From Candidatus Gottesmanbacteria bacterium (GTDB lineage Bacteria; Patescibacteriota; Microgenomatia; 2-02-FULL-39-11), in NCBI GenBank assembly GCA_016195685.1, contig JACPZE010000020.1:21725-85724 (forward strand): a DNA stretch of 64,000 nucleotides. Reading direction: 5' to 3'. The first letter of the stretch is position 1, and each line of letters begins with the position of its first letter. Below the pieces are notes generated by a model. That model searched no databases. It was not told the DNA's origin and saw only the letters and a list, made by a program, of their open reading frames with translations. This document shows, piece after piece, positions 1 through 64,000 of this stretch. A program made the position numbers and the translations under genes.

Positions 1-2
1 CA

Positions 3-692
3 GATTTACTGGGCAAATTTGTTTATGGAATTGCAGAATTGCATAGAACAGAAATAAAAAATGCAAAATACATTGCTTGTGGTGGTTGTGAAGCTACGGT
101 ATCGATACTTAGTCTTTATCCGTTAGTGAAAAAAGGCCTGATAGATCTAAATAATATCATCATTGACGGGAAAATGAGCAGCAGTCAGGCCGGGAACAAG
201 CCTACTCTTTCTTCCCATCATGCGGAAAGAAGCAGAGTGGTACGGACTTATGCGCCATTGGGACACAGGCATACCGCCGAGATAGAGCAGGAATTAAGTT
301 TTGGAAACAAAAAAGCTTTTGTATCCGTAACTGCTACCAGTATTGAGATGGTTCGCGGACTATTAGTCACCATCCACACAAAAATATTAGATGGAGTGAC
401 AGAAAAAAATATTTGGTCGGCATACAGGGAAATTTATAAAAATGAACCCTTCATAAGAATTGTAAATGAAACTGAAGGAATCTATAGATACCCGGAGCCT
501 AAAATTTTGGAAGGAACGAACTATTGTGATATAGGCTTTGCGTTGGATTCCAAATCCAAACATCTGGTAGTGATCGGAGCGATAGATAATCTGGGGAAAG
601 GTACAGCAGGCCAAGCCGTGCAAGCGATGAATATAATGTGTGGATATCCCGAAACAACAGGGCTTACTTTCCCGGGTCTTCATCCAGTGTAA
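3..692 (+). CDS. argC: N-acetyl-gamma-glutamyl-phosphate reductase, C-terminal part (5' end outside window)
   Basis: The frame is open from the window edge. The translation has ArgC hallmarks (GHRHTAEIEQEL and C-terminal NLGKGTAGQAVQAMN). The ORF track starts at an internal Met at 39, but the frame continues upstream. Confidence 0.88.
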   Translation, partial: DLLGKFVYGIAELHRTEIKNAKYIACGGCEATVSILSLYPLVKKGLIDLNNIIIDGKMSSSQAGNKPTLSSHHAERSRVVRTYAPLGHRHTAEIEQELSFGNKKAFVSVTATSIEMVRGLLVTIHTKILDGVTEKNIWSAYREIYKNEPFIRIVNETEGIYRYPEPKILEGTNYCDIGFALDSKSKHLVVIGAIDNLGKGTAGQAVQAMNIMCGYPETTGLTFPGLHPV

Positions 693-695
693 AAT

Positions 696-1517
696 ATGAA
701 AAATGATTTGCAACTTATAAAAATCGGAGGAGGTCAAGATATAAATTGGGATTTTATAGCAGAGGATTTAAAACGCTTGAAAAAATTCATCATCATACAT
801 GGAGCAAATCATAAAATAACAGAAATTTCAAAAAAACTTGGAATTACCGAGAAAAAAATCATTTCTCCCAGCGGTTTTGTCAGCAGATATACGGATGAAA
901 AAGCTCTAGATGTATTTCTCATGATTTATGCGGGACTCGTGAATAAAAAATTAGTCGCATTGTTGCAAAAATATAAAATTAATGCTGTTGGATTAACCGG
1001 AATTGACGGTAGAATTTGGGAAGGAAAAAGAAAAAATATTATTTACTCGGTGGAAAACGGGAAAACTAAATTGATAAATGATAGTTTGACCGGTAATGTA
1101 GAAAAGATAAACACAAATCTGTTAAATTTACTGGTAAAAAACGGATTTGTTCCTGTTCTTTGCCCACCGGCCATAAGTTTTGATAATGAAATCATAAATG
1201 TAGATAACGATAGGGCGGCGGCAGTGCTGACAAAAAGTTTAAAAATTAAAGAAATGATTATGTTATTGGAAGCACCAGGATATTGCAAAGATTTAAAAGA
1301 TCCGAAATCAGTTGTATCAAAAATACCTTTCAAAAAATTGGATAGATTTATAAAAATTGCACAATCCGGCATGAAGAAAAAATTACTAGGGGTTAAGGAA
1401 GCTATGATTGGGGGTGTGGAGAAAGTTTATCTGGGTGACGGTAGAGTAAAAAATCCTATATCAAAAATATTAAACGGTGCAGGTACTCTTATCTTTAAGG
1501 AGTCAATCTATGAATGA
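696..1517 (+). CDS. argB: acetylglutamate kinase (amino-acid kinase family)
   Basis: Amino-acid kinase family signature (IKIGGG..., HGANHKI) and a length of about 273 aa. It is tightly packed between argC and argD. Confidence 0.88.
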   Translation: MKNDLQLIKIGGGQDINWDFIAEDLKRLKKFIIIHGANHKITEISKKLGITEKKIISPSGFVSRYTDEKALDVFLMIYAGLVNKKLVALLQKYKINAVGLTGIDGRIWEGKRKNIIYSVENGKTKLINDSLTGNVEKINTNLLNLLVKNGFVPVLCPPAISFDNEIINVDNDRAAAVLTKSLKIKEMIMLLEAPGYCKDLKDPKSVVSKIPFKKLDRFIKIAQSGMKKKLLGVKEAMIGGVEKVYLGDGRVKNPISKILNGAGTLIFKESIYE

Positions 1518-2661
1518 TAATCACAAATATTTATTACCAACCTATCCGGATAGAGGGATCAATATTATCCGAGGTGAAGGAGTGTATCTATATGATGTCA
1601 ACGGGAAAAAATATATAGATTTTGGCAGTAATTACGGGGTTTCTATTTTGGGTTACGGAAATAAAGTTATCCTATCGGCGCTTAAATCACAAATAGAGAA
1701 ACTTATAAATCTCCATGGAAGTCTGGGTAATCCGGTGCGCGATCAGGCAGCGAGAAAATTGGTAAATATGTGCGGGAAATATTACTCGCAAGTTTATTTT
1801 TGCAACTCCGGCACAGAAGCAATTGAAGCGGCTCTCAAATTTACCAAACTTACTAAACGCGGAAATCATATTATCGCCATGCAGCATAGTTATCACGGAA
1901 AAACATTGGGAGCGCTTTCTGTAACTGCGGGAGAAAAATACAGGGAACCTTTTACACCATTGATTTGGGACGTAAGTTTTGCGGATTTTGGAACGATCGA
2001 GAATCTAAAAAATTCAATAAAAAAAGATACAATAGCTATAATCATTGAGCCGGTGCAGGGAGAAGGGGGAATAAATCCATCCCCAAAAGGATTTTTAAAA
2101 GCAGTCAGGAAATTATGTGACCAAAATAATTTGCTTTTAATTATTGATGAAATACAGGCGGGACTCGGGAGAACAGGATCATTTCTGGTAAGCCAAAACG
2201 ATGGAATTAGTGCCGATATCTTATGTTTGGGGAAAGGATTGGCAGGCGGTATTCCCATCGGAGCTACAGTTGTATCAAAAAATGTAGCAGCTCATGTACC
2301 AGTACATATCCATACATCTACTTTTGGAGGAAACCCTTTGGCGATGAGCGGTATTTTGGCCACCTTAGAGTTTCTCTCCGATAAAAAAATTTACCGTCAT
2401 ATACAAGAAACAGGAGATTATTTCTTAAAAGAGCTTAAAAAAATTCGCCATCCGAAAATTATCGACGCAAGAGGAGTCGGACTTATGATTGCTCTTGAAC
2501 TTAGGGAAAATGCGACATGGTTATTAAAGTCACTTCAGGATAAAAATATCATAGCAATTCCAGCAGGAAGTAATGTTGTCCGATTTTTACCACCGTATTT
2601 AATTACCGAGAAAGAGATAGATGTTTTAATTTATGCACTTAAAGAAATTTTCGTAAAATAA
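1510..2661 (+). CDS. argD: acetylornithine/class III aminotransferase
   Basis: Class III PLP aminotransferase motifs are present. The ORF track start at 1477 lies inside argB. The ATG at 1510 is preceded by AAGGAG and overlaps the argB stop by 8 bp, so it is the likely true start. Confidence 0.88.
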   Translation: MNDNHKYLLPTYPDRGINIIRGEGVYLYDVNGKKYIDFGSNYGVSILGYGNKVILSALKSQIEKLINLHGSLGNPVRDQAARKLVNMCGKYYSQVYFCNSGTEAIEAALKFTKLTKRGNHIIAMQHSYHGKTLGALSVTAGEKYREPFTPLIWDVSFADFGTIENLKNSIKKDTIAIIIEPVQGEGGINPSPKGFLKAVRKLCDQNNLLLIIDEIQAGLGRTGSFLVSQNDGISADILCLGKGLAGGIPIGATVVSKNVAAHVPVHIHTSTFGGNPLAMSGILATLEFLSDKKIYRHIQETGDYFLKELKKIRHPKIIDARGVGLMIALELRENATWLLKSLQDKNIIAIPAGSNVVRFLPPYLITEKEIDVLIYALKEIFVK

Positions 2662-2663
2662 TT

Positions 2664-3347
2664 ATGTGCAGATTTTTACTCGTCAGGTCAAAAACGAAAA
2701 TCAAACTGGAAAAATTATTACACCAGTTTTCACAGATGAGCGAGAGAAGCCGTGCACCCGATGGTGACTGGCAAGGTGACGGGTGGGGAATAGCGATCAA
2801 AACTCAAAGCTGGAAAATTTATAAATCATTAAATCCCATTTGGGAAGATAAAGATACTTTTAATATATTTCCGGAAACGAATATTTTTGTGGTTCATGCC
2901 AGGAGTGCGGGGTTTCCGCAAGATAGAGGTATTATTGAATATAATGAGCCTTACGTTTCTGATGATTTATGTTTTGTTTTTAATGGAATGTTAAAAGGAG
3001 TGAATATCGCGAGACAACTTGAAGGAAAAATAGGGGCACAAAAAATATTTTCTCTGATACAAAATGTCATCCTGAGCGAATGTAGTGAGTTAAAGGACCC
3101 CCCGCGAATAGAGGAAGTCCTACGTATTGTTGATCAACTCATTGTTAATAACTCTAAAAAGGTTATAGGAATGAATATTGGTCTTGTAAAAGATGATAAA
3201 TTTAATGTTCTTTGTGAATATGACAATAACGATGAATATTTTAGTCTACGATATTACCAAGATGATCAAGTATCGCTTGTATGTTCTGAAGAAATTGGGG
3301 AATACGATTGGAAAATGATGAAAAAAGGGGAAATATTAGTTCTATAG
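2664..3347 (+). CDS. class II (Ntn-type) glutamine amidotransferase-like protein
   Basis: Met-Cys N-terminus (MCRFLL), the nucleophile position of class II GATases. The overall pattern is YafJ/EgtC-like. It follows argD after a 2-bp gap. Confidence 0.65.
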   Translation: MCRFLLVRSKTKIKLEKLLHQFSQMSERSRAPDGDWQGDGWGIAIKTQSWKIYKSLNPIWEDKDTFNIFPETNIFVVHARSAGFPQDRGIIEYNEPYVSDDLCFVFNGMLKGVNIARQLEGKIGAQKIFSLIQNVILSECSELKDPPRIEEVLRIVDQLIVNNSKKVIGMNIGLVKDDKFNVLCEYDNNDEYFSLRYYQDDQVSLVCSEEIGEYDWKMMKKGEILVL

Positions 3348-3349
3348 CC

Positions 3350-3740
3350 TATTGACGGCTAGATCAAAAATTGGTATATTGAATTAAGTTAATAAAAGCG
3401 TTGATGGGGACGAGTAAAACATTTGTGTCTTTCAGAGAAGGGTAATCGGTGAGAAGTCCCAAAGACAATTGTTTGTATCTCCAAGACCCTGGAGCTGCCG
3501 GAAGAAATCAGTATTTACTGAAAGTAAATCCGAGTCGGGTGCGCCCGTAATAGCACTAAAGTGTCACTGTTCCGATTTTATCGGAAATCAAGCACTTGAA
3601 CGAGGAGTAATTTACAAAGTGACACGCATGTTTTGCGTGTTTTTGTTTATTTAATTACTCGAAATGAGGTGGTACCATGGTTCGACTTCGCTCACCACGA
3701 GCTGTCAACCGTCCTTATATTTGGACGGTTTTTTTGTGGA
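3350..3740 (+). ncRNA. long structured 5' leader or small RNA with two tandem intrinsic terminators; type unresolved
   Basis: A ~400-nt noncoding gap. The first hairpin, ACACGC-N7-GCGTGT with a U-tract, lies at 3622-3652. The second, AACCGTCC-N8-GGACGGTT with TTTTTTT, lies at 3707-3737. This is directly upstream of a CDS with a GGAGG ribosome-binding site. The ORF-track ORFs here (3469-3654 and 3677 start) run through terminators. Confidence 0.35.
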
Positions 3741-3748
3741 GGAAAAAT

Positions 3749-5098
3749 ATGCTAGTAGAAAGACGAATTTTAATTACAACACCAAGAGAAGGATTACAGC
3801 AAGCCGGTGCTTTTCCAAAAGATGGTAGATTAGGGATAAACGATCCAAATCTTTTACCTCCTGCTCAAATTATTGAAGCAGGAGCTATTAATCTGCTAAA
3901 AGATTTGATTACCAGAAGAGATTTGATGGTGGAATTACCTAATCCAATTTCATGTCCATCTGCGGCAAAAATGGTGAATAGAATCCTAACTACTGCCCAA
4001 ACATTTGGAGTATCTGATAGAGTTCCGGTACATACGAGGATGACAAAAAAAGATTTTAATTTGGCTGTAGTATGTGGAGCAACAGCAGTACATCTTTATG
4101 GTAATTCTTCAGATTTAGCTGGAAGAAAAGGTCAATCTATTGAGAAACTTACAGATAGTTTGGAAGAAATAGCAGATGATGCTTACAAAAGTGGAGTTAA
4201 TCACCTGCGGGCCAGTTTAGAGCAAGCAACTGCTACTCCAATTGATAAAATTGTTCAATTTGTTACAAAGATTAAAGAAATTAACGGAAAGTATCCAAGG
4301 AAAGTTATAACAGCGATAGGACTTCCTGATACAAATGGACTGGCAACTCCAGATCAATATCAAAAAATATTAACTAAAGAAGTAACTCAATTGATAAGAG
4401 ATTCAGGGTTAACTCTTTTTATACATTTACATGATGATGGTAATAATGCTTTAGACAATGCAAAAACTATTATGGAAATTGCAAAAGCAGAAAATATTTC
4501 AGTAGTAGTTGAAACTGTTCCTAAGGAATACCCGGGAGAGAGAGTAGGAATACGCCCTTGGTATAGCGATTTAGCAGAGCTCGGTTTTCCAGGTGAATTG
4601 CCTAAAAGCGCCACTGAGATATTAGAAGGAAGCTCATGGGTTTTAAAATATCCTGAATTAAGAGATATAGCGAAATTAACAAATACCGCGGGTGTTCATA
4701 CGGATGATATGGAACGATATGCGAATGGTAATCACGGGATTTTCCCCTCACCGGGTCTATATTCCATTATGGGTGCAAAAAATTTTGGTTTCTTGCAGGA
4801 ACATACATTGCCAATTGATATAGGAAAAGTAAGTACAATTGAGGTATTGAGATCTGCTGCATTAATTGGGCGTGAATTAGCTGTACAATATGGCAATCAG
4901 TCGCAAGCAGTAGCAATCGCGTTAGCGGAATTAGCCTTTAATAAACCCGATCTTGTTCAATCAGTGTCATCTCGTTTTAATAATCACAATATATGGTTAG
5001 AAGATGATGTTCCTGATTTAAGAGTAATTTGTGATCTATTGCATAAAATTATTTATGATAAATGGAAAATGAATATTAATTTTCAAAAAAGAGTATGA
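3749..5098 (+). CDS. HMGL-like (DRE-TIM metallolyase superfamily) protein with a divergent N-terminal motif
   Basis: HLHDDGNNALDNA matches the HxHNDxGxAxAN motif of the IPMS/homocitrate synthase/HMG-CoA lyase family. The N-terminal LRDGEQ equivalent is degenerate (TPREGLQQ). The start is reassigned to the ATG at 3749, which has a GGAGG ribosome-binding site. The ORF-track start at 3677 lies inside the terminator. Confidence 0.65.
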   Translation: MLVERRILITTPREGLQQAGAFPKDGRLGINDPNLLPPAQIIEAGAINLLKDLITRRDLMVELPNPISCPSAAKMVNRILTTAQTFGVSDRVPVHTRMTKKDFNLAVVCGATAVHLYGNSSDLAGRKGQSIEKLTDSLEEIADDAYKSGVNHLRASLEQATATPIDKIVQFVTKIKEINGKYPRKVITAIGLPDTNGLATPDQYQKILTKEVTQLIRDSGLTLFIHLHDDGNNALDNAKTIMEIAKAENISVVVETVPKEYPGERVGIRPWYSDLAELGFPGELPKSATEILEGSSWVLKYPELRDIAKLTNTAGVHTDDMERYANGNHGIFPSPGLYSIMGAKNFGFLQEHTLPIDIGKVSTIEVLRSAALIGRELAVQYGNQSQAVAIALAELAFNKPDLVQSVSSRFNNHNIWLEDDVPDLRVICDLLHKIIYDKWKMNINFQKRV

Positions 5099-5155
5099 TT
5101 ATAATCTAAATAGCTATATTCAAATTCGGTTCGAAAGCAAGTAAAATATATTTAT

Positions 5156-7456
5156 ATGTTCTGGGCCGATAAAATTGCAAAAAATATAATTGATTCAAGA
5201 AAATATACACCTTATTGGGTCGACGATATGAAGACTCCATCGGGAAGAATTCACGTGGGATCTTTGCGTGGAGTACTCATCCATGAACTAGTCTGGAGGG
5301 CATTAAAAAATGCCGGAAAAGAAGCGACTTTTACCTATGTCTTTGACGATCATGATCCCATGGATGAGTTGCCTATATATCTGGAAGAAGAAAAATGGAG
5401 TAAATACCTGGGCCAACCTCTATATACTGTTCCATCGCCGGATGGAAAAGCAGAAAACTATGCAAAATATTTTGCAGATGAATTTACAGAAGTGTTCAAC
5501 AAGCTAGGGTGCCGTCCCAAAATTCTTTGGACAAGTGAATTATATAAGAAAGGTATGATGAATGATTTGATTAAAGTATGTTTAGATAAAACAGAATTAA
5601 TCAGAAAAATATATGAAGAATTGTACAAAAAAAAGATGGTATCTGATTGGTATCCTTTCCAAGTAGTTTGTCCAAAGTGTGGGAAAGAATCTACAACCAG
5701 AGTAAATAATTGGGACGGTGAAAATGTCAGTTTTGTATGCAAAATTGATGCAGTTGTTTGGACAAAAGGTTGTGGCTTTTACGGATCAGTTTCACCATTT
5801 AGTGGTGATGGAAAATTTGCAGGTAAACTTTCATGGAAAATAGAATGGCCGGTGAAGTGGCAAGTCATTGGAATCACAATTGAAGGCGCTGGTAAAGATC
5901 ACATGAGTGCAGGAGGTTCCCATGATGTGGCAAAACTGATCTGTGAAAGAGTTCTAAAATCGGCGGTTCCATACCAGATAGCTTATGAATTTTTCCTAAT
6001 CGGTGGCAAAAAGATGTCTTCCTCAAAAGGATTGGGATCGTCAGCCAAAGAAGTATCAGAAATTATCCCGCCATACCTTGGACGTTTCCTTTTTACCCGT
6101 ACAGATTATCGGGAAGCTATAGAATTTGATCCGATGGGAACGATGGCTATACCGGATCTGTTTGATGAATATGATAGATGCTGGCAAGCATACAATACCG
6201 GATCAGATGAGAATCTATCCAGTATTTTTGAGTATTCACAGATAGATGATATACCTGGGAAAAATCCAACATTATTTCTCCCGAGATTTCGCGATATTGC
6301 AAATTTCGCACAACTTCCAAATGTCGATTTATGGCAAAAACTTCAACAGATTAAAGGAACTGAATTAACAGAATTCGAGGACGATATTATACGTGAACGA
6401 CTTACATTTGCATTTATATGGCTTAGTAAATATGCCCCGGATGAGTATAGGTATCAAATATCGATTAAATCAATTGAAGAAATAAATTTAACTAGCAAAC
6501 AATGGGAATTCTTAAATGTTCTTTCAGATATTTGGGCGAATGTTAAGGATCCTGAAGAATTACAATCTAAAATATTCCAATTGGCTAAAGCCAAAGATAT
6601 GAATCATAAAGAGGCTTTTAATACTTTGTATACAGTTTTGCTTGATAAACCACATGGTCCACGTGCAGGGTGGCTTCTTAAAAAATTTCCATCAGAAGTA
6701 GTTATCAAGAGGTTAACACTTAATAGACATCAAAAAGTTAGAAAACAAGCAAGAACGGTAAATACTATTTCCCGTCCAGACTTGTTCACAATTGATAAAG
6801 AGGTTAAAAGTAAATATCCGTCTGTATCTATAGGAATTGCAATAATCAAAGGAGTAAATATCAAGAAATCAGATCCATTACTTGAGAAAGCAAAAGAAGA
6901 ATTTTTGAAAAGTTTAGAAAACCTTACAACAGAAGAAATAGGTAAATATCCACAGCTAATCAGTTACAGAAAATTATATAGAGAGATGGGAATAGATTGG
7001 CACTCAAGACGTCCATCTCCTGAGGCCTTACTGCGAAGAGTAATTTTGAAAAAAGGATTATATTCTATCAATACCTGTGTAGACGCATATAACCTAGTAG
7101 TGATGAAACATAGAGTTTCAGTGGGCGCATTTGATTTGGAGTGTGTAAGATTTCCGACTGTCTTAAGATATGCAGATGAAGGAGACGAAATATTATTATT
7201 AGGTGATAAAGAACCGACTAAATATACTTCAAAAGAAATTGCTTATTATGACAAAGTAGGCGGATATAATATCGACTTTAATTATCGTGATGCACAAAGA
7301 ACTATGGTAACGGAAAAAACTAAAAATATCTGGATAAATGTAGATGGTGTTTATGATATCAGTCCGGAATTGGTAGAAAAGTCACTTCGGGAATCAATTG
7401 AAATAATAGTTAAATATTGTGGAGGGGAAGTAGAGTTTGAGGGAGTAGTAAGATAA
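5156..7456 (+). CDS. lysS: class I lysyl-tRNA synthetase fused to a C-terminal B3/4-like (PheT editing-type) domain
   Basis: The HIGH-type motif (GRIHVGSLRG) and KMSSSKG (KMSKS) place it in class I LysRS. The C-terminal ~240 aa (from about 6716) show a B3/4 domain pattern (NTCVDAYNLVVMKHRVSVGAFDLE...GDEILLLGDKEP). Confidence 0.8.
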   Translation: MFWADKIAKNIIDSRKYTPYWVDDMKTPSGRIHVGSLRGVLIHELVWRALKNAGKEATFTYVFDDHDPMDELPIYLEEEKWSKYLGQPLYTVPSPDGKAENYAKYFADEFTEVFNKLGCRPKILWTSELYKKGMMNDLIKVCLDKTELIRKIYEELYKKKMVSDWYPFQVVCPKCGKESTTRVNNWDGENVSFVCKIDAVVWTKGCGFYGSVSPFSGDGKFAGKLSWKIEWPVKWQVIGITIEGAGKDHMSAGGSHDVAKLICERVLKSAVPYQIAYEFFLIGGKKMSSSKGLGSSAKEVSEIIPPYLGRFLFTRTDYREAIEFDPMGTMAIPDLFDEYDRCWQAYNTGSDENLSSIFEYSQIDDIPGKNPTLFLPRFRDIANFAQLPNVDLWQKLQQIKGTELTEFEDDIIRERLTFAFIWLSKYAPDEYRYQISIKSIEEINLTSKQWEFLNVLSDIWANVKDPEELQSKIFQLAKAKDMNHKEAFNTLYTVLLDKPHGPRAGWLLKKFPSEVVIKRLTLNRHQKVRKQARTVNTISRPDLFTIDKEVKSKYPSVSIGIAIIKGVNIKKSDPLLEKAKEEFLKSLENLTTEEIGKYPQLISYRKLYREMGIDWHSRRPSPEALLRRVILKKGLYSINTCVDAYNLVVMKHRVSVGAFDLECVRFPTVLRYADEGDEILLLGDKEPTKYTSKEIAYYDKVGGYNIDFNYRDAQRTMVTEKTKNIWINVDGVYDISPELVEKSLRESIEIIVKYCGGEVEFEGVVR

Positions 7457-8338
7457 ATGTATAGATTTTTTAATAGACACAAACTATTTCTTACAGATGT
7501 AGGTTTAATCTACGCAGCTGCAATTTGGGGAGCCACTTTTTATATAGTAAAAGATAGTCTACGATTTATAAATCCTCTGGCTCAATTGGGGTACAGATTT
7601 TTGTTTGCAAGTTTGGTTCTGGGGATTTTTCTTAAGATCAAGCATAAAAAGCTAATTTCAAATTTTAAGGAAGGATTTATTTTGGGAGTTTTAGTTTGGA
7701 TTCTTTTTGTACCTCAGACAATCGGATTAAAATATACTACCGCATCAAATTCAGGATTCATAACAGGACTTTTCGTAGTATTCGTGCCTATATTTTCTCT
7801 ACTTTTATTTAAGGCAATACCGTCATTTCAGAAAATTACAGCTATTTTACTTGCAACTAGCGGGCTTTATTTTCTCACCGGTGGGTTAAAAGAGTTAAAT
7901 ATCGGTGATGTTATTACTCTCATTGCTGCTATGGCATATGCTCTGCATATCCTGGTTTCCGGAGTGTTTATGAAAAGAAAAATAGATCCGTATGTCAATA
8001 CTTTTCAGCAATTTTTCACTATGGGAGCTTTGAGTCTTTCTACCGGATTATTATTTGGTCAGTCAATATTTGTTCAATCTATGAACAGTTTATGGATTAT
8101 AATTTTTCTCGCTCTTTTTCCCTCACTTTCTGGATTTGTGATACAGATGGTTGCTTTGCAATATACTGCTCCGGTAAAAGTTGCTATAATATTTACACTT
8201 GAACCCGTATTTGCAGCGATTTTTGCCTGGACACTGGGAGGTGAAAAATTCTTGCCTATAAATGCATTCGGAGGATTATTAATAGTATTTGCAATGATAA
8301 TCTCTGAATTGCCAATGACAAAAAGTGAAAAAATATGA
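7457..8338 (+). CDS. EamA/DMT family permease
   Basis: About 10 predicted TM helices in two halves, typical of the drug/metabolite transporter fold. Confidence 0.7.
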   Translation: MYRFFNRHKLFLTDVGLIYAAAIWGATFYIVKDSLRFINPLAQLGYRFLFASLVLGIFLKIKHKKLISNFKEGFILGVLVWILFVPQTIGLKYTTASNSGFITGLFVVFVPIFSLLLFKAIPSFQKITAILLATSGLYFLTGGLKELNIGDVITLIAAMAYALHILVSGVFMKRKIDPYVNTFQQFFTMGALSLSTGLLFGQSIFVQSMNSLWIIIFLALFPSLSGFVIQMVALQYTAPVKVAIIFTLEPVFAAIFAWTLGGEKFLPINAFGGLLIVFAMIISELPMTKSEKI

Positions 8339-8901
8339 TCTCTAGACAACAAGCTTGGGAATTATTGAATAACCATATGAAGAGTCAGAATCTGATAAGA
8401 CACTGTTTAGCAGTTGAGGCAGTGATAAAGGCATTAGCACGATACTTCAAAGAAGATGAGGAAGTGTGGGGAATAGTGGGACTTCTCCATGATGGAGATT
8501 ATGAGGAAGTGGAGAAAGATCCCTCTCAACATACTTTAAAAATGCATCAGTGGCTTACAGATGTTGGAGAAACAGACCCACGTATTTTAGAAGCAATTCT
8601 TTCTCATAACTTTGCTCATACAGGACAAAATTCTCCCAAAAATAATCTGGAATGGTCGCTTTACTGTTGTGACGAATTGACTGGTCTAATTGTTGCAGTT
8701 ACTTTAGTCAGACCGGAAAAAAAGTTATCAGCGGTATCTGTAGAGTCAGTGATGAAAAAATGGGATATAAAACAGTTTGCTGCCGGAGCCAAACGTGAAC
8801 AGATAGCGCATTGTCAGGAAAAACTGGGGATTAAACTTGCTGATTTCATTAGTATTGCTTTAAAAGCAATGCAGTATAAATCCGAAGAATTAGGATTGTA
8901 A
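8335..8901 (+). CDS. HD-domain phosphohydrolase
   Basis: Contains the HD motif (LLHDGDY) in an otherwise all-alpha protein of 188 aa. Confidence 0.65.
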   Translation: MISRQQAWELLNNHMKSQNLIRHCLAVEAVIKALARYFKEDEEVWGIVGLLHDGDYEEVEKDPSQHTLKMHQWLTDVGETDPRILEAILSHNFAHTGQNSPKNNLEWSLYCCDELTGLIVAVTLVRPEKKLSAVSVESVMKKWDIKQFAAGAKREQIAHCQEKLGIKLADFISIALKAMQYKSEELGL

Positions 8902-9041
8902 TTTACGTCTTACTATTTCGTCAGGTATGAATTTTTCGACTCCTACAAAACGCTCGCGCAATAGTTTTTCTATACATATATTCCTAGTCGCTCGGGAAAT
9001 GGAGTAGTCTGCAAAATTCATACCTTCCTTAGTTAAAGTAA

Positions 9042-9677
9042 ATGACCTTAATTTCTTATTTTAGACAGATTGAAATGGTAAACTTTATTTCTCCTTTAAA
9101 TGGCGAAATTAAAGTTGTTGAATTTTTTGGGAAACTCATTTTATATGTAAACGATGCCGAGCAAAGCGGAGGAACAATTGCGGGAATGTGGCAGAAGGCA
9201 GTTAAAAAAGTTCAAAGTTCAAAGTTCAAAGTTCAAAGTTGCTTGATATTGGGTTTGGGAGGAGGAACAGTAATTAAGATACTTCAGAAATATTATCCAG
9301 AAGTTTATATGGATGTTATTGAATTTGATCTTGCAATTATTGATATCGCCAAAAAATATTTTGATATAGGTAAAATTGATAATTTGAATATTATAAATGC
9401 CGATGCTTTTAAGTGGATTAAACAAGTCAGGAACAATTATGACTTGATAATTTTTGATCTTTACGTAGGAAAGACTAATCCCAGAAAATCCAGAACGATA
9501 GATTTTTTAAAGGATCTGAAGAAAATATTAAAAAAGGCAGGAATTATTCTATTTAATGCCCATTACCAAAATGATGAAGGAGAGTATGATAAATTATTAA
9601 AAGATTGTCGCCAAGTATTTACGATTGTTGATTTGATACTTATATATCCATATAGCCGTATCCTGCGATTAAGGTAA
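9042..9677 (+). CDS. spermidine synthase-like (SpeE-fold) SAM-dependent transferase
   Basis: LILGLGGGTV...VIEFD...NADAFKWIK...YDLIIFDLY matches the SpeE/aminopropyltransferase core. It contains a hexamer tandem repeat at 9208-9240. Confidence 0.6.
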   Translation: MTLISYFRQIEMVNFISPLNGEIKVVEFFGKLILYVNDAEQSGGTIAGMWQKAVKKVQSSKFKVQSCLILGLGGGTVIKILQKYYPEVYMDVIEFDLAIIDIAKKYFDIGKIDNLNIINADAFKWIKQVRNNYDLIIFDLYVGKTNPRKSRTIDFLKDLKKILKKAGIILFNAHYQNDEGEYDKLLKDCRQVFTIVDLILIYPYSRILRLR

Positions 9678-9722
9678 AATCCTCTTAAAAATGGTACAAT
9701 TAAGCATAAAACTTTCAGTCAT

Positions 9723-12404
9723 TTGAATTATATGTTTAAGTTTCTTTCCAAATTTTTGGATTCCAACGAAAAAGAATTGAATCGGATGAGGCCGATTATC
9801 GAGCAGATAAACGGGCAGGAACAAGAGATGGCTAAACTCAAAAATGAAGAGTTTGCCGAAAAAACAGCCCAGTTTAAAGAGAAGTTGACAAACGGTGAAT
9901 TGCTGGATGATTTAATCGTTCCTGCTTTTGCCATGGTTAGGGAGGCAGCGAAACGTATCATTGGCGAGCGTCATTTTGATGTCCAACTTATGGCGGCCCT
10001 TACTCTTCATCGTGGAGCAGTTGCTGAGCAAAAAACAGGTGAAGGGAAAACCTTATCAGCCATACCCGCTTTATATTTAAACGCTCTTACTTCCCGAGGG
10101 GTACATCTAGTAACAGTGAATGATTACTTGGCTCGTCGTGATGCAGGCTGGATGGGACCTATTTTTCATCTTTTGGGTCTTACTACTTCTGCCATGATAC
10201 ATGATCAGTCTTTTCTTTTTGACCCAAAATTTACAGATGAGTCAGTCACAGATTGGAGATTAGAGCATCTGAAGCCAATTTCCCGCAGAGAAGCTTATGC
10301 GGCAGATATCACATATGGCATAAATAGCGAATACGGCTTTGATTATCTGCGCGATAATATGGTGTCGGAAGCTTCTCAAATGACACAGCGGGGTTTTCAT
10401 TATGCTATTGTCGATGAGGTTGATTCCGTGCTTATAGATGAGGCCCGTACACCCCATATCATTTCTGCTCCGGACAGCGAACCTACCAAAAAATATTATG
10501 ATTATGCCAAGTTGGTAGAAAGGTTGGAAAGTGAAAAAGATTATGCCATAGATGAAAAGCTTCACACAGCGCATCTGACTGACGCTGGCATTTTGAGCGT
10601 AGAAAAAATGTTGGGTGTAGAAAATCTTTATGAAAAAGATTTTGGAACAGTTCATCATATAGAGGCAGCTTTGAAAGCAAATACACTTTTTAAAAAAGAC
10701 AAGGAATATGTAGTAAAAGATGGACAGGTTATCATAGTAGATGAATTCACGGGAAGATTACTAGCGGGTAGGCGCTTTTCCGAAGGACTCCATCAGGCAA
10801 TTGAGGCAAAAGAAGGTGTAGCCATCCAGCAAGAGTCTCGTACTTTAGCTACAGTATCATTGCAAAACTACTTCAGGATGTATCAAAAACTGGCTGGAAT
10901 GACCGGTACCGCAGCTACAGAAGCAGAAGAATTCCACAAAATTTACAATCTGGATGTGGTGATGATACCCACCAATAAATCTTTGGTCAGAGCAGATTTA
11001 CCTGATCTGGTTTATAAAACCGCCAAAGCCAAATTTAATGCAATAGCAGATGAAATAGCAAAAATAAGTAAAACTGGTCAACCCATCCTGGTAGGCACTA
11101 CTTCTATTGAAAAAAATGAGATGTTATCTGCGATTCTTTATAAAAAAGGGGTGCCACATCAGATGTTAAATGCGAAAAATCACGAGAGAGAAGCAAATAC
11201 CATAGCCGAAGCGGGTAATAAGGGTGCTGTGACAGTAGCAACCAATATGGCAGGTAGAGGAGTAGATATCATACTTGGAGGATCTACCCCAAACAGAAGT
11301 CAGTTAGATAAAAAAGAGTATGAAAAATCTATGAAAGACTGGCAGAAAAATCACGACGAAGTTATTTCATTGGGAGGACTTTTTGTGATGGGTACAGAGC
11401 GGCATGAATCTAGAAGGATAGATAATCAGCTTAGGGGACGAAGCGGAAGGCAGGGGGATCCGGGAGCAACAAGATTTTTTGTAGGATTGGATGATGATAT
11501 CATGCGTCTTTTTGGCGGTGATCAGGTGGCTAAGCTGATGACTATATTTAAACTTCCGGAAGATGTGCCTCTGGAACATGGTATGGTATCCCGAGCTATT
11601 CAGCAAGCTCAGGTGAAAGTGGAAGGATTTCATTTTGACACCAGAAAACATCTAGTGGAATATGATGATGTTTTGAATAAACAGAGGGAAATTATCTACG
11701 GTTTGCGTCGGCAAATTGTGGCAGGGGAAAATCTCAAAGATTTGATATTGGATAAACTTTCCAGCCAAATTACGACTTTGGTTAATATGTATGGGGCAAA
11801 TGGGATAACCACTACCGAAAAAGAGAAAATCATGCAGGAATTTGCTTCCATCATTCCTTTTGACCCGAATTCGCAAAAACATATATTAGGGCAATTGGAA
11901 CAGTTCAGAAATGTAAGCGATGTTACCGATTTTCTTCTGAAAGTTGTCCGAGATATTTACGATCAAAGAGAAAAGGGCTTAGGTCTGGAAGTGATGCGGC
12001 AGATAGAGAAATGGGTAGGATTGTCCGTCGTGGATAATCTTTGGATGGACCACCTGGATGCGATAGATGATCTTCGGGAAGGGATTGGACTTCGCGGTTA
12101 CGGACAGCTAGATCCATTGGTGGAATACAAAAATGAAGCATTTTCCATGTTTGAAAGATTGGTAGCTGGCATAGATTATGAAATTGCTCACCGTATATTT
12201 AAAGTCCAAATACAACTATCGCCGGACCAATTGGTAGCTTTACAAAAGCAGCAACAAACTATTATTTCAAAAGAAGCTGTAAAAGAGAGGACAAAGCCAG
12301 CTGTGCAGCCTTCTGTTGACAAAGAAAAACTCGGCCGCAACGATCCATGCTGGTGCGGAAGTGGAAAAAAGTGGAAACGTTGTCATTATCCGAGCTTATC
12401 CTAG
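9723..12404 (+). CDS. secA: preprotein translocase ATPase SecA
   Basis: Full-length SecA with DEAD-like motor motifs and the C-terminal zinc finger CWCGSGKKWKRCH. Confidence 0.95.
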   Translation: MNYMFKFLSKFLDSNEKELNRMRPIIEQINGQEQEMAKLKNEEFAEKTAQFKEKLTNGELLDDLIVPAFAMVREAAKRIIGERHFDVQLMAALTLHRGAVAEQKTGEGKTLSAIPALYLNALTSRGVHLVTVNDYLARRDAGWMGPIFHLLGLTTSAMIHDQSFLFDPKFTDESVTDWRLEHLKPISRREAYAADITYGINSEYGFDYLRDNMVSEASQMTQRGFHYAIVDEVDSVLIDEARTPHIISAPDSEPTKKYYDYAKLVERLESEKDYAIDEKLHTAHLTDAGILSVEKMLGVENLYEKDFGTVHHIEAALKANTLFKKDKEYVVKDGQVIIVDEFTGRLLAGRRFSEGLHQAIEAKEGVAIQQESRTLATVSLQNYFRMYQKLAGMTGTAATEAEEFHKIYNLDVVMIPTNKSLVRADLPDLVYKTAKAKFNAIADEIAKISKTGQPILVGTTSIEKNEMLSAILYKKGVPHQMLNAKNHEREANTIAEAGNKGAVTVATNMAGRGVDIILGGSTPNRSQLDKKEYEKSMKDWQKNHDEVISLGGLFVMGTERHESRRIDNQLRGRSGRQGDPGATRFFVGLDDDIMRLFGGDQVAKLMTIFKLPEDVPLEHGMVSRAIQQAQVKVEGFHFDTRKHLVEYDDVLNKQREIIYGLRRQIVAGENLKDLILDKLSSQITTLVNMYGANGITTTEKEKIMQEFASIIPFDPNSQKHILGQLEQFRNVSDVTDFLLKVVRDIYDQREKGLGLEVMRQIEKWVGLSVVDNLWMDHLDAIDDLREGIGLRGYGQLDPLVEYKNEAFSMFERLVAGIDYEIAHRIFKVQIQLSPDQLVALQKQQQTIISKEAVKERTKPAVQPSVDKEKLGRNDPCWCGSGKKWKRCHYPSLS

Positions 12405-12415
12405 CCTGAGTAAAT

Positions 12416-13651
12416 TTACACAACTACTTCATTCCCCTGATATTTTCGAAGTCTTGGTACTATTATTGCTATAAGTCCAGCAGATATTATTGCCCCGATT
12501 CCACCTATCACTACAGAAATAGGTGTCCCTACGGCTGCAGCCAATATTCCAGCCTCAGCTTCGCCCAATTGGGGTCCTCCCATGAAAAAGATCATATTGA
12601 TAGAAACCATCCTCCCTCGTATGTAGTCGGGAGTATTTAGTTGCCGCAAAGTATTTCTGATGATTGTACTGACTACATCACTTGCGCCTGCGGCGAATAA
12701 GAAAAATAACGACAGATAGAAAAATTTGGATAACCCAAAAAAGGAAGTAGCTAATCCATAAACCATTACTGTAGATATGAGAATCTTTCCTTGATTTTTG
12801 AAGTGTCCCCAACTAGAAATGATCAATCCAGCAAGGACTCCTCCTACGGATGGTGCAGCGTATAGTAAACCCAATCCCTGTGGACCCACATTGAGTATAT
12901 CTTTGGCAAAGATAGGGAGAAGTGTGGTTGCTGATGAAAAAAATGTGGCAAAGAAATCCAAAAGCATGGTGGAGTAGATAATAGGGGTTCTGATGACAAA
13001 TAATAGTCCTTCTTTTACTTCTGACAGGTCAAAAAGATGAGTTTTTACCATCTTTTGTTGTGTCGAATTCATGGCAAAAAGAGCAAGTATAACGAAGAAA
13101 AAAGCAATGATGTTTATGATATACACGCTTCCTACGCCCAGGAAAGCTATGATAAATCCCGACAAACTGGGTCCGACTACTATAGCTGTTTGCCACATGA
13201 TGGTATTTAGGCTAACTGCGTTCATGAAGTATTTCTGTGGTACCAATGAAGGAAGGATAGCTTGTCTTGACGGTGTATCAAAAGTTGTAGCAAAAGAATT
13301 CAAGGCCAATAGTAAATAAATGATAAGAGGACTGATCATTCCCCCAAATGTACTTATAGCAAGAGTTATAGATACAGCGGTCATGATAAATTGAGCCGCA
13401 ATCATGATCTTTCTTCTGTTATATAGATCTGCAGCCATTCCGCCAAAAAGGGAGAAAAACAATACCGGCAAAAATCTGGCCAGACCTATCAGTCCCAGAG
13501 ACAAAGCAGACTTTGTGAGTAGATACATTTGCCAGGTGACCGCCACCACCTGCATTTCTGAACCGATCCTAGAGACGAGTAGTCCTAGCCACAAAAGACG
13601 ATAATCTCGAAATTTTAGAGCAGAAAAAGGAGACAATTCAGGTTTGATCAT
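12416..13651 (-). CDS. MFS transporter
   Basis: About 12 TM helices with the typical MFS loop motif region. It is convergent with secA. Confidence 0.75.
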   Translation of the reverse strand: MIKPELSPFSALKFRDYRLLWLGLLVSRIGSEMQVVAVTWQMYLLTKSALSLGLIGLARFLPVLFFSLFGGMAADLYNRRKIMIAAQFIMTAVSITLAISTFGGMISPLIIYLLLALNSFATTFDTPSRQAILPSLVPQKYFMNAVSLNTIMWQTAIVVGPSLSGFIIAFLGVGSVYIINIIAFFFVILALFAMNSTQQKMVKTHLFDLSEVKEGLLFVIRTPIIYSTMLLDFFATFFSSATTLLPIFAKDILNVGPQGLGLLYAAPSVGGVLAGLIISSWGHFKNQGKILISTVMVYGLATSFFGLSKFFYLSLFFLFAAGASDVVSTIIRNTLRQLNTPDYIRGRMVSINMIFFMGGPQLGEAEAGILAAAVGTPISVVIGGIGAIISAGLIAIIVPRLRKYQGNEVVV

Positions 13652-13722
13652 AAACGGGGATTAGTTATCAATATAACAAAATTACTCAAGGAGTACAAGA
13701 TTAAGATGATAACCTATAATAC

Positions 13723-13751
13723 TTGACACCATATTTTTGTAGTGGTATAAT
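13723..13751 (+). promoter_or_regulatory. near-consensus sigma70-type promoter
   Basis: TTGACA-N17-TATAAT, lying 36 bp upstream of the 13787 CDS. Confidence 0.5.
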
Positions 13752-13786
13752 CCACAATTAATTAATCTGCCCAAGATTAAATTATT

Positions 13787-14458
13787 ATGAAGCATATTTT
13801 AAGGGCAGTCTTTTTTTTGACTGCGTTGTTCGTAATTTACATCACAAACGTTGTGAAGGTATCTGCAGATGGAATAGACCAAACCAATTGTGTTCCTGTT
13901 TATGGAGGTGGAGTTTCTTGCCCACGTATTGGACAAGTACTCATAAATAAAACAGTCAGAAATCCCTCAACCGGAGTTTTCGTAGACAACCTTGGTCCTT
14001 CTGATCCCAGGTATCATCCCGGAAATCTGGTAACTTTTCATCTAAAAGTCAGTAACAATGGCGACCAAATGCTGGATAAAGTTACAGTAACAGATAAATT
14101 ACCCGATTTCGTAGACTTTACTTCCGGTCCGGGCAATTATGACAATCATTCCAAGACTCTTACATTTGATGTATTGAACCTAGCCGGAGGCACATCTCAG
14201 ACTTTTGAGATAGTAGCCAGAGTAGTCCATGTGGCGGTCCTACCGGCGGATAAATCTATAGTTTGTGAAGTAAATACGGTAGATGCCGTATCGTCTTCTC
14301 AAACTGACCATGACGAAAGCCAATTTTGTATAGAAAAACAGATGGTAGTACCTTCTGCTCCTAGTGCCGGACCGAAAGAATGGATGCTGACTTTCGCTGG
14401 TTTAGGTACAGCTTTGACGATAGGCTTATATTTCAGGAAAAAATCTCATTTGGTATGA
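13787..14458 (+). CDS. secreted DUF11-repeat surface protein with C-terminal TM anchor
   Basis: Signal peptide. The DUF11-like beta-sandwich motif is present (FHLKVSNNGDQMLDKVTVTDKLPDFVDFTSGPG). The C-terminal hydrophobic segment plus RKKSH tail carries no LPXTG. Confidence 0.55.
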   Translation: MKHILRAVFFLTALFVIYITNVVKVSADGIDQTNCVPVYGGGVSCPRIGQVLINKTVRNPSTGVFVDNLGPSDPRYHPGNLVTFHLKVSNNGDQMLDKVTVTDKLPDFVDFTSGPGNYDNHSKTLTFDVLNLAGGTSQTFEIVARVVHVAVLPADKSIVCEVNTVDAVSSSQTDHDESQFCIEKQMVVPSAPSAGPKEWMLTFAGLGTALTIGLYFRKKSHLV

Positions 14459-14539
14459 ATCAGTTTTCTGGCAAAATGAGCCAGAGTATACATATATCCT
14501 CTTGACTCTTTTGCCCAAAGATAAAAGGGGATATTTTTT

Positions 14540-14558
14540 GCACTTTAACAAACGAGAA
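14540..14558. repeat. 19-bp direct repeat copy 1 (GCACTTTAACAAACGAGAA)
   Basis: Exact copy at 15038-15056. The two copies bracket the small - strand gene and its upstream region. Confidence 0.6.
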
Positions 14559-14559
14559 T

Positions 14560-14850
14560 TTAATTTTGAGGTTCGAGGATCGTTTCCAGTTTTTCGAGTC
14601 GATCGTTGATTTGACGATGTGATTCTGAGTGTATTTCTTGCGTTTCCCGCATAGATTTCACTTCACCCATAAGTTCATCCATTTTGGAATAAAATTCATC
14701 TTTTGTGGGTAAGTATTTTATATAGTTTGGGATTTTCTTATCGAGTTCATCATCGACTACTTGTTTGATAAGTTCTTCGAATTTATCGAAATCTTTTTTG
14801 GAAAGCATAAGTTTAATAATATTATCTCGTGAAATTTTAACTGTCAACAA
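14560..14850 (-). CDS. hypothetical small charged/coiled-coil protein
   Basis: 96-aa ORF with no recognisable family. Flanked by 19-bp direct repeats. Confidence 0.35.
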   Translation of the reverse strand: MLTVKISRDNIIKLMLSKKDFDKFEELIKQVVDDELDKKIPNYIKYLPTKDEFYSKMDELMGEVKSMRETQEIHSESHRQINDRLEKLETILEPQN

Positions 14851-15037
14851 TTATTTTGAATCCAGAGTAAAGATTTTCAATTATCAATTGATAATTTTTA
14901 TCCTGAGTTTAAACACTTAGGTATATTTCTGACCTTCCAAACAAATGCGTTTGAGAAAGTTCTGAAAATATAATTCTATCTTCGCGAGTTTAGAAAACTT
15001 CTAATTTAGCAGAGGTTTCTTTGAGCTTGCCGAAGAG

Positions 15038-15056
15038 CACTTTAACAAACGAGAAA
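15038..15056. repeat. 19-bp direct repeat copy 2; also the left inverted-repeat boundary of the GC-rich island
   Basis: Exact copy of 14540-14558. Its 3' part, ACGAGAAAAC, is matched in inverted orientation at 16647-16662 (GTTTTCTCGTTGTTTC). Confidence 0.55.
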
Positions 15057-15254
15057 ACAAATAAGTTTCGCAATTTATTTTTTAAATTTTATTCTCAAAC
15101 CTCCCTCTGACAAGGGCTACATTGGGTATTACTTTTGGTTGTATCCAGCGTAGCCCTTGTTCAACAGAGTTCGAAGAAAGAAAAAACCAACTCATAAACA
15201 TGTGGTGCTTCTATAGCATCGCATGTTTTTTCTCACCGTAGGAGGTATGAGAAA

Positions 15255-16400
15255 ATGAAAAAGTACTTTCTGTTAGTGACGTTGATTGCGCTCGCGTTGA
15301 TGGCGATGGGTTGCTCTCCCCAGGTTTCGGGTTTGCCGGCGCCGGTTCAAACCAGCGTCGCGCAACAACTTGCTGCGACTGCGCAAGCGCCGCAAGGCGG
15401 ACAGCAAACCGCCCCAACTACGGCGGTAGGACCTTCAGGCGCGGCAACGATCACGCCATTCGCCGTCGTGCGCTATCAGACGCCAATCCAGGGTCAAGGT
15501 GATGTTCCGGCGGGAAAAGTATTCTTCGCCATCAAAACCAAAGACCTCGGCAATGGGTTTCAATCCCTGGTTTACGCGACCAATGGCGATGGGTGTGATC
15601 CCAGCCCCTACCAATTCAAACTGGATCAGGAGCCGGGAGCAGACTTGAACGTTCAGTACAGCGATTGTGAACGCGGCGGCGTGACGGGTAAGGGGCGCTT
15701 TGTTCTGACAATCAAAAACAACCCCCCGGGCAATCCGAAAAACGTTCAATTGAACTTTCGCGTTGGCGGCGCCAATGGTGAAATCTCCGTGGACGGCGCC
15801 CCCATGACAGCGTTCACCAAGGATGTTCCGGTCACGCTTGATCCTAGCGCAGAACGCAAGTTCACCGTCAGTATCAACACTGGTGGAAACTTTTTCATCC
15901 AGCGGACGCCAGAACAATTGACGGCGGGCGGCAACTACGAAATGCGCGATGTGGGCGGAAACGGCAAGGTTCTCGTACGGAGTTCGCTCGGCGGACCAAA
16001 CTGCGCATGGAGTGCGGAGTGGAATGTCGAAGCGGATTCTGGAGTACAAGTGGATTGGCCCGTGTGCGTCCAACTGAATTTGACTGGCAAAGGCAACGTC
16101 AAAATCAAAGTCTGGCCGCGTGACAACGAAGGTGGATATAAAGTCGCGAACATTGCGGGGAACGGACTCGCCTTCTGGCCCATGGGGTCGGGAGCAACGA
16201 TGGATGTTCGTCTCAAAAGCGGCACTTTGCAAAGTGGAATTCCGTTGAAGACGGCAGCCGATGGAATTGATTTCCCACTGGCAGGCGGTCCACGCGAATT
16301 CGTCATCCACCTCAACGGCGGCAAAGCAGAAATTCCGCTCGGCATGATCACCCGCGATCTCTCTACACCGGGTAATCCGCTCGTTCTACCGTTGTACTAA
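15255..16400 (+). CDS. lipoprotein of unknown function within a high-GC island
   Basis: Signal peptide with lipobox (LMAMGCS). GC is far above the window background, and the many overlapping ORFs on both strands are typical of high-GC coding DNA. AGGAGG ribosome-binding site upstream. Confidence 0.6.
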   Translation: MKKYFLLVTLIALALMAMGCSPQVSGLPAPVQTSVAQQLAATAQAPQGGQQTAPTTAVGPSGAATITPFAVVRYQTPIQGQGDVPAGKVFFAIKTKDLGNGFQSLVYATNGDGCDPSPYQFKLDQEPGADLNVQYSDCERGGVTGKGRFVLTIKNNPPGNPKNVQLNFRVGGANGEISVDGAPMTAFTKDVPVTLDPSAERKFTVSINTGGNFFIQRTPEQLTAGGNYEMRDVGGNGKVLVRSSLGGPNCAWSAEWNVEADSGVQVDWPVCVQLNLTGKGNVKIKVWPRDNEGGYKVANIAGNGLAFWPMGSGATMDVRLKSGTLQSGIPLKTAADGIDFPLAGGPREFVIHLNGGKAEIPLGMITRDLSTPGNPLVLPLY

Positions 16401-16756
16401 CACTATGGCCACTCTGGTCACCGGAAGAAGGTGATATTTATGAGTGGAATCACTCCCGGACGGGGTCCCCCGAAGTTTAAGCTTTTGACATCGATGCGAA
16501 AGCATCGATAATCCAAGGGCTGTCAAAAGCTGAAGTAGGAGGGATCTCGCCCGATGGAGGGTGAAATTGCGAAACGACGAAACAGTTAGAAGGTTCAAAG
16601 GGTGCTACCTTTGATTTGTGGATTTTTACCACATCCTTTTTTCTGTTGTTTTCTCGTTGTTTCTTTGATCTTACAATGTGGGATTCTGTATAAGCCGAAT
16701 GACAATAATAGTTTGAGATCAGAGAAATAGATAATTAAGGTGAAAAATGCAAAATA

Positions 16757-17563
16757 ATGAAAAAAATTATATACAGCGTATTTTTTCTCTCAGTATTTAT
16801 CATTTTGTGTTTTATATCTCTTTACGGAGTAATAGTTTCTCCTCTTGAATTATCCTATTCCGTGGGAGGTTATCAGATAGCGGCATTTGAAAGGGGATTA
16901 GCCTTCTATCAGCCAAATACTCGTTATTTCTATACTTTTTCTCCTTTTAATGATTACATAGTTGATGTGGATGGAAAAAGAATGCCATTGTATTCCAAGG
17001 ATGACGTTAAACTTGGAAAATACAAAAGTGACCTAGATAAACCTCAATGGGAAAAGATTGTTTCAGTAATATTGAAGTATTTTAATTTGTCATCTCCCGA
17101 AATAAGTTATCAGGGAGAAAAAAATGTTGATTATATTACTACTGTGGATGGGAATAAAGTAATAGTAGACAGATATATTTGGTGGAAAAATAATAATTCG
17201 ATTGTCAATACGGGTACTACTTTAACTTATTATCCAGGAGATTTTATCTTTGATGCCGGCGGCAATCTTTATACTTATCAATCAGAGAAAGAAATAGAAA
17301 GTTTTAAAAAAATTTACGGAGTAGATCTACGTTATGAAACAACAGATCTTCGTGTCAATGTACCTACTCAGTTTCTATTTATCATTAATCCTCAGTTAAG
17401 CGGTGTTATAAAACTTAGTGTAAATGACGGTCAAATGATATGGATAGACAGAAATTCCCGACTGATTGATATAGAGCAGACGATAAAGGAAGTTGAAAAA
17501 TATAAATCATCTGTTACTTTGGAGATATTTGATACGCCGCAAAAGGCGCTTAAATCCATATGA
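16757..17563 (+). CDS. membrane-anchored hypothetical protein
   Basis: N-terminal TM helix. Its stop and the next gene's start overlap as ATGA, suggesting translational coupling. Confidence 0.5.
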   Translation: MKKIIYSVFFLSVFIILCFISLYGVIVSPLELSYSVGGYQIAAFERGLAFYQPNTRYFYTFSPFNDYIVDVDGKRMPLYSKDDVKLGKYKSDLDKPQWEKIVSVILKYFNLSSPEISYQGEKNVDYITTVDGNKVIVDRYIWWKNNNSIVNTGTTLTYYPGDFIFDAGGNLYTYQSEKEIESFKKIYGVDLRYETTDLRVNVPTQFLFIINPQLSGVIKLSVNDGQMIWIDRNSRLIDIEQTIKEVEKYKSSVTLEIFDTPQKALKSI

Positions 17564-19410
17564 TATTTGTTCAATCAGCCATATCAGCAATTGTTTTTTT
17601 CCTCTTGCCGGTTTTAATAGGTGGAGCATTTTTTATCTTGTACAGTAAAAAGACGGAATTACAGATTCCTGTGGTAACTTATTTTATAACAGGGGCTTTA
17701 TACTTATACGGGTGGGCACTTTTTACCAAGTATATTGTTTTATCAATTATTCCCCATTGGCAATTTCAAGCTATTTTTCGCTTGGAACTTATCATTTTCG
17801 GAGTAAGTGCAGTTTTAGTAAACATAGGTAATGAGATCGAAAGGTCGGTAGATTTTATTAAAACTCATATAAAAACAATATTATTTTTGGGTCTTTTAGC
17901 AGGGATAACTTACTTCATCTGGCACCTGAAAACTCCGTATCCTTTAAATTGGGATTTATATGAACACCAGATTTTGGCTAATTTGATCCAAAAAGGAACT
18001 TTCAGTTTCGTTACCTCCCAGATGTCCGATGCATTTACTTTCAACGGTTATTCGTCAATTTTTCAAACACTGATTGCGTCTTCACAGATGTTAGTACCCC
18101 AGATAAATATCATGCAATTCTGGGATTCCATAACATTTATTCATTTATTTTTATGTTTAATTGCTTCGTATTATTTAGCTTTGGTTGTAACTGATAATGA
18201 AGTAATTGCCGGATTTAGTGCAGTTATAGGAGTCTTAGTTTTTGAATCAAACGTGGCGTACACAACTCTATTTTTTATTCCGCAAAACTTAACAGCAGTA
18301 TTATCTATCCTTATTTTTATCCAAATTATTCTTGGTTTTAAACAGAATAGATCTATTCCTTTGCCGATTCTAATATTATCCTGTATTTTTCTATTTTTAA
18401 ATCATTATATTATAGGTACCGCATCCATTTTGCTTCTTGTTTGTGTATACCTTTATTACAAATATAACCTAAGGGTTCATATTTTCCGCTTATTATCCCT
18501 GGGACTTTTTATATTGATCATCTTGGGATTAATCGCCTCATTTGTATCTTTGGGATTTGTCAATAACGGTGAGGCGCAATTTTATAGCTTCGATATCCTT
18601 GACAAATTAAAATTTATGCAAAATGCTTACGGGTTTTCCTTACTTATGTTTTTGCCATTAGGTATTATTGCGTTGTTAAAAGGACATGATATTCATAAAA
18701 AATTAATTCTAATAATATCTATTTGTCTTCTGGGTTTAGTATTATTGAGGTTACCATATAGTCTTAAATTTTATGTATTGACTAGATTTTTTGTGCATGT
18801 GTTGATGGCTATAGGTATATGGAAAATTTTAGTTGCGATCAAAAACTCACTTCTTCGTGATTTAGCTGTAATTATTTTCTTTTTAACATTAATAGTTATT
18901 TTTATAACTAATAATGCGTATTTCAAAAGCATTCTGTTTTATAAAGATAGTTATATCCAGGTGTCCAAAAACGAAATTGATGCTTCAGGCTTTTTAAAAG
19001 AAAAATACTCAAATGAAAACGCTTTATTGATATCTGATCCGGCTACACAAAACATAATGGAAGCGTTATCTTCCGTAAATACTCCAGGAGGAGCCTATAT
19101 GAGTCCGTCTATGCGAAAGCAGTTAAGTTTACTTCATGGGTTGACTAACAGCATAGAGGTAAATCAAGTATTAAATACAATACATGATAATCTTGAACCT
19201 ATACCGAACAAAAGGATATTTGTATTAAGCGGTAGATATTTTTCATGGCAAGATTCTACCGAGGATGAAAAGCAAACTTACTTCTATAACATTTGGGATC
19301 CTACGGATCTATCTTTCTCTGATTTGAAATATATAGATTTATTACAATCCGATAGAAATTTTAATCTAGTATATCTAAATCCGGGAGTCGCTGTTCTAGA
19401 GGTGCGGTAG
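17560..19410 (+). CDS. polytopic membrane protein, GT-C-like glycosyltransferase candidate
   Basis: About 13 TM helices followed by a ~180-aa soluble C-terminal domain. Lies at the head of the glycosylation cluster. Confidence 0.5.
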   Translation: MIFVQSAISAIVFFLLPVLIGGAFFILYSKKTELQIPVVTYFITGALYLYGWALFTKYIVLSIIPHWQFQAIFRLELIIFGVSAVLVNIGNEIERSVDFIKTHIKTILFLGLLAGITYFIWHLKTPYPLNWDLYEHQILANLIQKGTFSFVTSQMSDAFTFNGYSSIFQTLIASSQMLVPQINIMQFWDSITFIHLFLCLIASYYLALVVTDNEVIAGFSAVIGVLVFESNVAYTTLFFIPQNLTAVLSILIFIQIILGFKQNRSIPLPILILSCIFLFLNHYIIGTASILLLVCVYLYYKYNLRVHIFRLLSLGLFILIILGLIASFVSLGFVNNGEAQFYSFDILDKLKFMQNAYGFSLLMFLPLGIIALLKGHDIHKKLILIISICLLGLVLLRLPYSLKFYVLTRFFVHVLMAIGIWKILVAIKNSLLRDLAVIIFFLTLIVIFITNNAYFKSILFYKDSYIQVSKNEIDASGFLKEKYSNENALLISDPATQNIMEALSSVNTPGGAYMSPSMRKQLSLLHGLTNSIEVNQVLNTIHDNLEPIPNKRIFVLSGRYFSWQDSTEDEKQTYFYNIWDPTDLSFSDLKYIDLLQSDRNFNLVYLNPGVAVLEVR

Positions 19411-19465
19411 AAGTTGAAATAACCTATAGTTTATGATATAATCATGCTTTTAGAGCAACAAAATT

Positions 19466-20230
19466 ATGATAAATAATAAAACAATTTCGTTGGTCATACC
19501 TTGTAAAAATGAGGCGGAAGCCTTAAAGAATTTGTTGCCCAAAATCCCCAGATATATAGACGAAGTAATAGTAGTAGATAATCAATCTACAGACGACTCA
19601 ATAAAAGTTGCCAAGCGGTATAAAGCTAATGTCATCCGTGAGGCTAGACAAGTTGGAGGTGTAGGTTACGGATACGCAATACAATCAGGTATAAAATTTA
19701 CTCATGGTGATTATATAATTGTTATGGATGGAGATGATACTTATCCAATCGCGGAAGCTAAAAAAATAATAGAGCGTATGGTGCAAAATAAAATAGACTT
19801 TATTTCATGCAACCGCTTTCCACTTATCAATAAAAAAGCTATACCTAAGATACGTCAACTGGGCGTTTTAATACTTAATCTGGAAGTAACATTATTATAT
19901 GGTTATCCTATAAAGGATATTTTATCGGGAATGTGGATAACCGAAAAAGAGACAATAGAAAAAATAATACCCAGAAGTGGGGATTGGAATTTCTCTCCAG
20001 AGATAAAAATAAATGCCATTAATAATCCTATTATACGTTTTGGTGAATATCATATAGAACACTTTTATCGCATGAATGGTAAGAGTAAATTAAACATATG
20101 GAGAACTGGTTGGAGTCATTTGTGGTTCATTTTTAAAAAACGTATATTCAGTGGATATATTACAAATAACTTTAACTTTAACGCAATTAGACAAAATTTT
20201 TCCTATTCCATTAAACAATTTTTATTTTAA
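19466..20230 (+). CDS. GT2 glycosyltransferase (polyprenol-phosphate sugar synthase-like)
   Basis: ISLVIPCKNEAEAL...VVVDNQSTDDS...DGDDTYP is the GT2 DxD architecture. Confidence 0.75.
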   Translation: MINNKTISLVIPCKNEAEALKNLLPKIPRYIDEVIVVDNQSTDDSIKVAKRYKANVIREARQVGGVGYGYAIQSGIKFTHGDYIIVMDGDDTYPIAEAKKIIERMVQNKIDFISCNRFPLINKKAIPKIRQLGVLILNLEVTLLYGYPIKDILSGMWITEKETIEKIIPRSGDWNFSPEIKINAINNPIIRFGEYHIEHFYRMNGKSKLNIWRTGWSHLWFIFKKRIFSGYITNNFNFNAIRQNFSYSIKQFLF

Positions 20231-20238
20231 GTATTAAC

Positions 20239-21468
20239 ATGCGGATTCTACTTATTACGCCATATTTTTATCCTCATATTGGTGGTAGCCAACAATATGC
20301 AATGGAATTATATAGGCATCTGATGTCATTAGACAAAAAAGTAAAAGTTGATGTCATCTGTTACAACAGCACTAATTCTCCCACAGAAGAAAATTACAAA
20401 GGATTTTCAATTTATAGAATTCCCTGTATTGACCTTCTTAATGGTCAATTCGCTATTCCAAATTATTTGGAACTATGGAGAATTATAAGAAAATTAACCA
20501 GGAGATATAAATATGATATTGTAAATTCCCATAGCCGTTTTTTTGAAAATTCTTGGTGGGTTCCATTACTAGCTAAACATCTTGACGCAAAAAGTATTTT
20601 GACTGATCATGCTAGTAGCAGACCAGTTCATAGATCACTAATGATTACTCGAATCTCCAGATTATTGGAGAGAATTACTGCTCCAATTATGAAACATTAT
20701 GATTTAGTAACAGTAACAAATAAAGCTACTTCTCAATACCTAAAGTCGTTAGGAGTGGAAAAGCCAAAACTCATTTATGGTGGTGTGGATACTGATTTTT
20801 TTAAGCCAAACAGCAAACAAAAATATAGAAGTATACCAAATATCACTGGTAAGCAATTCAAGAATAATGACCTTATTATAACTTTTTTAGGACGAATGAT
20901 TACTACAAAAGGACCGCAACTTTTATATGAAGTTGCTAGAAAATTAACTAAGTCAAATAAAAAATTGAATTTTATATTTGCAGGAAGCGGTGAGATGTAT
21001 CTTAAGTTAAAAAGAGTAAATACTAAACAAATATATTTTACCCATGCATTAAATATGAGTCAGGTTAGACAATTATTAGCAAAGACCGATATTTTTGTTA
21101 ATCCTTCTTACCATTTTGAAGGTTTCCCCAACGTATTACTTGAAGCTGGGGCTTCAGGGTGTGCCGTAATTGCTACCGATGTGGGAGGAGTAACTGAATT
21201 AATTATCAATAATAAAACTGGTTTAATTGTTAGACCAGAAAATAATTCAGTTAAGAAGGCCTTAGAAGCCCTTATCAAAAATAAAAAGAAAAGATTATTT
21301 TTGGGAAAAGAGCTAAGAAAAAAAATAGAGCAGAATTTCTCCTGGAAGAATATAGCACCGATTTACCTAAATGTTTTAAATAAATTGATTCATACTAATA
21401 AAACTTATACACTACCAAGTAAAGATAGCCTGTCAATTTATAACCAGAGATTATCCCTTCTAGATTAA
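20239..21468 (+). CDS. GT4 (GT-B fold) glycosyltransferase
   Basis: The C-terminal EGFPNVLLEAGASGCAVIATDVGG is the GT4 signature. Confidence 0.8.
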   Translation: MRILLITPYFYPHIGGSQQYAMELYRHLMSLDKKVKVDVICYNSTNSPTEENYKGFSIYRIPCIDLLNGQFAIPNYLELWRIIRKLTRRYKYDIVNSHSRFFENSWWVPLLAKHLDAKSILTDHASSRPVHRSLMITRISRLLERITAPIMKHYDLVTVTNKATSQYLKSLGVEKPKLIYGGVDTDFFKPNSKQKYRSIPNITGKQFKNNDLIITFLGRMITTKGPQLLYEVARKLTKSNKKLNFIFAGSGEMYLKLKRVNTKQIYFTHALNMSQVRQLLAKTDIFVNPSYHFEGFPNVLLEAGASGCAVIATDVGGVTELIINNKTGLIVRPENNSVKKALEALIKNKKKRLFLGKELRKKIEQNFSWKNIAPIYLNVLNKLIHTNKTYTLPSKDSLSIYNQRLSLLD

Positions 21469-21560
21469 TTTAATATAAACCCTATTGCTTTTAAATTTTC
21501 ACAACCCAACTTAGCTCAAGGTTCACTTTTTCTTCCATTTCTCCTATACTAGCCTTATCG

Positions 21561-22937
21561 ATGGGAAATATTAAAAAGCTTCTTATCTACCTTTCTATTT
21601 TAATTTTTGGGGGTATTATAGCGTTTGTATCGGCTCCATATCTTCGCCAGTTTCTCTCATCCTCCGGGTTCATACAGGAAAAAGTACTGGTTGCAGGGAC
21701 GGGATCCATGTATCCTACTTTCCCTAAAGGCGAAGGGAAGACGGACGTCTTGAGGGCATCTGAAATTGTCGCATTACCAAAGATGAGGCATTTCCCCTCG
21801 GGTATAACTTTAAACGGATTTAATTTATTCTCATACAATCTGGAGCATGGGGATATCGTCGATTTTGAAAATGTTAAGACAAAAGAAATCACCAGGCAAA
21901 AATATGGTGATGAAGCAGGATTTGTAAAAAGAATTATTGGTCTTCCAGGTGACAGTATTACATTACGCGATGGTTTTGTCATTGTAAACGGCCAAAATTT
22001 GGATGAACCTTATACCGCTAAACCCAGGTCGACGTATGGGGGTGATTTTTTGCCAGATTGTCAAAATATATTAGTTCCACAAGGAAAAATTTTTGTGATG
22101 GGGGATAACCGCAAGGCAAGTCTGGACAGCCGATTTGAATTGGGATTTGTGGATATAAAAAGTATAAAATTTGTCATGCCGGTAGGCGAACAAGGTGATT
22201 ATCGGAAATCATTTCGGGATACGAAAGAAGATAATTCTCTTGCTAATACGGCTACTCTTGACCCAACGGAATTCGTAAAATTACTAAATGAAAAAAGAAA
22301 AGAGAAAAATCTTCCGCCCTTTAAACTCAGTCCTATTCTTTCACTCTCGGGGAAAAGAAGGGGAAATGTGATGATATCAACCAATGATTTTTCTACAGAA
22401 GCAACCAAAAGCGGTGTAACTTTGGAGAAAGCTTTAAAAGAAACTGGGTACAGTAATATAATTTTTGCGGAAATATTCACAAGGGGATATTATGAAGCAA
22501 TAGAACTTTTGGATAACTTTTTGGAATTTCCACAGACAAAAAATATTCTATTTTCCAGTCAGTACCAAGAAATAGGTCTGGCTCCGGTTTTGGGCGAAAT
22601 CAATAACTGTCCGACTCAAGTAGTAGTAGTCCATCTGGGCGGTTATGTGCCGCCCAATTACAAACCGGAGGATATACAGAGCTGGAAGAAACTTATGGAT
22701 AATTTAAATCAGGCTATACCTTCATGGGAGCAACTTCAAAATAACAGTAACGTGGATCAGTCAAAATTAAATCAGTTATTAAATATTCTAAGGATTAGAA
22801 AGGATACGGCGAATAAAATTTATAAAAGGATGAATGCAAACCTGTGGTTATCTGATGAAGAAGAAAAGTTGGTGGCACAAGATAAACAACTGGCAGAAGA
22901 TGCAAATTCAATTGTGGATCAACTGTCTAAGAAATGA
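21561..22937 (+). CDS. lepB: signal peptidase I (S26) fused to a C-terminal CAP/SCP-like domain
   Basis: S26 motifs (GTGSMYPTF, the VKRIIGLPGD lysine box, GDNRKASLDSRF). The C-terminal ~175 aa (from about 22236) resemble a CAP domain (LNEKRKEKNLPPFKLSP...SQYQEIGLA). Confidence 0.75.
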   Translation: MGNIKKLLIYLSILIFGGIIAFVSAPYLRQFLSSSGFIQEKVLVAGTGSMYPTFPKGEGKTDVLRASEIVALPKMRHFPSGITLNGFNLFSYNLEHGDIVDFENVKTKEITRQKYGDEAGFVKRIIGLPGDSITLRDGFVIVNGQNLDEPYTAKPRSTYGGDFLPDCQNILVPQGKIFVMGDNRKASLDSRFELGFVDIKSIKFVMPVGEQGDYRKSFRDTKEDNSLANTATLDPTEFVKLLNEKRKEKNLPPFKLSPILSLSGKRRGNVMISTNDFSTEATKSGVTLEKALKETGYSNIIFAEIFTRGYYEAIELLDNFLEFPQTKNILFSSQYQEIGLAPVLGEINNCPTQVVVVHLGGYVPPNYKPEDIQSWKKLMDNLNQAIPSWEQLQNNSNVDQSKLNQLLNILRIRKDTANKIYKRMNANLWLSDEEEKLVAQDKQLAEDANSIVDQLSKK

Positions 22938-24955
22938 CTAAAATAAAACTCCTGTATAAAATATTGCCTATTTTCTTTATTGCCTCAATTGTAATTGCTT
23001 TATTTGGAAAAAGTCTCATTCCCGCGAAGGGATATATCTTATACGGCGGTGACTTAAATGACCAGTTTTACTATTGGAAATCTTATTATGTACAAAATTT
23101 AAAGCAGGGTATTTTCCCATTTTGGAATCCGTATTCTTTCTCTGGTACTCCTTTTTTGGCTCATCCGTCTACATCTGCCTTTTATCCATTTAATATTATA
23201 TTTTTCATTTTACCCTTCAATACGACATTTTCAGTCTATCTTTTTATCCATATTGTCATGGCAGGGACATTTATGTATTTATTGTGCAAAAAATATGCGG
23301 ATACTTTGTCTTCCCTGGCCGGGGCAATTACTTTTAGTTTATCTGGACTTATGGCGGCCAGAATATATTCCGGACATATAGATATCATTTCTACTCTAGT
23401 ATGGATACCGGCTGTTTTTTGGGCAATGACAAACACATTAGATTCTAAAAATAAAAAATATGTCTTACTTTCGATTTTATTTTTAACTCTTCAGATATTA
23501 GCCGGGTACCAAGCTGTTGTAATTTTTACACTCGAATTTATTTTTATTTATCAGTCAGTTTCTGCAATTTTTGATTATTATAAAAAAATATCTTTATCAA
23601 CAATTACTAAAAAGTTTTTAAAAACAATTTTTATTGTATTAATTTCCTATGGTATATCTGCTATTCAACTTCTACCGACCATGGAATTTGTCCGAAGTTC
23701 GATCAGAGGACAGGGATTACCTTATGAAATGCTTGCCTGGGGATCTTATACCAAGGATTTATTTGGTACTTTTATAAACCCATTTATCTACGGAAACCCA
23801 TTCCCACAAAATTATACTTATAACGGTCCGGGACCGAATTTTTTTGAGCTTTCATACTTCGCTGGAGTTATTCCGCTTTTTATATTTTTATTATTTATCA
23901 TTTACCATCTATATTATTTTATTCGAAAAAGAAAAGTTAAGAAAATATTCTTGGCGCTTATTTTACCGGTACTGTTTTTTTCACTTACTGCCATGGGAAA
24001 TAATTTTCCCATCCATAAGTTCCTTTATCAAATGTTTCCTCCATACAGATTATTCCGCTTCCCATCTCAACATTTGATGATGGTGGTATTTATCATTTCG
24101 CTCACAACAGGAATATTCCTGGGAATATTTAAAAATAAACTTATGAAATTAGTAATTTTATTACTCATAACTCTCGAATTATTCATCTATGATAAGCAAT
24201 TTATCACAACCTCTAAAATTCCCACCGATAATTTTGATCAAAATTTGACCTCAATATTAGAAAAAGATACCCAATTAATCAGACTTTTACCAGATTATTC
24301 GGTAGTTTCACAGGTGAGGAAAGATTGGGATTTTGAGTCGTCGATGTATTATAAAATACAATCGACCAGCGGTTACAATCCGATTTTACTTAATTCTTAT
24401 TATCACTTTATAGATCTTATCAATAAGAAAAATACATCTTCTGTAGCACAATTCAATGTAGAAATTCCACCACCTGACCCAGCTTCAAAAGATATAGATT
24501 TTTTAAATATAAAATACGTCTTGACTAATAAGAATTACGATATGATTTATGGTAAATCTTTGAGTAAATATGCGTTAAAATTAGAAGGAAATAATTACAG
24601 ATTGTATGAGAATAAAGATTTTTTACCCAGATTTTTTCTAGATTGTTCTGGAAGAGACGCAAAAGATGTAGAAGTGGTAGATTACCAAATAAATAACATA
24701 AAGTTAAAAACGAGTTCGAATTGTGATGGAATTTTGTCTTCCAGCGAAGTATATTATCCGGGTTGGAAAGCAACTATTGATAATAATGAAACCCCAATTT
24801 ACAAAAGTAATACAGCTTTCCGGTCTATATTTTTACCAAAAGGGGAACATGATGTTATTTTCTATTACCAACCGACTATTTATTATCTTGGAGGTTTCAT
24901 AACGTTATTAACTTTAGTTTCTTTATTTATAATCATTAGAAAATACTATGAATAG
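22934..24955 (+). CDS. YfhO-family membrane protein (GT-C glycosyltransferase-like)
   Basis: Many TM helices. The C-terminal YYPGWKATIDNNETPIYKSNTAFRSIFLPKGEHDVIFYYQP matches the YfhO family C-terminus. Confidence 0.65.
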   Translation: MTKIKLLYKILPIFFIASIVIALFGKSLIPAKGYILYGGDLNDQFYYWKSYYVQNLKQGIFPFWNPYSFSGTPFLAHPSTSAFYPFNIIFFILPFNTTFSVYLFIHIVMAGTFMYLLCKKYADTLSSLAGAITFSLSGLMAARIYSGHIDIISTLVWIPAVFWAMTNTLDSKNKKYVLLSILFLTLQILAGYQAVVIFTLEFIFIYQSVSAIFDYYKKISLSTITKKFLKTIFIVLISYGISAIQLLPTMEFVRSSIRGQGLPYEMLAWGSYTKDLFGTFINPFIYGNPFPQNYTYNGPGPNFFELSYFAGVIPLFIFLLFIIYHLYYFIRKRKVKKIFLALILPVLFFSLTAMGNNFPIHKFLYQMFPPYRLFRFPSQHLMMVVFIISLTTGIFLGIFKNKLMKLVILLLITLELFIYDKQFITTSKIPTDNFDQNLTSILEKDTQLIRLLPDYSVVSQVRKDWDFESSMYYKIQSTSGYNPILLNSYYHFIDLINKKNTSSVAQFNVEIPPPDPASKDIDFLNIKYVLTNKNYDMIYGKSLSKYALKLEGNNYRLYENKDFLPRFFLDCSGRDAKDVEVVDYQINNIKLKTSSNCDGILSSSEVYYPGWKATIDNNETPIYKSNTAFRSIFLPKGEHDVIFYYQPTIYYLGGFITLLTLVSLFIIIRKYYE

Positions 24956-26573
24956 TAGATATAAAATATTGCTTGGGGTAATACTTACAATTTTTTATTT
25001 AATCTTCCATATTTTCATCATGAACGACTACGGAATTTCATGGGATTTTCACTATCATAATTTTGCAGGATTATACCATCTGGGACAGAAGGTCCCGTCG
25101 ATCGATGATTCCTATTCGATCCCTTTTACTCCTCCTGATCCAAGACTGACTACACTTGATCCTTTTGGGCCCTTTACTCAAATTATCCCTACCTTATCTT
25201 ATTTAATTTTTTATGACCTGCCTGCGCAGGTAGGAAAATTGCCTATCTTGCCTTTTGACAGTGCTTATAATTTACCATCAGTAGTCTTGGGTAGTTTGGG
25301 TATATTGGTTCTTTTTCTTTTTTTGTATGAGGCTATAAATTTTCCTTTGGCTATTTTTTCTTCAGTTTTTCTAGCCTTACTCCCGACACATTTTGGTTAC
25401 CTGCACGATAACATGAAAGACGTGCCGAATGCGTTTGTATTTACTTTATCGGTTTATCTTTTCTGGCGACTTACTAAGCATAAACGATTGCGCGATTTAA
25501 TTTGGGCGATTTTAGCATTTGCCTTTGCTTTTAACGTGAAAATAAATTCCGTAATGATTCCCGTGGTATGCTTAGTTTGGTTTTTATTTAAAGAGAGAAA
25601 GACAATAATTACTGTCATCCCGAATTTATTTCGGAATCTGAGGGGAGCGATGAAGCGTATCCAGAAAGATTATGGATTGGTCATTTTATATTTTATATTA
25701 TCTCCCATTGCGGCACTTTTAATATGGTGGCCTTTTTGGAAAGATCCAATCGGTAAATTATTGGAGCTGCCGTATTTTTATTCTCACAATACTCTGAATA
25801 TGCCTGTATTATTGGATGGAGTAATCTATCATTCAGGCGTGAATATTCCCTGGTTTTATCCCTGGGTATACATATTTATCACAACTCCATTGGGAGTATT
25901 AACTGCATTTTTAATGGGGATTATCATTTCCATCACTAAAATCTTTAAAAAAAATGGTATTTATGCGCTACTTATTATTTGGTTACTAATTCCACTGATG
26001 CGATACTTCAGTCCTAAAGTCTCGGCAATCGACGGTATGCGTCATTTTATGGAAGTGGTTTATCCTCTTTGTGCTTTAGCGGGCGTAGGATTTTACTTTA
26101 TTTATGAAACTCTGGACAAGCTTACAAAAAGTAAAAAAACGGGAAGGATTATTTTCGGATTCTTGCTAATTACTCTAGTATACAATTTAGTGAAATTTCA
26201 CCCTTATCAGACAAGTTTCTATAATGCCGCAATTGGTGGAGTAAAAGGTGCAAATGGAAAATTTGATATAGACTTTTGGGGTGCACCACAAAAGGATGCA
26301 ATTGTTTGGTTAAATAAAAATGCAGAAATAAATTCTTATATAAATGTGGTTATGGCTCAAAGTTCCGCCGCGATGTATGCTCGAACGGATTTTCAAAGTA
26401 AAATCAATGAAAAAGATTGGGAAAATAGCGATTACACTGTGATTCTAAACAAAAAATCATTTTTCGAAGTTTATCCGATACAAAAATACTTATCCAAGAG
26501 TCTTTCGGAGAATAAATTGGTTTACGAAAGAACTATTGATGGTGTACCTCTTTTTTGGGTGATCAAAAATTAA
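24948..26573 (+). CDS. polytopic membrane protein, GT-C (PMT/ArnT-like) candidate
   Basis: About 12 TM helices with a C-terminal soluble region. No diagnostic motif was found by eye. Confidence 0.45.
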   Translation: MNSRYKILLGVILTIFYLIFHIFIMNDYGISWDFHYHNFAGLYHLGQKVPSIDDSYSIPFTPPDPRLTTLDPFGPFTQIIPTLSYLIFYDLPAQVGKLPILPFDSAYNLPSVVLGSLGILVLFLFLYEAINFPLAIFSSVFLALLPTHFGYLHDNMKDVPNAFVFTLSVYLFWRLTKHKRLRDLIWAILAFAFAFNVKINSVMIPVVCLVWFLFKERKTIITVIPNLFRNLRGAMKRIQKDYGLVILYFILSPIAALLIWWPFWKDPIGKLLELPYFYSHNTLNMPVLLDGVIYHSGVNIPWFYPWVYIFITTPLGVLTAFLMGIIISITKIFKKNGIYALLIIWLLIPLMRYFSPKVSAIDGMRHFMEVVYPLCALAGVGFYFIYETLDKLTKSKKTGRIIFGFLLITLVYNLVKFHPYQTSFYNAAIGGVKGANGKFDIDFWGAPQKDAIVWLNKNAEINSYINVVMAQSSAAMYARTDFQSKINEKDWENSDYTVILNKKSFFEVYPIQKYLSKSLSENKLVYERTIDGVPLFWVIKN

Positions 26574-27273
26574 AAACGATCGATAACATAAAACGGAAAT
26601 AATCCACAAGTGTTTTAAAAGAGCTTATTTTACTTTTTCCCCAGATTCGGTAGTGATAAGTGATGGGTATTTCTGCAATATTAAATCCATAACGGTTTGC
26701 ATACAAAATAAATTCCATATATGAAGGATAACCATCGTATTTGAGATTCAATCTTACTTTTTCTGCTACCTCTTTTTTCATAAATCTATAGCCTGAGCTG
26801 ATGTCTTTCACTTTTATCCCCATAATTTGAGTGACAATTTTGTTGGTTAATCGGCTGGCAATTATCTTCCATACTCTTTTTTCATCAAATCTGCCGCCTT
26901 TTATAAATCTTGATCCTATAATCAAATCAGCATAATTTTTTTTCATCATTTGAATAAATCTAGAAAGGTCAATGATATCGTGGTTTAAATCGGCGTCCAT
27001 AGTGAGGATATGCGTGGCTGTTTTATCCAGATATTGGTATCCGACTTTATATGCTTTTCCGATTCCAAGGGGCTTCTCATAATAAATATAATCAAGATAG
27101 GGTTTAGTTTTCTTGAGTTTGGCAAGAAGTTCCCTGCTTCCATCATTTCCTTGCAAGACGAAAAATATTTTAAACACGATTTTTTGCTTTTTGAACTCTT
27201 TCTCAATTTTGCTGATCAGATCATTGAGATTCCCTTTTTCATTGTAAGCTGGTATCAGCACAAAAATTTTCAT
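26563..27273 (-). CDS. GT2 glycosyltransferase (dolichol/undecaprenol-phosphate sugar synthase-like)
   Basis: MKIFVLIPAYNEKGNL...TMDADLNHD, the GT2 pattern. Confidence 0.75.
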   Translation of the reverse strand: MKIFVLIPAYNEKGNLNDLISKIEKEFKKQKIVFKIFFVLQGNDGSRELLAKLKKTKPYLDYIYYEKPLGIGKAYKVGYQYLDKTATHILTMDADLNHDIIDLSRFIQMMKKNYADLIIGSRFIKGGRFDEKRVWKIIASRLTNKIVTQIMGIKVKDISSGYRFMKKEVAEKVRLNLKYDGYPSYMEFILYANRYGFNIAEIPITYHYRIWGKSKISSFKTLVDYFRFMLSIVFNF

Positions 27274-27397
27274 AATAGGTTCACAAGTTGGTAAAAGATA
27301 AGTATACTAATTTTATAACAGAACTTACAGTGTCTGGATTAGATAAATAAGTAAATTTTTGATAAAATAGATATATAATTTCCTCTTTTACTTATTT

Positions 27398-28600
27398 ATG
27401 AATATAGCCTTTATCTCCTATTGGTCCTGCCCATTGACTCGTCTGGGTGTGCTTTCTTCTGGTGGAATGAATGTCTATGTTTTAAATCTTGCCAATAACT
27501 TAGGTACGCTGGGCCATACTGTAGATATTTATACCCATTCGCATCATGAAAACGATGAAAAAATACTGCAAATACACAAAAATGTAAGAATAATTCACTT
27601 TTCCGTTCACACAATAGATCATTACCAAGGTGTAGAATCATTTGCGAATAAAATGCTTGATTTTATGGGAAAAAATTCTTTGCAATATGATCTTTTGCAC
27701 AGTCACTATTTCTACTCCAGTTTGGTAGGACAAATTATAAAAAAAAGTTTGCACATTCCCCTTTTTACTACATTTCACGCATTAGGAATAACGAAAGAAC
27801 TTTATGGCGGGATAAGCGATAAGTTAAGAATCCAAAGTGAAAAGAATATTGTCAACTTCAGTGACGGCATCATTTCTTCTGTGGAATTGGAAAAAAAGGA
27901 ACTCGTCGATAAGTATAAGGCAGATGCCCAAAAAATTTTCGTGGTTGCCCCAGGAGTAAATCATCATGTATTTAAAAAAATTGACAGAAAAAAAGCCAGA
28001 ATGAAAATAGGTATAACAAGTGACGAAAAAATTATTCTTTTTGTAGGAAGGATCGATCCGATCAAGGGAATATCTATCCTTATAAATGCAGTATCAAAAC
28101 TTTCTAAGAAATTCACAGATTTTAAAGATAATTTCAAAGTTCTTTTAATAGGCGGAGACATAGAAAGTAGAACATTTTGGAGAAATCCTGAAGTTATAAA
28201 AATTCAGACTCTCATTGAGCGCTTAGATCTTGCTTGTTGTATAAAGTTTATAGGGAATAGGCCCCATAATGTATTACCATATTATTATAGTGCAAGTGAT
28301 ATAGTAATCATGCCATCCCGCTATGAATCATTTGGGTTGGTTGTATTAGAGGCAATGGCAAGCGGGACCGCGGTTATTGCATCAAAAGTTGGAGGTCTAT
28401 CTTACCTTATAAAAGATAAGGTAAGCGGCCGATTTTTCCGAAGCGGTGATGTAGAAAATCTAGGTGAGGTCATTTGGGAACTGCTCAATGATGATAAACA
28501 AAGAGACAACTTAGGTAAGAAAGCAATAATAGAAAGTCAAAAATATTGCTGGGATTTGCAGGCTGAAAAAATTATTGGATTCTATAAAAAATATTTATGA
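27398..28600 (+). CDS. GT4 glycosyltransferase
   Basis: YESFGLVVLEAMASGTAVIASKVGG, the GT4 signature. Confidence 0.8.
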   Translation: MNIAFISYWSCPLTRLGVLSSGGMNVYVLNLANNLGTLGHTVDIYTHSHHENDEKILQIHKNVRIIHFSVHTIDHYQGVESFANKMLDFMGKNSLQYDLLHSHYFYSSLVGQIIKKSLHIPLFTTFHALGITKELYGGISDKLRIQSEKNIVNFSDGIISSVELEKKELVDKYKADAQKIFVVAPGVNHHVFKKIDRKKARMKIGITSDEKIILFVGRIDPIKGISILINAVSKLSKKFTDFKDNFKVLLIGGDIESRTFWRNPEVIKIQTLIERLDLACCIKFIGNRPHNVLPYYYSASDIVIMPSRYESFGLVVLEAMASGTAVIASKVGGLSYLIKDKVSGRFFRSGDVENLGEVIWELLNDDKQRDNLGKKAIIESQKYCWDLQAEKIIGFYKKYL

Positions 28601-29169
28601 AAAAGACAGTGATCTATTTTCTTCGTCATGGTGAAGTAGAGAATCCCAAAAAAATTATTTATGGAAGACTCCCAGGATTTAATCTGTCTGAAAACGGGAT
28701 AAAAAGGATAAAAGAAGTAGCACAAGAATTGAAAAGTCAAAAAATCGATTATTTATATGCCAGTCCCATGCGAAGAACAAGACAAACAGCAGAAATACTA
28801 AGTCAAGTATTCAGAATAAAAAAGAGGATTAGTCGATATCTTATTGAATCGAAACTTATACATGCAGGATTACCCTTGGATATTTTTAAAAAAGAAATAC
28901 AACCAAAACTTTATGAAGAAAAATATTTAAAACTCGGTCAGGAAAGTCCAGAGTCACAGGCCGATAGGATGTGGCGATTTGTTCAAGTGATGAAAAGTAA
29001 ACATATCGGAAAGACCATACTTGCGGTTTCTCACGGCGATCCGATAGTCATTCTGAAAGCAAAGATTTTGGGAAAGCCTTTCAATTGGCAATTCAAGTTG
29101 GAGAATTATCTTAAACCCGGATATTATCTAATTTTATCCTGCGAAGGAAATACATACAGAATTAAATAA
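28597..29169 (+). CDS. histidine phosphatase (phosphoglycerate mutase family)
   Basis: RHG motif (FLRHGEVENP) and a second His in AVSHGD. Confidence 0.7.
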   Translation: MKKTVIYFLRHGEVENPKKIIYGRLPGFNLSENGIKRIKEVAQELKSQKIDYLYASPMRRTRQTAEILSQVFRIKKRISRYLIESKLIHAGLPLDIFKKEIQPKLYEEKYLKLGQESPESQADRMWRFVQVMKSKHIGKTILAVSHGDPIVILKAKILGKPFNWQFKLENYLKPGYYLILSCEGNTYRIK

Positions 29170-29174
29170 TTTTT

Positions 29175-29813
29175 ATGATGAATAATAAAAAATTCAAATT
29201 CCTTTTCACCAGCTTGGTATTTGGTTGCATTTTTATTTATTTAAGTTTTTTGGTGAATAAAGATATATTCCATAATCTGGATTATGATACCTTGGTTTAT
29301 CTTCAAAAGTCATTTAATCGAATAGTTGATATGCCGTTTTCGATACTCACGCTTTTAGGATCATCGGAATTTATTTTGCCAACAGTCACTTTAATATTTA
29401 CAATATTATTTTTGCGGAAAAAGCACTTGTTTAGCGGGTTATTTCTTATATTTTTGATTTATATTTTTGAGTTGACCGGAAAATTATTCATATATCATCC
29501 CAAACCTCCCATGATATTTAATCGCTATGTCCTTCATATTTTCCTTCCCAGCAGTTTCATAGTCGAAACCAATTTTTCCTATCCTTCCGGTCATATGGCC
29601 AGGATAACTTTTTTGACAGTAATTATTCTGTATTTTATTTTTAAATTTACTAAAAATAAGTTACATAAGAACTTTTTTATATTTCTATCAGTATTTTTTA
29701 TAACGGTTATGTTTATAAGCAGAATATACCTGGCAGAACATTGGTTTACAGATGTTCTGGGAGGATTACTTTTGGGTGTAAGTTTGGGAACTCTGGCTTT
29801 AAGCCTTTGGTAA
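29175..29813 (+). CDS. PAP2-family membrane phosphatase (possible polyprenyl-pyrophosphate phosphatase)
   Basis: PAP2 motifs PSGH (SYPSGHMARI) and SRx5Hx3D (SRIYLAEHWFTDVLGG) on a multi-TM scaffold. Confidence 0.7.
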   Translation: MMNNKKFKFLFTSLVFGCIFIYLSFLVNKDIFHNLDYDTLVYLQKSFNRIVDMPFSILTLLGSSEFILPTVTLIFTILFLRKKHLFSGLFLIFLIYIFELTGKLFIYHPKPPMIFNRYVLHIFLPSSFIVETNFSYPSGHMARITFLTVIILYFIFKFTKNKLHKNFFIFLSVFFITVMFISRIYLAEHWFTDVLGGLLLGVSLGTLALSLW

Positions 29814-29815
29814 AT

Positions 29816-30532
29816 ATGACTGAATATAATCAGATAGTTAAATCAATAACTGAATTTATCAATCAATATACAGAAATGAATATCAAAGCTGTCGTGATGC
29901 ATTGTCCTTATTGGATAAACAGATTAAAAGATGGAAAAGTTACTTTGAGAGGATTTGCTAATGGTAAAGGGGAAGCAAATGAAATCAGAGAAGAATTGGA
30001 AAGGCGATTGGATTATTTACCCCCCAATCTTAAATTTAATCTTACTGATGAGGCAATTAGAAAATTTGCCAGACGTGAGAAAATTGGTATAGATTGTTCG
30101 GGGTTTGTGTATCGGGTGATAGATGAATTGTTGCAACTTGGCTATGGTGATACAAAATATAAAAAGCTAGATGAAATTTTTACCGGTGGGATCAATAAAA
30201 CAAATGTAGAGAGATTAACAAGCGATGAATATTCTAGACGGGTTTCTGACATGAGAAATTATAAGATCGGAGATGTTATCAGGTTATGGGGAGGCAAACA
30301 TGCAGCAATAATAATAAACAATAATAAAAAAGAGATTTTATATGCTCATTCTTCGTGGCTAAGTACAAAAATACAAGGTGTACATACTTCCAGAATTCAA
30401 ATTATAGACGAAGGCAAAACTTTAGAAGAGCAAAGATGGATGGAAGAAACGAGAAAAGGAGAAAATTTCGGACAGAAATATTTTAATTCAGAAAAAGGTG
30501 ATGGAGTTTTCCGGCTGAAAATATTTAATTAA
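29816..30532 (+). CDS. NlpC/P60-like cysteine peptidase/amidase candidate
   Basis: GIDCSGFVYRV is a Cys catalytic motif, with downstream His positions (GKHAAII, YAHSS). The start is reassigned to the ATG at 29816, 2 bp after the PAP2 stop. The ORF-track start lies inside the upstream gene. Confidence 0.45.
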   Translation: MTEYNQIVKSITEFINQYTEMNIKAVVMHCPYWINRLKDGKVTLRGFANGKGEANEIREELERRLDYLPPNLKFNLTDEAIRKFARREKIGIDCSGFVYRVIDELLQLGYGDTKYKKLDEIFTGGINKTNVERLTSDEYSRRVSDMRNYKIGDVIRLWGGKHAAIIINNNKKEILYAHSSWLSTKIQGVHTSRIQIIDEGKTLEEQRWMEETRKGENFGQKYFNSEKGDGVFRLKIFN

Positions 30533-30533
30533 T

Positions 30534-31931
30534 ATGCACGAACTCATCTCAAAATTACAGGGAAAAAATATCCATATTGTAGGAGTCAGTGGTGCAGAAG
30601 GAAGTAATATTCTCAGATTCCTCGCCAAGCATAAAATTTCGGGTATTACCGCCCACGATTTTTCAAATAAAATTAGTTTGGAAAAAAACTTCAGACTTTG
30701 GCATAAAGGACTAATGCCACAGGAAAGAAATAAACAATACCAACAATTTAAGAATTATTTATCAAATGTAAAGTTAAATTTGGATAAATCATATCTATCT
30801 GACATCCAACAGGCAGATATAGTTTTCGTGCCGCAATCTTGGAGGCTATATAAAATGGAAAATTTGCCTCTTTTTAGTGTAGTCGGTAAAATTCCATTTT
30901 ATTCTTTAACTCGGCTCTATCTTGACTTTGCGCCTGCCAAAATTATTGCAGTGACAGGAACAGTAGGAAAGGGCAGTACAGCGAATATTATTTTCCAATT
31001 ACTAAATGCCAACGGTAAAAAAGCTTACTTTGCCGGGAATGATACTTGGATGGCTCAATTGGGAGATAAATTAGATGAAATGGCTAAAGATGATTTTCTT
31101 GTTTTGGAAATATCACATAGGCAGCTATTGGACGGATTCACCAAAGCTCCATATATGGTAGTGGTAACGAATCTTTATCCAAATCATCTGGATGAGGTGA
31201 GTTGGGAAGAATACATCAATTTAAAATTATCTTTGGTCAGAACACAGGAACAAAGAGGAATATCCATATTGAACTATGATATTCCCCAGTTACGTTTGGA
31301 TGGTAAATTAAAATCGAAAATATTTTATTTCAGCGTAAAAACACCGGAAAAGAATACAAAAAGTATTCAGAATATATATGATAAATTGTTGAATAATAAA
31401 AGTGATCAATATTTATCAAATTTGTTGGCAGGATTAACAGTTTTAGAAATATTAGGACAAACTTTAATCAAAGTACTTCCTCAATTACTAAAGATTAAAC
31501 CTTTACCGGCAAGAATAGATTTAATCGGAAAAATAAATGGAATTAATTTTTATGATGATATAAAAAGTACTACTCCGTGGGCTACTGTCGCTGCAGTAAA
31601 CAAACTTGGGGAAAATACAATCCTAATTTGTGGAGGAAAAACCAAAGGAATAGATTATAACGATTTTGCAAATAATTTGTTGAAGAGAGTAAAGTTTACA
31701 ATAATGATAAAAAGTGAATTAAGTGAGACTTTGGTTAAGTTAATGCCGGAAGGCAGTTTCATCCTCGAGAATGATTTAGCGAAAGCAATAAGTATTGCTT
31801 ATAAAAAAGCTATAGTTTCCGATAATATTTTACTTTCTCCAGGTGCTGGATTTTTTTATAGTGATTTTATCAAAGGAAAGAAGTCTTACCGGAAACTTAT
31901 TACTTCTCTTCTTCCAAAGGAGCAAGTTTGA
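30534..31931 (+). CDS. murD: Mur ligase family protein, MurD-like
   Basis: N-terminal Rossmann-like GxGxxG region (IHIVGVSGAEGSN). Mur ligase P-loop (IIAVTGTVGKGSTANI). Length of 465 aa and a MurD-like C-terminus. No other division/cell-wall (dcw) cluster genes are adjacent. Confidence 0.7.
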   Translation: MHELISKLQGKNIHIVGVSGAEGSNILRFLAKHKISGITAHDFSNKISLEKNFRLWHKGLMPQERNKQYQQFKNYLSNVKLNLDKSYLSDIQQADIVFVPQSWRLYKMENLPLFSVVGKIPFYSLTRLYLDFAPAKIIAVTGTVGKGSTANIIFQLLNANGKKAYFAGNDTWMAQLGDKLDEMAKDDFLVLEISHRQLLDGFTKAPYMVVVTNLYPNHLDEVSWEEYINLKLSLVRTQEQRGISILNYDIPQLRLDGKLKSKIFYFSVKTPEKNTKSIQNIYDKLLNNKSDQYLSNLLAGLTVLEILGQTLIKVLPQLLKIKPLPARIDLIGKINGINFYDDIKSTTPWATVAAVNKLGENTILICGGKTKGIDYNDFANNLLKRVKFTIMIKSELSETLVKLMPEGSFILENDLAKAISIAYKKAIVSDNILLSPGAGFFYSDFIKGKKSYRKLITSLLPKEQV

Positions 31932-32085
31932 GTGGATTGACTGATATAATTTCACATTCTACTCCGCAGGATGGACATTCTACTATTTTCCCGATATTTA
32001 TTCCTGTAGATAATTTTAGTGGAGTATCACATTCCGGGCAAACTGGAGCAAGCGTTGGGTTATTTGGACTGTCATCAGTAGTCAT
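31900..32085 (-). CDS. LysW-like zinc-ribbon protein (amino-group carrier protein-like), antisense and wedged between + strand genes
   Basis: 61-aa ORF. VCPECDTPLKL...GKIVECPSCGVECEIISVNPLKLAPLEEEK matches the LysW/ArgW layout (CPECG..L.L...GE.V.C..CG.ELEV....PL.L.P..EE) with two CxxC pairs. It lacks the canonical terminal EDWGE. Its 3' end overlaps the MurD-like gene's 3' end by 32 bp. Confidence 0.45.
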   Translation of the reverse strand: MTTDDSPNNPTLAPVCPECDTPLKLSTGINIGKIVECPSCGVECEIISVNPLKLAPLEEEK

Positions 32086-32115
32086 ATATAATTATCTAAT
32101 TAAACCATATTTGTT

Positions 32116-32976
32116 ATGATCAGACAAGATTTAATCACATTGGGTGAAGGTAATACTCCGCTTGTTGAAGTAAACGGTATCTATTTCAAATGTGAATTCA
32201 AAAATCCAACCGGATCGCATAAAGATAGGGCATTTGCCCTACAAGTATCTAATATTAAAGAAAAAGGAATAAAAAAAGCAGTAATATCATCTTCCGGCAA
32301 TGCGGCGATTTCTGCAGCTAATTATTGCAAACTGGCAGGTATTGCACTTACTGTTTTCGTTTCACCCCATATCAACAAAAAAAAGCTTCAGATATTAGAA
32401 AATTTAGATTGCGTAGTTATCAAATCTAATAGGCCTGTGAGCGATTCAATAAAATATGCCCAAAAAGGAGAAATATATAATCTGAGACAATCAACTGATA
32501 TAAATGCTGTTATCGGATATGAGTCGATCGCTAGTGAAATCATAGATAGCAAAATATCGCCGGACGCAATTTTTTTACCTGTAAGTAGTGGGACTACTCT
32601 CATAGGTATTGCTAATGGCTTTAAGAATTCAAAATACAAAATACCCGTCCACGCAGTCCAAACAGATCTTGTGCATCCGATTACTGGAATTTTTGATAAA
32701 GATTTTCCTAAGTCAGATGAAAAGAGTATGGCAGATGCAATTGTCGCCAGATACACCCCAAGGGAGGCTGAAGTGGTAAATATGATCAAGCAAACTGGCG
32801 GGTGGGGATGGGTGATCACTAATGAGGAGATGGAAAAGGGTAGAGTATGGTTATACTCTCACGACTTGGATTGTTCTTATGAAGGAGCAGCAACTCTTGC
32901 AGCTTTGTGGAAAGCAACAAAATACGGATACATATATGCCCATCCAGTGTGTATATTAACAGGAAAGTTTTACTAA
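32116..32976 (+). CDS. fold-type II PLP-dependent enzyme (threonine synthase/cysteine synthase/racemase-like), short form
   Basis: N-terminal GEGNTPL and the PLP-lysine motif NPTGSHKDR. Glycine-rich SSGN and SSGTT loops. At 286 aa it is shorter than threonine synthase. Confidence 0.7.
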   Translation: MIRQDLITLGEGNTPLVEVNGIYFKCEFKNPTGSHKDRAFALQVSNIKEKGIKKAVISSSGNAAISAANYCKLAGIALTVFVSPHINKKKLQILENLDCVVIKSNRPVSDSIKYAQKGEIYNLRQSTDINAVIGYESIASEIIDSKISPDAIFLPVSSGTTLIGIANGFKNSKYKIPVHAVQTDLVHPITGIFDKDFPKSDEKSMADAIVARYTPREAEVVNMIKQTGGWGWVITNEEMEKGRVWLYSHDLDCSYEGAATLAALWKATKYGYIYAHPVCILTGKFY

Positions 32977-32980
32977 AAAT

Positions 32981-34297
32981 ATGACTGACTGGAAGAAATA
33001 TTTTTCTGACGATAATATTTTTTTTGTGACTCCGGATGTAAAAAGAGGTCTTGGGTTCACCGGAATCCTGTCCCAATATCATATTATTTGTACAGACCTT
33101 GATCCGATAATCCCTGCGTTAAGAATTCAGGGGGCAAAGATATTTTGTCTGGAAGAGGAAGGAAGTGTTGATGTCAGTGAGATGCGTAATTCCGGTAAAT
33201 TACTGGAAAACTTACGGGTTTTGGAATATATAAAAAATAATTCCAAGGGTGCTCCGAAAGTTATGTATTTTAAACCATCGCTGAAGATCGATTCACTAGT
33301 AAAGCTTCATGGATTTACTCCGATCGGTAACAATACCGCATTAAACGAATTATTTGAAGATAAAGTCAGTTTCGCCCAAATTGCTAAGAATATTTTTCCT
33401 GATTATTTATTGCCTAGTATTTCGGGAATTTTAGGAGAACTTAATTATCCAGATTTATATGGAAAGTTGAGTTCTCCGCTAGTATTGCAGTTTGGGCATG
33501 GATGGGCCGGGAAAACTACGTTTTTTATAAACGGTGAAGAAGAATTTGAAATATTATCGCAAAAATTTCCCTATACAAAAGTAAAAATAAGCAAATTCAT
33601 AGAGGGATTTACCGTATTAAATAATTGTTGTTTATATCAAGGCCAAATATATATAAGTAGTCCAGCAGTACAGATAGATGGAATAGAAGAACTTGGAAGT
33701 AAACCAGGAGCGACCTGCGGCAGACAATGGCCGGCAAAATTTATTACAAATGCTCAAGTATCCCAAATCGAAGTCATTTCACGAAATTTAGGGAAACTGA
33801 TGAACGAAAAAGGCTTCAGAGGATTTTTGGGAATTGATTTTCTGATAGAAGAGAAGACCGGAAAAATTTATTTATCTGAAGTTAACGCCAGAATGACCGC
33901 ATCATCAGCTTTTTATACACTACTAGAAATAGGTTCAGGTAGTATTCCTCTTTTGGCCTATCATATGGCTGAATTTCTGGGAAAATCTATAAAGGATAAA
34001 TTTGAAGAGAATAATAATTTAGTTGGTTCTCAAGTGATTATGCGAAGCGGAAGAAGTTTAACAAATGTCGATAGTCATTTATTCGGAGTATTTAAATATG
34101 AAAATAATCGGACAAAGTTTATAAGAGACGAATATTATCCTAATAAACTCAGGGACGGTGAATATATTTTTATGGGAAAAAGATTAAAAGAAGGAAATTC
34201 TACAGATGAATTCGCCAGAATTGAGACAAAATACGAGATTTTAGAAAAGCCTAGGAAATTTAATAAACAATTCAAAAGGATAATCAATAATTATTAA
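32981..34297 (+). CDS. ATP-grasp superfamily carboxylate-amine ligase
   Basis: C-terminal ATP-grasp core (GFRGFLGIDFLIEEKTGKIYLSEVNARMTAS). 438 aa with a ~150-aa N-terminal extension. Confidence 0.65.
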   Translation: MTDWKKYFSDDNIFFVTPDVKRGLGFTGILSQYHIICTDLDPIIPALRIQGAKIFCLEEEGSVDVSEMRNSGKLLENLRVLEYIKNNSKGAPKVMYFKPSLKIDSLVKLHGFTPIGNNTALNELFEDKVSFAQIAKNIFPDYLLPSISGILGELNYPDLYGKLSSPLVLQFGHGWAGKTTFFINGEEEFEILSQKFPYTKVKISKFIEGFTVLNNCCLYQGQIYISSPAVQIDGIEELGSKPGATCGRQWPAKFITNAQVSQIEVISRNLGKLMNEKGFRGFLGIDFLIEEKTGKIYLSEVNARMTASSAFYTLLEIGSGSIPLLAYHMAEFLGKSIKDKFEENNNLVGSQVIMRSGRSLTNVDSHLFGVFKYENNRTKFIRDEYYPNKLRDGEYIFMGKRLKEGNSTDEFARIETKYEILEKPRKFNKQFKRIINNY

Positions 34298-34299
34298 AA

Positions 34300-35574
34300 T
34301 TATTTTTTGATTAAACCTCCGATCATAAGTACTACTGCAATGGTCATAAAGACAAAAGTTATCCAAGCGATAATTTTACTTACCTTATTTGTTCTATGAA
34401 GGCCTACAATTCTTTTATCGTCAGCTAACCTAATGATTATAGCAATTAAAGGAACAGCGATTATGCCATTAAGTATTGCGCTGTAATAAAGAGCTTTTAT
34501 GGCGTTAATACCTAAGAGATTCATAAGGGCGCCAATCGTTGTAGCGAAACCGATAGTTGCGTAAAATGCCTTTGCCTCCGTAAATTTTTTCGCTAGTCCT
34601 TCTTTAAAACCAAAACTTTCGGCAAAGGCATAAGCGGCGCTCCCCGCGAGGACGGGTACAGACTGTAAACCAATACCGATGATACCGAAAGTAAAAAGTA
34701 GATAAGCAGAATCTCCGGCTAAGGGTCGCAATGATAACGCTACTTGTTGTGGAGTCTCGATATCATGGATACCGTTTCGGAATAGTGTTGCACTTGTAGT
34801 AAGAAGAATGGCAAAAGCTATCAGATTGGAAAAAATCATCCCGGCTGCGGTATCTTTTTGCATGTGATGAATCTCTTCTTTTAAAATAGTCGGAGACTCT
34901 TCAAATTCCGTGATTTTTCCTTCTTTTATTTCTTCTTCTACTTCCTGGGATGCCTGCCAAAAGAAAAGATACGGAGATATGGTAGTACCCAAGAATCCAA
35001 CCAAGATCATGACGTACTTGATATTGAATTCGATATGAGGGATAAAAGTATATTTGATAACTGATAACCAGTCTTGTTTTACTATCAATGCAGTTATTCC
35101 GTAACCTAATAAGGTAAGCCCCATCCATTTAAGGTAACGAGAATATTTATCGTACGAAACAAATATTTCTAAAAATATAGTAAAAACGGTTACGAAAATA
35201 AGCCAAAAAAAGAATGGCAGTCTAAGTACCATCTGCATAGAAGCAGCCATGATTCCGAGATCCGCTCCAATATTTATAGTATTGGCAATGATAAGAAGCG
35301 ATAAGGCAAAAATAAGAAGTTTCTTTGAATAATATTTTCTGATACTGCCGGCAAGTCCCATACCAGATACCATGCCTATTCTGCCGCACATTTCTTGGAC
35401 TGAGATCATCATCGGCGTAAGAAATAAAGTAAGCCAATTCAATGAATATCCAAATTGAGCTCCGGCTATAGAGTAAGTGGCGACACCAGAAGGATCATCG
35501 TCTGCAGCTCCTGTGACAAAACCAGGACCAAGTCTAGCAAATTTACTGGCGATGAGCCTGATTATCTTTCTCAT
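34300..35574 (-). CDS. mntH: NRAMP-family divalent metal (Mn2+/Fe2+) transporter
   Basis: [20 protein letters not shown] is the Nramp DPGN-type motif. About 11 TM helices. Confidence 0.85.
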
Positions 35575-35662
35575 TTATACACTACAGTCTACTCCCGTAA
35601 GTTTCACAATTTCAAGAGGATATTTTGCAAACTCCATTGTACTTGCTAGCAGGAGCTTAAAT

Positions 35663-36700
35663 ATGAGAAAATTAGACTCTATGGAAGAAGGATTAAGTAA
35701 CAGACTTGCGGAAGTTATCCTAAAGCTTAATATTACAAATAAACTAGAGCGCATTGCCCAAATAGAAAAAGATACGGCTGACCCTAACTTTTGGCAAAAT
35801 CCAGAAAAATCAACCGTAGCGATGAAAGAACTGGCATATTTAACAAAGCAAGTGAAGATCGTTGAGGAAGTGAAACAGCTTATCGAGGCTGGAAATCTTG
35901 ACCTGGCAGCGAAAGAGTTGGATGATCTGGAATTCGACTTATATTTTTCCGGGCCACATGATACAGATGGGGCAATACTTTCTATCCATGCAGGGCAGGG
36001 TGGTACAGAAGCTATGGATTGGTCTGAAATGCTTATGAGGATGTATATGCGTTTTGTTGAAAGAAGAAGTTGGAAGAGTGACGTGATAGATAAAATTCCC
36101 GGAGATGAAGCAGGTATAAAAAGTGTAACCCTAAACATAAATGAACCTTTAGCTTATGGATATCTTAAAAGTGAAGCCGGTGCTCATAGATTAGTCCGGC
36201 AATCTCCATTTAATGCAGATAAATTGAGGCAAACATCATTTGCTTTAGTGGAAGTAGTACCAATTATAGATGATACACAGGAAGTGGAGATAAAAGATGA
36301 CGAGCTAGAATGGGAATTTTATCGAAGTGGAGGTAAAGGTGGTCAAAATGTAAATAAAGTTTCTACTGCTGTGCGACTAACGCATAAACCGACTGGACTG
36401 ATAGTAGAATGTCAGGAGCAAAGATACCAAGGGCAAAATAGGGAAACTGCCCTTCGACTACTCAGGGGTAAACTTTGGCAAATGATGAATGATCAAAAAG
36501 TGAAGCATTTATCAGAATTAAAAGGCAAGTTCAAATTAGCTTCGTGGGGTAACCAGATCCGTTCTTATGTTTTGCATCCTTACCATATGGTAAAAGACCT
36601 ACGCACCGGATATGAAACCAGTAATACAAAAGATGTTTTGGACGGACAACTTGATGAATTGATGATCGCCTACTTGAAAAAATTTATCAATGTCGTATAG
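35663..36700 (+). CDS. prfB: peptide chain release factor 2
   Basis: SPF motif (QSPFNA) and GGQ motif ([12 protein letters not shown]). The start is reassigned to the ATG at 35663 after AGGAG. The ORF-track N-terminal extension overlaps the NRAMP gene and looks non-coding. One continuous frame of 346 aa, with no programmed +1 frameshift site. Confidence 0.88.
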
Positions 36701-36708
36701 TAAGAGAT

Positions 36709-37182
36709 ATGAATAACTCAAGTCCCAGCAAAAAAATAGATTTGGCAGATTTACCTGACGAAAAACTGGTACATAATTTAGACGGGGATCAAAAATCTAT
36801 GCCTAAGCAAATAGTTTTAGGAGCTGTTGTCATAATACTTGCAGGTCTTTTGACGGGATATTTTCTTTCTGGATCTCTTTCGAAAAAAATTTCTTCTTCA
36901 GTTTCTAATTCTTTCCCAGGATCCTTGGGAAAAACAGTCGGATCCACAGATACAAAAACTTTTCCAGACTCGGCAGAGGGAAATCTTGAAGCTGGTGGAT
37001 TAAATGGTGAAGGTACACATAAATTAGTAAGACCGGGTGGTGAAAGTCAAACGGTCTATCTTACTTCATCAGTTTTGGACCTAAATCAATTCGTAGGTAA
37101 AAAGGTAAAAGTTTGGGGTCAAACATTTTCTGCTAAAAAAGCAGGTTGGTTGATGGATGTTGGTAGAGTTGAAGTTTTATGA
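36709..37182 (+). CDS. membrane-anchored hypothetical protein
   Basis: One TM helix and a Ser/Gly-rich linker. Precedes ftsE with a 4-bp overlap. Confidence 0.4.
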   Translation: MNNSSPSKKIDLADLPDEKLVHNLDGDQKSMPKQIVLGAVVIILAGLLTGYFLSGSLSKKISSSVSNSFPGSLGKTVGSTDTKTFPDSAEGNLEAGGLNGEGTHKLVRPGGESQTVYLTSSVLDLNQFVGKKVKVWGQTFSAKKAGWLMDVGRVEVL

Positions 37183-37856
37183 TCGTCTTTAACGACGTTA
37201 GTAAAAAATACTCCGCAAATGTAGTTGCTCTTCATGAAATAAACCTCACAATTTCGGATGGTGAGTTTGTTTTTCTGGTCGGCTCATCCGGTGCTGGAAA
37301 AACTACCATGTTGAGATTGGTTTTCGGAGATTTAATTCCTACAAAAGGCTCTGTATTTGTAGATGATTGGGAAGTGAATAAACTAAAATCCAATCTTATC
37401 CCATTACTTCGACGCAAGGTTGGTTTTGTATTCCAGGATTTTAAATTGCTTTCTGATAGAACGGTATATGAAAATATTGCAGTCGCTTTGGAAATTTTAG
37501 GTAGAACTAAAAAAGAAATGGATAAGCGTATAAATGAAGTATTGGAAATAGTAAGTCTTGTTGGCAAAGCAAATTATTTTCCACGCCAAATGTCTTGGGG
37601 AGAGCAACAAAGAGTGGCTATCGGACGTGCAATTGCCGGAGAAGCAAAAATACTTTTGGCAGATGAACCTACAGGTAATCTTGATCCTAAAACATCTTGG
37701 GAGATACTAAAAATTATTGATAAGATAAATAAAGATGGAACTTCTGTCATCATGGCTACGCACAATGTAGATATTGTGGATAGTATGAAAAAAAGAGTGA
37801 TTGAAATTTATAATGGACGGATAGTCCGGGATGAAAAAAAGAGCAAATATTCATAA
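37179..37856 (+). CDS. ftsE: cell-division ABC ATPase FtsE
   Basis: Walker A (GSSGAGKTT), ABC signature and Walker B (LLADEPTGNLD). It directly precedes ftsX. Confidence 0.88.
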   Translation: MIVFNDVSKKYSANVVALHEINLTISDGEFVFLVGSSGAGKTTMLRLVFGDLIPTKGSVFVDDWEVNKLKSNLIPLLRRKVGFVFQDFKLLSDRTVYENIAVALEILGRTKKEMDKRINEVLEIVSLVGKANYFPRQMSWGEQQRVAIGRAIAGEAKILLADEPTGNLDPKTSWEILKIIDKINKDGTSVIMATHNVDIVDSMKKRVIEIYNGRIVRDEKKSKYS

Positions 37857-37859
37857 TTT

Positions 37860-38768
37860 ATGGCTTCAACTATATCTTTTTGGCAAAGAATAAGGCGTAC
37901 TCCATACCAGGCTGTGGCTTCTGTATTCATGATCTTCATGACATTGTTTGTACTTGCGGTTTTTTTCCTTTTGGCTGGCGGTCTTTCATCCTTACTATCT
38001 TATTTTGAAACTAAACCCCAGTTAACAGTCTTTTTCAAAGATGAGAAAAGCAAAGCCTCTGTAAATGAACTCATCGGAAAACTTCAAACAACAGGGAAGG
38101 TAGCAAGTTATCAATATATTTCAAAAGATCAGGCTCTGGCGATTTATAGGGAACAAAACAAAAATGACCCTCTTCTTTTAGAAATGGTTACCGCGGATAT
38201 ATTACCTTCTTCTTTGGAAATTTCTGCAACTTCACCGCAATATCTTGTTGAACTTTCTGATATGGCAAAAAAAGAAACCGCTATAGACGAAGTTGTTTTC
38301 CAAAAAGATGTTGTAGATACATTGGTATCTTGGACTTCAACAATTCGGAAAATAGGTTTAGTCTTTTTGGTATTTCTTATTTCCTCAACAATTTTTATAC
38401 TTTTAACAAGTGTAGGTATGAAGATTGCTCTTAAAAAAGAGGAAATTGAGATACTCAAACTTGTGGGAGCAACATCTTGGTATATAAGAAAACCTTTTAT
38501 TTATGAAGGTGTTACGTATGGGATAGTAGGAGCATGTTTGTCTTTCCTGGTAGTTTCGGGAATTATGCTTTATCTTCAGCCTTTTATCACTTCATTCTTG
38601 AAGGGAATCCCTGCTCTTTCTTTGTTGCATGTCTTTGGTATCAATATCATAATTTGGCCACCATCATTAATCCTCTTTATAATTTTGTGGGCAATATTAA
38701 CAATTGCTGGATTCCTTATCGGTCTTTGTGGAAGTAGTCTAGCCGTCTCTCGCTACCTAAAAAATTAA
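37860..38768 (+). CDS. ftsX: cell-division permease-like protein FtsX
   Basis: FtsX topology: one TM helix, a large extracellular domain, then three C-terminal TM helices. Confidence 0.8.
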   Translation: MASTISFWQRIRRTPYQAVASVFMIFMTLFVLAVFFLLAGGLSSLLSYFETKPQLTVFFKDEKSKASVNELIGKLQTTGKVASYQYISKDQALAIYREQNKNDPLLLEMVTADILPSSLEISATSPQYLVELSDMAKKETAIDEVVFQKDVVDTLVSWTSTIRKIGLVFLVFLISSTIFILLTSVGMKIALKKEEIEILKLVGATSWYIRKPFIYEGVTYGIVGACLSFLVVSGIMLYLQPFITSFLKGIPALSLLHVFGINIIIWPPSLILFIILWAILTIAGFLIGLCGSSLAVSRYLKN

Positions 38769-38780
38769 TTTTCGTCTTTT

Positions 38781-39992
38781 ATGAAGAAGATATGGTATTG
38801 GATATTTGTCTTATTCATACTTTTAAGATTAGGTTTTCATTCTACTTTTGCTGCACCCAGTTGTCCCACTGATGATCCATGCAAAGATAAGAATAGCCCC
38901 TATGATAAAGTTTCCTGCTACACCGATGTAGTAAATACTTGTTCATCTCAGCGAGAAAGTATGACTGCCCAAGTGGTGTATCTGACTACAAAAATATCCT
39001 TGACCAATGCCAAGATTGAATCCGCCAAAGAAAAGGTAATAGCTTTACAAAACGAAATAGAAGAGTTGACTGGTAAGATCGATGGATTGGAAAAATCCTT
39101 AACCAATATCACAGGGCTTTTTATAAATAGAATTGTCGCCACTTATAAAAATGGCTCACCTTCTTATTTGGATTTACTTCTGACAAGCCGAAAATTTTCT
39201 GATTTTTTCGGCCGCTTTAAATATATCCAAACTATACAGGCACACGATAGGAAACTTCTTTTTCAACTACAAAACAGTAAGGTTAATTTTGAGGATCAAA
39301 AACAATTGCGTGAACAAAAAAGAAAAGAATTGGCTGATTTGCAAAAACAGTTGGAGAAAGAACAATCTACTCTGGCAATACAAAAACGAGATAAAGAAGT
39401 ATTCTTGGAAATTACTAGAAATAGTGAATCTATTTATAGACAGAATTTGACTGCTGCTCAACGTGAGGCACAAAACATACAACAGGCAGCCTCAATTTTA
39501 TCAACTGCCGGAGTGGCAAAACACATGAATAAGGGAGAAACAATTGGGGTGATGGGTAATACCGGATTTTCTACAGGCCCTCATCTGCATTTCGGTGTAT
39601 ACAATTTGCGTGAATCTGATTTAAATAAATTTAATTTTGAGGGTGGTTATGAAAATCCATTTAACGATTTGTCTTCCCGTTCATTGCCATTTAATGCAAA
39701 TTCATGCGATGACGTGAATGGTAGTCAGACAAAATCTATTGGCAGTGGCTCTTGGGATTGGCCAATGTCTTCGCCAACAATCACACAATGCTTCGGTCAC
39801 ACTCCATTTTCTGCAGCATATTACAAATCAGGAATTCATAGTGGAGTAGATATGTATGATGATGCCAATCCTCTTATAAAAGCAGTTGACAGCGGTAATG
39901 CATATGTTTATCGAGGAGGCCAATCTGCAGGAAACGGAGTTTTTATATTTCATGATAACGGAAAGATGACGTTATACTGGCATCTGCAATAA
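38781..39992 (+). CDS. M23 peptidase with N-terminal coiled coil (EnvC-like, catalytic residues intact)
   Basis: Signal peptide and a long coiled-coil region. The LytM domain carries GNTGFSTGPHLHFGVY (HxH present). Sits immediately downstream of ftsEX. Confidence 0.82.
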   Translation: MKKIWYWIFVLFILLRLGFHSTFAAPSCPTDDPCKDKNSPYDKVSCYTDVVNTCSSQRESMTAQVVYLTTKISLTNAKIESAKEKVIALQNEIEELTGKIDGLEKSLTNITGLFINRIVATYKNGSPSYLDLLLTSRKFSDFFGRFKYIQTIQAHDRKLLFQLQNSKVNFEDQKQLREQKRKELADLQKQLEKEQSTLAIQKRDKEVFLEITRNSESIYRQNLTAAQREAQNIQQAASILSTAGVAKHMNKGETIGVMGNTGFSTGPHLHFGVYNLRESDLNKFNFEGGYENPFNDLSSRSLPFNANSCDDVNGSQTKSIGSGSWDWPMSSPTITQCFGHTPFSAAYYKSGIHSGVDMYDDANPLIKAVDSGNAYVYRGGQSAGNGVFIFHDNGKMTLYWHLQ

Positions 39993-40000
39993 AAGTTAAA

Positions 40001-40879
40001 ATGCAAAATGCAAAATTGCAACGCAAAGTTAAAAAGTTATTAGTATTTTTTTGTATAATCTGTTTATTACTTAATTCTAGTCAATCAGTATTTGCAAAGA
40101 TTGAAGTCAACAATTATCCATCCAAAATTGAAATAAATAAAGAATTTGAAATAGATGTAGTTTTAAGTAATCTTACAGACCCTACGCACTTTTTGAGTAT
40201 TGCCCTCCATAAAAATTCCGGCGATCCATATTTTGGACAGACACAAAAGGGAGATAATTGGATTGAGGCTGATGATAGTAATTGCAAAAGTTTTCCAGGT
40301 GTAACCATTTCCGAAGGTTCTTGGAGCGGAAAATTAAAAGGCAAGATTAATTACAATGAAAAAGATTTTGATAATAGTTTGGGAAATTATATTTTAAAAG
40401 TTTTTAAATATACAGATTCCTGCAATAAATCTGACTCAAATGATTTGACGGTTGAATTATTTGACTCAAATCCTCCGCTTACTGCCACTCCGGTTCCTAC
40501 AAATACACCCGGTCCTACTTCTGTCCCTACTTCTACTCCTACAAATACTTCTGTACCGACGGCTAACTCTAAATCCCAAAATTCACCAACGGTTTATATG
40601 TCGCCAACTATAAAGCAGACTGTACCAACAATTACATATATAAAATCAAATAATAATTTAGTCGCTTCAGAAAATGCGTCATCGGGTGCATTTTTAGGAG
40701 AAACTTCTGACCCGACAGTCACTGTAGAAGAAGAGAAACATAGTTCAGCCGCATCATCTGCCAAAAATTCATTCCCAATATTTGCATTTCTTATTGGAAG
40801 CGGAGTCGTATTGATAGGGACAGCCGCAGTATTAAGCGCAAGACAGATCAAAAATAACCAAAAAGAAAATAAATCTTAA
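40001..40879 (+). CDS. secreted surface protein with Thr/Pro-rich linker and C-terminal TM anchor
   Basis: Signal peptide. PT-rich segment (PVPTNTPGPTSVPTSTPTNTSVPT). C-terminal hydrophobic helix plus a basic tail, with no LPXTG. Confidence 0.5.
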   Translation: MQNAKLQRKVKKLLVFFCIICLLLNSSQSVFAKIEVNNYPSKIEINKEFEIDVVLSNLTDPTHFLSIALHKNSGDPYFGQTQKGDNWIEADDSNCKSFPGVTISEGSWSGKLKGKINYNEKDFDNSLGNYILKVFKYTDSCNKSDSNDLTVELFDSNPPLTATPVPTNTPGPTSVPTSTPTNTSVPTANSKSQNSPTVYMSPTIKQTVPTITYIKSNNNLVASENASSGAFLGETSDPTVTVEEEKHSSAASSAKNSFPIFAFLIGSGVVLIGTAAVLSARQIKNNQKENKS

Positions 40880-41349
40880 ACCTTCTTCTGCATAAATTTC
40901 TTAAATGGCCCAAATCCATATTTCTCCCAAGCAGTTTTTCCTGTAATATTTTTTTCCTCGACATAAAGCTCAATATAAGAAATATTTTTAGTTTTAAACC
41001 ATTCTCTTGCAGCATTTTCCAATAATTTACCGATGCCAAGTTTCCTGAAATCATCTTCAATAATCATATATGAAATATGGCCTACTGATTTTGTCTTAAA
41101 CCACGGGTAAAGATATTTTATAAATCCGCTGATGAATCCGACTATATTTCCGTTGGCTGGATCTTGAGCAATGATGATAAATTGATATGGATGATTTAAC
41201 TGATCCTTCACCCATAACCCAAATAATTCATCAAAATTTTCTTCCAGCTGGTAATAGTCAAAATCAAACTGAGTATGCAGATCGAGTAATTTTCTACCTA
41301 ATTTGACGATTGGTTGTATATCTTCTACATTGGCGTGTCTTACATGCAT
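40876..41349 (-). CDS. GNAT family N-acetyltransferase
   Basis: Acetyl-CoA binding motif RKLGIGKLL in a 157-aa protein. Confidence 0.72.
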   Translation of the reverse strand: MHVRHANVEDIQPIVKLGRKLLDLHTQFDFDYYQLEENFDELFGLWVKDQLNHPYQFIIIAQDPANGNIVGFISGFIKYLYPWFKTKSVGHISYMIIEDDFRKLGIGKLLENAAREWFKTKNISYIELYVEEKNITGKTAWEKYGFGPFKKFMQKKV

Positions 41350-41495
41350 GATTTTTGATTATACAATATAATATGATACAAATTTCTAATTGCTAATTCT
41401 TAATTTCTAATGAATGTTTAAATGTTTAAATATTTAAAAATTAATTAATTCAAAATTGATTAAAAATTTGAAATTAAAAATTTAAAATTCTAACT

Positions 41496-41936
41496 ATGAG
41501 AAATATTTATATCACAAATAGTCCAGATAAGACAAAGAAATTAGCTAAAGAGATTGTTTCTCAATTTTCTGGTGGGGAAGTGGTTTGTCTATATGGTGAT
41601 CTGGGCGCTGGTAAAACTGCTTTTGTACAGGGAATGATCGACTATTTTATACCCGGGAAAAGAGTTTTGTCCCCTACTTTTATCATTGTGCGACATTATC
41701 GGATAAATCATAAATTGATTGATAAATTTCTTCATGTTGATTTGTATAGACTGCAGGATATAAAAGAAATTAGAAAGCTGGAATTTTTTGAATCCATACA
41801 GAAATCGGATTCCATAGTTGCAATTGAATGGGCCGAAAAATTAGAGAATTTAATCCCTAAGCCGAGGATAGATATACATATCAAAAATTTAGACAAGGAT
41901 AGAAGAGAGATAAAAATAAAATATGTCAAATCTTAA
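41496..41936 (+). CDS. tsaE: tRNA t6A biosynthesis ATPase TsaE
   Basis: P-loop GDLGAGKTAFVQG. Small size, and located in a tsa gene cluster. Confidence 0.82.
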   Translation: MRNIYITNSPDKTKKLAKEIVSQFSGGEVVCLYGDLGAGKTAFVQGMIDYFIPGKRVLSPTFIIVRHYRINHKLIDKFLHVDLYRLQDIKEIRKLEFFESIQKSDSIVAIEWAEKLENLIPKPRIDIHIKNLDKDRREIKIKYVKS

Positions 41937-42513
41937 CAAGGCTTCAAATTTATTAAAAGCAGGTGGGATAGTGATTTATCCTACTGATACAGCATTTGGA
42001 ATAGGATGCAGGATAGATCGTGAAAAAAGTATAGAAAAACTTTTCAAAATAAGGAAAAGACCACAAACTCAGGCAACACCTGTATTAGTAAACTCCATAA
42101 AGATGGCTGAAAACTATTTCCAGTCCCCTATTCCAGATAATGTGCGACATATGATGAAAGACTTTTGGCCAGGGGCGTTGACAATTATATATAAATGTAA
42201 AGAAGATCTTATCCCCCCACTGGTTCGTGGCGGTGGCAATACAATTGGACTAAGGATGCCAAACCATAAAATAACATTGAATCTTATAAACACTGTTGGT
42301 GTACCAATTCTTGGGCCATCAGCCAATTTCCATGGTGATCCTACTCCCTATGACTTTGATAGTTTAAACAAAGAATTATCAAGTTTGGCAGATTATGTTG
42401 TACGAGGAGTTTGTTTAGAAAGCAGAGCATCTACAGTGATTGACACAAGCGTAGTTCCTTTTAAAATAATTAGGCAAGGACCGTTAGTAATACCTGAAAA
42501 GTATATAAAATGA
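41923..42513 (+). CDS. tsaC: L-threonylcarbamoyladenylate synthase (YrdC/Sua5 family)
   Basis: YrdC signature GGIVIYPTDTAFGIGC. Confidence 0.82.
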   Translation: MSNLNKASNLLKAGGIVIYPTDTAFGIGCRIDREKSIEKLFKIRKRPQTQATPVLVNSIKMAENYFQSPIPDNVRHMMKDFWPGALTIIYKCKEDLIPPLVRGGGNTIGLRMPNHKITLNLINTVGVPILGPSANFHGDPTPYDFDSLNKELSSLADYVVRGVCLESRASTVIDTSVVPFKIIRQGPLVIPEKYIK

Positions 42514-42827
42514 AAAAAAGCCCAGTAATTTTATCCATCGATACAAGTGACAGCAAAAAAGTGAAACTTACACTTTTATTAAAAGGTAGTCAGTTTTCGA
42601 AAATTACAGAGAATAATTGGATATCTCAAAGTTTACTTCCGGCCATAGAGGCATTACTTTCTGAAAATAATATAAAAATTACCGATCTGACAGAAATCAC
42701 AGTACATACAGGCCCGGGCTCTTATACGGGACTGCGTGTGGGGATATCTGTAGCCAATACTCTCTCATATTTACTCAAAATACCTATAAATGGAAAGAAG
42801 GATCGGCTTGTCATACCGGACTATTGA
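42510..42827 (+). CDS. tsaB: TsaB/YeaZ-like protein, N-terminal half only
   Basis: HTGPGSYTGLRVGISVANTLSY matches the YeaZ motif. At 105 aa it is roughly half the usual length. Confidence 0.6.
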   Translation: MKKSPVILSIDTSDSKKVKLTLLLKGSQFSKITENNWISQSLLPAIEALLSENNIKITDLTEITVHTGPGSYTGLRVGISVANTLSYLLKIPINGKKDRLVIPDY

Positions 42828-42880
42828 AATCTAAATTTATTTGACAGCTAAGCGTGGTTGTACTATAGTTACAACCGGTT

Positions 42881-44302
42881 ATGACCATGACAAATATTCT
42901 GCCCAAAAAGTTTTTCCTTGCTATATTTTTCCTCATTTCCTCATTTTTCCTATTTGTTTTTCCATCTTTTGCCCAGGAATACAAACCGGATGAGGTGGTA
43001 GTAAAAATGCGTCCTTCCAATTCTTTGGAAGAACGACTGAAATTTCACCATGAAATCGGTGCCCAACAGACTTTTCAGATAGAAAATTTAGGTGTAGATA
43101 TTTTGCATTTTGAAGGTATTCCAATAGAGCGAATTTTGGAAAGACTCAAATCTGACCCCCGGATTTTGTACGCTGAACCAAACTACAAAGCTACAGCCTT
43201 TGACATGACTAATGACCCAGCCCTTCTACAAAATCTGCAGTGGGGTTTACTTAAAGTACAAGCTGCTGCCAATACTGATAGCGCTTGGACTATCAGTAGA
43301 GGTCGATCATCAATTCAAGTGGCTGTTTTAGATACTGGAATCGATTCAAATCACCAAGATCTACAGGGCAAAGTTAGTGCATCAAAAAATTGTACTGATA
43401 GCAATACCGTCGATGATCGTTATGGTCATGGTACTCACGTATCAGGCATTATTTCTGCCGATACTAACAACGGAATCGGAGTAGCTGGTGTCGGATATAA
43501 TATTTCTCTTATCAATGCAAAGGGATTAGGAGATGATGGATCGGGGTATTATTCATGGCTTGCAGATTGTCTAGTATGGGCTACGGATAATGGAGCAAAG
43601 GTAATCAATATGAGTTTGGGTGGATCATCCGACTCGCAATTATTATCAGATGCTATAAATTATGCATGGAATAAAGGAGTGGTTCTGGTAGCTGCCGCAG
43701 GAAATTCCGGGAGTAACTCTCCTTCTTATCCTGGTTATTATTCCAATGTAATCTCGGTAGCAGCAACAGATCAAAATGACGCAAAGGCCTCTTTTTCAAA
43801 CTACGGGAATTGGGTAAAAGTGGCCGCTCCTGGAGTAGGTATTTATTCGACTTTGCCAGATACTCCCAATGCTTTCAAACAAACAACTTACGGATATGGT
43901 TCTGGTACTTCTATGGCGACACCTTTCGTATCTGGACTTGCTGGTCTTATTTTTAGTTTAGGTAATTTTGACAATACGACTGTGGTAAATTATATCCAGA
44001 ATAATGCCGACAAAATTCCCGGTACGGGGTCAAATTGGGTATATGGGAGGATCAATGCTTACCAAAGCTTGTTAGCTGCCAGAGGAACAGGGAACGTTAG
44101 ACCGAGTATATCACCTACACCTACTAATACACCAACTCCTATTCCTACTTCTACCCCCACACCGAAACCGACTTCAACTCCTACACCTACTCCCACTCCA
44201 ACGACTGCATCTATACCTGTTTCTCCCAAAGCGCCTACTCCTCCTCCAGTACCACCATGGTTAGCGAGACTTTGCAGCAGGTTGCCTATCCTTTGTCACT
44301 AA
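42881..44302 (+). CDS. secreted subtilisin-like serine protease (S8) with Pro/Thr-rich C-terminal tail
   Basis: Signal peptide. Catalytic triad motifs DTGID, HGTHVSG and GTSMATP. The C-terminal PT repeats end in WLARLCSRLPILCH. Confidence 0.85.
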   Translation: MTMTNILPKKFFLAIFFLISSFFLFVFPSFAQEYKPDEVVVKMRPSNSLEERLKFHHEIGAQQTFQIENLGVDILHFEGIPIERILERLKSDPRILYAEPNYKATAFDMTNDPALLQNLQWGLLKVQAAANTDSAWTISRGRSSIQVAVLDTGIDSNHQDLQGKVSASKNCTDSNTVDDRYGHGTHVSGIISADTNNGIGVAGVGYNISLINAKGLGDDGSGYYSWLADCLVWATDNGAKVINMSLGGSSDSQLLSDAINYAWNKGVVLVAAAGNSGSNSPSYPGYYSNVISVAATDQNDAKASFSNYGNWVKVAAPGVGIYSTLPDTPNAFKQTTYGYGSGTSMATPFVSGLAGLIFSLGNFDNTTVVNYIQNNADKIPGTGSNWVYGRINAYQSLLAARGTGNVRPSISPTPTNTPTPIPTSTPTPKPTSTPTPTPTPTTASIPVSPKAPTPPPVPPWLARLCSRLPILCH

Positions 44303-45802
44303 ATTTGGGGGATTTTTTATTCTGACAAATATAGAAGCTCGTGTGTCGCTGTAGACTATTTTCCATTTACCCATCTTTACTAATTCCATGAGTCTACGGT
44401 GGATAGGTTTGGCTGTAGTCATGAATACTACATTATAATCAGACTGGTCGATATCTTTTCTGTTTTGTTCAAATGGATAATAGTCTATAAAAGCACTATA
44501 ACCGGAACTATCTCTCCAAAGATGCATCCGTCCGTCAATACTGGGTTTTATTTCGGGGTAATTGGCGATGAGCCATCCCCCCCAATTGTAAAAAGTCATA
44601 AGTTTACCGGTGTATTTATAATTTTTCAGAAATTCTGCAGCTTGTGGTGAACATCCGATGAAATCACAGTATCTATTCCAATCTACGGCAGTTACATTTT
44701 CCGTAGGGGCTTTGGCAAATATAATATACCCGTAAAAAAACACCAAAACCAAGACACATATAGTAGCAGATATTTCAGAAAGCTTTGGTTTTATAGAAGA
44801 TATGAAAACTCTGACAACAGGGATAGATATCAAAAGCAAAACCCAGGTATATCTTCTTACTTGTATCGAGAGGATAAGAAGCAAAATTACAGGAATAATG
44901 TAATGGATATTCTTGAAGAAATTTTTCCGAAGGATAAATATCCCCAGGCTTAATATCACTAAAGCTTCCCAAAACATAAGGTTCCACCAAAGTGCGGAAA
45001 ATCTGTCAAAAGGCAGCCATTCGATGATAAATTGTTGTAGAGGATTGCCGAAATGTCGCAATGATTCTATATATATGTGTAGTCCGAAAGGGTTTATTAG
45101 TGTTGAGGTTAAGGATGAGAAAAATATCAAGCTCAAATATTTTCCTTCTCCCAAGACTTTCTTTCTTTCATCGCCGATTGAAGTTAAATAATATTTTTGC
45201 AATATATAAAATACCAACATTAAAAAGAGTATGCCCAATCCCAAGATAAACTGTCCGTGGAAATTAGACCACAGCAAAAAAAGAGGGAGAAAACACCATG
45301 CATATTTTTTCTTGCCCGCAATATATCTACTCAAAATATAATAAAGCATGGCAAAAGCAAGTAAAGTCAACTGTTGTCCACGGAACGAGACTTCTATAAA
45401 AGGTGATTCAAGGTAAAGAAGAATGGGGAATAATATTGTTTTTTCCCAAAATGTCAGGTGGGCTGCTTTAGAAAAAAAATAAAAAGTAAAAGTCATCACT
45501 AATGCACCTAATATAGATATTCCAAGAAAACTGAAGTTATGGAAAACAAGATATGTGAGAAGGTCAGTCGCCCATGAACTATTTATCCAATGGAAGCCAG
45601 CCATCATGGTAGAGAAAATATTCTCGCGGAGAACTGCGTGATGTTGGAAAAAATACTCCCCGTACTTGATATGCCAGCCCATATCTGAATCGTAAGGAAC
45701 ATACAGAGAATATGTGAAAACGATAACCAAAGGAAAAAACCGGATAAAAATATCTTTAAGAGTCTTCATTTTAATGGTGATGATTATACCATAAGGCGAC
45801 AA
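44261..45802 (-). CDS. polytopic membrane protein (GT-C-like candidate)
   Basis: At least 12 TM helices with a C-terminal soluble domain. Convergent with the S8 gene, overlapping by 42 bp. Confidence 0.45.
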   Translation of the reverse strand: MSPYGIIITIKMKTLKDIFIRFFPLVIVFTYSLYVPYDSDMGWHIKYGEYFFQHHAVLRENIFSTMMAGFHWINSSWATDLLTYLVFHNFSFLGISILGALVMTFTFYFFSKAAHLTFWEKTILFPILLYLESPFIEVSFRGQQLTLLAFAMLYYILSRYIAGKKKYAWCFLPLFLLWSNFHGQFILGLGILFLMLVFYILQKYYLTSIGDERKKVLGEGKYLSLIFFSSLTSTLINPFGLHIYIESLRHFGNPLQQFIIEWLPFDRFSALWWNLMFWEALVILSLGIFILRKNFFKNIHYIIPVILLLILSIQVRRYTWVLLLISIPVVRVFISSIKPKLSEISATICVLVLVFFYGYIIFAKAPTENVTAVDWNRYCDFIGCSPQAAEFLKNYKYTGKLMTFYNWGGWLIANYPEIKPSIDGRMHLWRDSSGYSAFIDYYPFEQNRKDIDQSDYNVVFMTTAKPIHRRLMELVKMGKWKIVYSDTRASIFVRIKNPPNLVTKDRQPAAKSR

Positions 45803-46144
45803 TACAATCTAAAGTTATTTTCGTGAAAATGCCACTTGACAAGCGTGAAAAAAATGTTTTACATTGGATATAGAGTTTGCCTGCCGCAAACGGAAGCAAT
45901 CCTGAGTTTTTACGAAGGGTTGCTTATTATTTTTGATAAAGTTTAGCACCTGCCCGGTGTAAATTTCTAGTACAAATTTAGTTAGATTACTGCCATTATG
46001 TATTGTTGTCTGCCCTCTGCCCAAGGACACACTCGAACCTCGATCCGCGAGTAACGGAACGGGGTGAGAGTGTTTTTTTGGACAGAAATTATTCTACAAG
46101 TCCCGGCGTAAAGTCGGGATGAGGAAGGGAGGTGAAATGAAATT

Positions 46145-46729
46145 ATGATAAAGAAAATTTTAACAGCATCTTTAGGATTGGGTATGGTTTTGGCTACAGT
46201 TGTTCCTGCTTTTGCAGCAATTAACATTTTCAATACCGGTCCAGGATCAAACGTGGACGCCAGATCTGACCGAGTGAAAAATCTTATATTGAATCTGACT
46301 AATAACTATACGCTCAATCACAAGTTGACTGTCAATCAGACAACCGGTAATAATAGCGCAAGCTTTAACACTGGTTCTGGACTTGCAGCTGCCGGCAATC
46401 AGACTGGAAATCATACCTCAGCGGTTGAGGCAAATTCAGTCAATTTGGATATTAACGCGACTGGTTCGTGCAATTGTGATAATAATATAACCATCAACAC
46501 CACAGGGCCGGGTTCCAATACGACTGCATCTATCAACTCAACAACAAATGTGACCCTGAATTTAACCAACAATGGTACAGTGAACAATACAGTCAAGTCT
46601 ATCGTGAATACCGGTGGTAATAGTGCCAATAATAACACTGGTAATGGTACTGCTCTCGGTGGTGATTCAAATGTGTGGACTTTAGTGACAACCAAACTTA
46701 ATTCAGTCTGGCTTAAATTAGTTATGTAA
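46145..46729 (+). CDS. secreted N-x-S/T sequon-rich repeat protein, short paralog
   Basis: Signal peptide, then two copies of the TGPGSN...NSA.NNTG.G repeat also seen in the 52443 and 53772 proteins. AGGGAGGTGA ribosome-binding site. Confidence 0.6.
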   Translation: MIKKILTASLGLGMVLATVVPAFAAINIFNTGPGSNVDARSDRVKNLILNLTNNYTLNHKLTVNQTTGNNSASFNTGSGLAAAGNQTGNHTSAVEANSVNLDINATGSCNCDNNITINTTGPGSNTTASINSTTNVTLNLTNNGTVNNTVKSIVNTGGNSANNNTGNGTALGGDSNVWTLVTTKLNSVWLKLVM

Positions 46730-46829
46730 AGTCAGTTTTTGTATTTACATCAGGGCCCCGCCTCCGGCGGGGCTCTTTTGTGGGAATCATCTTGCATCCT
46801 GATATGTTTTGATATAGAATTCGCGAAAC

Positions 46830-48398
46830 ATGATACAGAAAATTAAAAAATGGTTTTCTACGGAAAATCTTATTATTGCTGCAGTGATATTTGTAGCAAT
46901 TTTCTTCACCAAATTCCCCACTCTATATCATTGGTTAAATACGCCGAAAGGTTATTGGTATCCTAAAAATACTTCCTGGTTTGATGCATGGGATATAAAC
47001 GTATATGTTTCTTATATAAGGTACGGCCAGAAAGCTGGAGTATTTTTGGAAAATACGTATACCACGGTTCCTCATCCCAAAGAATTTATTTATCAATACT
47101 ATACTTTCCTTGGAGTATTCAACAGGTTTTTACATTTAGATCCTTTTGTACTTTTCCATCTTGCTTCCATTGCGACTTCTATAGTTCTTATCTTGGTTAC
47201 ATATTATGTCATTAAGATATTTATTGAAGACAATACTCTTCGGATAGCTGCTTTTATTATCTCTATATTAGGCGGGGGTTTTGGATGGATATCATATCTA
47301 CAGGGAGCAGACATATGGAATGCGGGATTTACTACGGTCAATGCATTTGAGCGCGGACATGACGCTCTCGGCACGGTGTTTTTACTCTTATCGATGGTAA
47401 ATATATATCTTTTTACGGCTACGAGGTCTACTAAATATCTTCTTTACGGTATTTTCTCTAGTCTAGGCAGTATTGCCATCAATCCTACATTTATAATACT
47501 TTACCTTCCTGTCTCTTTGGCAGCCACGTTTTCGGCCGAAAATAATAAACAAAGAATGAAAAGCCTAATATACCCAATTTCATTAGCGGTGATGTTTTCC
47601 ATTTATTATCTTTTATTTCTGGCCCATCTAAGTACAAATCCAGGTTTTGCAAATATTGGCCAAACAAATCTAGGAATAATCAATTCATTTAGCTTAATTT
47701 CTGGTTTTGGTTTTTTATCTATATTTTTGATGTGGACACTTATGTCCAATTATAAAAATAATAATAAGATTATTTTTGTAAATTTTTTTTTCTTAAGCCA
47801 ATTATTTTTTGTATATTTTCCGGTTGATTTCAATCTTTATTTTATAAAGGGATTATATTTATGGGGAGTAATTTTAGCTTCATATGGTTTAAATACTCTT
47901 ATAACAAATAAAAAAATTCTGAATGTAACTTCCACGGTTCTGGTACTTACAGCTATCCTGACGAGAGTGTATATATTCAATAGTTTGATGAATGCGGAAA
48001 CTCAAAATCCCTTTTTCTATTTGACTAAACCTGAAGGTGAAGCCATATCGTATATGGCAAAGTTGCCATCCGATAAGGCGGTACTTAGTCTATATAGAGT
48101 AGGTAACTATATCCCGGCCCATACTGACAATATAGTTTACTATGGTCATAAACACCAAACACCAAATGGAGAGACTACACTTAGGATGTCTCAACTTTTT
48201 TATACTTCTTTAAATGAGGAACAGCAAAGGAAATTTTTGTCGGATAATCATATAGATTATATTTATTACGGTATAGAAGAAGCTCAACTACGGAAAAATA
48301 ACAAATTGGAAATATCAACCCCTTTTCCATATTTTCCTATAGTATTTAGTAATGACTCGGTTATCGTCTTTGGAACAGGAAAAAGTGAGATTAAATAA
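46830..48398 (+). CDS. polytopic membrane protein, tandem paralog A (GT-C-like candidate)
   Basis: N-terminal KFPTLYHWLNTPKGYWYP...WFDAWD, then many TM helices. The C-terminal soluble domain matches the neighbouring paralog. Confidence 0.5.
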   Translation: MIQKIKKWFSTENLIIAAVIFVAIFFTKFPTLYHWLNTPKGYWYPKNTSWFDAWDINVYVSYIRYGQKAGVFLENTYTTVPHPKEFIYQYYTFLGVFNRFLHLDPFVLFHLASIATSIVLILVTYYVIKIFIEDNTLRIAAFIISILGGGFGWISYLQGADIWNAGFTTVNAFERGHDALGTVFLLLSMVNIYLFTATRSTKYLLYGIFSSLGSIAINPTFIILYLPVSLAATFSAENNKQRMKSLIYPISLAVMFSIYYLLFLAHLSTNPGFANIGQTNLGIINSFSLISGFGFLSIFLMWTLMSNYKNNNKIIFVNFFFLSQLFFVYFPVDFNLYFIKGLYLWGVILASYGLNTLITNKKILNVTSTVLVLTAILTRVYIFNSLMNAETQNPFFYLTKPEGEAISYMAKLPSDKAVLSLYRVGNYIPAHTDNIVYYGHKHQTPNGETTLRMSQLFYTSLNEEQQRKFLSDNHIDYIYYGIEEAQLRKNNKLEISTPFPYFPIVFSNDSVIVFGTGKSEIK

Positions 48399-48429
48399 TC
48401 CGCCAAGGCGAGATTTACAATTTAAAACT

Positions 48430-50004
48430 ATGCTAGAAAAACTGAAACGAATATTTACAAAAGAAACATTTATTGTAGCAATAGTCATATTTACTGCTAT
48501 CTTTTTGGCTAAATTTCCGACCTTATACCACTGGTTAAATACGCCAACAGGATATTGGTATCCCAAACAATCTTCTTGGTATGATGCCTGGGACAGCAAT
48601 TTCCAGGTATCGTATATACGTTTTGGACAAAACCATGGAATGATGCTGGAGAATACTTATACTACGATGCCTCATCAAGGGGTGTTTATATACCAGTATT
48701 ACACTTTACTGGGAGTCCTAAACAGATTTCTAAAACTGGATCCGTTCATCCTGTACCATCTGGCAAGTATAGTGACGAGTATAGTACTTATATTCGTTTG
48801 CTATAAATTAGTGCGTACTTTCGTACAGGATAAAATTAGCCGAATCTCAGCTTTCATCATGATAGTTCTGGGAGGAGGAGTGGGATGGATTCTCCCAAGT
48901 TTTCAATCAGCGGATAAAAATCTGGCCGGATTTACGATGGTGAATGCTTTTGAGCGGGGCCATGACGGACTTAGTACTATATTTCTCATTCTGACTTTAC
49001 TTTTCCAATATAAATTTCTGGAAAGCAATAGAAAGAGATTTATATTTTACTCCATTCTGTGCGGCTTTCTCAGTATCACTTTGCATCCGCCGTTGGCTGC
49101 CTTGTATGTTCTTTCGGGGCTACTTTTTACTATATGGGAGTTCCAAAAGAAAAAATCTATAAAGAGCTTGTTTATCCCGGTAGGGGTTGTAATACTATTT
49201 GGAATATATTTTCTGACAGTACTGGAGAAACTACTCGTAAATCCGGCATTTTCTTCTCAAGTGACGCAAAATTTATACAGTGTGGATAGTATAAATTTGC
49301 TATTGGGATTTGGAATCATTTCCTTTTTCACTCTTTATAGTCTTTTAGCAAATTTCCAAGATGATTTAAAAGTATCTGCGCTCCGAATTTTTTTCTTTGT
49401 ACAGATATTCCTTCTCTTGTCTCCACTCGGTACCCATCTTTATTTTGCAAAGGGACTTCATGTCTGGGTGGTGTTATTATCTGTGTTTGCGATAGAAAAA
49501 CTGATTCGTTCAAAAAGATGGAAATTTTTGGTTCTTACAATAGTAGTAGTATTTTCCCTTATAAACAGATTCTATATTTTTAACGACCTGATGCAGGATA
49601 AAACAAACAATCCCTTTGTTTATTTAAGTAGCTCGGAAGGTGAGGCGATCAATTTCATATCTACATTGCCGAAGGATCAGGGTGTAATTAGTCTTTATAA
49701 AATAGGAAATTATATCCCCGCCCATTCTGATCTGAGGGTTTACTATGGTCATAAATATCAAACACCAAATAGCGCTGAAACATTGCGTAAGGCACAGACA
49801 TTCTATACGTCGATGGAGGAAGTAGATCAAAGAAAATTTTTAGCTGACAATCATATAGATTATATTTACTACGGTTGGGAAGAAGCGAATCTTCGGAAAG
49901 ATAGCAAACTTGATCCCGTAAATCCCTTCTCTTATTTTCCTGTATTATTTAGTAACGATGCGGCTATCGTCTACTCAACATCGCAATCTGCCCAGCTCAA
50001 ATAA
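48430..50004 (+). CDS. polytopic membrane protein, tandem paralog B (GT-C-like candidate)
   Basis: Same architecture and long blocks of identity with 46830-48398 (KFPTLYHWLNTPTGYWYP...). The start is reassigned to the in-frame ATG at 48430, downstream of the paralog A stop. Confidence 0.5.
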   Translation: MLEKLKRIFTKETFIVAIVIFTAIFLAKFPTLYHWLNTPTGYWYPKQSSWYDAWDSNFQVSYIRFGQNHGMMLENTYTTMPHQGVFIYQYYTLLGVLNRFLKLDPFILYHLASIVTSIVLIFVCYKLVRTFVQDKISRISAFIMIVLGGGVGWILPSFQSADKNLAGFTMVNAFERGHDGLSTIFLILTLLFQYKFLESNRKRFIFYSILCGFLSITLHPPLAALYVLSGLLFTIWEFQKKKSIKSLFIPVGVVILFGIYFLTVLEKLLVNPAFSSQVTQNLYSVDSINLLLGFGIISFFTLYSLLANFQDDLKVSALRIFFFVQIFLLLSPLGTHLYFAKGLHVWVVLLSVFAIEKLIRSKRWKFLVLTIVVVFSLINRFYIFNDLMQDKTNNPFVYLSSSEGEAINFISTLPKDQGVISLYKIGNYIPAHSDLRVYYGHKYQTPNSAETLRKAQTFYTSMEEVDQRKFLADNHIDYIYYGWEEANLRKDSKLDPVNPFSYFPVLFSNDAAIVYSTSQSAQLK

Positions 50005-50006
50005 AT

Positions 50007-51167
50007 ATGCATTGGTCGAGTTCTCTTAAACAAGCTATCATCACTGCCGCGATTTTTACTTTCTGGATGCATTTCGTGGTTTATATGATAGGCAGTATTC
50101 TTTTGGGATTGGTTAAACCTCTTCCTTATTATCTAAATAATATGAAATTGGTAGAGCTTATTCCGCAAGCAAAAAACACAGGTTGGTATACGATGGTTCA
50201 CCCTTTGCAGAGATTTGATGGGCTTTGGTATAAGGAGATAGCACTACAACATTATTTTAAAAATCCCAGGAGTACCGCATTTTTTCCTCTATATCCCTTT
50301 ACTATAGAACTAATTATGATGGCAACTGGTTTCTCATTCGAACAGGCTGCTTTTGTTTTTAATTCAATTCTTCTTTTTATCTTTTTTATCCTTATATACT
50401 TTCTGGCAGCACAAAAATTCCATCAGGCAAACCCATGGCATTCTGTAGTCATCTATGCCTTTTTCCCTACAAGCTTTTTCTTACTAGCCCCTTATGCTGA
50501 TATTTTAATGCTAGATCTGATACTTTTTTCTCTTTTTGCAGCTTACGGGAAAAAATATTTTTTATCCAGTCTGGTAGCTGTACTGGTTGTAATGACAAAG
50601 CCGTTTGGGATATTTTTCATTATTCCCCTTATATACCTTTTTTATAAATCCGCTAAATCCCCCAAATTAAAGCTTATGCGACTATCTTATCTCCTCCTTT
50701 TACCGTGCGCATTTATGATTGTGGTTTTTTACCAGGATTTGATGTCAGGGACAATTGCATCTACCTTCAAATCCCAAAGTTATTGGGGAATGAAATTCAC
50801 AACTCCTTGGGGGATTGTGAAGGATTTCCTTCACATATTGAAAACATCATATAGTCTACCGACACATTTGAACTTTATTTTAGCAGTCGCTGGGTTATAT
50901 CTTCTTTTTATATCAAAAGGAGTGATCCCAAACGAGCTATGGATATATTCCTTCGTTCTCTATATGGTATTCGTATTTACATCTACAAAGTATGGCTCGA
51001 TTCCCTTTTTTAGTTTTTCAAGATATGCACTTATGCTTTTTCCCTTGTTTATTTATACAGCCAGCATAAAAGTACAAAATATAATCAAGTCTTTCTATAT
51101 AGGTATAAGTTTATTATTATTAGTAATCTTTTTCATATTTTATACTGTAGGATTTTTTGTTGCGTGA
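50007..51167 (+). CDS. polytopic membrane protein (unknown, glycosyltransferase-like topology)
   Basis: About 10 TM helices with no soluble domain. Contiguous with the paralog pair. Confidence 0.45.
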   Translation: MHWSSSLKQAIITAAIFTFWMHFVVYMIGSILLGLVKPLPYYLNNMKLVELIPQAKNTGWYTMVHPLQRFDGLWYKEIALQHYFKNPRSTAFFPLYPFTIELIMMATGFSFEQAAFVFNSILLFIFFILIYFLAAQKFHQANPWHSVVIYAFFPTSFFLLAPYADILMLDLILFSLFAAYGKKYFLSSLVAVLVVMTKPFGIFFIIPLIYLFYKSAKSPKLKLMRLSYLLLLPCAFMIVVFYQDLMSGTIASTFKSQSYWGMKFTTPWGIVKDFLHILKTSYSLPTHLNFILAVAGLYLLFISKGVIPNELWIYSFVLYMVFVFTSTKYGSIPFFSFSRYALMLFPLFIYTASIKVQNIIKSFYIGISLLLLVIFFIFYTVGFFVA

Positions 51168-51235
51168 TGACAATCTATTCTTTATTTATTATATCAATAA
51201 ATATCAAATAGTATCAAAAGATGGAATTTCGCATC

Positions 51236-51264
51236 TTGACAAGACGCGCATGATTAGATAATAT
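51236..51264 (+). promoter_or_regulatory. sigma70-type promoter
   Basis: TTGACA-N17-TAATAT, upstream of the 51304 CDS. A hairpin CCCAAAGC-N5-GCTTTGGG (51276-51296) sits between the promoter and the start. Confidence 0.45.
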
Positions 51265-51303
51265 CACCTAGCTTGCCCAAAGCTGTCCGCTTTGGGATTT
51301 ATT

Positions 51304-51927
51304 ATGGCTACAACAAAAGACGTAAGTAGACTAGATCCAGAAGTAGTTATACCAAAAATCAAAAACTTCAAACAGAAGCTGGGTGATTATATTGCTCAGA
51401 AAAAGAGATTTGTCATTTTACTAGTAATTATAGGGGTAATCCTTCTTTTCTTCGGATATAGACAGGTCCTGAAAAATTCCCGATCAAATTCAACTGCTAA
51501 AACAGTCACGGTCCAGATGGATAAGAGTTTCACTTTTGCTGCTTTGAACAATCAAGGTAAACCTACAAGTGCCAAAATCAAACTCAGGATTGTTGATGCT
51601 CAAAAAACAGACCAGGTTCTCGTGAAGGATCAGACTTACAAAGCCACAAATAACAAATTGTTTCTTATCTTCAATTTGGAATTGAAAAATGATGAAACTA
51701 CCCCACAAAATATAATGCCTGGGGATTTGGTCCGCCTAGCAGTAGCAGGAAATGAAGACACCAGGTTCGCACCGGATCTGCATAACAGTCTGGTAGGGAT
51801 AGCAGCAATATCTACCAAAAATGATCGAGTGGGATTTGTCATTCCACAAGATGCGAATAAATTTAAATTATATATAGGAGAGTTAGAGGGGAAGAAAGAA
51901 GAGATAAAGGTGGATTTTCCCTCTTGA
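51304..51927 (+). CDS. membrane-anchored hypothetical protein
   Basis: One TM helix followed by a beta-rich extracytoplasmic domain. The start is set at the first ATG; the ORF track used an upstream TTG. Confidence 0.4.
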   Translation: MATTKDVSRLDPEVVIPKIKNFKQKLGDYIAQKKRFVILLVIIGVILLFFGYRQVLKNSRSNSTAKTVTVQMDKSFTFAALNNQGKPTSAKIKLRIVDAQKTDQVLVKDQTYKATNNKLFLIFNLELKNDETTPQNIMPGDLVRLAVAGNEDTRFAPDLHNSLVGIAAISTKNDRVGFVIPQDANKFKLYIGELEGKKEEIKVDFPS

Positions 51928-52032
51928 CAAGCTAAGCCAATATTTTTTATATTGCAAGTGTTAAATAGGAAAGTATAAAAAAAGTTAATCTGCTGCCCCA
52001 GAAATAAATTCCTGTCCCCTGTCTATAAATAT

Positions 52033-52242
52033 TTGATCACATCCTGCTCAACAGCTCACTGTAAAATGGTTGATCATTCAAGCATAAAGATTACTAGAGA
52101 TTTGGTAGTAGAAATCAAGCAAGCACTCAAAAACGTAAGAGGTTGGGGTAGTGTGGAGATTTTTGTGCAAGACCATAAAGTGACACAGATAACAGAAAGA
52201 AATATAAAGAAAACAAATTTGAGTATAAAAGATTTAGATTAA
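52033..52242 (+). CDS. small DUF2292/YezD-like protein
   Basis: GWGSVEIFVQDHKVTQITE resembles the YezD family core. The start is uncertain; the alternative is the Met at 52066. Confidence 0.4.
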   Translation: MITSCSTAHCKMVDHSSIKITRDLVVEIKQALKNVRGWGSVEIFVQDHKVTQITERNIKKTNLSIKDLD

Positions 52243-52263
52243 TCAGATTACCGACCGCCAACG

Positions 52264-52314
52264 GAGGTAAGGAATCCTTGATTTATAAGAATCGGGAACC
52301 TTACCTCTTTTTTA
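52264..52314 (+). terminator. intrinsic terminator
   Basis: GAGGTAAGG-N26-CCTTACCTC followed by TTTTTTAT. Immediately 5' of it lies the 14-mer ACCGCCAACGGAGG, which recurs at 57512. Confidence 0.6.
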
Positions 52315-52442
52315 TTTATGAATATTGAATTTGTGAAATTTTTGACAATCCCGATCTGATCGGGAAACAAGGCCGAAAACCCATCCTAGGCAGAGGGCAG
52401 TAAGTCTTGCATTCTTTCAAAGAAAGGAGGTGAATATAATTT

Positions 52443-53648
52443 ATGAAAAAAATAGCAACATTAGTAGGAGCTGCAGCATTACTCGCTGCAACCCTAGTAC
52501 CAGCACTAGCTGTAAATAGCTGTGGAAACAGCACCACAGGTCCAGGTTCTAATAACACTTGTACCGTGACTAATACCAGCAACGTGTCGGTAAATAATGT
52601 GAATGATGCTCAGATAATAAATAATGTTAGAACATCATCTAATACAGGGGGAAATAGTGCCTCAAACAATACATTGGGAGGTTCTATCGTTACTGGTAAT
52701 GCTTCACTAAACACTACAGTTTCATCTGTAGCCAACGTGAACACTACCAACGTAACTGCTGGATTTGGAGGAGGTAACAATATGGGAGGCAACTCCGTAA
52801 CTGGACCTTTCTCAACAAATAATGCATTTATCACCAATGGTTATCGTGTAGATGCATACAACAGCAATACCGCCACTGTGAAAAATGATGTAAATACAAC
52901 AGCTGATACCGGTAACAATAGCGCAGACAACAATACTGGTCCAGCAACTATCCGAACAGGAAACGCATGGTTAGGAACTGGAGTTAACAATCATGTTAAC
53001 GACAGCCTGACACAAGTGGCTTTGGGTGGTGCTTCTGGAAATAACACAGCATTTAACAGCACTACTGGACCTTTCTCAGCTAACAACGCAGTAGTTACTA
53101 ACTCAGCTAATGTGACACTCAACAACGTGAATGACCTACAGGTCACCAACTGGGTTAATGTGCTTGCTAGAACTGGAAGAAATAGCGCCTCCAACAACAC
53201 GTTGGGTGGTGATATTACTACCGGAAATGCTACAGGTGGAGTTGTTGTAGGTACCGAAGGAAACATAAATACATCCTCAGTAGCTATGGCTTTAGGTGGC
53301 TTTGCCAATAACGCCAGCAGTAACGTGACAGGTCCTAGCTCTGACAACAATGCATTCATCACCAATGCTCAGAATGTAGTGGTTGACAACTGGAATGACA
53401 AATGTAGATCACACAACGCTGATAGGTTGACAGATCCTTTGTATCGTGACGGTGAAACTGGCAATAAGACGAAAGATTGTGATCCAGCAAACCTAGGTGT
53501 ATTGAATGATGTGTTTGCAAGCTCAGATGCTGGAAACAGTACGGCTAACAACAACACAGGGCCAGGTAGCGTGATGGCTGGATGGGCATCACTAGTCCAA
53601 AACGTTCTAACTCATCTTAATGACAACTTGAACGTTATCGGATTATAA
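52443..53648 (+). CDS. secreted N-x-S/T sequon-rich repeat protein (4 tandem repeats of about 88 aa)
   Basis: Signal peptide. Repeats begin at GPGSNNT, GPFSTNN, GPFSANN and GPSSDNN with a 264-nt period. The shared core is TG.NSA.NNT.GG.I.TGNA. Confidence 0.65.
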   Translation: MKKIATLVGAAALLAATLVPALAVNSCGNSTTGPGSNNTCTVTNTSNVSVNNVNDAQIINNVRTSSNTGGNSASNNTLGGSIVTGNASLNTTVSSVANVNTTNVTAGFGGGNNMGGNSVTGPFSTNNAFITNGYRVDAYNSNTATVKNDVNTTADTGNNSADNNTGPATIRTGNAWLGTGVNNHVNDSLTQVALGGASGNNTAFNSTTGPFSANNAVVTNSANVTLNNVNDLQVTNWVNVLARTGRNSASNNTLGGDITTGNATGGVVVGTEGNINTSSVAMALGGFANNASSNVTGPSSDNNAFITNAQNVVVDNWNDKCRSHNADRLTDPLYRDGETGNKTKDCDPANLGVLNDVFASSDAGNSTANNNTGPGSVMAGWASLVQNVLTHLNDNLNVIGL

Positions 53649-53771
53649 AGTTTGCCATCCCTTTCTTTTGGTGGGGATCCTTCCTAGGAATTGGGTCCCC
53701 ACCAGGAAAGACAAAATGTTTCCTGAATTCAATTCAGGATTTAGTCAATTAAGAATAGTTTATTATTATAA

Positions 53772-56192
53772 ATGTATAAATTAAGAAAATTTATAAGTCT
53801 GACGCTTATTTTTACCCTCATGTGGATGAGGGTATTGGTCGTGTTACCGGCTGCTTTTGCAGATGCTCCTGCTGTACCTACGGCTCCGACAGCGCCAAGT
53901 GCACCTACTGCACCTTCAGCTCCGACGGCTCCTTCTGCGCCTACTGCACCAAGTGCACCGACTGCGCCATCTGCCCCATCTGTGTCAAGTAGTCCACAGC
54001 CAACAGCTCCGTCTGCACCCACCGCTCCGGCTTTGCCAACCAGTGGATCTCAAAACACCACAACGTCATTGCCTACCAGTCCGCCGGAGCCTACTGCTCC
54101 TTCTTCAAATACAACTAATTCGTTAAGTGGACCAGATACAAGTAACCAAACTGGAAATTCTACGGCAGGTCCAAATTCGTCTCCTACAGGTGGTTCTGGG
54201 GATCAAAATACAAATATTAATCCTTCCGGTGATAGTAATAGTTCGTCTTCTGGGAATGTAAATGATCCGGCAAATATAAATACAGGACCTGCATCACAAA
54301 ATGCTGCTTATGAAAATCTGAATAAGAAAATGGAAGTGATGAACGAAAATCTTGCCCAATTACAAAACAAGGTTGATGCTGTTTCTGTAAGCGGATTTAA
54401 CTATGCGAACTTTAATACTTTGGATGGAAAAGTTTTTACCGGAGATACAGTTGCTACCACAAATCTCTTAAATAAGCTCAATAGTAATATGACAGGGGTT
54501 GGAGGATTTTCCGTATTTAACGTATATGGTAAATACTTAAACGATATAGTTTTCCAAATGGCCGATGGATCTGCAAACGGATCATTTAGTAATGCTTCCC
54601 CCACAGTTTCCAAAAATGTGACTACCGGTCCTGGGTCATCAAACCTAGCTGATGCTTCAAATAATTTCACCGTAAAAGAAGCCAATGGCAATGATGCGAC
54701 ACTAAATAATGATATAAACCTGAAAGCTGTATCTGGCGGAAACAGTGCTTCATATAATACAGGTAACGGAATCGTAAAGACAGGAAATGCTACGGCTGTC
54801 GGAAACGTAGTGAACATGACAAATACGAATTTAAATGTATCTCAATGGTTATGGGGAGTAGTCAATATTTTTGGAGATATGATTGGAAATATAATTCTTC
54901 CGAAAGATTCCACAAATTCAGGAAGTCCAACGGTTGCTCCTACTGCGTTAGTTGAAAATAAAGGAACAGGTCCATTATCCAATAATACTGCCAACTATAC
55001 ATCTACTGAAAATAATACTTTTGACAATAACAATACAGCTAATATAACAACCGCTGTAAATGCATCGGCAAATAGTGGAAATAATACAGCTGGAGCTAAT
55101 ACAGGAGGAGGATTTGTAGGGACGGGTGATACAAATGTAGCTGTAAGTAATTCAGTAATAGCCAATTCCAATACAGTAAAAGACGACGGTACCGTCTGGA
55201 TGGTGATCGTAAACGAAGCAGGTAAATGGGTAGGGCATATAATAGGGTCCCCGTGGGGTGCGACAACCGCTTCCAATACTTTACCTGTAGGACAAACTAC
55301 CAGTGGTGCCGGATCACAAACTTATACCGTCAATTCGCAGAATACAGGCACTGGTCCTTTGTCTGACAATACGTCTAACTATTCAGAAAACAATACTACA
55401 AATGTGACCAACGATAATACAGCTTCGATAGATAACAAAGTGACTGTATCTTCCGATACAGGCAATAATACCGCTTCAGATAATACAGGAGCTGGAGTAA
55501 TCCTGACAGGCAATGCCACTGCTGGGTTAAATGTAGTAAATATGGCAAATACCAACGTCACAGCAAAGAAATTCATTGCAATACTCGTAAATGTCTTGGG
55601 TTCTTGGTTGGGAGATGTAGTTACGCCAGATACAACCCAATCTACAGGCAATCAAACGAGTCCTGGGATAGGTGGTACTGAAATCATTGTTCTACCCACT
55701 ATTGCTCCATTGCCTACGATTCCTGCAGTTACTGGTAATAATTCTACCGATACTTCTGCAAATCAAACTCAAACTGCCGGTAATACGATCGGTAATACTA
55801 CTAGTACGGCCACATTTACCAATTACGAACCACAGACAGCTGTAAATTATGTTTATGTTTATCCTCAAGCTTATACACAAGCTGTAAATCAGGTGAATAA
55901 TGCCAGAAGAAAAGTATGGTTAACAGGGAAGACGATGAATCCATCTATGCCACAACCTTCTACTATCCAACAGCAAAGTAGAGTTATAACACGCGGACTA
56001 TTTTTGTCTGCAGCTTTTGCGAAAGCCACAGAAAGTAGTTTCCCCGGAGTCTTATTGGGTGGAGCATCGTTAAATGTGACGAGTTCATGGTTATCCATAA
56101 TTCCGTTTGCGTTATTCATATTTATTCTTCGCAGAAGGAAGAAATTTAATTTAGAAAAATATCTGAATATGTTGTTATCTATCGTTTTGTAA
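53772..56192 (+). CDS. large secreted N-x-S/T sequon-rich repeat protein with N-terminal APS/APT tandem repeats and C-terminal TM anchor
   Basis: Signal peptide. (PTAPSA)n repeats, then at least three TGP[GL]S.N...NTG.G..TGNAT repeat units. The C-terminal hydrophobic helix is followed by RRRKK. Confidence 0.62.
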   Translation: MYKLRKFISLTLIFTLMWMRVLVVLPAAFADAPAVPTAPTAPSAPTAPSAPTAPSAPTAPSAPTAPSAPSVSSSPQPTAPSAPTAPALPTSGSQNTTTSLPTSPPEPTAPSSNTTNSLSGPDTSNQTGNSTAGPNSSPTGGSGDQNTNINPSGDSNSSSSGNVNDPANINTGPASQNAAYENLNKKMEVMNENLAQLQNKVDAVSVSGFNYANFNTLDGKVFTGDTVATTNLLNKLNSNMTGVGGFSVFNVYGKYLNDIVFQMADGSANGSFSNASPTVSKNVTTGPGSSNLADASNNFTVKEANGNDATLNNDINLKAVSGGNSASYNTGNGIVKTGNATAVGNVVNMTNTNLNVSQWLWGVVNIFGDMIGNIILPKDSTNSGSPTVAPTALVENKGTGPLSNNTANYTSTENNTFDNNNTANITTAVNASANSGNNTAGANTGGGFVGTGDTNVAVSNSVIANSNTVKDDGTVWMVIVNEAGKWVGHIIGSPWGATTASNTLPVGQTTSGAGSQTYTVNSQNTGTGPLSDNTSNYSENNTTNVTNDNTASIDNKVTVSSDTGNNTASDNTGAGVILTGNATAGLNVVNMANTNVTAKKFIAILVNVLGSWLGDVVTPDTTQSTGNQTSPGIGGTEIIVLPTIAPLPTIPAVTGNNSTDTSANQTQTAGNTIGNTTSTATFTNYEPQTAVNYVYVYPQAYTQAVNQVNNARRKVWLTGKTMNPSMPQPSTIQQQSRVITRGLFLSAAFAKATESSFPGVLLGGASLNVTSSWLSIIPFALFIFILRRRKKFNLEKYLNMLLSIVL
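53870..53995 (+). repeat. tandem 18-nt (Ala-Pro-Ser/Thr) coding repeat
   Basis: Repeated gcNccNacNgcNccNtcN units encode APTAPSAPTAPS... The antisense ORF 53741-54022 is a by-product. Confidence 0.6.
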
Positions 56193-56263
56193 TTTGGGGT
56201 TTATCCTGAGTGAATTAAAGGGTTTACCCTGAGCGAATGAAATGAGCGAAGGGAGGTGAATAT

Positions 56264-56791
56264 ATGAACAAAATTATAACAATTGCAGTTTTTATCTTTA
56301 TCTTGCTGATGTTCTTTCAGATTAGTACTGGTAGCTCGGTTAAGGCAGATTGGTGGATACGGCCTACAGCACAACCGACACAGCCCAGTTTTGATAGAAA
56401 TTTGGAACCAACGACTGTTGTTCATCCAACTGTAGCACCTACGAGTGAGCCGGTTCAACCGACGGTAACACCGGGGACCGTACCGACTAATCCTCCTTCG
56501 CAAGGTGGAACTGGATCACCAGACGGTGGCGGATCAAGTAATAATAATCCTTGTGCTGCCGGTCAGTCATATGTTGGACCATACTGTGGATGGTCACCAG
56601 ATGTAAATCATAGTGGTGGAGGAGGTGGAGGTAGTTCTGAATCACCAAGAATAGGAGGGCCGCAAGTATTAGGTCTTTCAAATACTTCCAGTAGTGATGT
56701 GGCCTTTTCTGATATAATGATTCTTGCCGGAGTATTATGTCTGCTAGTGTACACAAGATCAAAGATCACCACAAACAGTCAGTCACATTAA
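56264..56791 (+). CDS. small secreted Pro/Thr- and Gly-rich protein with C-terminal hydrophobic anchor
   Basis: Signal peptide, PT-rich segment, a GGGGGG run and a C-terminal TM helix. AGGGAGGTGAATAT ribosome-binding context. Confidence 0.5.
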   Translation: MNKIITIAVFIFILLMFFQISTGSSVKADWWIRPTAQPTQPSFDRNLEPTTVVHPTVAPTSEPVQPTVTPGTVPTNPPSQGGTGSPDGGGSSNNNPCAAGQSYVGPYCGWSPDVNHSGGGGGGSSESPRIGGPQVLGLSNTSSSDVAFSDIMILAGVLCLLVYTRSKITTNSQSH

Positions 56792-57411
56792 AAGAACTCC
56801 TAAAAGACGAAAAAAAACGTGTGCGTTTATATTTTCTCTTATCAGGGGTTCTTTTGGTTATATTGGGATTATTGCTTTCCAAGTCTCATAAAAATATAGA
56901 AACCAATCAGAATAAAACTGTAATCATCACTTCGACTTTAGATATCGATACATTTGCCCAAGAACCGGTAAAAATAGATAAAGCCTTAACTACTATCGAT
57001 AAACAAAACGATCAAAAGGCAAAAAATCCTCCCGTGCGTCTCACTATACCAGCCCTTCAGATTGATCTTCCCGTGAAGGAAGCAAAAGTGGTGAAAGGAT
57101 ACTGGGAAGTTTTCCCAGATAGCGCAGCTTTTGGTTTAGGCTCTTCTTACCCGGATGAAGTGGGAAATGAAGTGATATTTGCCCATGCAAGGGATGGTCT
57201 TTTTGCACCTCTGAGAAATGCGAAAGTGGGTCAAAATATAACCGTATTTACCAAAGATAAATGGTATTCTTACAAGATAAATGCAATTAAAGAAGTATTA
57301 CCAAATCAAACGGACGTTATCGGTCCTTCCAAAGATACTGTTTTGACACTTTATACCTGCAGCGGATTTTCTGACAGCAAAAGATTGATAGTGACAGCGC
57401 AAAGAATATAA
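56737..57411 (+). CDS. sortase (transpeptidase) family protein
   Basis: N-terminal TM helix. The His motif VIFAHARDG and the catalytic TLYTCSG (TLxTC) with a downstream Arg (VTAQR) are present. The start may be internal to the ORF-track call, because the 5' end overlaps the upstream gene. Confidence 0.78.
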   Translation: MSASVHKIKDHHKQSVTLKELLKDEKKRVRLYFLLSGVLLVILGLLLSKSHKNIETNQNKTVIITSTLDIDTFAQEPVKIDKALTTIDKQNDQKAKNPPVRLTIPALQIDLPVKEAKVVKGYWEVFPDSAAFGLGSSYPDEVGNEVIFAHARDGLFAPLRNAKVGQNITVFTKDKWYSYKINAIKEVLPNQTDVIGPSKDTVLTLYTCSGFSDSKRLIVTAQRI

Positions 57412-57462
57412 CCGAAATTTCTTTTGATACAGTTTAAGCTAATCTATTACAAATCCTCATAG

Positions 57463-57490
57463 TTGACACAAAATTTCAACGGAATAGAAT
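57463..57490 (+). promoter_or_regulatory. sigma70-type promoter
   Basis: TTGACA-N16-TAGAAT, about 200 bp upstream of the 57668 CDS. Confidence 0.5.
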
Positions 57491-57610
57491 AAAACCAATT
57501 TAATATATCCTACCGCCAACGGAGGGGAAATACATTCTTAAACGAAATCAAAAACTAAAATTATGATTCTGTCTATCCCCGTTAAAAGTATTACCCTTAG
57601 GAGATAAAAC

Positions 57611-57631
57611 ACCGCCACAAGGCGGTTTTTT
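57611..57631 (+). terminator. leader terminator/attenuator hairpin
   Basis: ACCGCC-ACAA-GGCGGT followed by TTTTTT, 36 nt before the start codon. An upstream copy of ACCGCC lies in the 14-mer at 57512-57525. Confidence 0.5.
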
Positions 57632-57667
57632 GATGGCAAGAAGCGGATACTGTTCGCTGTATTTTAT

Positions 57668-60043
57668 ATGAAAATAAAATTTAGAATAGGATATTTTATA
57701 TTCGGCTGTTTACTTGGATTAATTACATTTTTAAACCAAGCCAAACCGGTTGAAGCATTTAGTTTTTCCTTCCTCAAGTTTCCAGATATACCTAGTTTAC
57801 TTCGACTGATTTCTTTTCCAAACTTTCCACCTCTTAGACCTTTACCAACGATTAAACCTTTACCTACACTTCCACCTCTTCGGTCCATCACCAATCCTTT
57901 TGCCTCTCCAACTCCAACTCCGAGTTTAACTCCTACGATGACTCCCACTCGTACTCCAACTCCTGCTCCGACACTTACTCCTAGTTCGACGCCAACGTTA
58001 ACCCCAACTCTCACTCCTACTTTAGCTCCCACCCTCACACCAACTAATACTCCAACACTGACACCTACTAGTACTCCTACCCCGACTGATACCCCCCCAA
58101 TACCCACTCCTACTCCTACAAAAACTCCTACCCCTACACCGACGTTAACGCCTAGTCCAACAGATACGCCTATTCCTACGATGACACCTACTTTGACGCC
58201 TACTCCTACCAATACTCCTACAACAACTCCTACACCAACTCTAACGCCTATTCCAACCGATACCCTAACCCCGACACCATCAAATACACCTACACCAACT
58301 ATCACGCCCACAGATACACTTACTCCAACGCCTACAGAAACACCTATACCGACGTCTACACCGGTACCAACCGATACTCCAACCCCAATCCTAACTCCAA
58401 CTCCGACTAATACTCCTACTCTCACGCCTTCTGATACTCCTACACCTACATTAACTCCAGTTCCAACAGATACACCTACACCAACACCTAGTGATACTCC
58501 TACGCCTACATCGACTCCTATTCCAACAGATACACCAATTCTCAGTCCGACTGATACTCCTACACCCACTATTACTCCAACTCCCAATTTATCAGCGAGT
58601 TTAGTGGCTTATTGGAAATTAAACGAAGGCAGTGGGAATTCTATTCCCGATGATTCTGGTAATAATAAAAGACTCCATGTAAACAATAATTTACCTCCAG
58701 TCTGGTCGAATGATGTACCTCCCAATAACTGGGGAGATACTTTTTCTTACGAAGTACAAAATTCTGCTAACAACTTTTTATACAATGAAAATTTACATAC
58801 CAGCGACTATTGTTTCCCCACCGCATACACTATCGAAGGTTGGTTTAAAGTTTTATCACCACCGATAAATGAAGGAACTTTGATATCTAAATTTGCAGGT
58901 CAAGGATGGTTACTTTGGACTGGTGGTTCTGCAAATCCTTTGGAGTTTAGGCAATATAATCCTTTTTCTCCCATAGTTTCTAATGGTTCTTTGACGTTGC
59001 TTGACGAGTGGCATCACCTCGCTATGGTTTGGGATGGTTTAACTCGTCAGTGGTACATAGATGGTGTGCTTACCAATAGTGATGGCAATAATACTGCTCC
59101 TGGTTGTAATTCAGGATTATTGAATATAGGCGCATATAATAATGGAACTTCTATACCTAATATGCGGGTATCTGAGGTAAGAATATATGATACTGCGCTT
59201 TCCCAAGGACAGATAGAGGCTGACACGGGGGTGTTGTTGCCCACTCTTACACCTTCTCCTACTCCTAGCGATACTCCTACACCTACCTTAACGCCTATAC
59301 CCACAGACACTCCTACACCTACAGATACCCCTGTTCCGACTCCTACAGATACCCCAATCCCGACTCCGTCAGACACACCAACTCCTACCATTACGCCTAT
59401 ACCTACTGTCACACCTTCGCCCACAGACACGCCTATACCTACCCTGACACCATTACCTACAGATACTCCTACTCCCACTCTTTCACCCACCCCTTCTGAT
59501 ACTCCTACACCTACTCCCACTCCAACGCCGCCAAGTGTTGTAATTAACGAAATCATGTGGCCGGGGAGTAGCGCAAGTAGTGCAGATGAATGGATTGAGT
59601 TAAAAAATACTACTTCGAGTCCGATAGATTTGACTAACTGGGTTGTAGAAAAGTTAGGAAATTCTGGCAGTCCTAATATTACCATTCCATCAAGTACAAT
59701 TGGCGCAAATGATTATTTCCTCATAGCGAATTATTTGGAAACTGATAGTCATTCCGTGCTGAATGTTCATCCTGATTTTCAAACAGCCTCTATAAGTTTA
59801 GACAATGCAGGAGAGCAGTTAGTATTAAAAAATAATCTAGGAGTTATTATAGATACAGCCAATGGAAATAGTGCATGGTTTAATGGAGTCAATGGCAACA
59901 ACATAGTTCCAGATAAATCTATGGCTAGAAAAGATCCACCGAATGATGGTACAAACGCATCTAACTGGTTTACTTCTCAAGGGTCGGCCAATTTAGATCC
60001 AGGTGCAACGGAATCGGCAACTCCTAAGAGTAATAATATTTAA
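57668..60043 (+). CDS. secreted Pro/Thr-repeat protein with LamG-like (concanavalin A-like lectin) domain and C-terminal lamin tail domain (LTD)
   Basis: Signal peptide. (TPTPTxTP)n occupies about 250 aa. LamG_3 pattern [22 protein letters not shown]...[10 protein letters not shown]...WYIDGVL at about 58604-59228. A second PT tract follows. LTD motif VVINEIMW...DEWIELKN...DLTNWVV from about 59534. Confidence 0.72.
57900..58590 (+). repeat. Pro/Thr codon tandem repeat tract (low-complexity coding DNA)
   Basis: Reiterated actcctacNccNac units. A second tract lies at about 59225-59530. These tracts generate the spurious antisense GV-rich ORFs. Confidence 0.7.
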
Positions 60044-60101
60044 TATCCCTTATTATTTATTTCCTTGAATTTATCCCTATGGTTTGGCACAATGGAAATA
60101 G

Positions 60102-61004
60102 ATGTTTACCAATCTTGCCCAAAAACTTCGTCATTATTTTATTCCGCATGAATCCAACAACTACAGAGCCAGGTCTTTGCATAACTCCGCCATAGTTTTT
60201 TACATTTTGATCATAGTAATCTTTCATTTATCCATGAATATTATGAAACAGCTAAAACCAAATATATTGGGTTATGCCACCGATATTACGATAGAGAAGA
60301 TTTTGTCTTTGGTGAATAAGAAAAGGGTAGAGAATAATCTGCAGCCCCTATCTCTTTCCGACCAGTTGGATATAGCAGCTACAGCAAAAGGTAATGACAT
60401 GTTTAGTAAGAACTATTGGGCACATATCTCACCCACAGGTACGACTCCATGGTCTTTCATAAATGCCTCCGGTTATTCTTATGTTTACGCCGGAGAAAAT
60501 TTGGCCCGTAATTTCAATACCGCAGATGAAGTAATTGAGGCCTGGATGAATTCACCATCTCATAAGGCAAATATTCTTAAGCCGGAATACAAAGATATCG
60601 GTTTGGCGATTATAAACGGCAATCTAAACGGCGAAGACACTACTCTGGTTGTCCAGGAATTTGGTACGCCAAGTAAATCCACCGTGGCAGAAATTATACC
60701 AAATACTCCCAAAGATTTGTCTAATGCCAACGATAGAAAACAATTAGTTCAGGTACAAATTCCAGAGAACCAACTGGGCGCAAATGAGGTATCTATAAAT
60801 AAGTCGCCGATATACTTGCCGAAAGTCAATAAAACTTTTTCGCTTATATTTGCAGAATTTATGCTGGTGGTATTATTTATAGACAGCCTTTATCTTTGGA
60901 AATTTAAGACTCAAAGATTGAGTGGACATAGCCTAGCTCACATAATTTTCCTGGGAGCTCTCATTGGTGCAATGGGAGCCACAGGTATAGGAGTCATATT
61001 GTAA
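60102..61004 (+). CDS. CAP/SCP (YkwD-like) domain protein with C-terminal TM anchor
   Basis: YAGENLARNF...AWMNSPSHKANIL...YKDIGLAI is the CAP domain signature. N-terminal TM/signal and a C-terminal TM helix. Confidence 0.72.
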   Translation: MFTNLAQKLRHYFIPHESNNYRARSLHNSAIVFYILIIVIFHLSMNIMKQLKPNILGYATDITIEKILSLVNKKRVENNLQPLSLSDQLDIAATAKGNDMFSKNYWAHISPTGTTPWSFINASGYSYVYAGENLARNFNTADEVIEAWMNSPSHKANILKPEYKDIGLAIINGNLNGEDTTLVVQEFGTPSKSTVAEIIPNTPKDLSNANDRKQLVQVQIPENQLGANEVSINKSPIYLPKVNKTFSLIFAEFMLVVLFIDSLYLWKFKTQRLSGHSLAHIIFLGALIGAMGATGIGVIL

Positions 61005-61265
61005 ATGAAAAAAGATACACATTTCCACATTTTGCATTATCTGGTTTTGATAGTAATTCTTTTATCTGCGGTTGTTGCCTTTTTTGCTTTAGCAGGTAAT
61101 CACCGTATGCAATTTCAGGTCGCTATAATGACTTCTTTTATATATTTTCTTTGGGGAGTGGTACATCATCACCTGGAAGGTGATCTTCATCCCAAAATTG
61201 TGGTAGAATATCTACTCGTAGCTCTTCTTGCTGTATTTTTACTGCAGGGGACAATATTTAGATAA
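61005..61265 (+). CDS. small two-TM membrane protein
   Basis: 86-aa ORF with two hydrophobic helices. Starts 1 bp after the CAP gene stop. Confidence 0.35.
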   Translation: MKKDTHFHILHYLVLIVILLSAVVAFFALAGNHRMQFQVAIMTSFIYFLWGVVHHHLEGDLHPKIVVEYLLVALLAVFLLQGTIFR

Positions 61266-61298
61266 TATGCTTACAATAGTGCAACTTATGGAGAGAAG

Positions 61299-62036
61299 AT
61301 GAAAGGCGTCATACTTGCCGGCGGATTGGGAACCAGACTGTACCCGCTCACTTTTGCTACAAACAAGCATTTGCTTCCCGTCTACAACAAGCCGATGATA
61401 TTTTATCCGGTGACGACACTTGTGAATGCCGGGATTACGGATATTTTGGTTGTTACCAGCGGTCCTCATGCGGGTCATTTTATAAGGGTATTGAAAAACG
61501 GAAAAGAATTAGGCGTGAAACATCTGGAATATGCTTATCAGGAAAAATCAGACGGAGGTATAGCAGACGCTCTTCGTTTGGCTGAAGATTTTGCCGATGG
61601 TGGAAATATTACCGTAATTTTGGGTGACAACACGACTGATTCACAGATAAAAAGGCATGTTGAAAATTTTGATGATGGAGCATTGGTTTTTTTGAAGAAA
61701 ATGCAAAATATAGATCAGCGGAAAAGATTTGGAGTAGCGGTTTTCGATGTAAAAGACAAAACGAAGATAGTGAGTATAGAGGAAAAACCCCATAATCCAC
61801 AAAGTCATTTTGTAGCTACAGGACTTTATATTTACGATAACAAAGTATTTGACTATATAAGACTTTGCCAACCGTCAGATAGAGGTGAGATAGAGATAAC
61901 AGATGTCAACAACAGATATATTGCGGATAGGAGACTAAAGTGGGTAGAACTGGAAGGATTTTGGTCTGACGCCGGAACATTCAACACATTATTTGCCGCC
62001 AATAAATATTGGGCAGAAAAAGACAATCATGAATAA
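61299..62036 (+). CDS. rmlA: glucose-1-phosphate thymidylyltransferase (short form)
   Basis: MKGVILAGGLGTRLYPLTFATNKHLLPV is the nucleotidyltransferase signature. First gene of the rml operon. Confidence 0.88.
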   Translation: MKGVILAGGLGTRLYPLTFATNKHLLPVYNKPMIFYPVTTLVNAGITDILVVTSGPHAGHFIRVLKNGKELGVKHLEYAYQEKSDGGIADALRLAEDFADGGNITVILGDNTTDSQIKRHVENFDDGALVFLKKMQNIDQRKRFGVAVFDVKDKTKIVSIEEKPHNPQSHFVATGLYIYDNKVFDYIRLCQPSDRGEIEITDVNNRYIADRRLKWVELEGFWSDAGTFNTLFAANKYWAEKDNHE

Positions 62037-62523
62037 GCATAAGATGTATAAAAACGAAAAGATTATATCCGGCGTAATTCGCAAAGAATTGATTCGCCAC
62101 AAAGACGACAGAGGTTTTTTTGAAGAACTCATCAGGATAAATGATGATTTTTTTGCAGAAGGATTCGGCCAACTGTCCCATTCTTATATGTTTCCCGGGG
62201 TGATAAAAGCCTGGCATATACACAAAACCCAGGTAGATTTTTGGTATGTAGCCAAAGGCGATTTGCATGTAGGACTATATGATACTAGAGTTGATTCTCC
62301 AACTTATAAACAATTGAATGAATTCCTTTTGGGTCAGCATGGAGAAAATATAGTACTTAAGATTCCTTCCGGTGTGGCTCATGGTTGTAAAGTTATAGGA
62401 GGAGAGTCAGAGCTATTTTATGTTACGTCAAGTGTATATGATACAAAGCAGGAGGGCAGAATTCCCCATGATGACAAGAATATAGACTACGATTGGGTAA
62501 ATATCCCACCACTTAAACTATGA
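62029..62523 (+). CDS. rmlC: dTDP-4-dehydrorhamnose 3,5-epimerase
   Basis: Cupin RmlC motifs (GFFEELIR...[24 protein letters not shown]). The ATG at 62029 overlaps the rmlA stop. The ORF-track start uses an upstream TTG. Confidence 0.82.
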
Positions 62524-63533
62524 AACTTTTGGTAACTGGAGGTGCCGGTTTTATCGGCAGCAATTTTATTCATTATTGGCTCAAGAATAATCCTCAAGAT
62601 TTTATTGTCAATTTGGATAAGTTGACTTATGCTGGCAATCTGGAAAATCTTAAAAAAATCAAAGATAATCCAAATTGCCGATTTGTTAAAGGTGACATTT
62701 GCGACGGAAAATTAGTGGATGAAGTTATGGATGGTATAGATATTGTTGTACATTTTGCTGCCGAATCTCATGTAGATCGGTCTATCAAAAGTCCGTCAAT
62801 ATTCATAAAGACCAACATTATAGGAACACAGGTGTTATTGGAGGGAGCTCTAAAGCGTAAAGTAAAGAGGTTTCACCACATATCTACAGATGAAGTGTTC
62901 GGATCGTTAAATTTAGATGATTTGAGTAAATTTGATGAACGAACACCATATAACCCCAGAAGTCCATATTCAGCCAGTAAAGCCGGATCAGATCACTTAG
63001 TCATGTCTTACTTCTATACTTATGGACTTCCGGTTACCATATCGAATTGTTCTAATAATTTTGGCCCTTTCCAATATCCGGAAAAACTTATTCCGCTTGC
63101 AATCACCAATATTTTAGAGGGGAAAACAATTCCCATATACGGAGATGGTTTGTATGTACGTGATTGGCTTTATGTGGAAGATCATTGTAGGGCGATAGAT
63201 TTGATTCTTTCTAGTGGAAAAATAGGAGAAACTTATTGTGTGGGTGGACTTACGGAGGATATAAGCAATTTGGATGTAATAACCAAAATATTAGAAATTA
63301 TGGGTAAAAATAAGGATTGTTTGGAGTTTGTAAAAGATAGAATGGGGCATGACCGAAAATACGCTATAAATTGGTCAAAAATAAAACAGGAGCTGGGTTT
63401 TATACCAGAACACGATTTTACTCATTGGCTGGAGCAAACTGTAAAGTGGTATGAAGAAAATGAAACTTGGTGGAAAAGGCTCAAACAAGATGAGTTTAGT
63501 AATTATTATAAGGAACAATATAACGACCTATGA
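62520..63533 (+). CDS. rmlB: dTDP-glucose 4,6-dehydratase
   Basis: [16 protein letters not shown], YxxxK (YSASKAGSD) and a length of 337 aa. Overlaps rmlC by 4 bp. Confidence 0.93.
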
Positions 63534-64000
63534 AAATACCTATTTTAGGGACAGGATTATCTGGGTTAGTTGGTTCAAGGATTATGGAGTTATTAGGTGA
63601 TACTTTTGAATTCACCGATCTTAGTTTTGCTACCGGAATCGATATCACCAATTCAGAACAAGTCGTGGAATCATTTCAGAATTCGTCAGCATCCATAGTT
63701 TTACATATGGCTGCCAAAACAGACGTAGATGCATGTGAAGATGATAAAATTTTTGGGGAAGAAGGTCCGGCATGGTTGGTAAATGTCATCGGTACCCAAA
63801 ATATAGTAGAAGCCGCTAAGAAATTTAACAAAAGACTCGTCTACATCTCTACAGATTTTGTTTTTGATGGCACACAAGATAGTTATGCCGAAGATGATAC
63901 TGTTAATCCTCTCAACTGGTATGGATATACCAAATCTGAAGGAGAAAAGTTGGTAAAAGAGGCGGAGATAAGGTTTATGATAGTGAGATTGTCTTATCCT
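63530..64000 (+). CDS. rmlD: dTDP-4-dehydrorhamnose reductase, N-terminal part (3' end outside window)
   Basis: The ATG at 63530 overlaps the rmlB stop (ATGA). Read by eye: [18 protein letters not shown]...[12 protein letters not shown], a Rossmann start and the RmlD STDYVFDG motif. It is absent from the ORF track because it is truncated by the window end. Confidence 0.78.

What the first reader, a model, noticed from the sequence alone, without database searches (positions are those of the whole stretch)
5156..7456. Class I lysyl-tRNA synthetase carrying a C-terminal B3/4-like domain
The N-terminal ~520 aa are a clear class I LysRS, with GRIHVGS and KMSSSKG motifs. The C-terminal ~240 aa match the B3/4 fold: ...NTCVDAYNLVVMKHRVSVGAFDLE...GDEILLLGDKEP. 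This is the tRNA-binding/editing module of PheRS beta and of free-standing trans-editing proteins. A cis fusion of LysRS-I to such a module is not the textbook architecture. It could provide tRNA anchoring or proofreading.
Basis: partly seen in the sequence, partly recalled or inferred. Interest (0 to 1): 0.6.

Follow-up and report, generated by a model that had tools for sequence, protein, structure and literature searches.

The report
LysRS with tethered CtdA-type deacylase module
A candidate-phylum bacterium's lysine-charging enzyme carries a conserved extra domain that looks like a tRNA proofreading hydrolase, and the same domain is attached to both unrelated classes of this enzyme, which are not known to have such a domain.

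Summary
Window 5156..7456 (+) is one uninterrupted 766-aa ORF. Residues 1-521 are a complete class I LysRS. Residues ~541-766 are a B3/4 domain (Pfam 76 bits, cutoff 29.3). The module is not PheRS-like in detail. It is a full-length CtdA-type protein; CtdA is the free-standing canavanyl-tRNAArg deacylase (TM 0.77-0.83). The catalytic Asn is invariant, but the specificity residues differ from CtdA's. The fusion is conserved in Gottesmanbacteria and other Microgenomates (CPR) and occurs in Chloroflexota. The module is more conserved than the synthetase body (72% vs 58% identity). The key new result is that the same module, up to 89% identical, is also fused to class II LysRS. Class I- and class II-fused modules are intermixed in the tree, so the module stays with lysine charging and not with a catalytic fold. 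Related modules with the CtdA pocket sit on ArgRS, and another type sits on TyrRS. A small HD-domain protein is a third linked partner. The best reading is a flexibly tethered post-transfer editing deacylase for mis-acylated tRNALys; the substrate is unknown. I found no published description. I rate it a new variant of a known kind, of moderately high interest.

The parts
5156..7456 (+). Whole gene: class I LysRS fused to a CtdA-type B3/B4 module (766 aa plus stop)
   Evidence: Single ORF. Pfam PF01921 + PF03483. Identical NCBI protein and 120/120 homologues share the architecture.
5156..6718 (+). Complete canonical class I LysRS body (aa 1-521), with GRIHVGS (nt 5243-5263) and KMSSSKG (nt 6011-6031) signature motifs
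   Evidence: TIGR00467 353.6 bits, aa 1-521 to profile 1-512/515. End-to-end alignment to P. horikoshii LysRS-I 1irx_A, aa 2-520 vs 3-519 of 523, E 7e-68. H33, G35, K286, S288, S290 and G292 are invariant in 46 homologues.
6722..6778 (+). Basic, flexible linker (aa 523-541, NRHQKVRKQARTVNTISRP)
   Evidence: pLDDT <50 at aa 526-533 in the full-length model. Whole-protein pTM is 0.67 vs 0.90 for the module alone. Poorly conserved in alignment A2.
6779..7453 (+). CtdA-type B3/B4 module (aa 542-766), putative aminoacyl-tRNA deacylase
   Evidence: Pfam B3_4 76 bits. AF2 model pLDDT 94.8, pTM 0.90. Best PDB fold matches are CtdA 9mkl/9f7e, TM 0.77-0.83, rmsd ~3 A over ~232 columns.
7070..7093 (+). 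NTCVDAYN motif (aa 639-646) containing N646, the equivalent of catalytic CtdA N105 / E. coli PheRS beta N254
   Evidence: Alignment to CtdA. N at this position in 189/190 LysRS-I-fused and 26/26 LysRS-II-fused modules. CtdA N105A is inactive (PMC12449066).
7118..7135 (+). SVGAFD (aa 655-660): G657 is the CtdA G116 equivalent (must be small); F659 replaces CtdA E118
   Evidence: G116H/W inactivates CtdA.
7268..7303 (+). NIDFNYRDAQRT (aa 705-716): pocket wall. N705 (CtdA C166), D707 (R168), N709 (N170), D712 (Q173), T716 (T177)
   Evidence: D712 equivalent present in 189/190 class I-fused and 23/26 class II-fused modules. CtdA C166 and Q173 control specificity and activity.
8335..8901 (+). HD-domain protein (188 aa), a linked partner of the module with unknown role
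   Evidence: A homologue lies just downstream of the fusion in 17 of 41 loci, including class II fusions L034 and L037. It is fused after the module in P0231 (50% id, E 4e-66) and P0254 (37% id, E 3e-28).

Best explanation
The gene encodes a fully functional class I lysyl-tRNA synthetase. Its canonical C-terminus is extended by a ~20-residue flexible basic linker and a complete CtdA-type B3/B4 aminoacyl-tRNA deacylase. The proposed mechanism follows. The LysRS body charges tRNALys. The tethered module then samples the 3' aminoacyl end of the product, either before or just after release. It hydrolyses the ester bond when the attached amino acid is a non-lysine near-cognate that fits its pocket, and it rejects lysine. 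The pocket is N646/G657/F659/N705/D707/D712/N728. That would make it a post-transfer editing module for lysine decoding.

Shown here: the architecture, fold, conservation, pocket signature, and the linkage of the module to both LysRS classes. Inferred: the hydrolytic activity, tRNALys as the carrier, and the rejection of Lys. Unknown: the identity of the edited amino acid. The two conserved Asp residues, which replace CtdA's Arg168 and Gln173, hint at a cationic side chain, but that is only a hint.
For: (1) Fold. The module model (pLDDT 94.8) superposes on the two solved CtdA deacylases over essentially their whole length (TM 0.77-0.83). This is far better than on PheRS beta, and CtdA is also the best sequence hit in the PDB.

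(2) Active site. The Asn that is essential in CtdA (N105A is inactive) and the small residue at 116 (G116H/W is inactive) are kept in about 99% of LysRS-fused modules. The specificity positions form a different but equally conserved signature, F118/N166/D168/D173/N189.

(3) Constraint. The module is more conserved than the synthetase body: 71.9% vs 57.7% identity, higher in 115 of 119 homologues.

(4) Linkage to lysine rather than to a fold. The same module follows genuine class II LysRS in L034, L035, L037 and L041 and in many database proteins. Class I- and class II-fused modules intermix: P0121+P0034 are 89% identical with 100% bootstrap, and a 9-taxon mixed clade has 99%.

(5) Partner-matched pockets. 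ArgRS-fused modules carry the CtdA pocket (E118/C166/R168/E-Q173/V-I189), matching the proven Can-tRNAArg deacylase. TyrRS-fused modules carry a third signature.

(6) Autonomy. Close relatives exist as free-standing genes (P0171, P0173) and as a gene overlapping the end of lysS (P0127). The linker is predicted to be disordered. Both fit a self-sufficient deacylase on a tether.
Against: No biochemical data exist for any member of this module lineage. Only CtdA-1 proteins have been assayed.

Three LysRS-II proteins (P0369, P0301, P0300) carry an Arg/CtdA-type or near-CtdA pocket, so pocket-partner matching is not absolute.

The shared signature on class I and class II fusions partly reflects common ancestry of the module, not independent convergence.

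The module hangs off the end of the LysRS-I C-terminal region, which follows the anticodon-binding domain, and AF2 gives no confident docking (pTM 0.67). I could not test whether the pocket can reach the acceptor end in cis.

The obvious candidate substrate, ornithine, is reported not to be charged by LysRS-I (PMC8001834). Class II LysRS already removes Orn, Hcy and Hse before transfer (PMC7373986).

Deep branches of the module tree are unresolved.
Confidence: 0.58

Rival explanations
1. Non-catalytic tRNA anchor. The B3/4 module has lost or never uses hydrolytic activity and only increases affinity for tRNALys, like the appended tRNA-binding domains of other synthetases.
For: The B3/4 fold contacts the tRNA acceptor end in PheRS (established knowledge; mentions R244-C75). 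The linker is basic. No activity data exist.
Against: The Asn essential for CtdA catalysis and the whole pocket are near-invariant, and the module is more conserved than the enzyme body. P0254 carries a dedicated tRNA_bind domain in addition to the module, which would be redundant for an anchor. Close relatives are free-standing, where anchoring a synthetase is impossible. Pocket signatures differ by synthetase partner, which is expected for amino-acid recognition and not for generic tRNA binding.
Confidence: 0.14
2. Antimetabolite defence rather than housekeeping editing. Like CtdA against canavanine, the module specifically clears tRNALys charged with an environmental or host-derived lysine analogue. 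Candidates, from my own knowledge, are thialysine/AEC and oxalysine.
For: The closest characterised relative, CtdA, is exactly such a defence enzyme (PMC10018355, PMC12449066). CPR bacteria are thought to depend on hosts and scavenged metabolites (own knowledge). The downstream gene is an EamA amino-acid/amine-type transporter whose ATG abuts the stop codon.
Against: The fusion is near-universal across a whole large lineage and is more conserved than the synthetase body. That fits a constant, ubiquitous threat better than an occasional toxin. No analogue biosynthesis or catabolism genes were seen nearby.
Confidence: 0.15
3. A different hydrolytic or regulatory role. The module, together with the HD protein, acts on something other than mischarged tRNALys. 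Examples are controlled turnover of Lys-tRNALys, D-aminoacyl-tRNA, or a non-tRNA lysyl ester or adenylate-derived product.
For: The conserved adjacency and fusion with an uncharacterised HD phosphohydrolase-type domain, and with DUF2000, is not a feature of known editing systems. Some LysRS-II enzymes carry an Arg-type pocket.
Against: All characterised members of the fold (PheRS beta B3/B4 and CtdA) are L-aminoacyl-tRNA deacylases for near-cognate amino acids. Wasteful hydrolysis of the cognate product is selected against in CtdA.
Confidence: 0.1
4. Artefact: two adjacent genes joined by a sequencing error or misassembly.
For: One relative (P0127) is called as a separate gene overlapping the end of a lysS gene by 14 nt.
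Against: The window holds an uninterrupted ORF. 35 complete class I and 4 class II single-ORF fusions occur in independent species genomes. Hundreds of database proteins have the same architecture.
Confidence: 0.01

Closest known systems
CtdA, canavanyl-tRNAArg deacylase (free-standing B3/B4 protein; PDB 9f7e, 9mkl; PMC10018355, PMC12449066)
   Same: Whole-length fold, including the CtdA-specific helical insert (TM 0.77-0.83). Shared motifs VD-YN and N-[YW]-R-x-x-x-R-T. The essential Asn105 and small residue 116 are conserved. Both are associated with a basic-amino-acid synthetase.
   Different: About 20% sequence identity. Fused in cis to a synthetase instead of standing alone. The specificity residues differ (E118F, C166N, R168D, Q173D, I189N). 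The partner is LysRS and not ArgRS, so the substrate cannot be assumed to be canavanyl-tRNAArg.
PheRS beta-subunit B3/B4 editing domain (Tyr/m-Tyr-tRNAPhe hydrolysis)
   Same: Same Pfam family (PF03483) and same basic fold. Both are cis-acting modules of a synthetase. The catalytic-water Asn (E. coli beta N254) is shared.
   Different: Much weaker structural match (TMq 0.54-0.59, rmsd 5.6-7.9 A). It is not embedded between B1/B2 and B5 domains. The PheRS editing residues H265 and G318 are G657 and D712 here (mapping). It carries the CtdA-type insert and not the PheRS-type one.
Other cis/trans editing-domain pairs (AlaX with AlaRS/ThrRS; INS/YbaK/ProXp with ProRS)
   Same: The same evolutionary logic applies: one deacylase fold occurs both free-standing and appended to synthetases, with pocket changes setting specificity.
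   Different: A different fold. None of these is known on LysRS. Here one module lineage is attached to two non-homologous synthetases of the same amino-acid specificity.
Canonical class I LysRS (P. horikoshii 1IRX; TIGR00467)
   Same: Residues 1-521 are a complete, collinear LysRS-I with its signature motifs.
   Different: The canonical enzyme ends at about residue 523. This one continues for 245 more residues.

Membership tests
Class I lysyl-tRNA synthetase (TIGR00467 / PF01921) | Full-length match to the family model above its curated cutoff | tested here: met
   TIGR00467 353.6 bits vs cutoff 147.55, aa 1-521 to profile 1-512/515. PF01921 E 6.9e-88.
Class I lysyl-tRNA synthetase (TIGR00467 / PF01921) | Class I signature motifs (HIGH-type and KMSKS-type) | tested here: met
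   GRIHVGS aa 30-36 and KMSSSKG aa 286-292. H33, G35, K286, S288, S290 and G292 are invariant in 46 homologues.
Class I lysyl-tRNA synthetase (TIGR00467 / PF01921) | Collinear with a solved LysRS-I structure, including the C-terminal anticodon-binding region | tested here: met
   1irx_A aligned 3-519 of 523 to aa 2-520, E 7.4e-68.
Class I lysyl-tRNA synthetase (TIGR00467 / PF01921) | Lysylation of tRNALys | not testable with these tools
   Requires an enzyme assay.
B3_4 domain (PF03483) | Match to the Pfam model above the gathering threshold | tested here: met
   76.0 bits vs 29.3, aa 604-756 to profile 2-174/174.
CtdA family (free-standing canavanyl-tRNAArg deacylase) | CtdA-type B3/B4 fold over the full length, including the helical insert | tested here: met
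   Foldseek TM 0.77-0.83, rmsd ~3.0 A, 231-234 columns to 9mkl and 9f7e.
CtdA family (free-standing canavanyl-tRNAArg deacylase) | Essential Asn105 and small Gly116 | tested here: met
   N646 and G657. Mutational basis.
CtdA family (free-standing canavanyl-tRNAArg deacylase) | CtdA-1 pocket residues E118, C166, Q/E173, I189 that define canavanine recognition | tested here: not met
   F659, N705, D712 and N728 instead. The ArgRS-fused relatives do meet this feature.
CtdA family (free-standing canavanyl-tRNAArg deacylase) | Stand-alone ~230-aa protein | tested here: not met
   Fused after LysRS-I in one ORF. Close free-standing relatives do exist.
CtdA family (free-standing canavanyl-tRNAArg deacylase) | Hydrolysis of canavanyl-tRNAArg | not testable with these tools
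   Requires an assay. Not expected, given the pocket and the partner.
PheRS beta editing domain | Located between the B1/B2 and B5 domains of PheT | tested here: not met
   Only a weak partial hit to TIGR00472 (19.2 bits vs cutoff 402.65). The partner is LysRS.
PheRS beta editing domain | Editing-site residues (E. coli beta N254, H265, G318, among others) | tested here: not met
   Only the Asn is shared. H265 corresponds to G657 and G318 to D712 (residue mapping combined).

The most novel reading that the evidence does not exclude
This would be the first dedicated post-transfer editing domain for lysine decoding. A CtdA-like deacylase lineage would specifically proofread tRNALys. It has been kept while the synthetase body next to it was repeatedly exchanged between the two non-homologous LysRS classes. 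It would work with a small HD-domain hydrolase as part of a previously unrecognised lysine quality-control system. It would also give the uncharacterised CtdA-2-like free-standing proteins a predicted substrate class (X-tRNALys). Finally, CtdA-type modules would be a general cis-editing cassette for ArgRS, LysRS and TyrRS in uncultivated lineages.
Probability: 0.4. Interest if true: 0.78.

Novelty: new variant of a known kind. Interest (0 to 1): 0.66.

Why it matters
LysRS is the only synthetase found in both structural classes. The review and the aaRS domain catalogue I read describe no editing domain for either class. Fidelity is attributed to the active site, and for class II to pre-transfer cyclisation.

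A conserved deacylase module on LysRS would add a new branch to translational quality control. It would also imply a mischarging problem on tRNALys that has not been recognised.

The same module sits on both LysRS classes, with well-supported swaps. That is a natural experiment showing that the module's function is tied to the amino acid and tRNA and not to the catalytic scaffold.

It also turns an open question from the 2025 CtdA work, namely what the non-canavanine CtdA-like proteins do, into a directly testable hypothesis. It further shows that CtdA-type modules are appended to ArgRS and TyrRS as well.

The practical limitation is that the organisms are uncultivated. Testing has to be done with recombinant proteins.

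Tried and rejected
(1) Frameshift or misassembly. Rejected: the ORF is uninterrupted and the architecture recurs in dozens of independent genomes.

(2) PheRS-type Tyr-editing site. Rejected: only the Asn is shared.

(3) Ornithine as the common substrate of both LysRS classes. Weakened by the literature: LysRS-I is reported not to charge Orn, and LysRS-II removes it before transfer.

(4) The LysW lysine/ornithine biosynthesis cluster upstream as a general clue. It is present only in the window, L003 and L032, so it is not a conserved association.

(5) Assigning the module to the published 'CtdA-2' clade. This could not be done because no supplementary sequences are held. The taxonomy of the nearest free-standing relatives was mostly unnamed, with one Bathyarchaeia cluster.

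(6) Looking for LysRS next to free-standing relatives. Only P0127 qualifies (overlapping the end of lysS). P0171, P0173, P0236 and P0267 have unrelated neighbours.

(7) tRNA genes in the window: none. A second LysRS or a second module in the window: none.

(8) Deep phylogeny of the module family. NJ bootstraps are too low beyond the shallow mixed clades and a 79% core Lys-type clade.

(9) Docking geometry. The tools return only pLDDT and pTM, so the reach from the pocket to the acceptor end could not be measured.

(10) Literature searches for a prior description found nothing. They cover only open-access PMC and bioRxiv.

(11) An early hand count of HD-gene neighbours (19) was corrected to 17 by script.
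Full report
OBSERVATION. Window 5156..7456 (+) is a single 766-aa ORF with an ATG start and a TAA stop. The stop directly abuts the ATG of the next gene. Pfam finds tRNA-synt_1f (aa 2-362, E 6.9e-88) and B3_4 (aa 604-756, E 3.5e-21, 76 bits against a gathering cutoff of 29.3). NCBIfam TIGR00467 (lysS_arch, equivalog) covers aa 1-521 at 353.6 bits against a cutoff of 147.55. The body aligns end to end with the only solved class I LysRS, P. horikoshii 1irx_A (aa 2-520 against 3-519 of 523). The extra 245 residues therefore begin exactly where a canonical LysRS-I ends.

IS IT REAL AND CONSERVED? The identical protein is in NCBI as 'lysine--tRNA ligase [Candidatus Gottesmanbacteria bacterium]'. 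All 120 best database hits (54-73% identity, mostly 760-790 aa) carry both Pfam domains. A scan of one genome per GTDB species with the module alone returned 41 loci. Translating the surrounding ORFs showed 35 complete single-ORF LysRS-I+module fusions, one more cut by a contig end, four LysRS-II+module fusions, and one undeterminable fragment. The named genomes are Gottesmanbacteria, Levybacteria/Levyibacteriota, Microgenomates and Patescibacteria. Several labels such as 'uncultured Gammaproteobacteria' look like automatic mislabels. More distant LysRS-I+B3/4 proteins (module 28-35% identical) come from Chloroflexota, namely Anaerolineae and Aggregatilineales.

WHAT THE MODULE IS. By sequence, the best solved relative of aa 522-766 is CtdA, the free-standing canavanyl-tRNAArg deacylase (9f7e, E 1.1e-5; 9mkl). 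It comes ahead of PheRS beta (E 0.01-0.2). An AlphaFold2 model of the module built on a 40-sequence alignment is very confident (pLDDT 94.8, pTM 0.90). Foldseek against the PDB puts the CtdA structures first (E ~1e-17, TM 0.77-0.83, rmsd ~3 A over 231-234 columns, essentially the whole CtdA chain). PheRS beta chains follow at TMq 0.54-0.59 and rmsd 5.6-7.9 A. The module is thus a complete CtdA-type B3/B4 protein, including the helical insert that distinguishes CtdA from the PheRS editing domain.

ACTIVE SITE. The 2025 CtdA study defines the pocket as N105, G116, E118, C166, Q173 and I189. It shows that N105A, G116H/W and Q173G are inactive, that C166 tunes specificity, and that Glu is tolerated at position 173. 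I aligned 353 full modules to a family HMM together with the CtdA segments printed. The equivalents in the window protein are N646, G657, F659, N705, D712 and N728, with D707 replacing CtdA R168. Among 190 LysRS-I-fused modules these are N 189, G 188, F 186, N 179, D(168) 182, D(173) 189 and N(189) 180. The residue essential for catalysis and the small-residue requirement are kept. The specificity positions are different from CtdA's but are just as conserved. Only the Asn of the PheRS editing site is shared. PheRS H265 and G318 correspond to G657 and D712 (mapping).

CONSTRAINT. In the 119 homologues found with the full-length query, the module is on average 71.9% identical to the window's and the synthetase body 57.7%. 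The module is the more conserved part in 115 of 119. In the GTDB loci the figures are 67.0% and 51.5% (35 of 35), but that set was retrieved with module peptides and is biased. A decaying or merely decorative appendage would not behave like this.

THE KEY NEW RESULT: BOTH LysRS CLASSES. Several hits to the module begin with the C-terminal end of a class II LysRS (motif 3, '...[23 protein letters not shown]...FPTLRP') and then continue into the module. NCBIfam aligns those N-terminal parts to the last position of the lysS_bact/PRK00484 profiles. Full-length examples reach curated LysRS-II cutoffs: L035 scores 523 bits on TIGR00499 against a cutoff of 427.6. L037 falls just short of both LysRS-II cutoffs (414.6 vs 427.6 on TIGR00499; 457.4 vs 468 on PRK00484), but LysRS-II is still its best match over the full profile. 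P0259 and P0369 have class II D/K/N catalytic and OB anticodon domains by Pfam. The module on P0121 (LysRS-II, Gottesmanbacteria) is 89% identical to that on P0034 (LysRS-I), but only 65% identical to the nearest other class II-fused module. In a bootstrapped NJ tree that pair has 100% support and nests with the window's module (91%). A second clade of five class II-fused, three class I-fused and one free module has 99%. A core 'Lys-type' clade of 32 taxa (18 class I-fused, 13 class II-fused, 1 free) has 79%. Deeper nodes are unresolved. In L042 the module gene overlaps by 14 nt the end of a 455-aa class II lysS, with secA downstream as in the window and many class I loci. The simplest reading is that the module has stayed in place, or stayed associated, while the synthetase body was exchanged between the two non-homologous classes more than once. 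Whatever the module does is therefore tied to lysine and tRNALys, not to a catalytic scaffold.

A WIDER CASSETTE. An exhaustive phmmer of the module against 1.84 billion representatives gave 1953 hits at E <= 1e-3 and 661 at E <= 1e-10. Besides ~220-240-aa free-standing proteins and the LysRS fusions, Pfam shows several other architectures:
- N-terminal module + ArgRS, in seven proteins.
- Module + TyrRS (P0357).
- YbaK-type editing domain + module + TyrRS (P0367).
- LysRS-II + module + DUF2000 (P0247).
- LysRS-II + tRNA_bind + module + HD (P0254).
The ArgRS-fused modules carry the CtdA pocket (N-G-E-C-R-N-E/Q-T-V/I), that is, the signature of the proven Can-tRNAArg deacylase. The TyrRS-fused ones have a third signature (H118, T166, N168, V170, Q173, P189). 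This partner-matched variation is what amino-acid-specific editing predicts. The correlation is not perfect. P0369 and P0301 are bona fide class II LysRS (534 and 555 bits), and P0300 is an N-terminal module followed by the start of a class II LysRS. They carry an Arg/CtdA-type or near-CtdA pocket (NGECRNETV, NGDCANETV, NGECSNETV). I leave this unexplained. At least two module lineages have been recruited to LysRS.

HOW IT IS ATTACHED. In the full-length AF2 model both parts are confident (mean pLDDT 90.1). However, aa 526-533 fall below pLDDT 50 and the pTM is only 0.67, compared with 0.90 for the module alone. The linker (NRHQKVRKQARTVNTISRP) is basic and poorly conserved. Close relatives with the identical pocket signature are truly free-standing, with no synthetase nearby: P0171 (58% identical) and P0173 (62%). 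Together this indicates an autonomous deacylase on a flexible tether and not a rigidly docked editing domain. Whether the 3' end is handed over without release could not be tested here.

CONTEXT. No tRNA gene, no second LysRS and no second module lie in the window. Upstream are LysW-type lysine/ornithine biosynthesis genes: argC/lysY, [LysW]-aminoadipate kinase at 294 bits against a cutoff of 223, a lysJ/argD-type transaminase, a GAT-like ORF, and a weak homocitrate-synthase-like HMGL protein. Downstream are an EamA transporter, an HD-domain protein, a spermidine-synthase-like protein and SecA. The biosynthesis genes recur only in L003 and L032. The HD gene recurs directly after the fusion in 17 of 41 loci, including the class II fusions L034 and L037. 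It is homologous over its full length to the HD domain fused after the module in P0231 (50% identity, E 4e-66) and P0254 (37%, E 3e-28). It is a third linked component of unknown role, with no solved relative by sequence.

MECHANISM AND RIVALS. My best-supported reading (confidence ~0.58) is a tethered post-transfer editing deacylase that clears a non-lysine amino acid from tRNALys. The architecture, fold, pocket conservation and linkage to LysRS of either class are shown. The hydrolysis, the tRNALys carrier and the rejection of lysine are inferred. The substrate is unknown. Two conserved Asp residues, where CtdA has Arg168 and Gln173, hint at a cationic side chain. Ornithine is a poor candidate, because LysRS-I reportedly does not charge it and LysRS-II removes it before transfer. 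The rivals are:
- A non-catalytic tRNA anchor (~0.14). The conserved catalytic Asn and pocket, the co-occurrence with a separate tRNA_bind domain, and the free-standing relatives argue against it.
- A CtdA-like defence against a specific lysine antimetabolite (~0.15). This is really a sub-case that differs in the nature of the substrate.
- Another hydrolytic or regulatory role together with the HD protein (~0.10).
- An artefact (~0.01, refuted).

COMPARISON WITH THE KNOWN, AND NOVELTY. The protein is a member of class I LysRS and of Pfam B3_4. It works most like CtdA but is not a CtdA. Two defining features, the canavanine-recognition residues and the free-standing state, were tested and not met. 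It is also not a PheRS-type editing domain. The review of synthetases and the AARS Online domain catalogue describe no editing domain for either LysRS family. The three CtdA papers do not mention synthetase fusions. No held paper contains both 'B3 B4' and 'LysRS'. These searches cover only open-access PMC and bioRxiv, so a prior description elsewhere cannot be excluded. The architecture is also visible to anyone who runs Pfam on the deposited proteins. I rate it a new variant of a known kind: a known deacylase fold acting in a known way (a cis editing module), on a synthetase not known to have one, with the unusual feature of serving both LysRS classes. Interest 0.66.

Noticed in passing
window 8335-8901 (+); also L001, L003, L004, L006-L008, L010-L013, L028, L031, L034, L036-L039: A 188-aa HD-domain protein follows the LysRS-module gene in 17 of 41 related loci. 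It is fused after the B3/4 module in P0231 and P0254. It has no solved relative by sequence, and its role is unknown. One untested idea is a nucleotide/Ap4A or tRNA 3'-end phosphohydrolase.
   Followed up: partly
window 39-5098 (+): A LysW-type (alpha-aminoadipate) lysine/ornithine biosynthesis cluster lies directly upstream of the LysRS gene. It comprises argC/lysY (cut by the window start), [LysW]-aminoadipate kinase, a lysJ/argD-type transaminase, a GAT-like 227-aa ORF and a divergent HMGL/homocitrate-synthase-like protein. This is unexpected for a CPR genome with supposedly minimal biosynthesis. The same lysZ-lysJ-GAT arrangement occurs upstream in L003 and L032 only.
   Followed up: partly
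window 7457-8338 (+): An EamA-family transporter gene (weak match to carboxylate/amino acid/amine transporters) has an ATG that directly abuts the LysRS stop codon. It is inserted between the fusion and the HD gene, which are adjacent in other genomes.
   Followed up: no
proteins P0281, P0292, P0306, P0313, P0316, P0348, P0376 (not in window): ArgRS enzymes with an N-terminal CtdA-type module carrying the exact CtdA pocket signature. This would be a cis version of the canavanyl-tRNAArg deacylase. P0281 shows two B3_4 stretches. I found no description in the papers searched.
   Followed up: partly
proteins P0357, P0367 (not in window): TyrRS enzymes with an N-terminal B3/4 module carrying a third pocket signature. 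P0367 additionally has a YbaK-type tRNA_edit domain, giving two different putative editing domains on one TyrRS.
   Followed up: no
proteins P0369, P0301, P0300 (not in window): Class II LysRS proteins carrying an Arg/CtdA-type or near-CtdA pocket, once C-terminal and twice N-terminal (P0300 holds only the start of the LysRS). This breaks the otherwise clean pocket-to-partner correspondence and is unexplained.
   Followed up: partly
proteins P0247, P0219, P0221 (not in window): DUF2000 (PF09391) is fused after the B3/4 module in some LysRS-II fusions. It is another candidate functional partner.
   Followed up: no
protein P0069 (not in window): A 1077-aa Roizmanbacteria LysRS-I+B3/4 protein is about 300 aa longer than its relatives. 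It may hold an insertion or an intein. Not examined.
   Followed up: no
window 57668-60043 (+) and 58000-60000 composition: A 791-aa protein with Laminin_G_3 and Lamin-tail domains lies in a region with strongly negative GC skew (-0.31) compared with the rest of the window.
   Followed up: no

Follow-up and report, generated by a model that had tools for sequence, protein, structure and literature searches.

Why should a Mur ligase gene lie among genes for a candidate cysteine peptidase, a PLP-dependent enzyme, an ATP-grasp ligase and a tiny LysW-like protein, in a 64-kb window (the whole stretch of DNA analysed) that contains no dcw genes? The initial annotation, which drew attention to this cluster, offered two readings, one a carrier-protein or peptide ligation system and the other a tailoring of peptidoglycan stem peptides by analogy with VanT/VanC modules. 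An ORF check of the window finds all five ORFs where they had been placed. The two readings now appear to merge into one, in which a LysW-like carrier is tied to MurD and would act at position 2 of the stem peptide, while the VanT/VanC analogy is unsupported.

There are 28 species-representative loci recovered from GTDB, and in every one the genes for the peptidase (P60L), the LysW-like protein (on the opposite strand), the PLP enzyme and the ATP-grasp ligase are found together. The same pattern is present in most of 80 metagenome loci, and the gene order is kept across more than 100 loci. Gene fusions link the components further: P60L is fused to MurD in P0163, P0198 and P0221, the PLP enzyme to the ATP-grasp ligase in P0347, P0381 and L107, and the ATP-grasp ligase to canonical NlpC/P60 domains in other lineages. 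This clustering is far above chance, and the check for operon conservation in related genomes proposed in the initial annotation reveals very strongly kept synteny. Thus, the genes form a conserved five-component system centred on the housekeeping MurD and found in Microgenomates and related Patescibacteria, which are ultra-small (CPR) bacteria.

The genomic context of this system differs among lineages. In L041, L035 and L036 the order is mraY-...-P60-MurD-LysW(-)-PLP-ATPg-ftsW-murG, such that the full set, MurD included, lies between mraY and ftsW, where the dcw cluster canonically holds murD. In nine of the 28 GTDB loci (type B) the module fills this position, the adjoining ligases classify as MurC, MurE and MurF, and there is no MurD or detectable MurD remnant within 10 kb of the module. 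The core module is present in other contexts in L039 and L040. The window holds the Gottesmanbacteria version, wherein the whole set including MurD has left the dcw cluster. The location away from dcw genes is a trait of this lineage and not of the system.

Immediately upstream of P60L, tightly packed genes encode a GT4 (MshA-like) glycosyltransferase, a histidine phosphatase and a PAP2 phosphatase (27398 to 29813, + strand, identified with family profiles), the last of which, already noted as lying upstream, occupies 29175-29813. Of the 19 type-A GTDB loci, 15 have this trio ahead of P60L and two lack the histidine phosphatase; the remaining two are truncated on the upstream side of the module. 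The trio is also located ahead of P60L in type-A metagenome loci and is absent from dcw-embedded arrangements, and so its conservation with the module is confined to arrangements of the Gottesmanbacteria type. Membership of these three genes in the system is uncertain. Downstream of the module in the window are prfB, ftsE, ftsX and an M23 gene.

The Mur ligase (30534 to 31931, + strand, 465 aa) matches Pfam Mur_ligase_M with 61 bits, and its best NCBIfam model is murD (TIGR01087), for which its score of 161.8 bits is below the equivalog cutoff of 212. A full-length comparison with the MurD of L035 (itself at 266.8 bits) gives 36% identity. Judging from profile score, synteny and residue mapping, the protein is classified as a divergent orthologue of housekeeping MurD, in agreement with its description as MurD-like and with the mraY-murD-ftsW position of its orthologues in L041, L035 and L036. 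As in housekeeping MurD, the three-domain architecture and the P-loop, Mg and carbamyl-lysine residues are conserved: module MurDs retain (E. coli positions) K115, E157, H183, K198, R302, D317, K319, T321 and K348, and the window protein keeps the catalytic and alpha-carboxylate-binding residues.

The other end of the D-Glu site is different. D-Glu mimetics bind MurD through one carboxylate held by Lys348 and Thr321 and a second held by Ser415 and Phe422 (PMC3527612). In the window protein this gamma-carboxylate loop is remodelled, and the equivalent of S415 is Phe440, as mapped by a local alignment that includes a 2-residue gap. More generally, the loop SPxxAS[FLW]D of housekeeping MurD becomes SPxxx[FYHN]F[YV] in the MurDs that are accompanied by the carrier module. 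All 61 distinct module-linked MurDs lack the serine, whereas six of eight related module-free MurDs from classic mraY-murD-ftsW loci have it (Fisher p 2e-7, uncorrected for phylogeny). It is also missing from the MurD of one lineage (L087, L090 and L091) with the arrangement MurD-PLP-ftsW and no LysW or ATP-grasp gene nearby, and so the pocket may have changed for a reason other than tethering.

The LysW-like gene (31900 to 32085) lies on the minus strand, a correction to the initial annotation, and its 3' end overlaps that of murD in antisense by 32 nucleotides. The 63-aa plus-strand ORF at 31928-32119 is a mere shadow of this gene. NCBI annotates the ORF as 'lysine biosynthesis protein LysW'. 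The predicted product is a 61-aa, net acidic zinc-ribbon protein that passes the Pfam Zn_ribbon_LysW (PF21344) threshold with 42.8 bits (cutoff 27) and remains below that of TIGR01206 lysW (39.3 bits, cutoff 53.2). Its C-terminus reads ...PLEEEK, and among 67 distinct carrier sequences 64 end in EEK and 66 have a terminal Lys.

The ATP-grasp ligase (32981 to 34297, + strand, 438 aa) is assigned by its profile scores to an uncharacterised family rather than to Ddl, RimK/LysX or CphA. Pfam ATP-grasp_3 yields 22.2 bits, just short of the cutoff of 23.2, and the best NCBIfam match is PRK06524 'biotin carboxylase' (98.8 bits, cutoff 684). The suggestion of a Ddl-like ligase finds no support (TIGR01205, 17.4 bits, cutoff 246), and neither does the analogy with cyanophycin synthetase (TIGR02068, 20.6 bits, cutoff 850); the NCBIfam profile search returns no RimK match. 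By sequence, the PDB yields only marginal matches, to PGM1 and to an 'ATP-grasp peptide ligase'. An AF2 model (pLDDT 91.9) has an ordinary three-domain fold, for which the best Foldseek matches are biotin carboxylase, PurK and BesA (TM 0.55-0.65), and the supposedly unusual N-terminal extension of about 150 aa proves to be an ordinary N-domain that Pfam does not cover. The Mg/ATP motif residues K202, D286, E300, N302 and R304 are conserved, and 718 representatives of the family are recovered at E<=1e-30.

The PLP enzyme (32116 to 32976, + strand, 286 aa) is a short fold-type-II protein (Pfam PALP, 168.5 bits) related to ThrC, whose best NCBIfam model it matches with 133.8 bits, below the cutoff of 301. 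Its PDB matches are threonine synthase (3e-14) and aspartate and serine racemases (2e-8 to 6e-7). The PLP lysine K36 (GSHKDR) and the substrate loop S58-S59-S60-G-N are both conserved. However, the phosphate-binding residues T88 and R160 of ThrC are replaced by Ala63 and Ala131, and in the same residue comparison the ThrC motif NSVNPxRxEGQKT is absent. The enzyme is ThrC-like without being a threonine synthase.

P60L (29816 to 30532, + strand, 238 aa) scores 17.4 bits with Pfam NLPC_P60, under the cutoff of 23. A profile-profile comparison (hhalign) with the Pfam-positive NlpC/P60 domains of related modules nevertheless gives 95% probability (E 3e-8) and aligns Cys94, His162 and His178, which upholds the original NlpC/P60-like call. 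These putative catalytic residues, with Cys94 in the motif GIDCSG, form a conserved triad. AF2 models this protein poorly (pLDDT 63), and Foldseek gives no significant match. P60L lacks a signal peptide and is predicted to be cytoplasmic.

Taken together, the reading we favour is that the module makes D-Glu on a carrier protein and hands it over to MurD for stem-peptide position 2. We tentatively give this reading, which is drawn from sequence comparisons, a probability of about 0.42. The ATP-grasp ligase would attach L-Glu through its side-chain carboxyl to the epsilon-amine of the C-terminal Lys on the carrier, so that the tethered Glu keeps free alpha-amino and alpha-carboxyl groups. The PLP enzyme would then epimerise it at C-alpha, and MurD, in whose gamma-carboxylate pocket an aromatic residue has taken the place of Ser, would couple UDP-MurNAc-L-Ala to the D-Glu. 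The NlpC/P60 peptidase would cut the gamma-D-glutamyl-Lys bond, a type of linkage on which this family usually acts, to free the product and recycle the carrier, perhaps before the MurD step rather than after it. We infer where the amino acid is attached (at the Lys epsilon-amine, the Lys alpha-carboxyl or the Glu gamma-carboxyl), which amino acid it is and what reaction the PLP enzyme carries out. PLP chemistry requires a free alpha-amino group, and thus classic N-alpha tethering of the LysW type would exclude this step. Besides the synteny, the fusions, the carrier domain and tail, and the residue patterns of MurD, the PLP enzyme and P60L, the D-Glu proposal gains from the absence of a signal peptide on P60L and its fusion to cytoplasmic enzymes, and from the fold-II racemases among the PDB relatives of the PLP enzyme. 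Against it are the nine type-B lineages without MurD within 10 kb of the module and the distant ATP-grasp relatives that stand alone in Peregrinibacteria. The gamma-D-Glu bonds that NlpC/P60 enzymes normally cut also involve an alpha-amine and not the epsilon-amine proposed here. In addition, PMC11974145 cites at least one CPR bacterium (Saccharimonas) with a working MurI.

Perhaps the product is instead a non-standard amino acid. The ThrC-like enzyme might be a beta- or gamma-replacement synthase (compare SbnA and CysM) that uses as its nucleophile either the amine of the terminal Lys or a group bound to the carrier. The peptidase would then release the product, the ATP-grasp ligase would reload the carrier and MurD would install the new residue at position 2. 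The nearest families of the PLP enzyme are indeed replacement enzymes (ThrC, then more weakly SbnA and CysK), the side-chain pocket of MurD is altered, and the gene-encoded Lys could serve as a pre-loaded substrate. CysO-CysM-Mec+ is a precedent that, like HcyS-MetY-HcyD, combines an activating enzyme, a small carrier that participates in the reaction through its C-terminus, a fold-type-II PLP enzyme and an amino-acid-releasing protease. Those carriers are ubiquitin-like thiocarboxylates that are activated by adenylation and yield cysteine or homocysteine, whereas the carrier here is a zinc ribbon of the LysW type that ends in Lys, and an ATP-grasp ligase would activate it. We consider this route rather unlikely, as the loss of the phosphate binders makes the usual phospho-substrates improbable, the MurE of the module-bearing clusters is canonical (408 bits, over its cutoff) and needs a gamma-carboxyl on residue 2, T321 and K348 of MurD, which hold the D-Glu alpha-carboxylate, are intact, and peptidoglycan with a residue other than Glu at this position is not known. 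It also seems unlikely that the PLP enzyme is a free-pool racemase that supplies MurD with D-Glu while the carrier, ATP-grasp ligase and P60L serve another function, such as a reversible modification of the small protein's C-terminus by which MurD or early wall synthesis is controlled (compare tubulin tyrosination and glutathionylspermidine synthetase/amidase, GspSA). The MurD-PLP-ftsW variant speaks for such a division of labour, and the EEK ending resembles the C-terminal tails edited by ATP-grasp enzymes (RimK on S6, TTL on tubulin). GspSA, too, is a single polypeptide in which an ATP-grasp amide synthetase is joined to an amidase of the papain-like type (CHAP or NlpC/P60), the ligase-plus-amidase architecture of the ATP-grasp::P60 fusions, but its domain order and substrates differ and it has no carrier, PLP enzyme or peptidoglycan link. 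The PLP::ATP-grasp fusions and the strict four-gene co-occurrence in 28/28 loci argue for a single pathway, the P60::MurD fusion ties the peptidase to the ligase step, and a PLP-dependent glutamate racemase of fold II is not known.

The nine species-level type-B lineages, with MurC, MurE and MurF and the module exactly in the place of murD, raise the prospect that the ATP-grasp ligase itself adds residue 2 to UDP-MurNAc-L-Ala. ATP-grasp ligases have been proposed for pseudomurein peptide synthesis, a parallel that depends on the NCBIfam name of NF053643 ('putative pseudomurein biosynthesis ATP-grasp protein'), to which the match is weak (21.9 bits, cutoff 500). This replacement is improbable, since most lineages, that of the window among them, carry MurD alongside the complete module, and the two are thus not redundant; moreover, the view spans 10 kb on each side, and MurD may lie elsewhere in type-B genomes such as those of Woesebacteria (MGGS01000001) and Shapirobacteria (VGLL01000001). 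Least credible is the idea that these are housekeeping genes with no relation to each other, or what is left of lysine or arginine biosynthesis of the LysW type. The NCBI name of the small ORF and the housekeeping character of the MurD would fit, but LysX, LysZ, LysY, LysJ and LysK are all absent, the carrier tail is EEK with no terminal Glu, and this reading is contradicted by the TIGR01206 score, the synteny of more than 100 loci (metagenome loci among them) and the three kinds of fusion, including P60::MurD. The initial annotation held that a housekeeping MurD, a Ddl and no conserved synteny would together reduce the locus to scattered cell-wall genes; the ligase is such a MurD, but the ATP-grasp protein is not a Ddl and gene order is very strongly conserved.

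We found no published description of a MurD-linked carrier module or D-Glu route of this kind, and the closest parallels are partial. The LysW/ArgW pathways of Thermus and Sulfolobus share the small acidic zinc-ribbon protein with the same Pfam domain and a flexible acidic C-terminal tail, its pairing with an ATP-grasp ligase (LysX/ArgX there) and a hydrolase (LysK there) that would release the product, and the logic of loading, modifying and unloading. In contrast to those systems, which serve lysine or arginine synthesis, the present module has a MurD/dcw context, a tail ending in -EEK rather than terminal Glu (EDWGE), an ATP-grasp ligase outside the RimK/LysX family, and no kinase, reductase or aminotransferase. 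Modification would fall to a fold-II PLP enzyme, which requires a free alpha-amine, and the hydrolase is an NlpC/P60 cysteine peptidase instead of an M20 metallopeptidase. An alternative D-Glu route that adjoins MurD and consumes ATP has a precedent in MurD2/MurL of Xanthomonas and Micromonospora (PMC8788868). There, too, accessory genes adjoin murD, and both routes would give the D-configuration at stem position 2 in one direction, at the cost of ATP and without MurI. However, at E. coli D182/K348 MurD2 has Glu/Arg and the present MurD Asn/Lys, and MurL is a single protein with no known domains that forms AMP, whereas four proteins, a carrier and a PLP enzyme among them, accompany MurD here. 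If the D-Glu proposal is correct, these bacteria would possess an ATP-driven, one-way conversion of L- to D-glutamate that is comparable to MurD2/MurL in logic and to LysW/LysX/LysK in architecture.

The module in the window begins with a 238-aa NlpC/P60-like protein (P60L) that carries the signature GIDCSG...H...H and is encoded on the plus strand at 29816-30532. It is followed on the same strand by a 465-aa Mur ligase whose best family is murD (30534-31931), then by a 61-aa protein on the minus strand that matches the Pfam LysW-like zinc ribbon (31900-32085), and, again on the plus strand, by a 286-aa PLP enzyme with PLP lysine K36 (32116-32976) and a 438-aa ATP-grasp ligase (ATPg) with conserved Mg/ATP residues (32981-34297). 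A GT4 glycosyltransferase (MshA-like), a histidine phosphatase and a PAP2 phosphatase are packed closely upstream (27398-29813), and the downstream neighbours are Nramp on the minus strand, prfB, ftsE, ftsX and an M23/PcsB-like peptidase. A 'hypothetical protein' from a Candidatus Gottesmanbacteria MAG matches the Mur ligase at 100% identity, and public records name the parts of the module 'LysW', 'hypothetical' or 'ATP-grasp domain-containing'. A 63-aa plus-strand ORF over the DNA of the LysW-like gene has no family match and was dismissed as the shadow that the minus-strand gene casts. An Rfam search of the window gave no match, and a scan for promoters and terminators gave signal no better than chance.

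At their 3' ends, murD and the LysW-like gene share 32 nt in antisense (31900-31931), and thus the tails of MurD (...SLLPKEQV) and of the carrier (...PLEEEK) are coded by opposite strands of shared DNA. The same kind of overlap is present at other genomic loci carrying homologues (L001, L005, L007, L011, L012, L014, L022 and L024); it measures 17-47 nt in other lineages and is missing in a few. Only about 25-30 nt lie between the start of the LysW-like gene and that of the divergent PLP gene. The upstream triad precedes the module in 15 of 19 Gottesmanbacteria-type (type-A) GTDB loci, two of the other four lacking the histidine phosphatase and two being cut off upstream. It is spaced by 4-bp overlaps or 2-5-bp gaps, and it is never present with dcw-embedded versions of the module. 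The GT4 scores 275 bits as MshA-like against a cutoff of 462, the PAP2 protein is weakly similar to undecaprenyl-diphosphatase, and the pairing of a glycosyltransferase with a phosphatase resembles MshA/MshA2 or glucosyl-phosphoglycerate synthase/phosphatase.

Elsewhere in the window, positions 5156-7456 encode a fusion in which a class I lysyl-tRNA synthetase domain (PF01921, 295 bits) precedes a C-terminal B3/4 domain (PF03483), the latter being familiar from the phenylalanyl-tRNA synthetase beta subunit. Nine large ORFs in a row (175-806 aa) at 44261-56791 have zero Pfam matches; next come a sortase and a 791-aa Laminin_G_3/LTD surface protein. At 58-60 kb the GC skew is strongly negative (-0.31) and the GC content is raised (0.43).

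Scanning GTDB with a single genome per species yielded 28 loci. The order P60-like, LysW-like on the minus strand, PLP enzyme and ATP-grasp is kept in all 22 that span the whole module, while the remaining six end at a contig edge with the order intact over the genes present. Most of 80 metagenome loci repeat the pattern. The initial annotation had proposed a test for operon conservation across related genomes; the operon is conserved, and the clustering of these genes is meaningful. The type-A arrangement of the window and of Gottesman- and Roizmanbacteria reads GT4-HisPhos-PAP2-P60L-MurD-LysW(-)-PLP-ATPg-[Nramp]-prfB-ftsEX-M23. Type B, found in Shapiro- and Woesebacteria among others, reads murE-murC-murA-ddl-murF-mraY-P60L-LysW(-)-PLP-ATPg-ftsW-murG-ftsA-ftsZ, wherein the module occupies the canonical murD slot and the adjoining ligases class as MurC, MurE and MurF. 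A MurD remnant was looked for at the type-B loci of nine lineages, with 10 kb inspected on each side of the module, and none was detectable. The third arrangement, mraY-...-P60-MurD-LysW(-)-PLP-ATPg-ftsW-murG(-murC-murB), occurs at L041, L035 and L036 and in many metagenome loci, and, on grounds of simplicity, is the best candidate for the ancestral arrangement. The earlier statement that the genes are clustered away from dcw genes is true of the window, where none were found in the remainder of the 64 kb, but it does not extend to other genomes, in which versions embedded between mraY and ftsW exist.

Several homologous proteins are gene fusions. P60L is joined to MurD in P0163, P0198 and P0221, the ATP-grasp ligase to NlpC/P60 in P0279, P0309, P0319, P0354, P0357 and at L096, and the PLP enzyme to the ATP-grasp ligase in P0347, P0381 and at L107.

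There is also a reduced variant, MurD-(650-nt gap)-PLP-ftsW-murG, at L087, L090 (1690-5881) and L091. No LysW-like ORF was found in the 650-nt gap and no ATP-grasp gene is visible at the locus; its MurD has Asn in place of D317 and Ala in place of K319 (YYNNLASTTPES; E. coli MurD numbering here and below). One Patescibacteria lineage has an additional gene, for a 525-aa Amidohydro_3 protein, between mraY and the module's NlpC/P60 gene (L035, 4308-5885; L036, 4840-6417; also L095, L097, L104 and L110). Among NCBIfam models, the protein matches PRK09061 best, with 183 bits where the cutoff is 340. We take this model to have once been labelled D-glutamate deacylase, and, if that is right, the protein is a further hint at D-Glu chemistry.

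The Mur ligase of the window scores 161.8 bits against the murD model TIGR01087, under the cutoff of 211.95, with its N-domain unaligned. The orthologue at L035 passes that cutoff with 266.8 bits, and the full-length identity of the window protein to those at L035 and L036, both of which lie between mraY and ftsW, is 35-37%. By homology, the Mur ligase in the module is MurD. It had been called MurD-like from the outset, and the clade comparison bears this out through the best family and through orthologues inside the mraY-ftsW slot (L041, L035, L036, L082, L097 and L109), the window MurD itself being outside that slot.

Residues were mapped by alignment to the E. coli, T. maritima and S. agalactiae MurD proteins and by invariance within the clade. 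The catalytic, ATP and Mg residues are kept (K115=K146, which is the P-loop Lys, E157=E192, H183=H218, the carbamylated K198=K231, R302=R327, D317=D342 and K319=K344). Of the two carboxylates of D-Glu mimetics, E. coli MurD binds one through Lys348 and Thr321 and the second through Ser415 and Phe422 (PMC3527612). The binders of the D-Glu alpha-carboxylate are kept in the window MurD (T321=T346, K348=K371), and the S415 equivalent, in the loop for the gamma-carboxylate, is Phe440. This C-terminal loop reads SPxxAS(F/L/W)D in canonical enzymes, whereas it reads SPxxx(F/Y/H/N)F(Y/V) in the module clade. A metagenome scan with a clade profile supplied module-free controls, which are related MurDs in plain mraY-murD-ftsW-murG-murC loci. 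Serine is found at the S415 position in none of 61 distinct module-linked MurDs compared with six of eight module-free relatives (Fisher p 2e-7, a value that ignores kinship among the sequences). Asn at D182 and the N-domain motif [PS]Q.W were dropped as module-specific traits, because module-free relatives have both and they are therefore traits of the clade.

The sequence of the LysW-like ORF is MTTDDSPNNPTLAPVCPECDTPLKLSTGINIGKIVECPSCGVECEIISVNPLKLAPLEEEK. The globular zinc-ribbon domain of the LysW type is present (PF21344, 42.8 bits, cutoff 27), but the protein misses the LysW equivalog TIGR01206 (39.3 bits versus 53.2), with the final six profile positions unmatched. The C-terminus of canonical LysW is Glu, and this acceptor Glu, in its EDWGE-type tail, is missing from the carrier. 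The tail is instead EEK in 64 of 67 distinct sequences and ends in Lys in 66 of them, and EEK persists even where the module enzymes are only about 30% identical. The partner enzymes LysX, LysZ, LysY, LysJ and LysK were looked for, and neither the window nor any related locus contains a kinase, a reductase or an aminotransferase.

The initial annotation had offered two readings, a carrier or peptide ligation system and a tailoring of stem peptides, with analogies to cyanophycin synthetase and to Van modules. Assignment of the ATP-grasp protein to Ddl/Van ligases fails on score (TIGR01205, 17.4 bits versus 245.65), and genuine, separate Ddl genes are present in related dcw clusters. The pairing of the two ligases as in cyanophycin synthetase fares no better, given that TIGR02068 scores 20.6 bits versus 850 on the Mur ligase and has no match to the ATP-grasp protein. 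A RimK/LysX identity was rejected, there being no RimK match. The supposedly unusual N-terminal extension of about 150 aa is not borne out by the AF2 model (pLDDT 91.9), which is an ordinary three-domain ATP-grasp. A fold search returned generic ATP-grasp matches only, and a profile search of PDB sequences returned only marginal matches, to PGM1-type peptide ligases. Homologues of the ATP-grasp protein occur only in CPR/Microgenomates, and none has a functional name. There are 718 representatives of the family at E<=1e-30, and a distant homologue from Peregrinibacteria (L038, 6603-8027; a score of about 300 bits with the family profile) is a lone gene beside an integrase, accompanied by neither carrier nor PLP enzyme nor MurD; the family is thus wider than the module.

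The PLP enzyme has its PLP lysine in the sequence GSHKDR, together with an invariant S-S-S-G-N loop. A threonine synthase identity was rejected, because the best ThrC model gives 133.8 bits against a cutoff of 301 and the phosphate site is gone. Of the phosphate binders of T. thermophilus ThrC, which we take to be T88, N154, S155 and R160, T88 is replaced by Ala63 and R160 by Ala131, and the motif NSVNPxRxEGQKT is absent. Solved relatives of the enzyme include fold-II aspartate and serine racemases.

P60L falls under the gathering score of Pfam PF00877 (17.4 bits versus 23), and its matches to Spr/MepS among PDB sequences reach E values of only 0.2-0.4. Alignment with hhalign nevertheless puts it in NlpC/P60 with 95% probability, with GIDCSG, H162 and H178 aligned, and the Cys-His-His residues are invariant in 28 sequences. 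The order of secondary structure elements (helix 94-107, strand 162-168, strand 173-179) fits a papain-like core, with Cys at the helix N-terminus and a triad completed by His and a His/polar residue. An AF2 model built from four sequences is poor, and Foldseek on this low-confidence model gave nothing significant. The absence of a signal peptide and the fusions to cytoplasmic enzymes argue that P60L acts in the cytoplasm, a location that is unusual among the NlpC/P60 family.

The fusions of ligase to amidase, PLP enzyme to ligase and amidase to MurD point to a cycle in which a carrier is loaded, its cargo modified and then unloaded to feed MurD. PLP enzymes require a free alpha-amine, and thus classic LysW tethering through the alpha-amine of the substrate would block the PLP step. 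If the side-chain carboxyl of Glu were instead attached to the epsilon-amine of the terminal Lys, the PLP step would be unblocked, and the tether would mask exactly the carboxylate whose binding serine has been lost from MurD. Such a link would be a gamma-glutamyl-Lys amide, a bond type cleaved by NlpC/P60 enzymes. Perhaps the ATP-grasp ligase loads L-Glu onto the carrier, and the PLP enzyme epimerises the tethered Glu. MurD would then join the tethered residue with UDP-MurNAc-L-Ala, and P60L would free the product, although the order of these last two steps may be swapped. Because MurE is canonical in these clusters, the free gamma-carboxyl must return after the MurD step.

We infer this load-modify-unload scheme as a whole to be the most likely account of the module. 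The full proposal, a novel D-Glu route with LysW-type carboxyl-tethering via a terminal Lys, tethered epimerisation and direct use by MurD, which would be an ATP-driven, carrier-channelled replacement of glutamate racemase across much of the CPR, is tentative, and we give it a probability of roughly 0.28. The D-Glu model is limited by the type-B loci, which have no MurD nearby, and by the one MurD-PLP-ftsW lineage in which no carrier or ATP-grasp gene is visible. A MurI from Saccharibacteria is reported to be active (cited in PMC11974145).

A literature search found no description of a LysW-like carrier tied to MurD or to CPR wall synthesis. To our knowledge, the cytoplasmic steps of peptidoglycan synthesis are considered fully mapped, and MurD2/MurL is the one departure known where D-Glu is concerned. 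That ATP-consuming, one-way D-Glu route beside murD has evolved at least once, and its MurD2 signature is Glu at D182 and Arg at K348 (PMC8788868). In contrast, the window MurD lacks this signature and has Asn217 and Lys371.

We file the module as a new form of amino-acid processing on a carrier protein, here tied to peptidoglycan synthesis, a reading that corrects the public labels 'lysine biosynthesis protein LysW' and 'hypothetical protein'. All components are small and soluble, and the hypothesis is therefore open to direct in vitro testing; the module also offers lineage-specific targets and markers for unculturable organisms. If the tethered-epimerisation model is true, LysW-type carrier chemistry would extend from amino-acid biosynthesis to cell-wall assembly, carrier tethering would possibly be widened from the amino group to the carboxyl group, and an NlpC/P60 peptidase would have a cytoplasmic, biosynthetic role. 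The module would then represent a new kind of D-Glu pathway, wherein a new means of making or delivering D-Glu has spread over many CPR lineages in the murD slot.

Follow-up and report, generated by a model that had tools for sequence, protein, structure and literature searches.

A LysW-fold zinc-ribbon protein ending in lysine belongs to a conserved murD-associated gene module and is a candidate protein carrier in peptidoglycan-precursor synthesis

What does a small zinc-ribbon ORF do on the opposite strand between the genes of a MurD-type ligase and a PLP enzyme? The question is raised by a locus of a Candidatus Gottesmanbacteria bacterium, within the 64,000-nucleotide stretch of DNA that we analyzed (hereafter, the window), and it has several parts: whether the ORF is a gene, whether its product is the LysW of lysine biosynthesis, and what such a protein could carry among cell-wall genes. 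The features of the locus are listed in Table 1. The translation of the ORF, called the EEK carrier below, is MTTDDSPNNPTLAPVCPECDTPLKLSTGINIGKIVECPSCGVECEIISVNPLKLAPLEEEK, and an identical protein is found in NCBI as MBI3379746.1. An earlier note, written from the DNA alone, had described a 32-nt overlap with the 3' end of the MurD-like gene and 30 nt before the start of the PLP gene, and our coordinates agree with this geometry. Its description of the gene as antisense is right as to the opposite strand, but the gene is not truly antisense, as just 32 nt overlap with a sense gene.

Table 1. Coordinates of the features around the zinc-ribbon gene, in positions of the window
Feature	Positions	Strand	Remarks
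NlpC/P60-like cysteine hydrolase, cytoplasmic, ~238 aa	29816..30532	+	ORF opens with TTG at 29741; ATG at 29816 is the likely start
MurD-type Mur ligase, 465 aa	30534..31931	+	TIGR01087 161.8 bits vs cut-off 211.95
EEK-type LysW-like zinc-ribbon protein	31900..32085	-	61 aa, ATG start, two CxxC pairs, tail ...APLEEEK-COOH
Convergent overlap of the carrier tail codons (APLEEEK and stop) with the last MurD codons	31900..31931	.	32 nt
Spacer between the divergent starts of the carrier and PLP-enzyme genes	32086..32115	.	30 nt
Fold-type-II PLP enzyme, ThrC-like, 286 aa	32116..32976	+	PF00291 168.5 bits; without the ThrC phosphate-site motif
ATP-grasp ligase of the PurK/biotin carboxylase/PylC/PGM1/L-amino-acid-ligase branch, 438 aa	32981..34297	+

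A frame that is short, runs opposite to all of its neighbors, has no Shine-Dalgarno sequence and was skipped by gene callers in some relatives might be open merely by chance, with the real genes on either side of it. However, it is not the shadow of an opposite-strand gene because it occupies its own space between two genes, bar the 32 nt. No Shine-Dalgarno sequence was found before the EEK carrier or before any other local gene, and since the neighboring genes lack one as well, its absence is uninformative. On the plus strand, a promoter-like TGGACT-16-TATAAT places its second hexamer, TATAAT, in the spacer, ending at 32092; it is a consensus match only, and such matches in the region are no more numerous than in shuffles. 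Scanning the surroundings of the gene for promoters and terminators likewise gave no excess of sites over shuffles, an uninformative result. What speaks against a chance frame is the protein itself, which has more than 1000 homologues and a Pfam match at E=3.9e-11. The four Cys residues and the tail are kept in homologues at 43-84% identity, the dN/dS values of two orthologue pairs are 0.29 and 0.26, and the gene is retained across phyla at 33-78% GC. The spurious reading, to which we give a negligible probability, is effectively refuted, and by these comparisons the ORF truly encodes a LysW-fold carrier-type protein, the second in this genome.

The earlier note had recognized a LysW-like zinc ribbon, and in both profile and fold searches the likeness to LysW went well past chance. 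The EEK carrier scores 42.8 bits with Pfam PF21344 (Zn_ribbon_LysW) over residues 16-59, where the cut-off is 27, and the two CxxC pairs, C16/C19 and C37/C40, are invariant among its homologues. In the PDB, the homologue profile matches Thermus thermophilus LysW (3wwl, E=2.7e-8) and Thermococcus kodakarensis LysW (5k2m_E, 3.7e-7), and the five best Foldseek matches of the AF2 model, whose pLDDT is only 75.6, are all LysW chains (probability 0.99-1.00, 36-40% identity). The profile search that the note had proposed as a check gave a divided answer, because the protein scores above the PF21344 cut-off but below those of TIGR01206 (39.3 bits vs 53.2) and NF041070 (30.7 bits vs 75).

Could the protein then simply serve the alpha-aminoadipate lysine (or arginine) pathway at the window start as its amino-group carrier? 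It has the LysW domain, PGAP labels it "lysine biosynthesis protein LysW" and JGI also names it LysW, and lysY, lysZ and lysJ lie in the same window. The earlier note had mentioned argC/B/D-like genes there in connection with a carrier system, but these genes are lysY/lysZ/lysJ, part of a canonical lysW-lysX-lysY-lysZ-lysJ operon that spans the window start. The lysW of this operon (tail EEDWGE) and its RimK-type lysX were found in the fetched DNA that directly precedes the window (locus L015). The EEK carrier is therefore excluded as the carrier for these genes and is a second paralogue outside the lysine pathway. The two are 30 kb apart, the sub-threshold TIGR01206 and NF041070 scores point the same way, and the protein lacks the EDWGE tail, the terminal Glu and the LysX/ArgX and LysZ/Y/J/K-type neighbors of a lysine-operon LysW, while its cell-wall context is conserved in other phyla (see below). 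We consider an ordinary LysW highly improbable.

The atypical ...EEEK tail, which the earlier note had pointed out, is a true departure from EDWGE and a trait of a subfamily. PLEEEK forms the C-terminal end in 37 of 37 close homologues. To describe the wider group we propose the term EEK-type for proteins that have one LysW ribbon, carry 21-22 residues as an arm beyond the last Cys and end in E-[EQTG]-K; the window protein has the ribbon, the arm and the C-terminus, and its gene is divergent to a PLP gene followed by an ATP-grasp gene. Across 140 EEK-type proteins, 21-22 residues separate the last Cys from the C-terminus, compared with 26-31 in canonical LysW. The uniformity of the tail could have been an artefact of a word-index search, and this was checked by an HMM search of 1.84 billion representatives without a word index, in which the EEK tails persist and diversify: among its best 150 matches, EEK-type tails were found in 30 of the 69 small ones and canonical DWGE in 11. 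The variants PLEEEK, LIEEEK, ELVEEK and FDEEEK all combine an acidic run with a C-terminal Lys, which is near-universal in the subfamily, and LIEEEK genes were also recovered by tblastn in loci fetched through the ATP-grasp ligase. Judged from these alignments, the EEK-type proteins are a large separate LysW-fold subfamily with an acidic tail of fixed length and a C-terminal Lys. No published description of it was found in the literature on LysW, amino-group carrier proteins, peptidoglycan, Patescibacteria or MurD/D-glutamate. The suggestion in the earlier note of an undescribed carrier-protein system looks right.

To place the gene in its context, we compared 21 loci from Gottesmanbacteria, other Microgenomates including Shapirobacteria-like ones, and Dormibacteria-like lineages of 71-78% GC. 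In 21 of 21, the genes of the carrier, the PLP enzyme and the ATP-grasp ligase are adjacent, with the carrier divergent to the PLP gene and the ATP-grasp gene following the latter, at enzyme identities down to 26-33% and GC contents from 33% to 78%. The small ORF, which the earlier note had proposed to look for in the syntenic loci of relatives, is present in all of them, and so is the ATP-grasp gene that it had put forward as the partner. The link is reciprocal, as every locus fetched via ATP-grasp homologues has the carrier gene even where it was left uncalled. From called gene coordinates, the spacers between the carrier and the PLP gene are elsewhere as short as 3-12 nt (3 in L023, 11 in L019, 12 in L020 and L022). 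MurD orthologues adjoin the carrier in Gottesmanbacteria and the high-GC lineages, and the 3' ends overlap by 26-50 nt in 14 of the 16 MurD-linked loci (35 nt in the 71-78% GC lineages). Five Microgenomates loci have the module beside mraY or ftsW within the dcw cluster, and in L016, L018 and L021 it sits directly between mraY and ftsW-murG, the slot of murD (mraY-X-ftsW). No MurD was found in the 15 kb of fetched DNA at the dcw-embedded loci, where only position ties the module to the MurD step. MurD linkage or dcw embedding is conserved across phyla, and the MurD neighbor is not incidental. The synteny within Gottesmanbacteria is largely shared ancestry, and independent support comes from the two other lineage groups; as a general explanation, such ancestry is countered by the Shapirobacteria-like, other Microgenomates and 71-78% GC loci. 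In summary, the EEK carrier, a ThrC-like PLP enzyme and a PurK/PylC/PGM1-like ATP-grasp ligase, usually with an NlpC/P60-type hydrolase, form a conserved module that is either physically tied to murD or occupies the position of murD within the dcw cluster. The EEK carrier probably acts, as carrier or adaptor, in a peptidoglycan-precursor module instead of in lysine biosynthesis.

Between carrier and adaptor, the conserved arrangement itself has to be weighed. A zinc ribbon that stays unloaded might be a small binding partner, or a mimic of the stem peptide, and regulate or scaffold MurD, the PLP enzyme or the ATP-grasp ligase; its ...Glu-Lys-COOH resembles the end of a UDP-MurNAc-tripeptide, and the overlap with murD could add antisense control. 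The conservation across phyla of the opposite strand and of the murD 3' overlap, the very short spacer to the PLP gene and, by inference, the likeness of the tail to a Lys-ended stem peptide are consistent with such a role. On the other hand, every characterised LysW-fold protein among the PDB entries is a covalent carrier, a strictly conserved end residue on a flexible arm of fixed length is typical of a reactive handle, and a ligase and a hydrolase in one module suit a cycle of loading and release. We regard a non-carrier adaptor or regulator as very unlikely and continue with a loaded carrier.

The enzymes of the module narrow down what a loaded carrier could do. The PLP enzyme resembles threonine synthases more than racemases: its nearest PDB match is ThrC (2zsj, 3e-14), followed by an Asp racemase (5ybw, 2e-8) and a Ser racemase, and it also matches SbnA and cysteine synthases. 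We rejected it as a threonine synthase, because it falls below every NCBIfam ThrC cut-off (the best models give 134/129/121 bits against 301/358/421, and TIGR00260 gives 57.7 against 167) and has lost the phosphate-site motif. The T. thermophilus ThrC stretch NSVNPHRLEGQK aligns to QSTDINAVIGYE in the PLP enzyme, with Arg160 replaced by Ala; we take this stretch to be the ThrC phosphate-site motif, N-S-x-N-P-x-R-x-E-G-Q-K, with residue roles from the T. thermophilus ThrC structures. The ATP-grasp ligase counts PylC and peptide ligases among its structural neighbors, while LysX and RimK are distant and are not its closest relatives in sequence and structure. A PDB sequence search with this ligase returned PGM1 alone (E=0.043), which is uninformative by itself. 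PylC acylates the epsilon-amine of a Lys, but the likeness to PylC does not fix the reaction of the ligase, because PurK and biotin carboxylase score equally.

The MurD-type ligase finds MurD structures as its best PDB matches (4buc, 1e-26; 3lk7, 4e-24) and keeps the Lys of SK(A/S)T and the LLSPG motif; before the catalytic His it has Asn, where MurD has Asp and MurD2 has Glu. From the alignment, the SK(A/S)T Lys can be read as the equivalent of Escherichia coli K348, a mark of the D-Glu-specific MurD (for the roles of MurD residues including K348, see PMC8788868). The hydrolase was assigned to NlpC/P60 from weak Pfam matches, from its catalytic motifs and because L022 has a bona fide NLPC_P60 gene. 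Its own match to PF00877 is weak and below the cut-off (E=0.0045), 10 of 13 orthologues match (best E 3.3e-5), and DCSG and GGxH, with the catalytic Cys and His, are invariant among the orthologues. A PDB profile search with the alignment gave noise and marginal Spr/MepS matches only. Orthologues belong to the module in Microgenomates, and the high-GC locus L022 has its Pfam-level NLPC_P60 gene at the same position, while none was seen in the Dormibacteria locus L019 or in L023. Members of the NlpC/P60 family typically cut gamma-D-Glu-diamino-acid bonds.

Taken together, these components suggest a cycle in which the working handle would be the terminal Lys of the EEK carrier. The ATP-grasp ligase would first convert a side-chain carboxylate into an acyl-phosphate, with L-Glu as the most plausible amino acid, and then pass the acyl group on to the epsilon-amine of this Lys, in chemistry of the PylC or D-Asp-ligase type. 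Because the alpha-amino acid end would stay free, the PLP enzyme could act on the tethered residue, and we propose that it epimerises the alpha carbon to give D-Glu. For the MurD step, the NlpC/P60-type enzyme may release D-Glu as a gamma-D-glutamyl-Lys hydrolase, or MurD may ligate the residue before release; the net effect would be a one-way, ATP-driven supply, on a protein carrier, of the residue at position 2 of the peptidoglycan stem peptide. That a cycle on the terminal Lys serves the MurD step is a tentative reading, to which we give somewhat less than an even chance, and its attachment site, substrate and type of PLP reaction are all inferred. Its core, a substrate attached to the terminal Lys and worked on by the PLP enzyme, we hold with the same restrained confidence. 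A full protein-carrier step in cytoplasmic peptidoglycan-precursor synthesis, with an amino acid held on Lys, loaded by the ATP-grasp ligase, converted by the ThrC-derived PLP enzyme and consumed or released by MurD and the NlpC/P60 enzyme, is possible but rather doubtful, and that the product is specifically D-Glu is, if anything, slightly more so. A D-Glu cycle is not parsimonious, because simple racemisation needs neither a carrier nor ATP. On its side, fold-type-II Asp and Ser racemases are among the PDB matches of the PLP enzyme.

The Lys could alternatively be a cap. As in ubiquitin-like precursors, the NlpC/P60-like peptidase would trim it to expose ...EEE, and the ATP-grasp ligase would join a substrate by its amino group to the terminal Glu in the manner of LysX, so that the carrier shields this group while an amino acid for peptidoglycan is built. 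Such a carrier would retain the LysW fold and acidic tail, would use the hydrolase gene within the module, and after trimming would end in Glu like canonical LysW. However, caps normally vary, whereas here the Lys is near-universal and the tail length fixed at 21-22 residues; the ATP-grasp ligase is structurally distant from LysX and RimK; and no kinase, reductase or aminotransferase genes were found beside the EEK carrier in the examined loci. Furthermore, the sole modifying enzyme of the module is the PLP enzyme, which requires a free alpha-amino group, and a substrate tethered through its nitrogen could therefore form no aldimine unless it were a diamino acid. A capped LysW seems unlikely to us.

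A different use of the Lys would be analogous to CysO-thiocarboxylate and CysM, and it draws on the likeness of the PLP enzyme to threonine synthases, its nearest matches, and to SbnA and the cysteine synthases. A PLP-bound aminoacrylate or vinylglycine, made from phospho- or acetyl-Ser/homoserine, might be attacked by the epsilon-amine of the terminal Lys, giving a diamino-dicarboxylic acid of the lysinoalanine type for the stem peptide, which the hydrolase would release before the ATP-grasp ligase adds Lys again to ...EEE. Such a scheme would make sense of the ligase and hydrolase as well as of the terminal Lys, the encoding of that Lys in the gene would be explained if the ribosome pre-loads the carrier, and CysO/CysM offers a precedent for a carrier paired with a fold-type-II PLP enzyme. 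Against it, the stretch that we take to bind phosphate in ThrC is not conserved, the conserved neighbor is MurD (position 2) and not MurE (position 3), and we know of no peptidoglycan with a lysinoalanine-type residue. We therefore consider Lys as a nucleophile quite unlikely and retain the acylated terminal Lys as the tentative reading.

To our knowledge, LysW-type carriers have been described solely from lysine and arginine biosynthesis and a few Streptomyces secondary pathways, and the substrate is always on the C-terminal Glu. The EEK subfamily has the opposite terminal chemistry (Lys vs Glu), a new enzyme set and an association with murD or the dcw cluster across phyla. If the proposed cycle is true, carrier-protein biochemistry would reach cell-wall precursor synthesis, a much-studied and heavily drug-targeted bacterial pathway, and there would be a third route, driven by ATP, to D-Glu, or to a non-standard position-2 residue, in many Microgenomates (CPR) and Dormibacteria-like bacteria. 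The module is a candidate for how some of these uncultivated lineages obtain or handle the D-Glu position of peptidoglycan. Hundreds of EEK genes have been named automatically "lysine biosynthesis protein LysW" or left uncalled, which misleads reconstructions of lysine biosynthesis in CPR.

Among known systems, LysW/ArgW (3wwl; 5k2m_E; S. tokodaii 3vpb_E) share with the EEK carrier a small C4 zinc ribbon, a flexible acidic C-terminal arm and a gene that adjoins an ATP-grasp ligase, and the solved LysWs are 36-40% identical to it. In contrast, the EEK tail is 5-9 residues shorter and ends in ...EEK instead of ...EDWGE, and where LysW has a terminal Glu whose gamma-carboxyl carries the substrate, the EEK carrier has Lys. 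The EEK partner ligase is outside the LysX/RimK branch, the carrier gene lacks LysZ/Y/J/K-type neighbors and lies by murD or in the dcw cluster instead of among lysine or arginine genes, and the genome also encodes a canonical LysW. The Streptomyces AmCP systems of secondary metabolism reportedly use a LysW-type carrier outside lysine biosynthesis. As far as is known, these keep LysX/LysZ/LysY-type enzymes and attachment to the C-terminal Glu. AmCP usage is also described in PMC11726168. The EEK carrier is likewise a LysW-fold paralogue recruited beyond lysine and arginine synthesis and coexisting with, or independent of, a primary LysW, but unlike AmCP it has a different terminal residue and is accompanied by a fold-type-II PLP enzyme, a PylC/PGM1-like ligase, an NlpC/P60 hydrolase and MurD.

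The chemistry proposed for the EEK carrier, joining an amino-acid carboxylate to a Lys epsilon-NH2, is that of PylC and of the D-aspartate ligase Asl(fm), ATP-grasp ligases which acylate this amine. However, their acceptor is free lysine or UDP-MurNAc-pentapeptide, whereas the acceptor proposed here is a protein C-terminus, and sequence identity to the module ATP-grasp ligase is ~10%. CysO-CysM is a case where a small carrier protein brings its C-terminus as a reactant into a fold-type-II PLP active site, and the tubulin TTL/vasohibin cycle uses an ATP-grasp ligase to add, and a papain-like cysteine peptidase to remove, the residue that follows an acidic ...EE tail. Both are conceptual analogues only, the families being unrelated (a beta-grasp GG-thiocarboxylate carrier and a eukaryotic cytoskeletal protein, respectively). 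The functional analogue of our proposal would be MurD2/MurL, an ATP-consuming, one-way conversion of L- to D-Glu in bacteria without murI and dat, such as Xanthomonas (PMC8788868), in which D-Glu likewise enters at stem position 2 in an ATP-driven, one-way manner beside a MurD-type ligase. No sequence relationship was found between MurD2/MurL and the module, whose MurD, set against the MurD2/MurL route, keeps the Lys that we read as equivalent to K348, a mark of the D-Glu-specific MurD.

The carrier ORF, which encodes a LysW-like zinc-ribbon protein, meets the Mur ligase gene tail to tail, its last 32 nt overlapping that gene's 3' end, and its start lies 30 nt from that of the PLP-enzyme gene; the coordinates, overlap and spacer given in the earlier note were all correct. 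Because the ORF, apart from these 32 nt, occupies its own space between two genes, it is not a mirror image of a conserved opposite-strand gene. The reading of the product as a LysW-like zinc ribbon was borne out as well: PF21344 (Zn_ribbon_LysW) matches residues 16-59 with 42.8 bits (cut-off 27, E=3.9e-11, Pfam), the best solved proteins for the homologue profile are the LysW of T. thermophilus (3wwl, E=2.7e-8) and of T. kodakarensis (5k2m_E), and the five best Foldseek matches of the AlphaFold model (pLDDT 75.6) are LysW chains (prob 0.99-1.00, 36-40% identity). The four cysteines are kept in 36 homologues of 43-84% identity, dN/dS is 0.29 and 0.26 for two orthologue pairs, and the identical protein is deposited as MBI3379746.1. 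The groundwater source runs SRR12113409, SRR12113414 and SRR12113415 contain an identical gene. We found no Shine-Dalgarno sequence before the ORF or before any gene of the neighbourhood, so its absence here is uninformative. Judged from its sequence, the carrier ORF is a real LysW-fold gene.

Coordinates of the module genes and other features (window positions unless a relative's stretch, L004-L024, is named)
Feature	Position	Strand	Remarks
LysW-like carrier ORF	31900..32085	-	ATG start, 61 codons, product MTTDDSPNNPTLAPVCPECDTPLKLSTGINIGKIVECPSCGVECEIISVNPLKLAPLEEEK
MurD-like Mur ligase	30534..31931	+	465 aa; 3' end overlapped by carrier ORF
PLP enzyme	32116..32976	+	286 aa; divergent neighbour of carrier ORF
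ATP-grasp ligase	32981..34297	+	438 aa; next after PLP-enzyme gene
lysY/argC	39-692		window start falls inside gene
lysW-lysX-lysY-lysZ-lysJ	L015:1176-4096 and window 39-2661		
Homocitrate-synthase-like gene	3677-5098		weak match
Class-I LysRS	5156-7456		766 aa
Envelope-glycosylation run	20239-29813		upstream of module
Nramp gene	34300-35574		opposite strand to RF2
RF2 (prfB), longest ORF	from 35477		GTG start
791-aa ORF	57668-60043	+	
Long ORF	57664-58587	-	overlapped by 791-aa ORF
Long ORF	59047-59685	-	overlapped by 791-aa ORF
GC-skew drop	58001-60000		falls to -0.31
Uncalled EEK-type gene	L016:5959-6111	-	
Uncalled EEK-type gene	L018:5775-5951	-	
MurD orthologue in two pieces	L006:7137-8404		
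HicA/HicB pair	L024:8896-9397	-	toxin-antitoxin
ATE_C-like gene	L021:11195-11800	-	weak match

The argCBD-like genes that the earlier note mentioned at the window start are of lysY/lysZ/lysJ type and have a LysW and a LysX-type ligase of their own. The lysY/argC gene is followed by a kinase gene that passes NF010659, the equivalog for "[LysW]-aminoadipate kinase" (294 bits vs 223), with a LysJ/ArgD-type aminotransferase gene next to it; on the same contig directly upstream of the window (L015), a 56-aa LysW with the tail ...EEDWGE is encoded, with a 283-aa RimK/LysX-type ligase directly after it and lysY and lysZ next. The genome therefore owns a complete canonical carrier/ligase pair. The carrier studied here falls short of the equivalog cut-offs for LysW (TIGR01206, 39.3 vs 53.2; NF041070, 30.7 vs 75), its gene is 30 kb from the canonical lys operon, and, unlike LysW, whose tail is EDWGE and whose terminal Glu carries the substrate, it lacks EDWGE and ends in Lys. 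Together, the genome's own lysW-lysX, the scores, the tail and the distance rule out that the carrier is the lysine-pathway LysW. In this CPR genome (Gottesmanbacteria), lysW(EEDWGE)-lysX-lysY-lysZ-lysJ make up a complete operon of the LysW-mediated, alpha-aminoadipate type. Downstream of it lie the homocitrate-synthase-like gene and an archaeal-type LysRS gene; the LysRS model covers only the first ~520 residues of the latter's product, leaving a ~245-aa C-terminal extension.

The atypical ...EEEK ending, already remarked on from the sequence, recurs widely. The C-terminal hexapeptide PLEEEK was invariant in 37/37 close homologues in a word-indexed search. Since a word index might bias this result, the carrier profile was rerun without an index on 1.84 billion representatives; its best 150 hits include 69 small proteins with a single ribbon. 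Thirty of these 69 end in E-[EQTG]-K (PLEEEK, L/I-IEEEK, ELIEEK/ELVEEK, FDEEEK/FEEEEK and, rarely, ELIETK or VIQEEK) and 11 in the canonical ...DWGE. Searching again with a diverse alignment as query gave 1021 hits. From the last Cys to the C-terminus, 140 EEK-type proteins have 21-22 residues and canonical LysW has 26-31; a flexible arm of constant length with a near-invariant end residue is as expected for a reactive handle. The protein might instead act as a non-covalent adaptor or mimic, or the terminal Lys might be a cap, trimmed off to leave a LysW-like ...EEE end. This Lys is the one feature that sets the subfamily apart from LysW, which makes its epsilon-amine the likeliest attachment point. 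The top index-free HMM hits were proteins of 115-185 aa (P0158, P0159, P0165, P0170-P0173, P0311, P0313 and P0334) that have LysW-like zinc ribbons in tandem, two or three each, and basic tails rich in K/R; they appear to form a further branch of the LysW-fold superfamily, as yet uncharacterised. Gene finders had left the EEK-type gene uncalled in two public contigs (L016 and L018), where only tblastn and ORF scanning revealed it; the subfamily is probably under-annotated.

To place the carrier in its genomic setting, we compared 21 independent loci: 13 of Gottesmanbacteria type (the window, L004-L014 and L017), five embedded in division/cell-wall (dcw) clusters (L016, L018, L021, L023 and L024) and three on contigs of 71-78% GC. 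Carrier, PLP-enzyme and ATP-grasp genes are adjacent in 21/21, in agreement with the proposal that the neighbouring ATP-grasp gene is the carrier's partner. Among genomes that are complete or nearly so, the module occurs for example in JACPKY010000002.1 (a Gottesmanbacteria contig of 1.12 Mb), LCFP01000001.1 and Dormibacteria GCA_050734425.1. All 13 Gottesmanbacteria-type loci, with protein identities of ~40-60%, share the order GT4, His-phosphatase, PAP2, NlpC/P60-like, MurD, carrier on the opposite strand, PLP enzyme, ATP-grasp. L016 (Shapirobacteria-type) and L018, reached via distant ATP-grasp homologues, likewise have the carrier gene at this place on the opposite strand, and its product ends in LIEEEK. 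In these two and L021, the module sits directly between mraY and ftsW-murG, the slot normally occupied by murD; in L023 it follows mraY, the contig ending within the ATP-grasp gene, and in L024 it precedes ftsW, with several unrelated genes, the HicAB pair among them, between it and mraY. No MurD was found within the fetched stretches of the five dcw-embedded loci, and no further dcw genes within the window. The ATE_C-like (arginyl-tRNA-protein-transferase C-terminal domain) gene in the L021 cluster is flanked by Mur ligases, murE/murF by position. On the 71-78% GC contigs (L019, named Dormibacteria, L020 and L022), MurD and carrier genes converge with a 35-nt 3' overlap, followed by PLP enzyme and ATP-grasp, at only 25-33% enzyme identity to the window proteins; in L022, a Pfam-level NLPC_P60 gene directly precedes MurD as well, giving the same five-gene arrangement as the window. 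Of 16 MurD-linked loci, 14 show a MurD-carrier 3' overlap of 26-50 nt, and across the 21 loci the divergent carrier-PLP spacer can shrink to 3-12 nt.

Several observations accompany these loci. The envelope-glycosylation run comprises GT4, an S26-family signal peptidase bearing a long extension, YfhO-like, PMT_2 and GT2, then an MshA-like GT4 (275 bits, under cut-off), histidine phosphatase and PAP2; these last three keep their synteny with the module in every Gottesmanbacteria locus. For Gottesmanbacteria GW2011_GWA2_43_14 (L006), tblastn recovered the MurD orthologue as two separate pieces (residues 1-346 and 414-465 of the query), which suggests a frameshift, pseudogene or assembly error. 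Four MAG records titled 'uncultured Gammaproteobacteria' (L004, L007, L010 and L012) show Gottesmanbacteria-type synteny and ~50% protein identity to the window, and protein P0259, named 'Candidatus Micrarchaeia archaeon', lies on a 77.5% GC contig (L020) with MurD, DnaJ and pyrimidine biosynthesis genes (aspartate carbamoyltransferase, dihydroorotase); these labels are probably wrong. Elsewhere in the window, the longest RF2 ORF overlaps the start of the Nramp gene by ~100 nt; its homologues align only from ~residue 63, so the real prfB start is probably near 35663. The 791-aa ORF spans the stretch where GC skew falls to -0.31.

The window Mur ligase is MurD-like (best solved relatives MurD 4buc, 1e-26, and 3lk7) and keeps an SK(A/S)T lysine, which we read as the equivalent of K348, the residue separating D-Glu-specific MurD from L-Glu-specific MurD2 (PMC8788868). 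The PLP enzyme, of fold type II and under all ThrC cut-offs, is nearest to threonine synthases (2zsj, 3e-14), followed among solved relatives by Asp racemase 5ybw (2e-8) and Ser racemases; its motifs NPTGSxKxR, SS(S/T)GN and LRxS are invariant across phyla. The T. thermophilus ThrC stretch N-S-V-N-P-H-R-L-E-G-Q-K, which we take to be the phosphate-site motif, is replaced by QSTDINAVIGYE in this enzyme. The structural neighbours of the ATP-grasp protein are biotin carboxylase (24.7), a Streptomyces ATP-grasp peptide ligase (8ynd, 24.7), lysine-bound PylC (23.9), PGM1 (23.5), L-amino-acid ligase (23.4) and BesA (23.3), then LysX/ArgX (17.7 and 16.7) and RimK (15.7); the fold search does not fix its chemistry. 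In the NlpC/P60-like protein, DCSG and GGxH are invariant, PF00877 matched 10/13 orthologues, only below cut-off, and no signal peptide was seen on reading the sequence.

ATP-grasp enzymes join a carboxylate to an amine, and the NlpC/P60 family cleaves gamma-D-Glu-diamino-acid bonds. An acidic amino acid tethered by its side-chain carboxylate would leave its alpha-amino acid end free, exactly as the PLP enzyme needs; an N-tethered, LysW-style substrate would make aldimine formation impossible. The conserved tie to MurD and the cleavage specificity of the NlpC/P60 family point to glutamate as the substrate. In the cycle we propose, the ATP-grasp enzyme would load L-Glu on Lys61, the PLP enzyme would epimerise the bound Glu, MurD would use the epimerised Glu and the NlpC/P60-like hydrolase would perform the release. 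The PLP enzyme is nearer ThrC than racemases, which speaks against a D-Glu cycle, and the Lys epsilon-amine could alternatively be the nucleophile in a ThrC/CysM/SbnA-type replacement building a diamino acid. An NlpC/P60 gene was not seen in every locus examined, which also counts against the proposed cycle.

We consider it likely that the EEK-type protein is a carrier or adaptor in a peptidoglycan-precursor module. A substrate bound to the terminal Lys and processed by the PLP enzyme is a tentative proposal, and a product that is specifically D-Glu is rather unlikely. The fold is known, since databases already name EEK-type proteins LysW; in full-text literature searching, no account turned up of a LysW-like protein with an EEK tail, nor of cell-wall synthesis using a LysW-type carrier, and there is a realistic chance that the pathway served is new. 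If true, the carrier cycle would be a one-way, ATP-driven supply of D-Glu. MurD2/MurL, the alternative route of Xanthomonas, converts L- to D-Glu in one direction and at the cost of ATP in bacteria that lack murI (PMC8788868); it is unrelated to the module and serves as a precedent for such a conversion.
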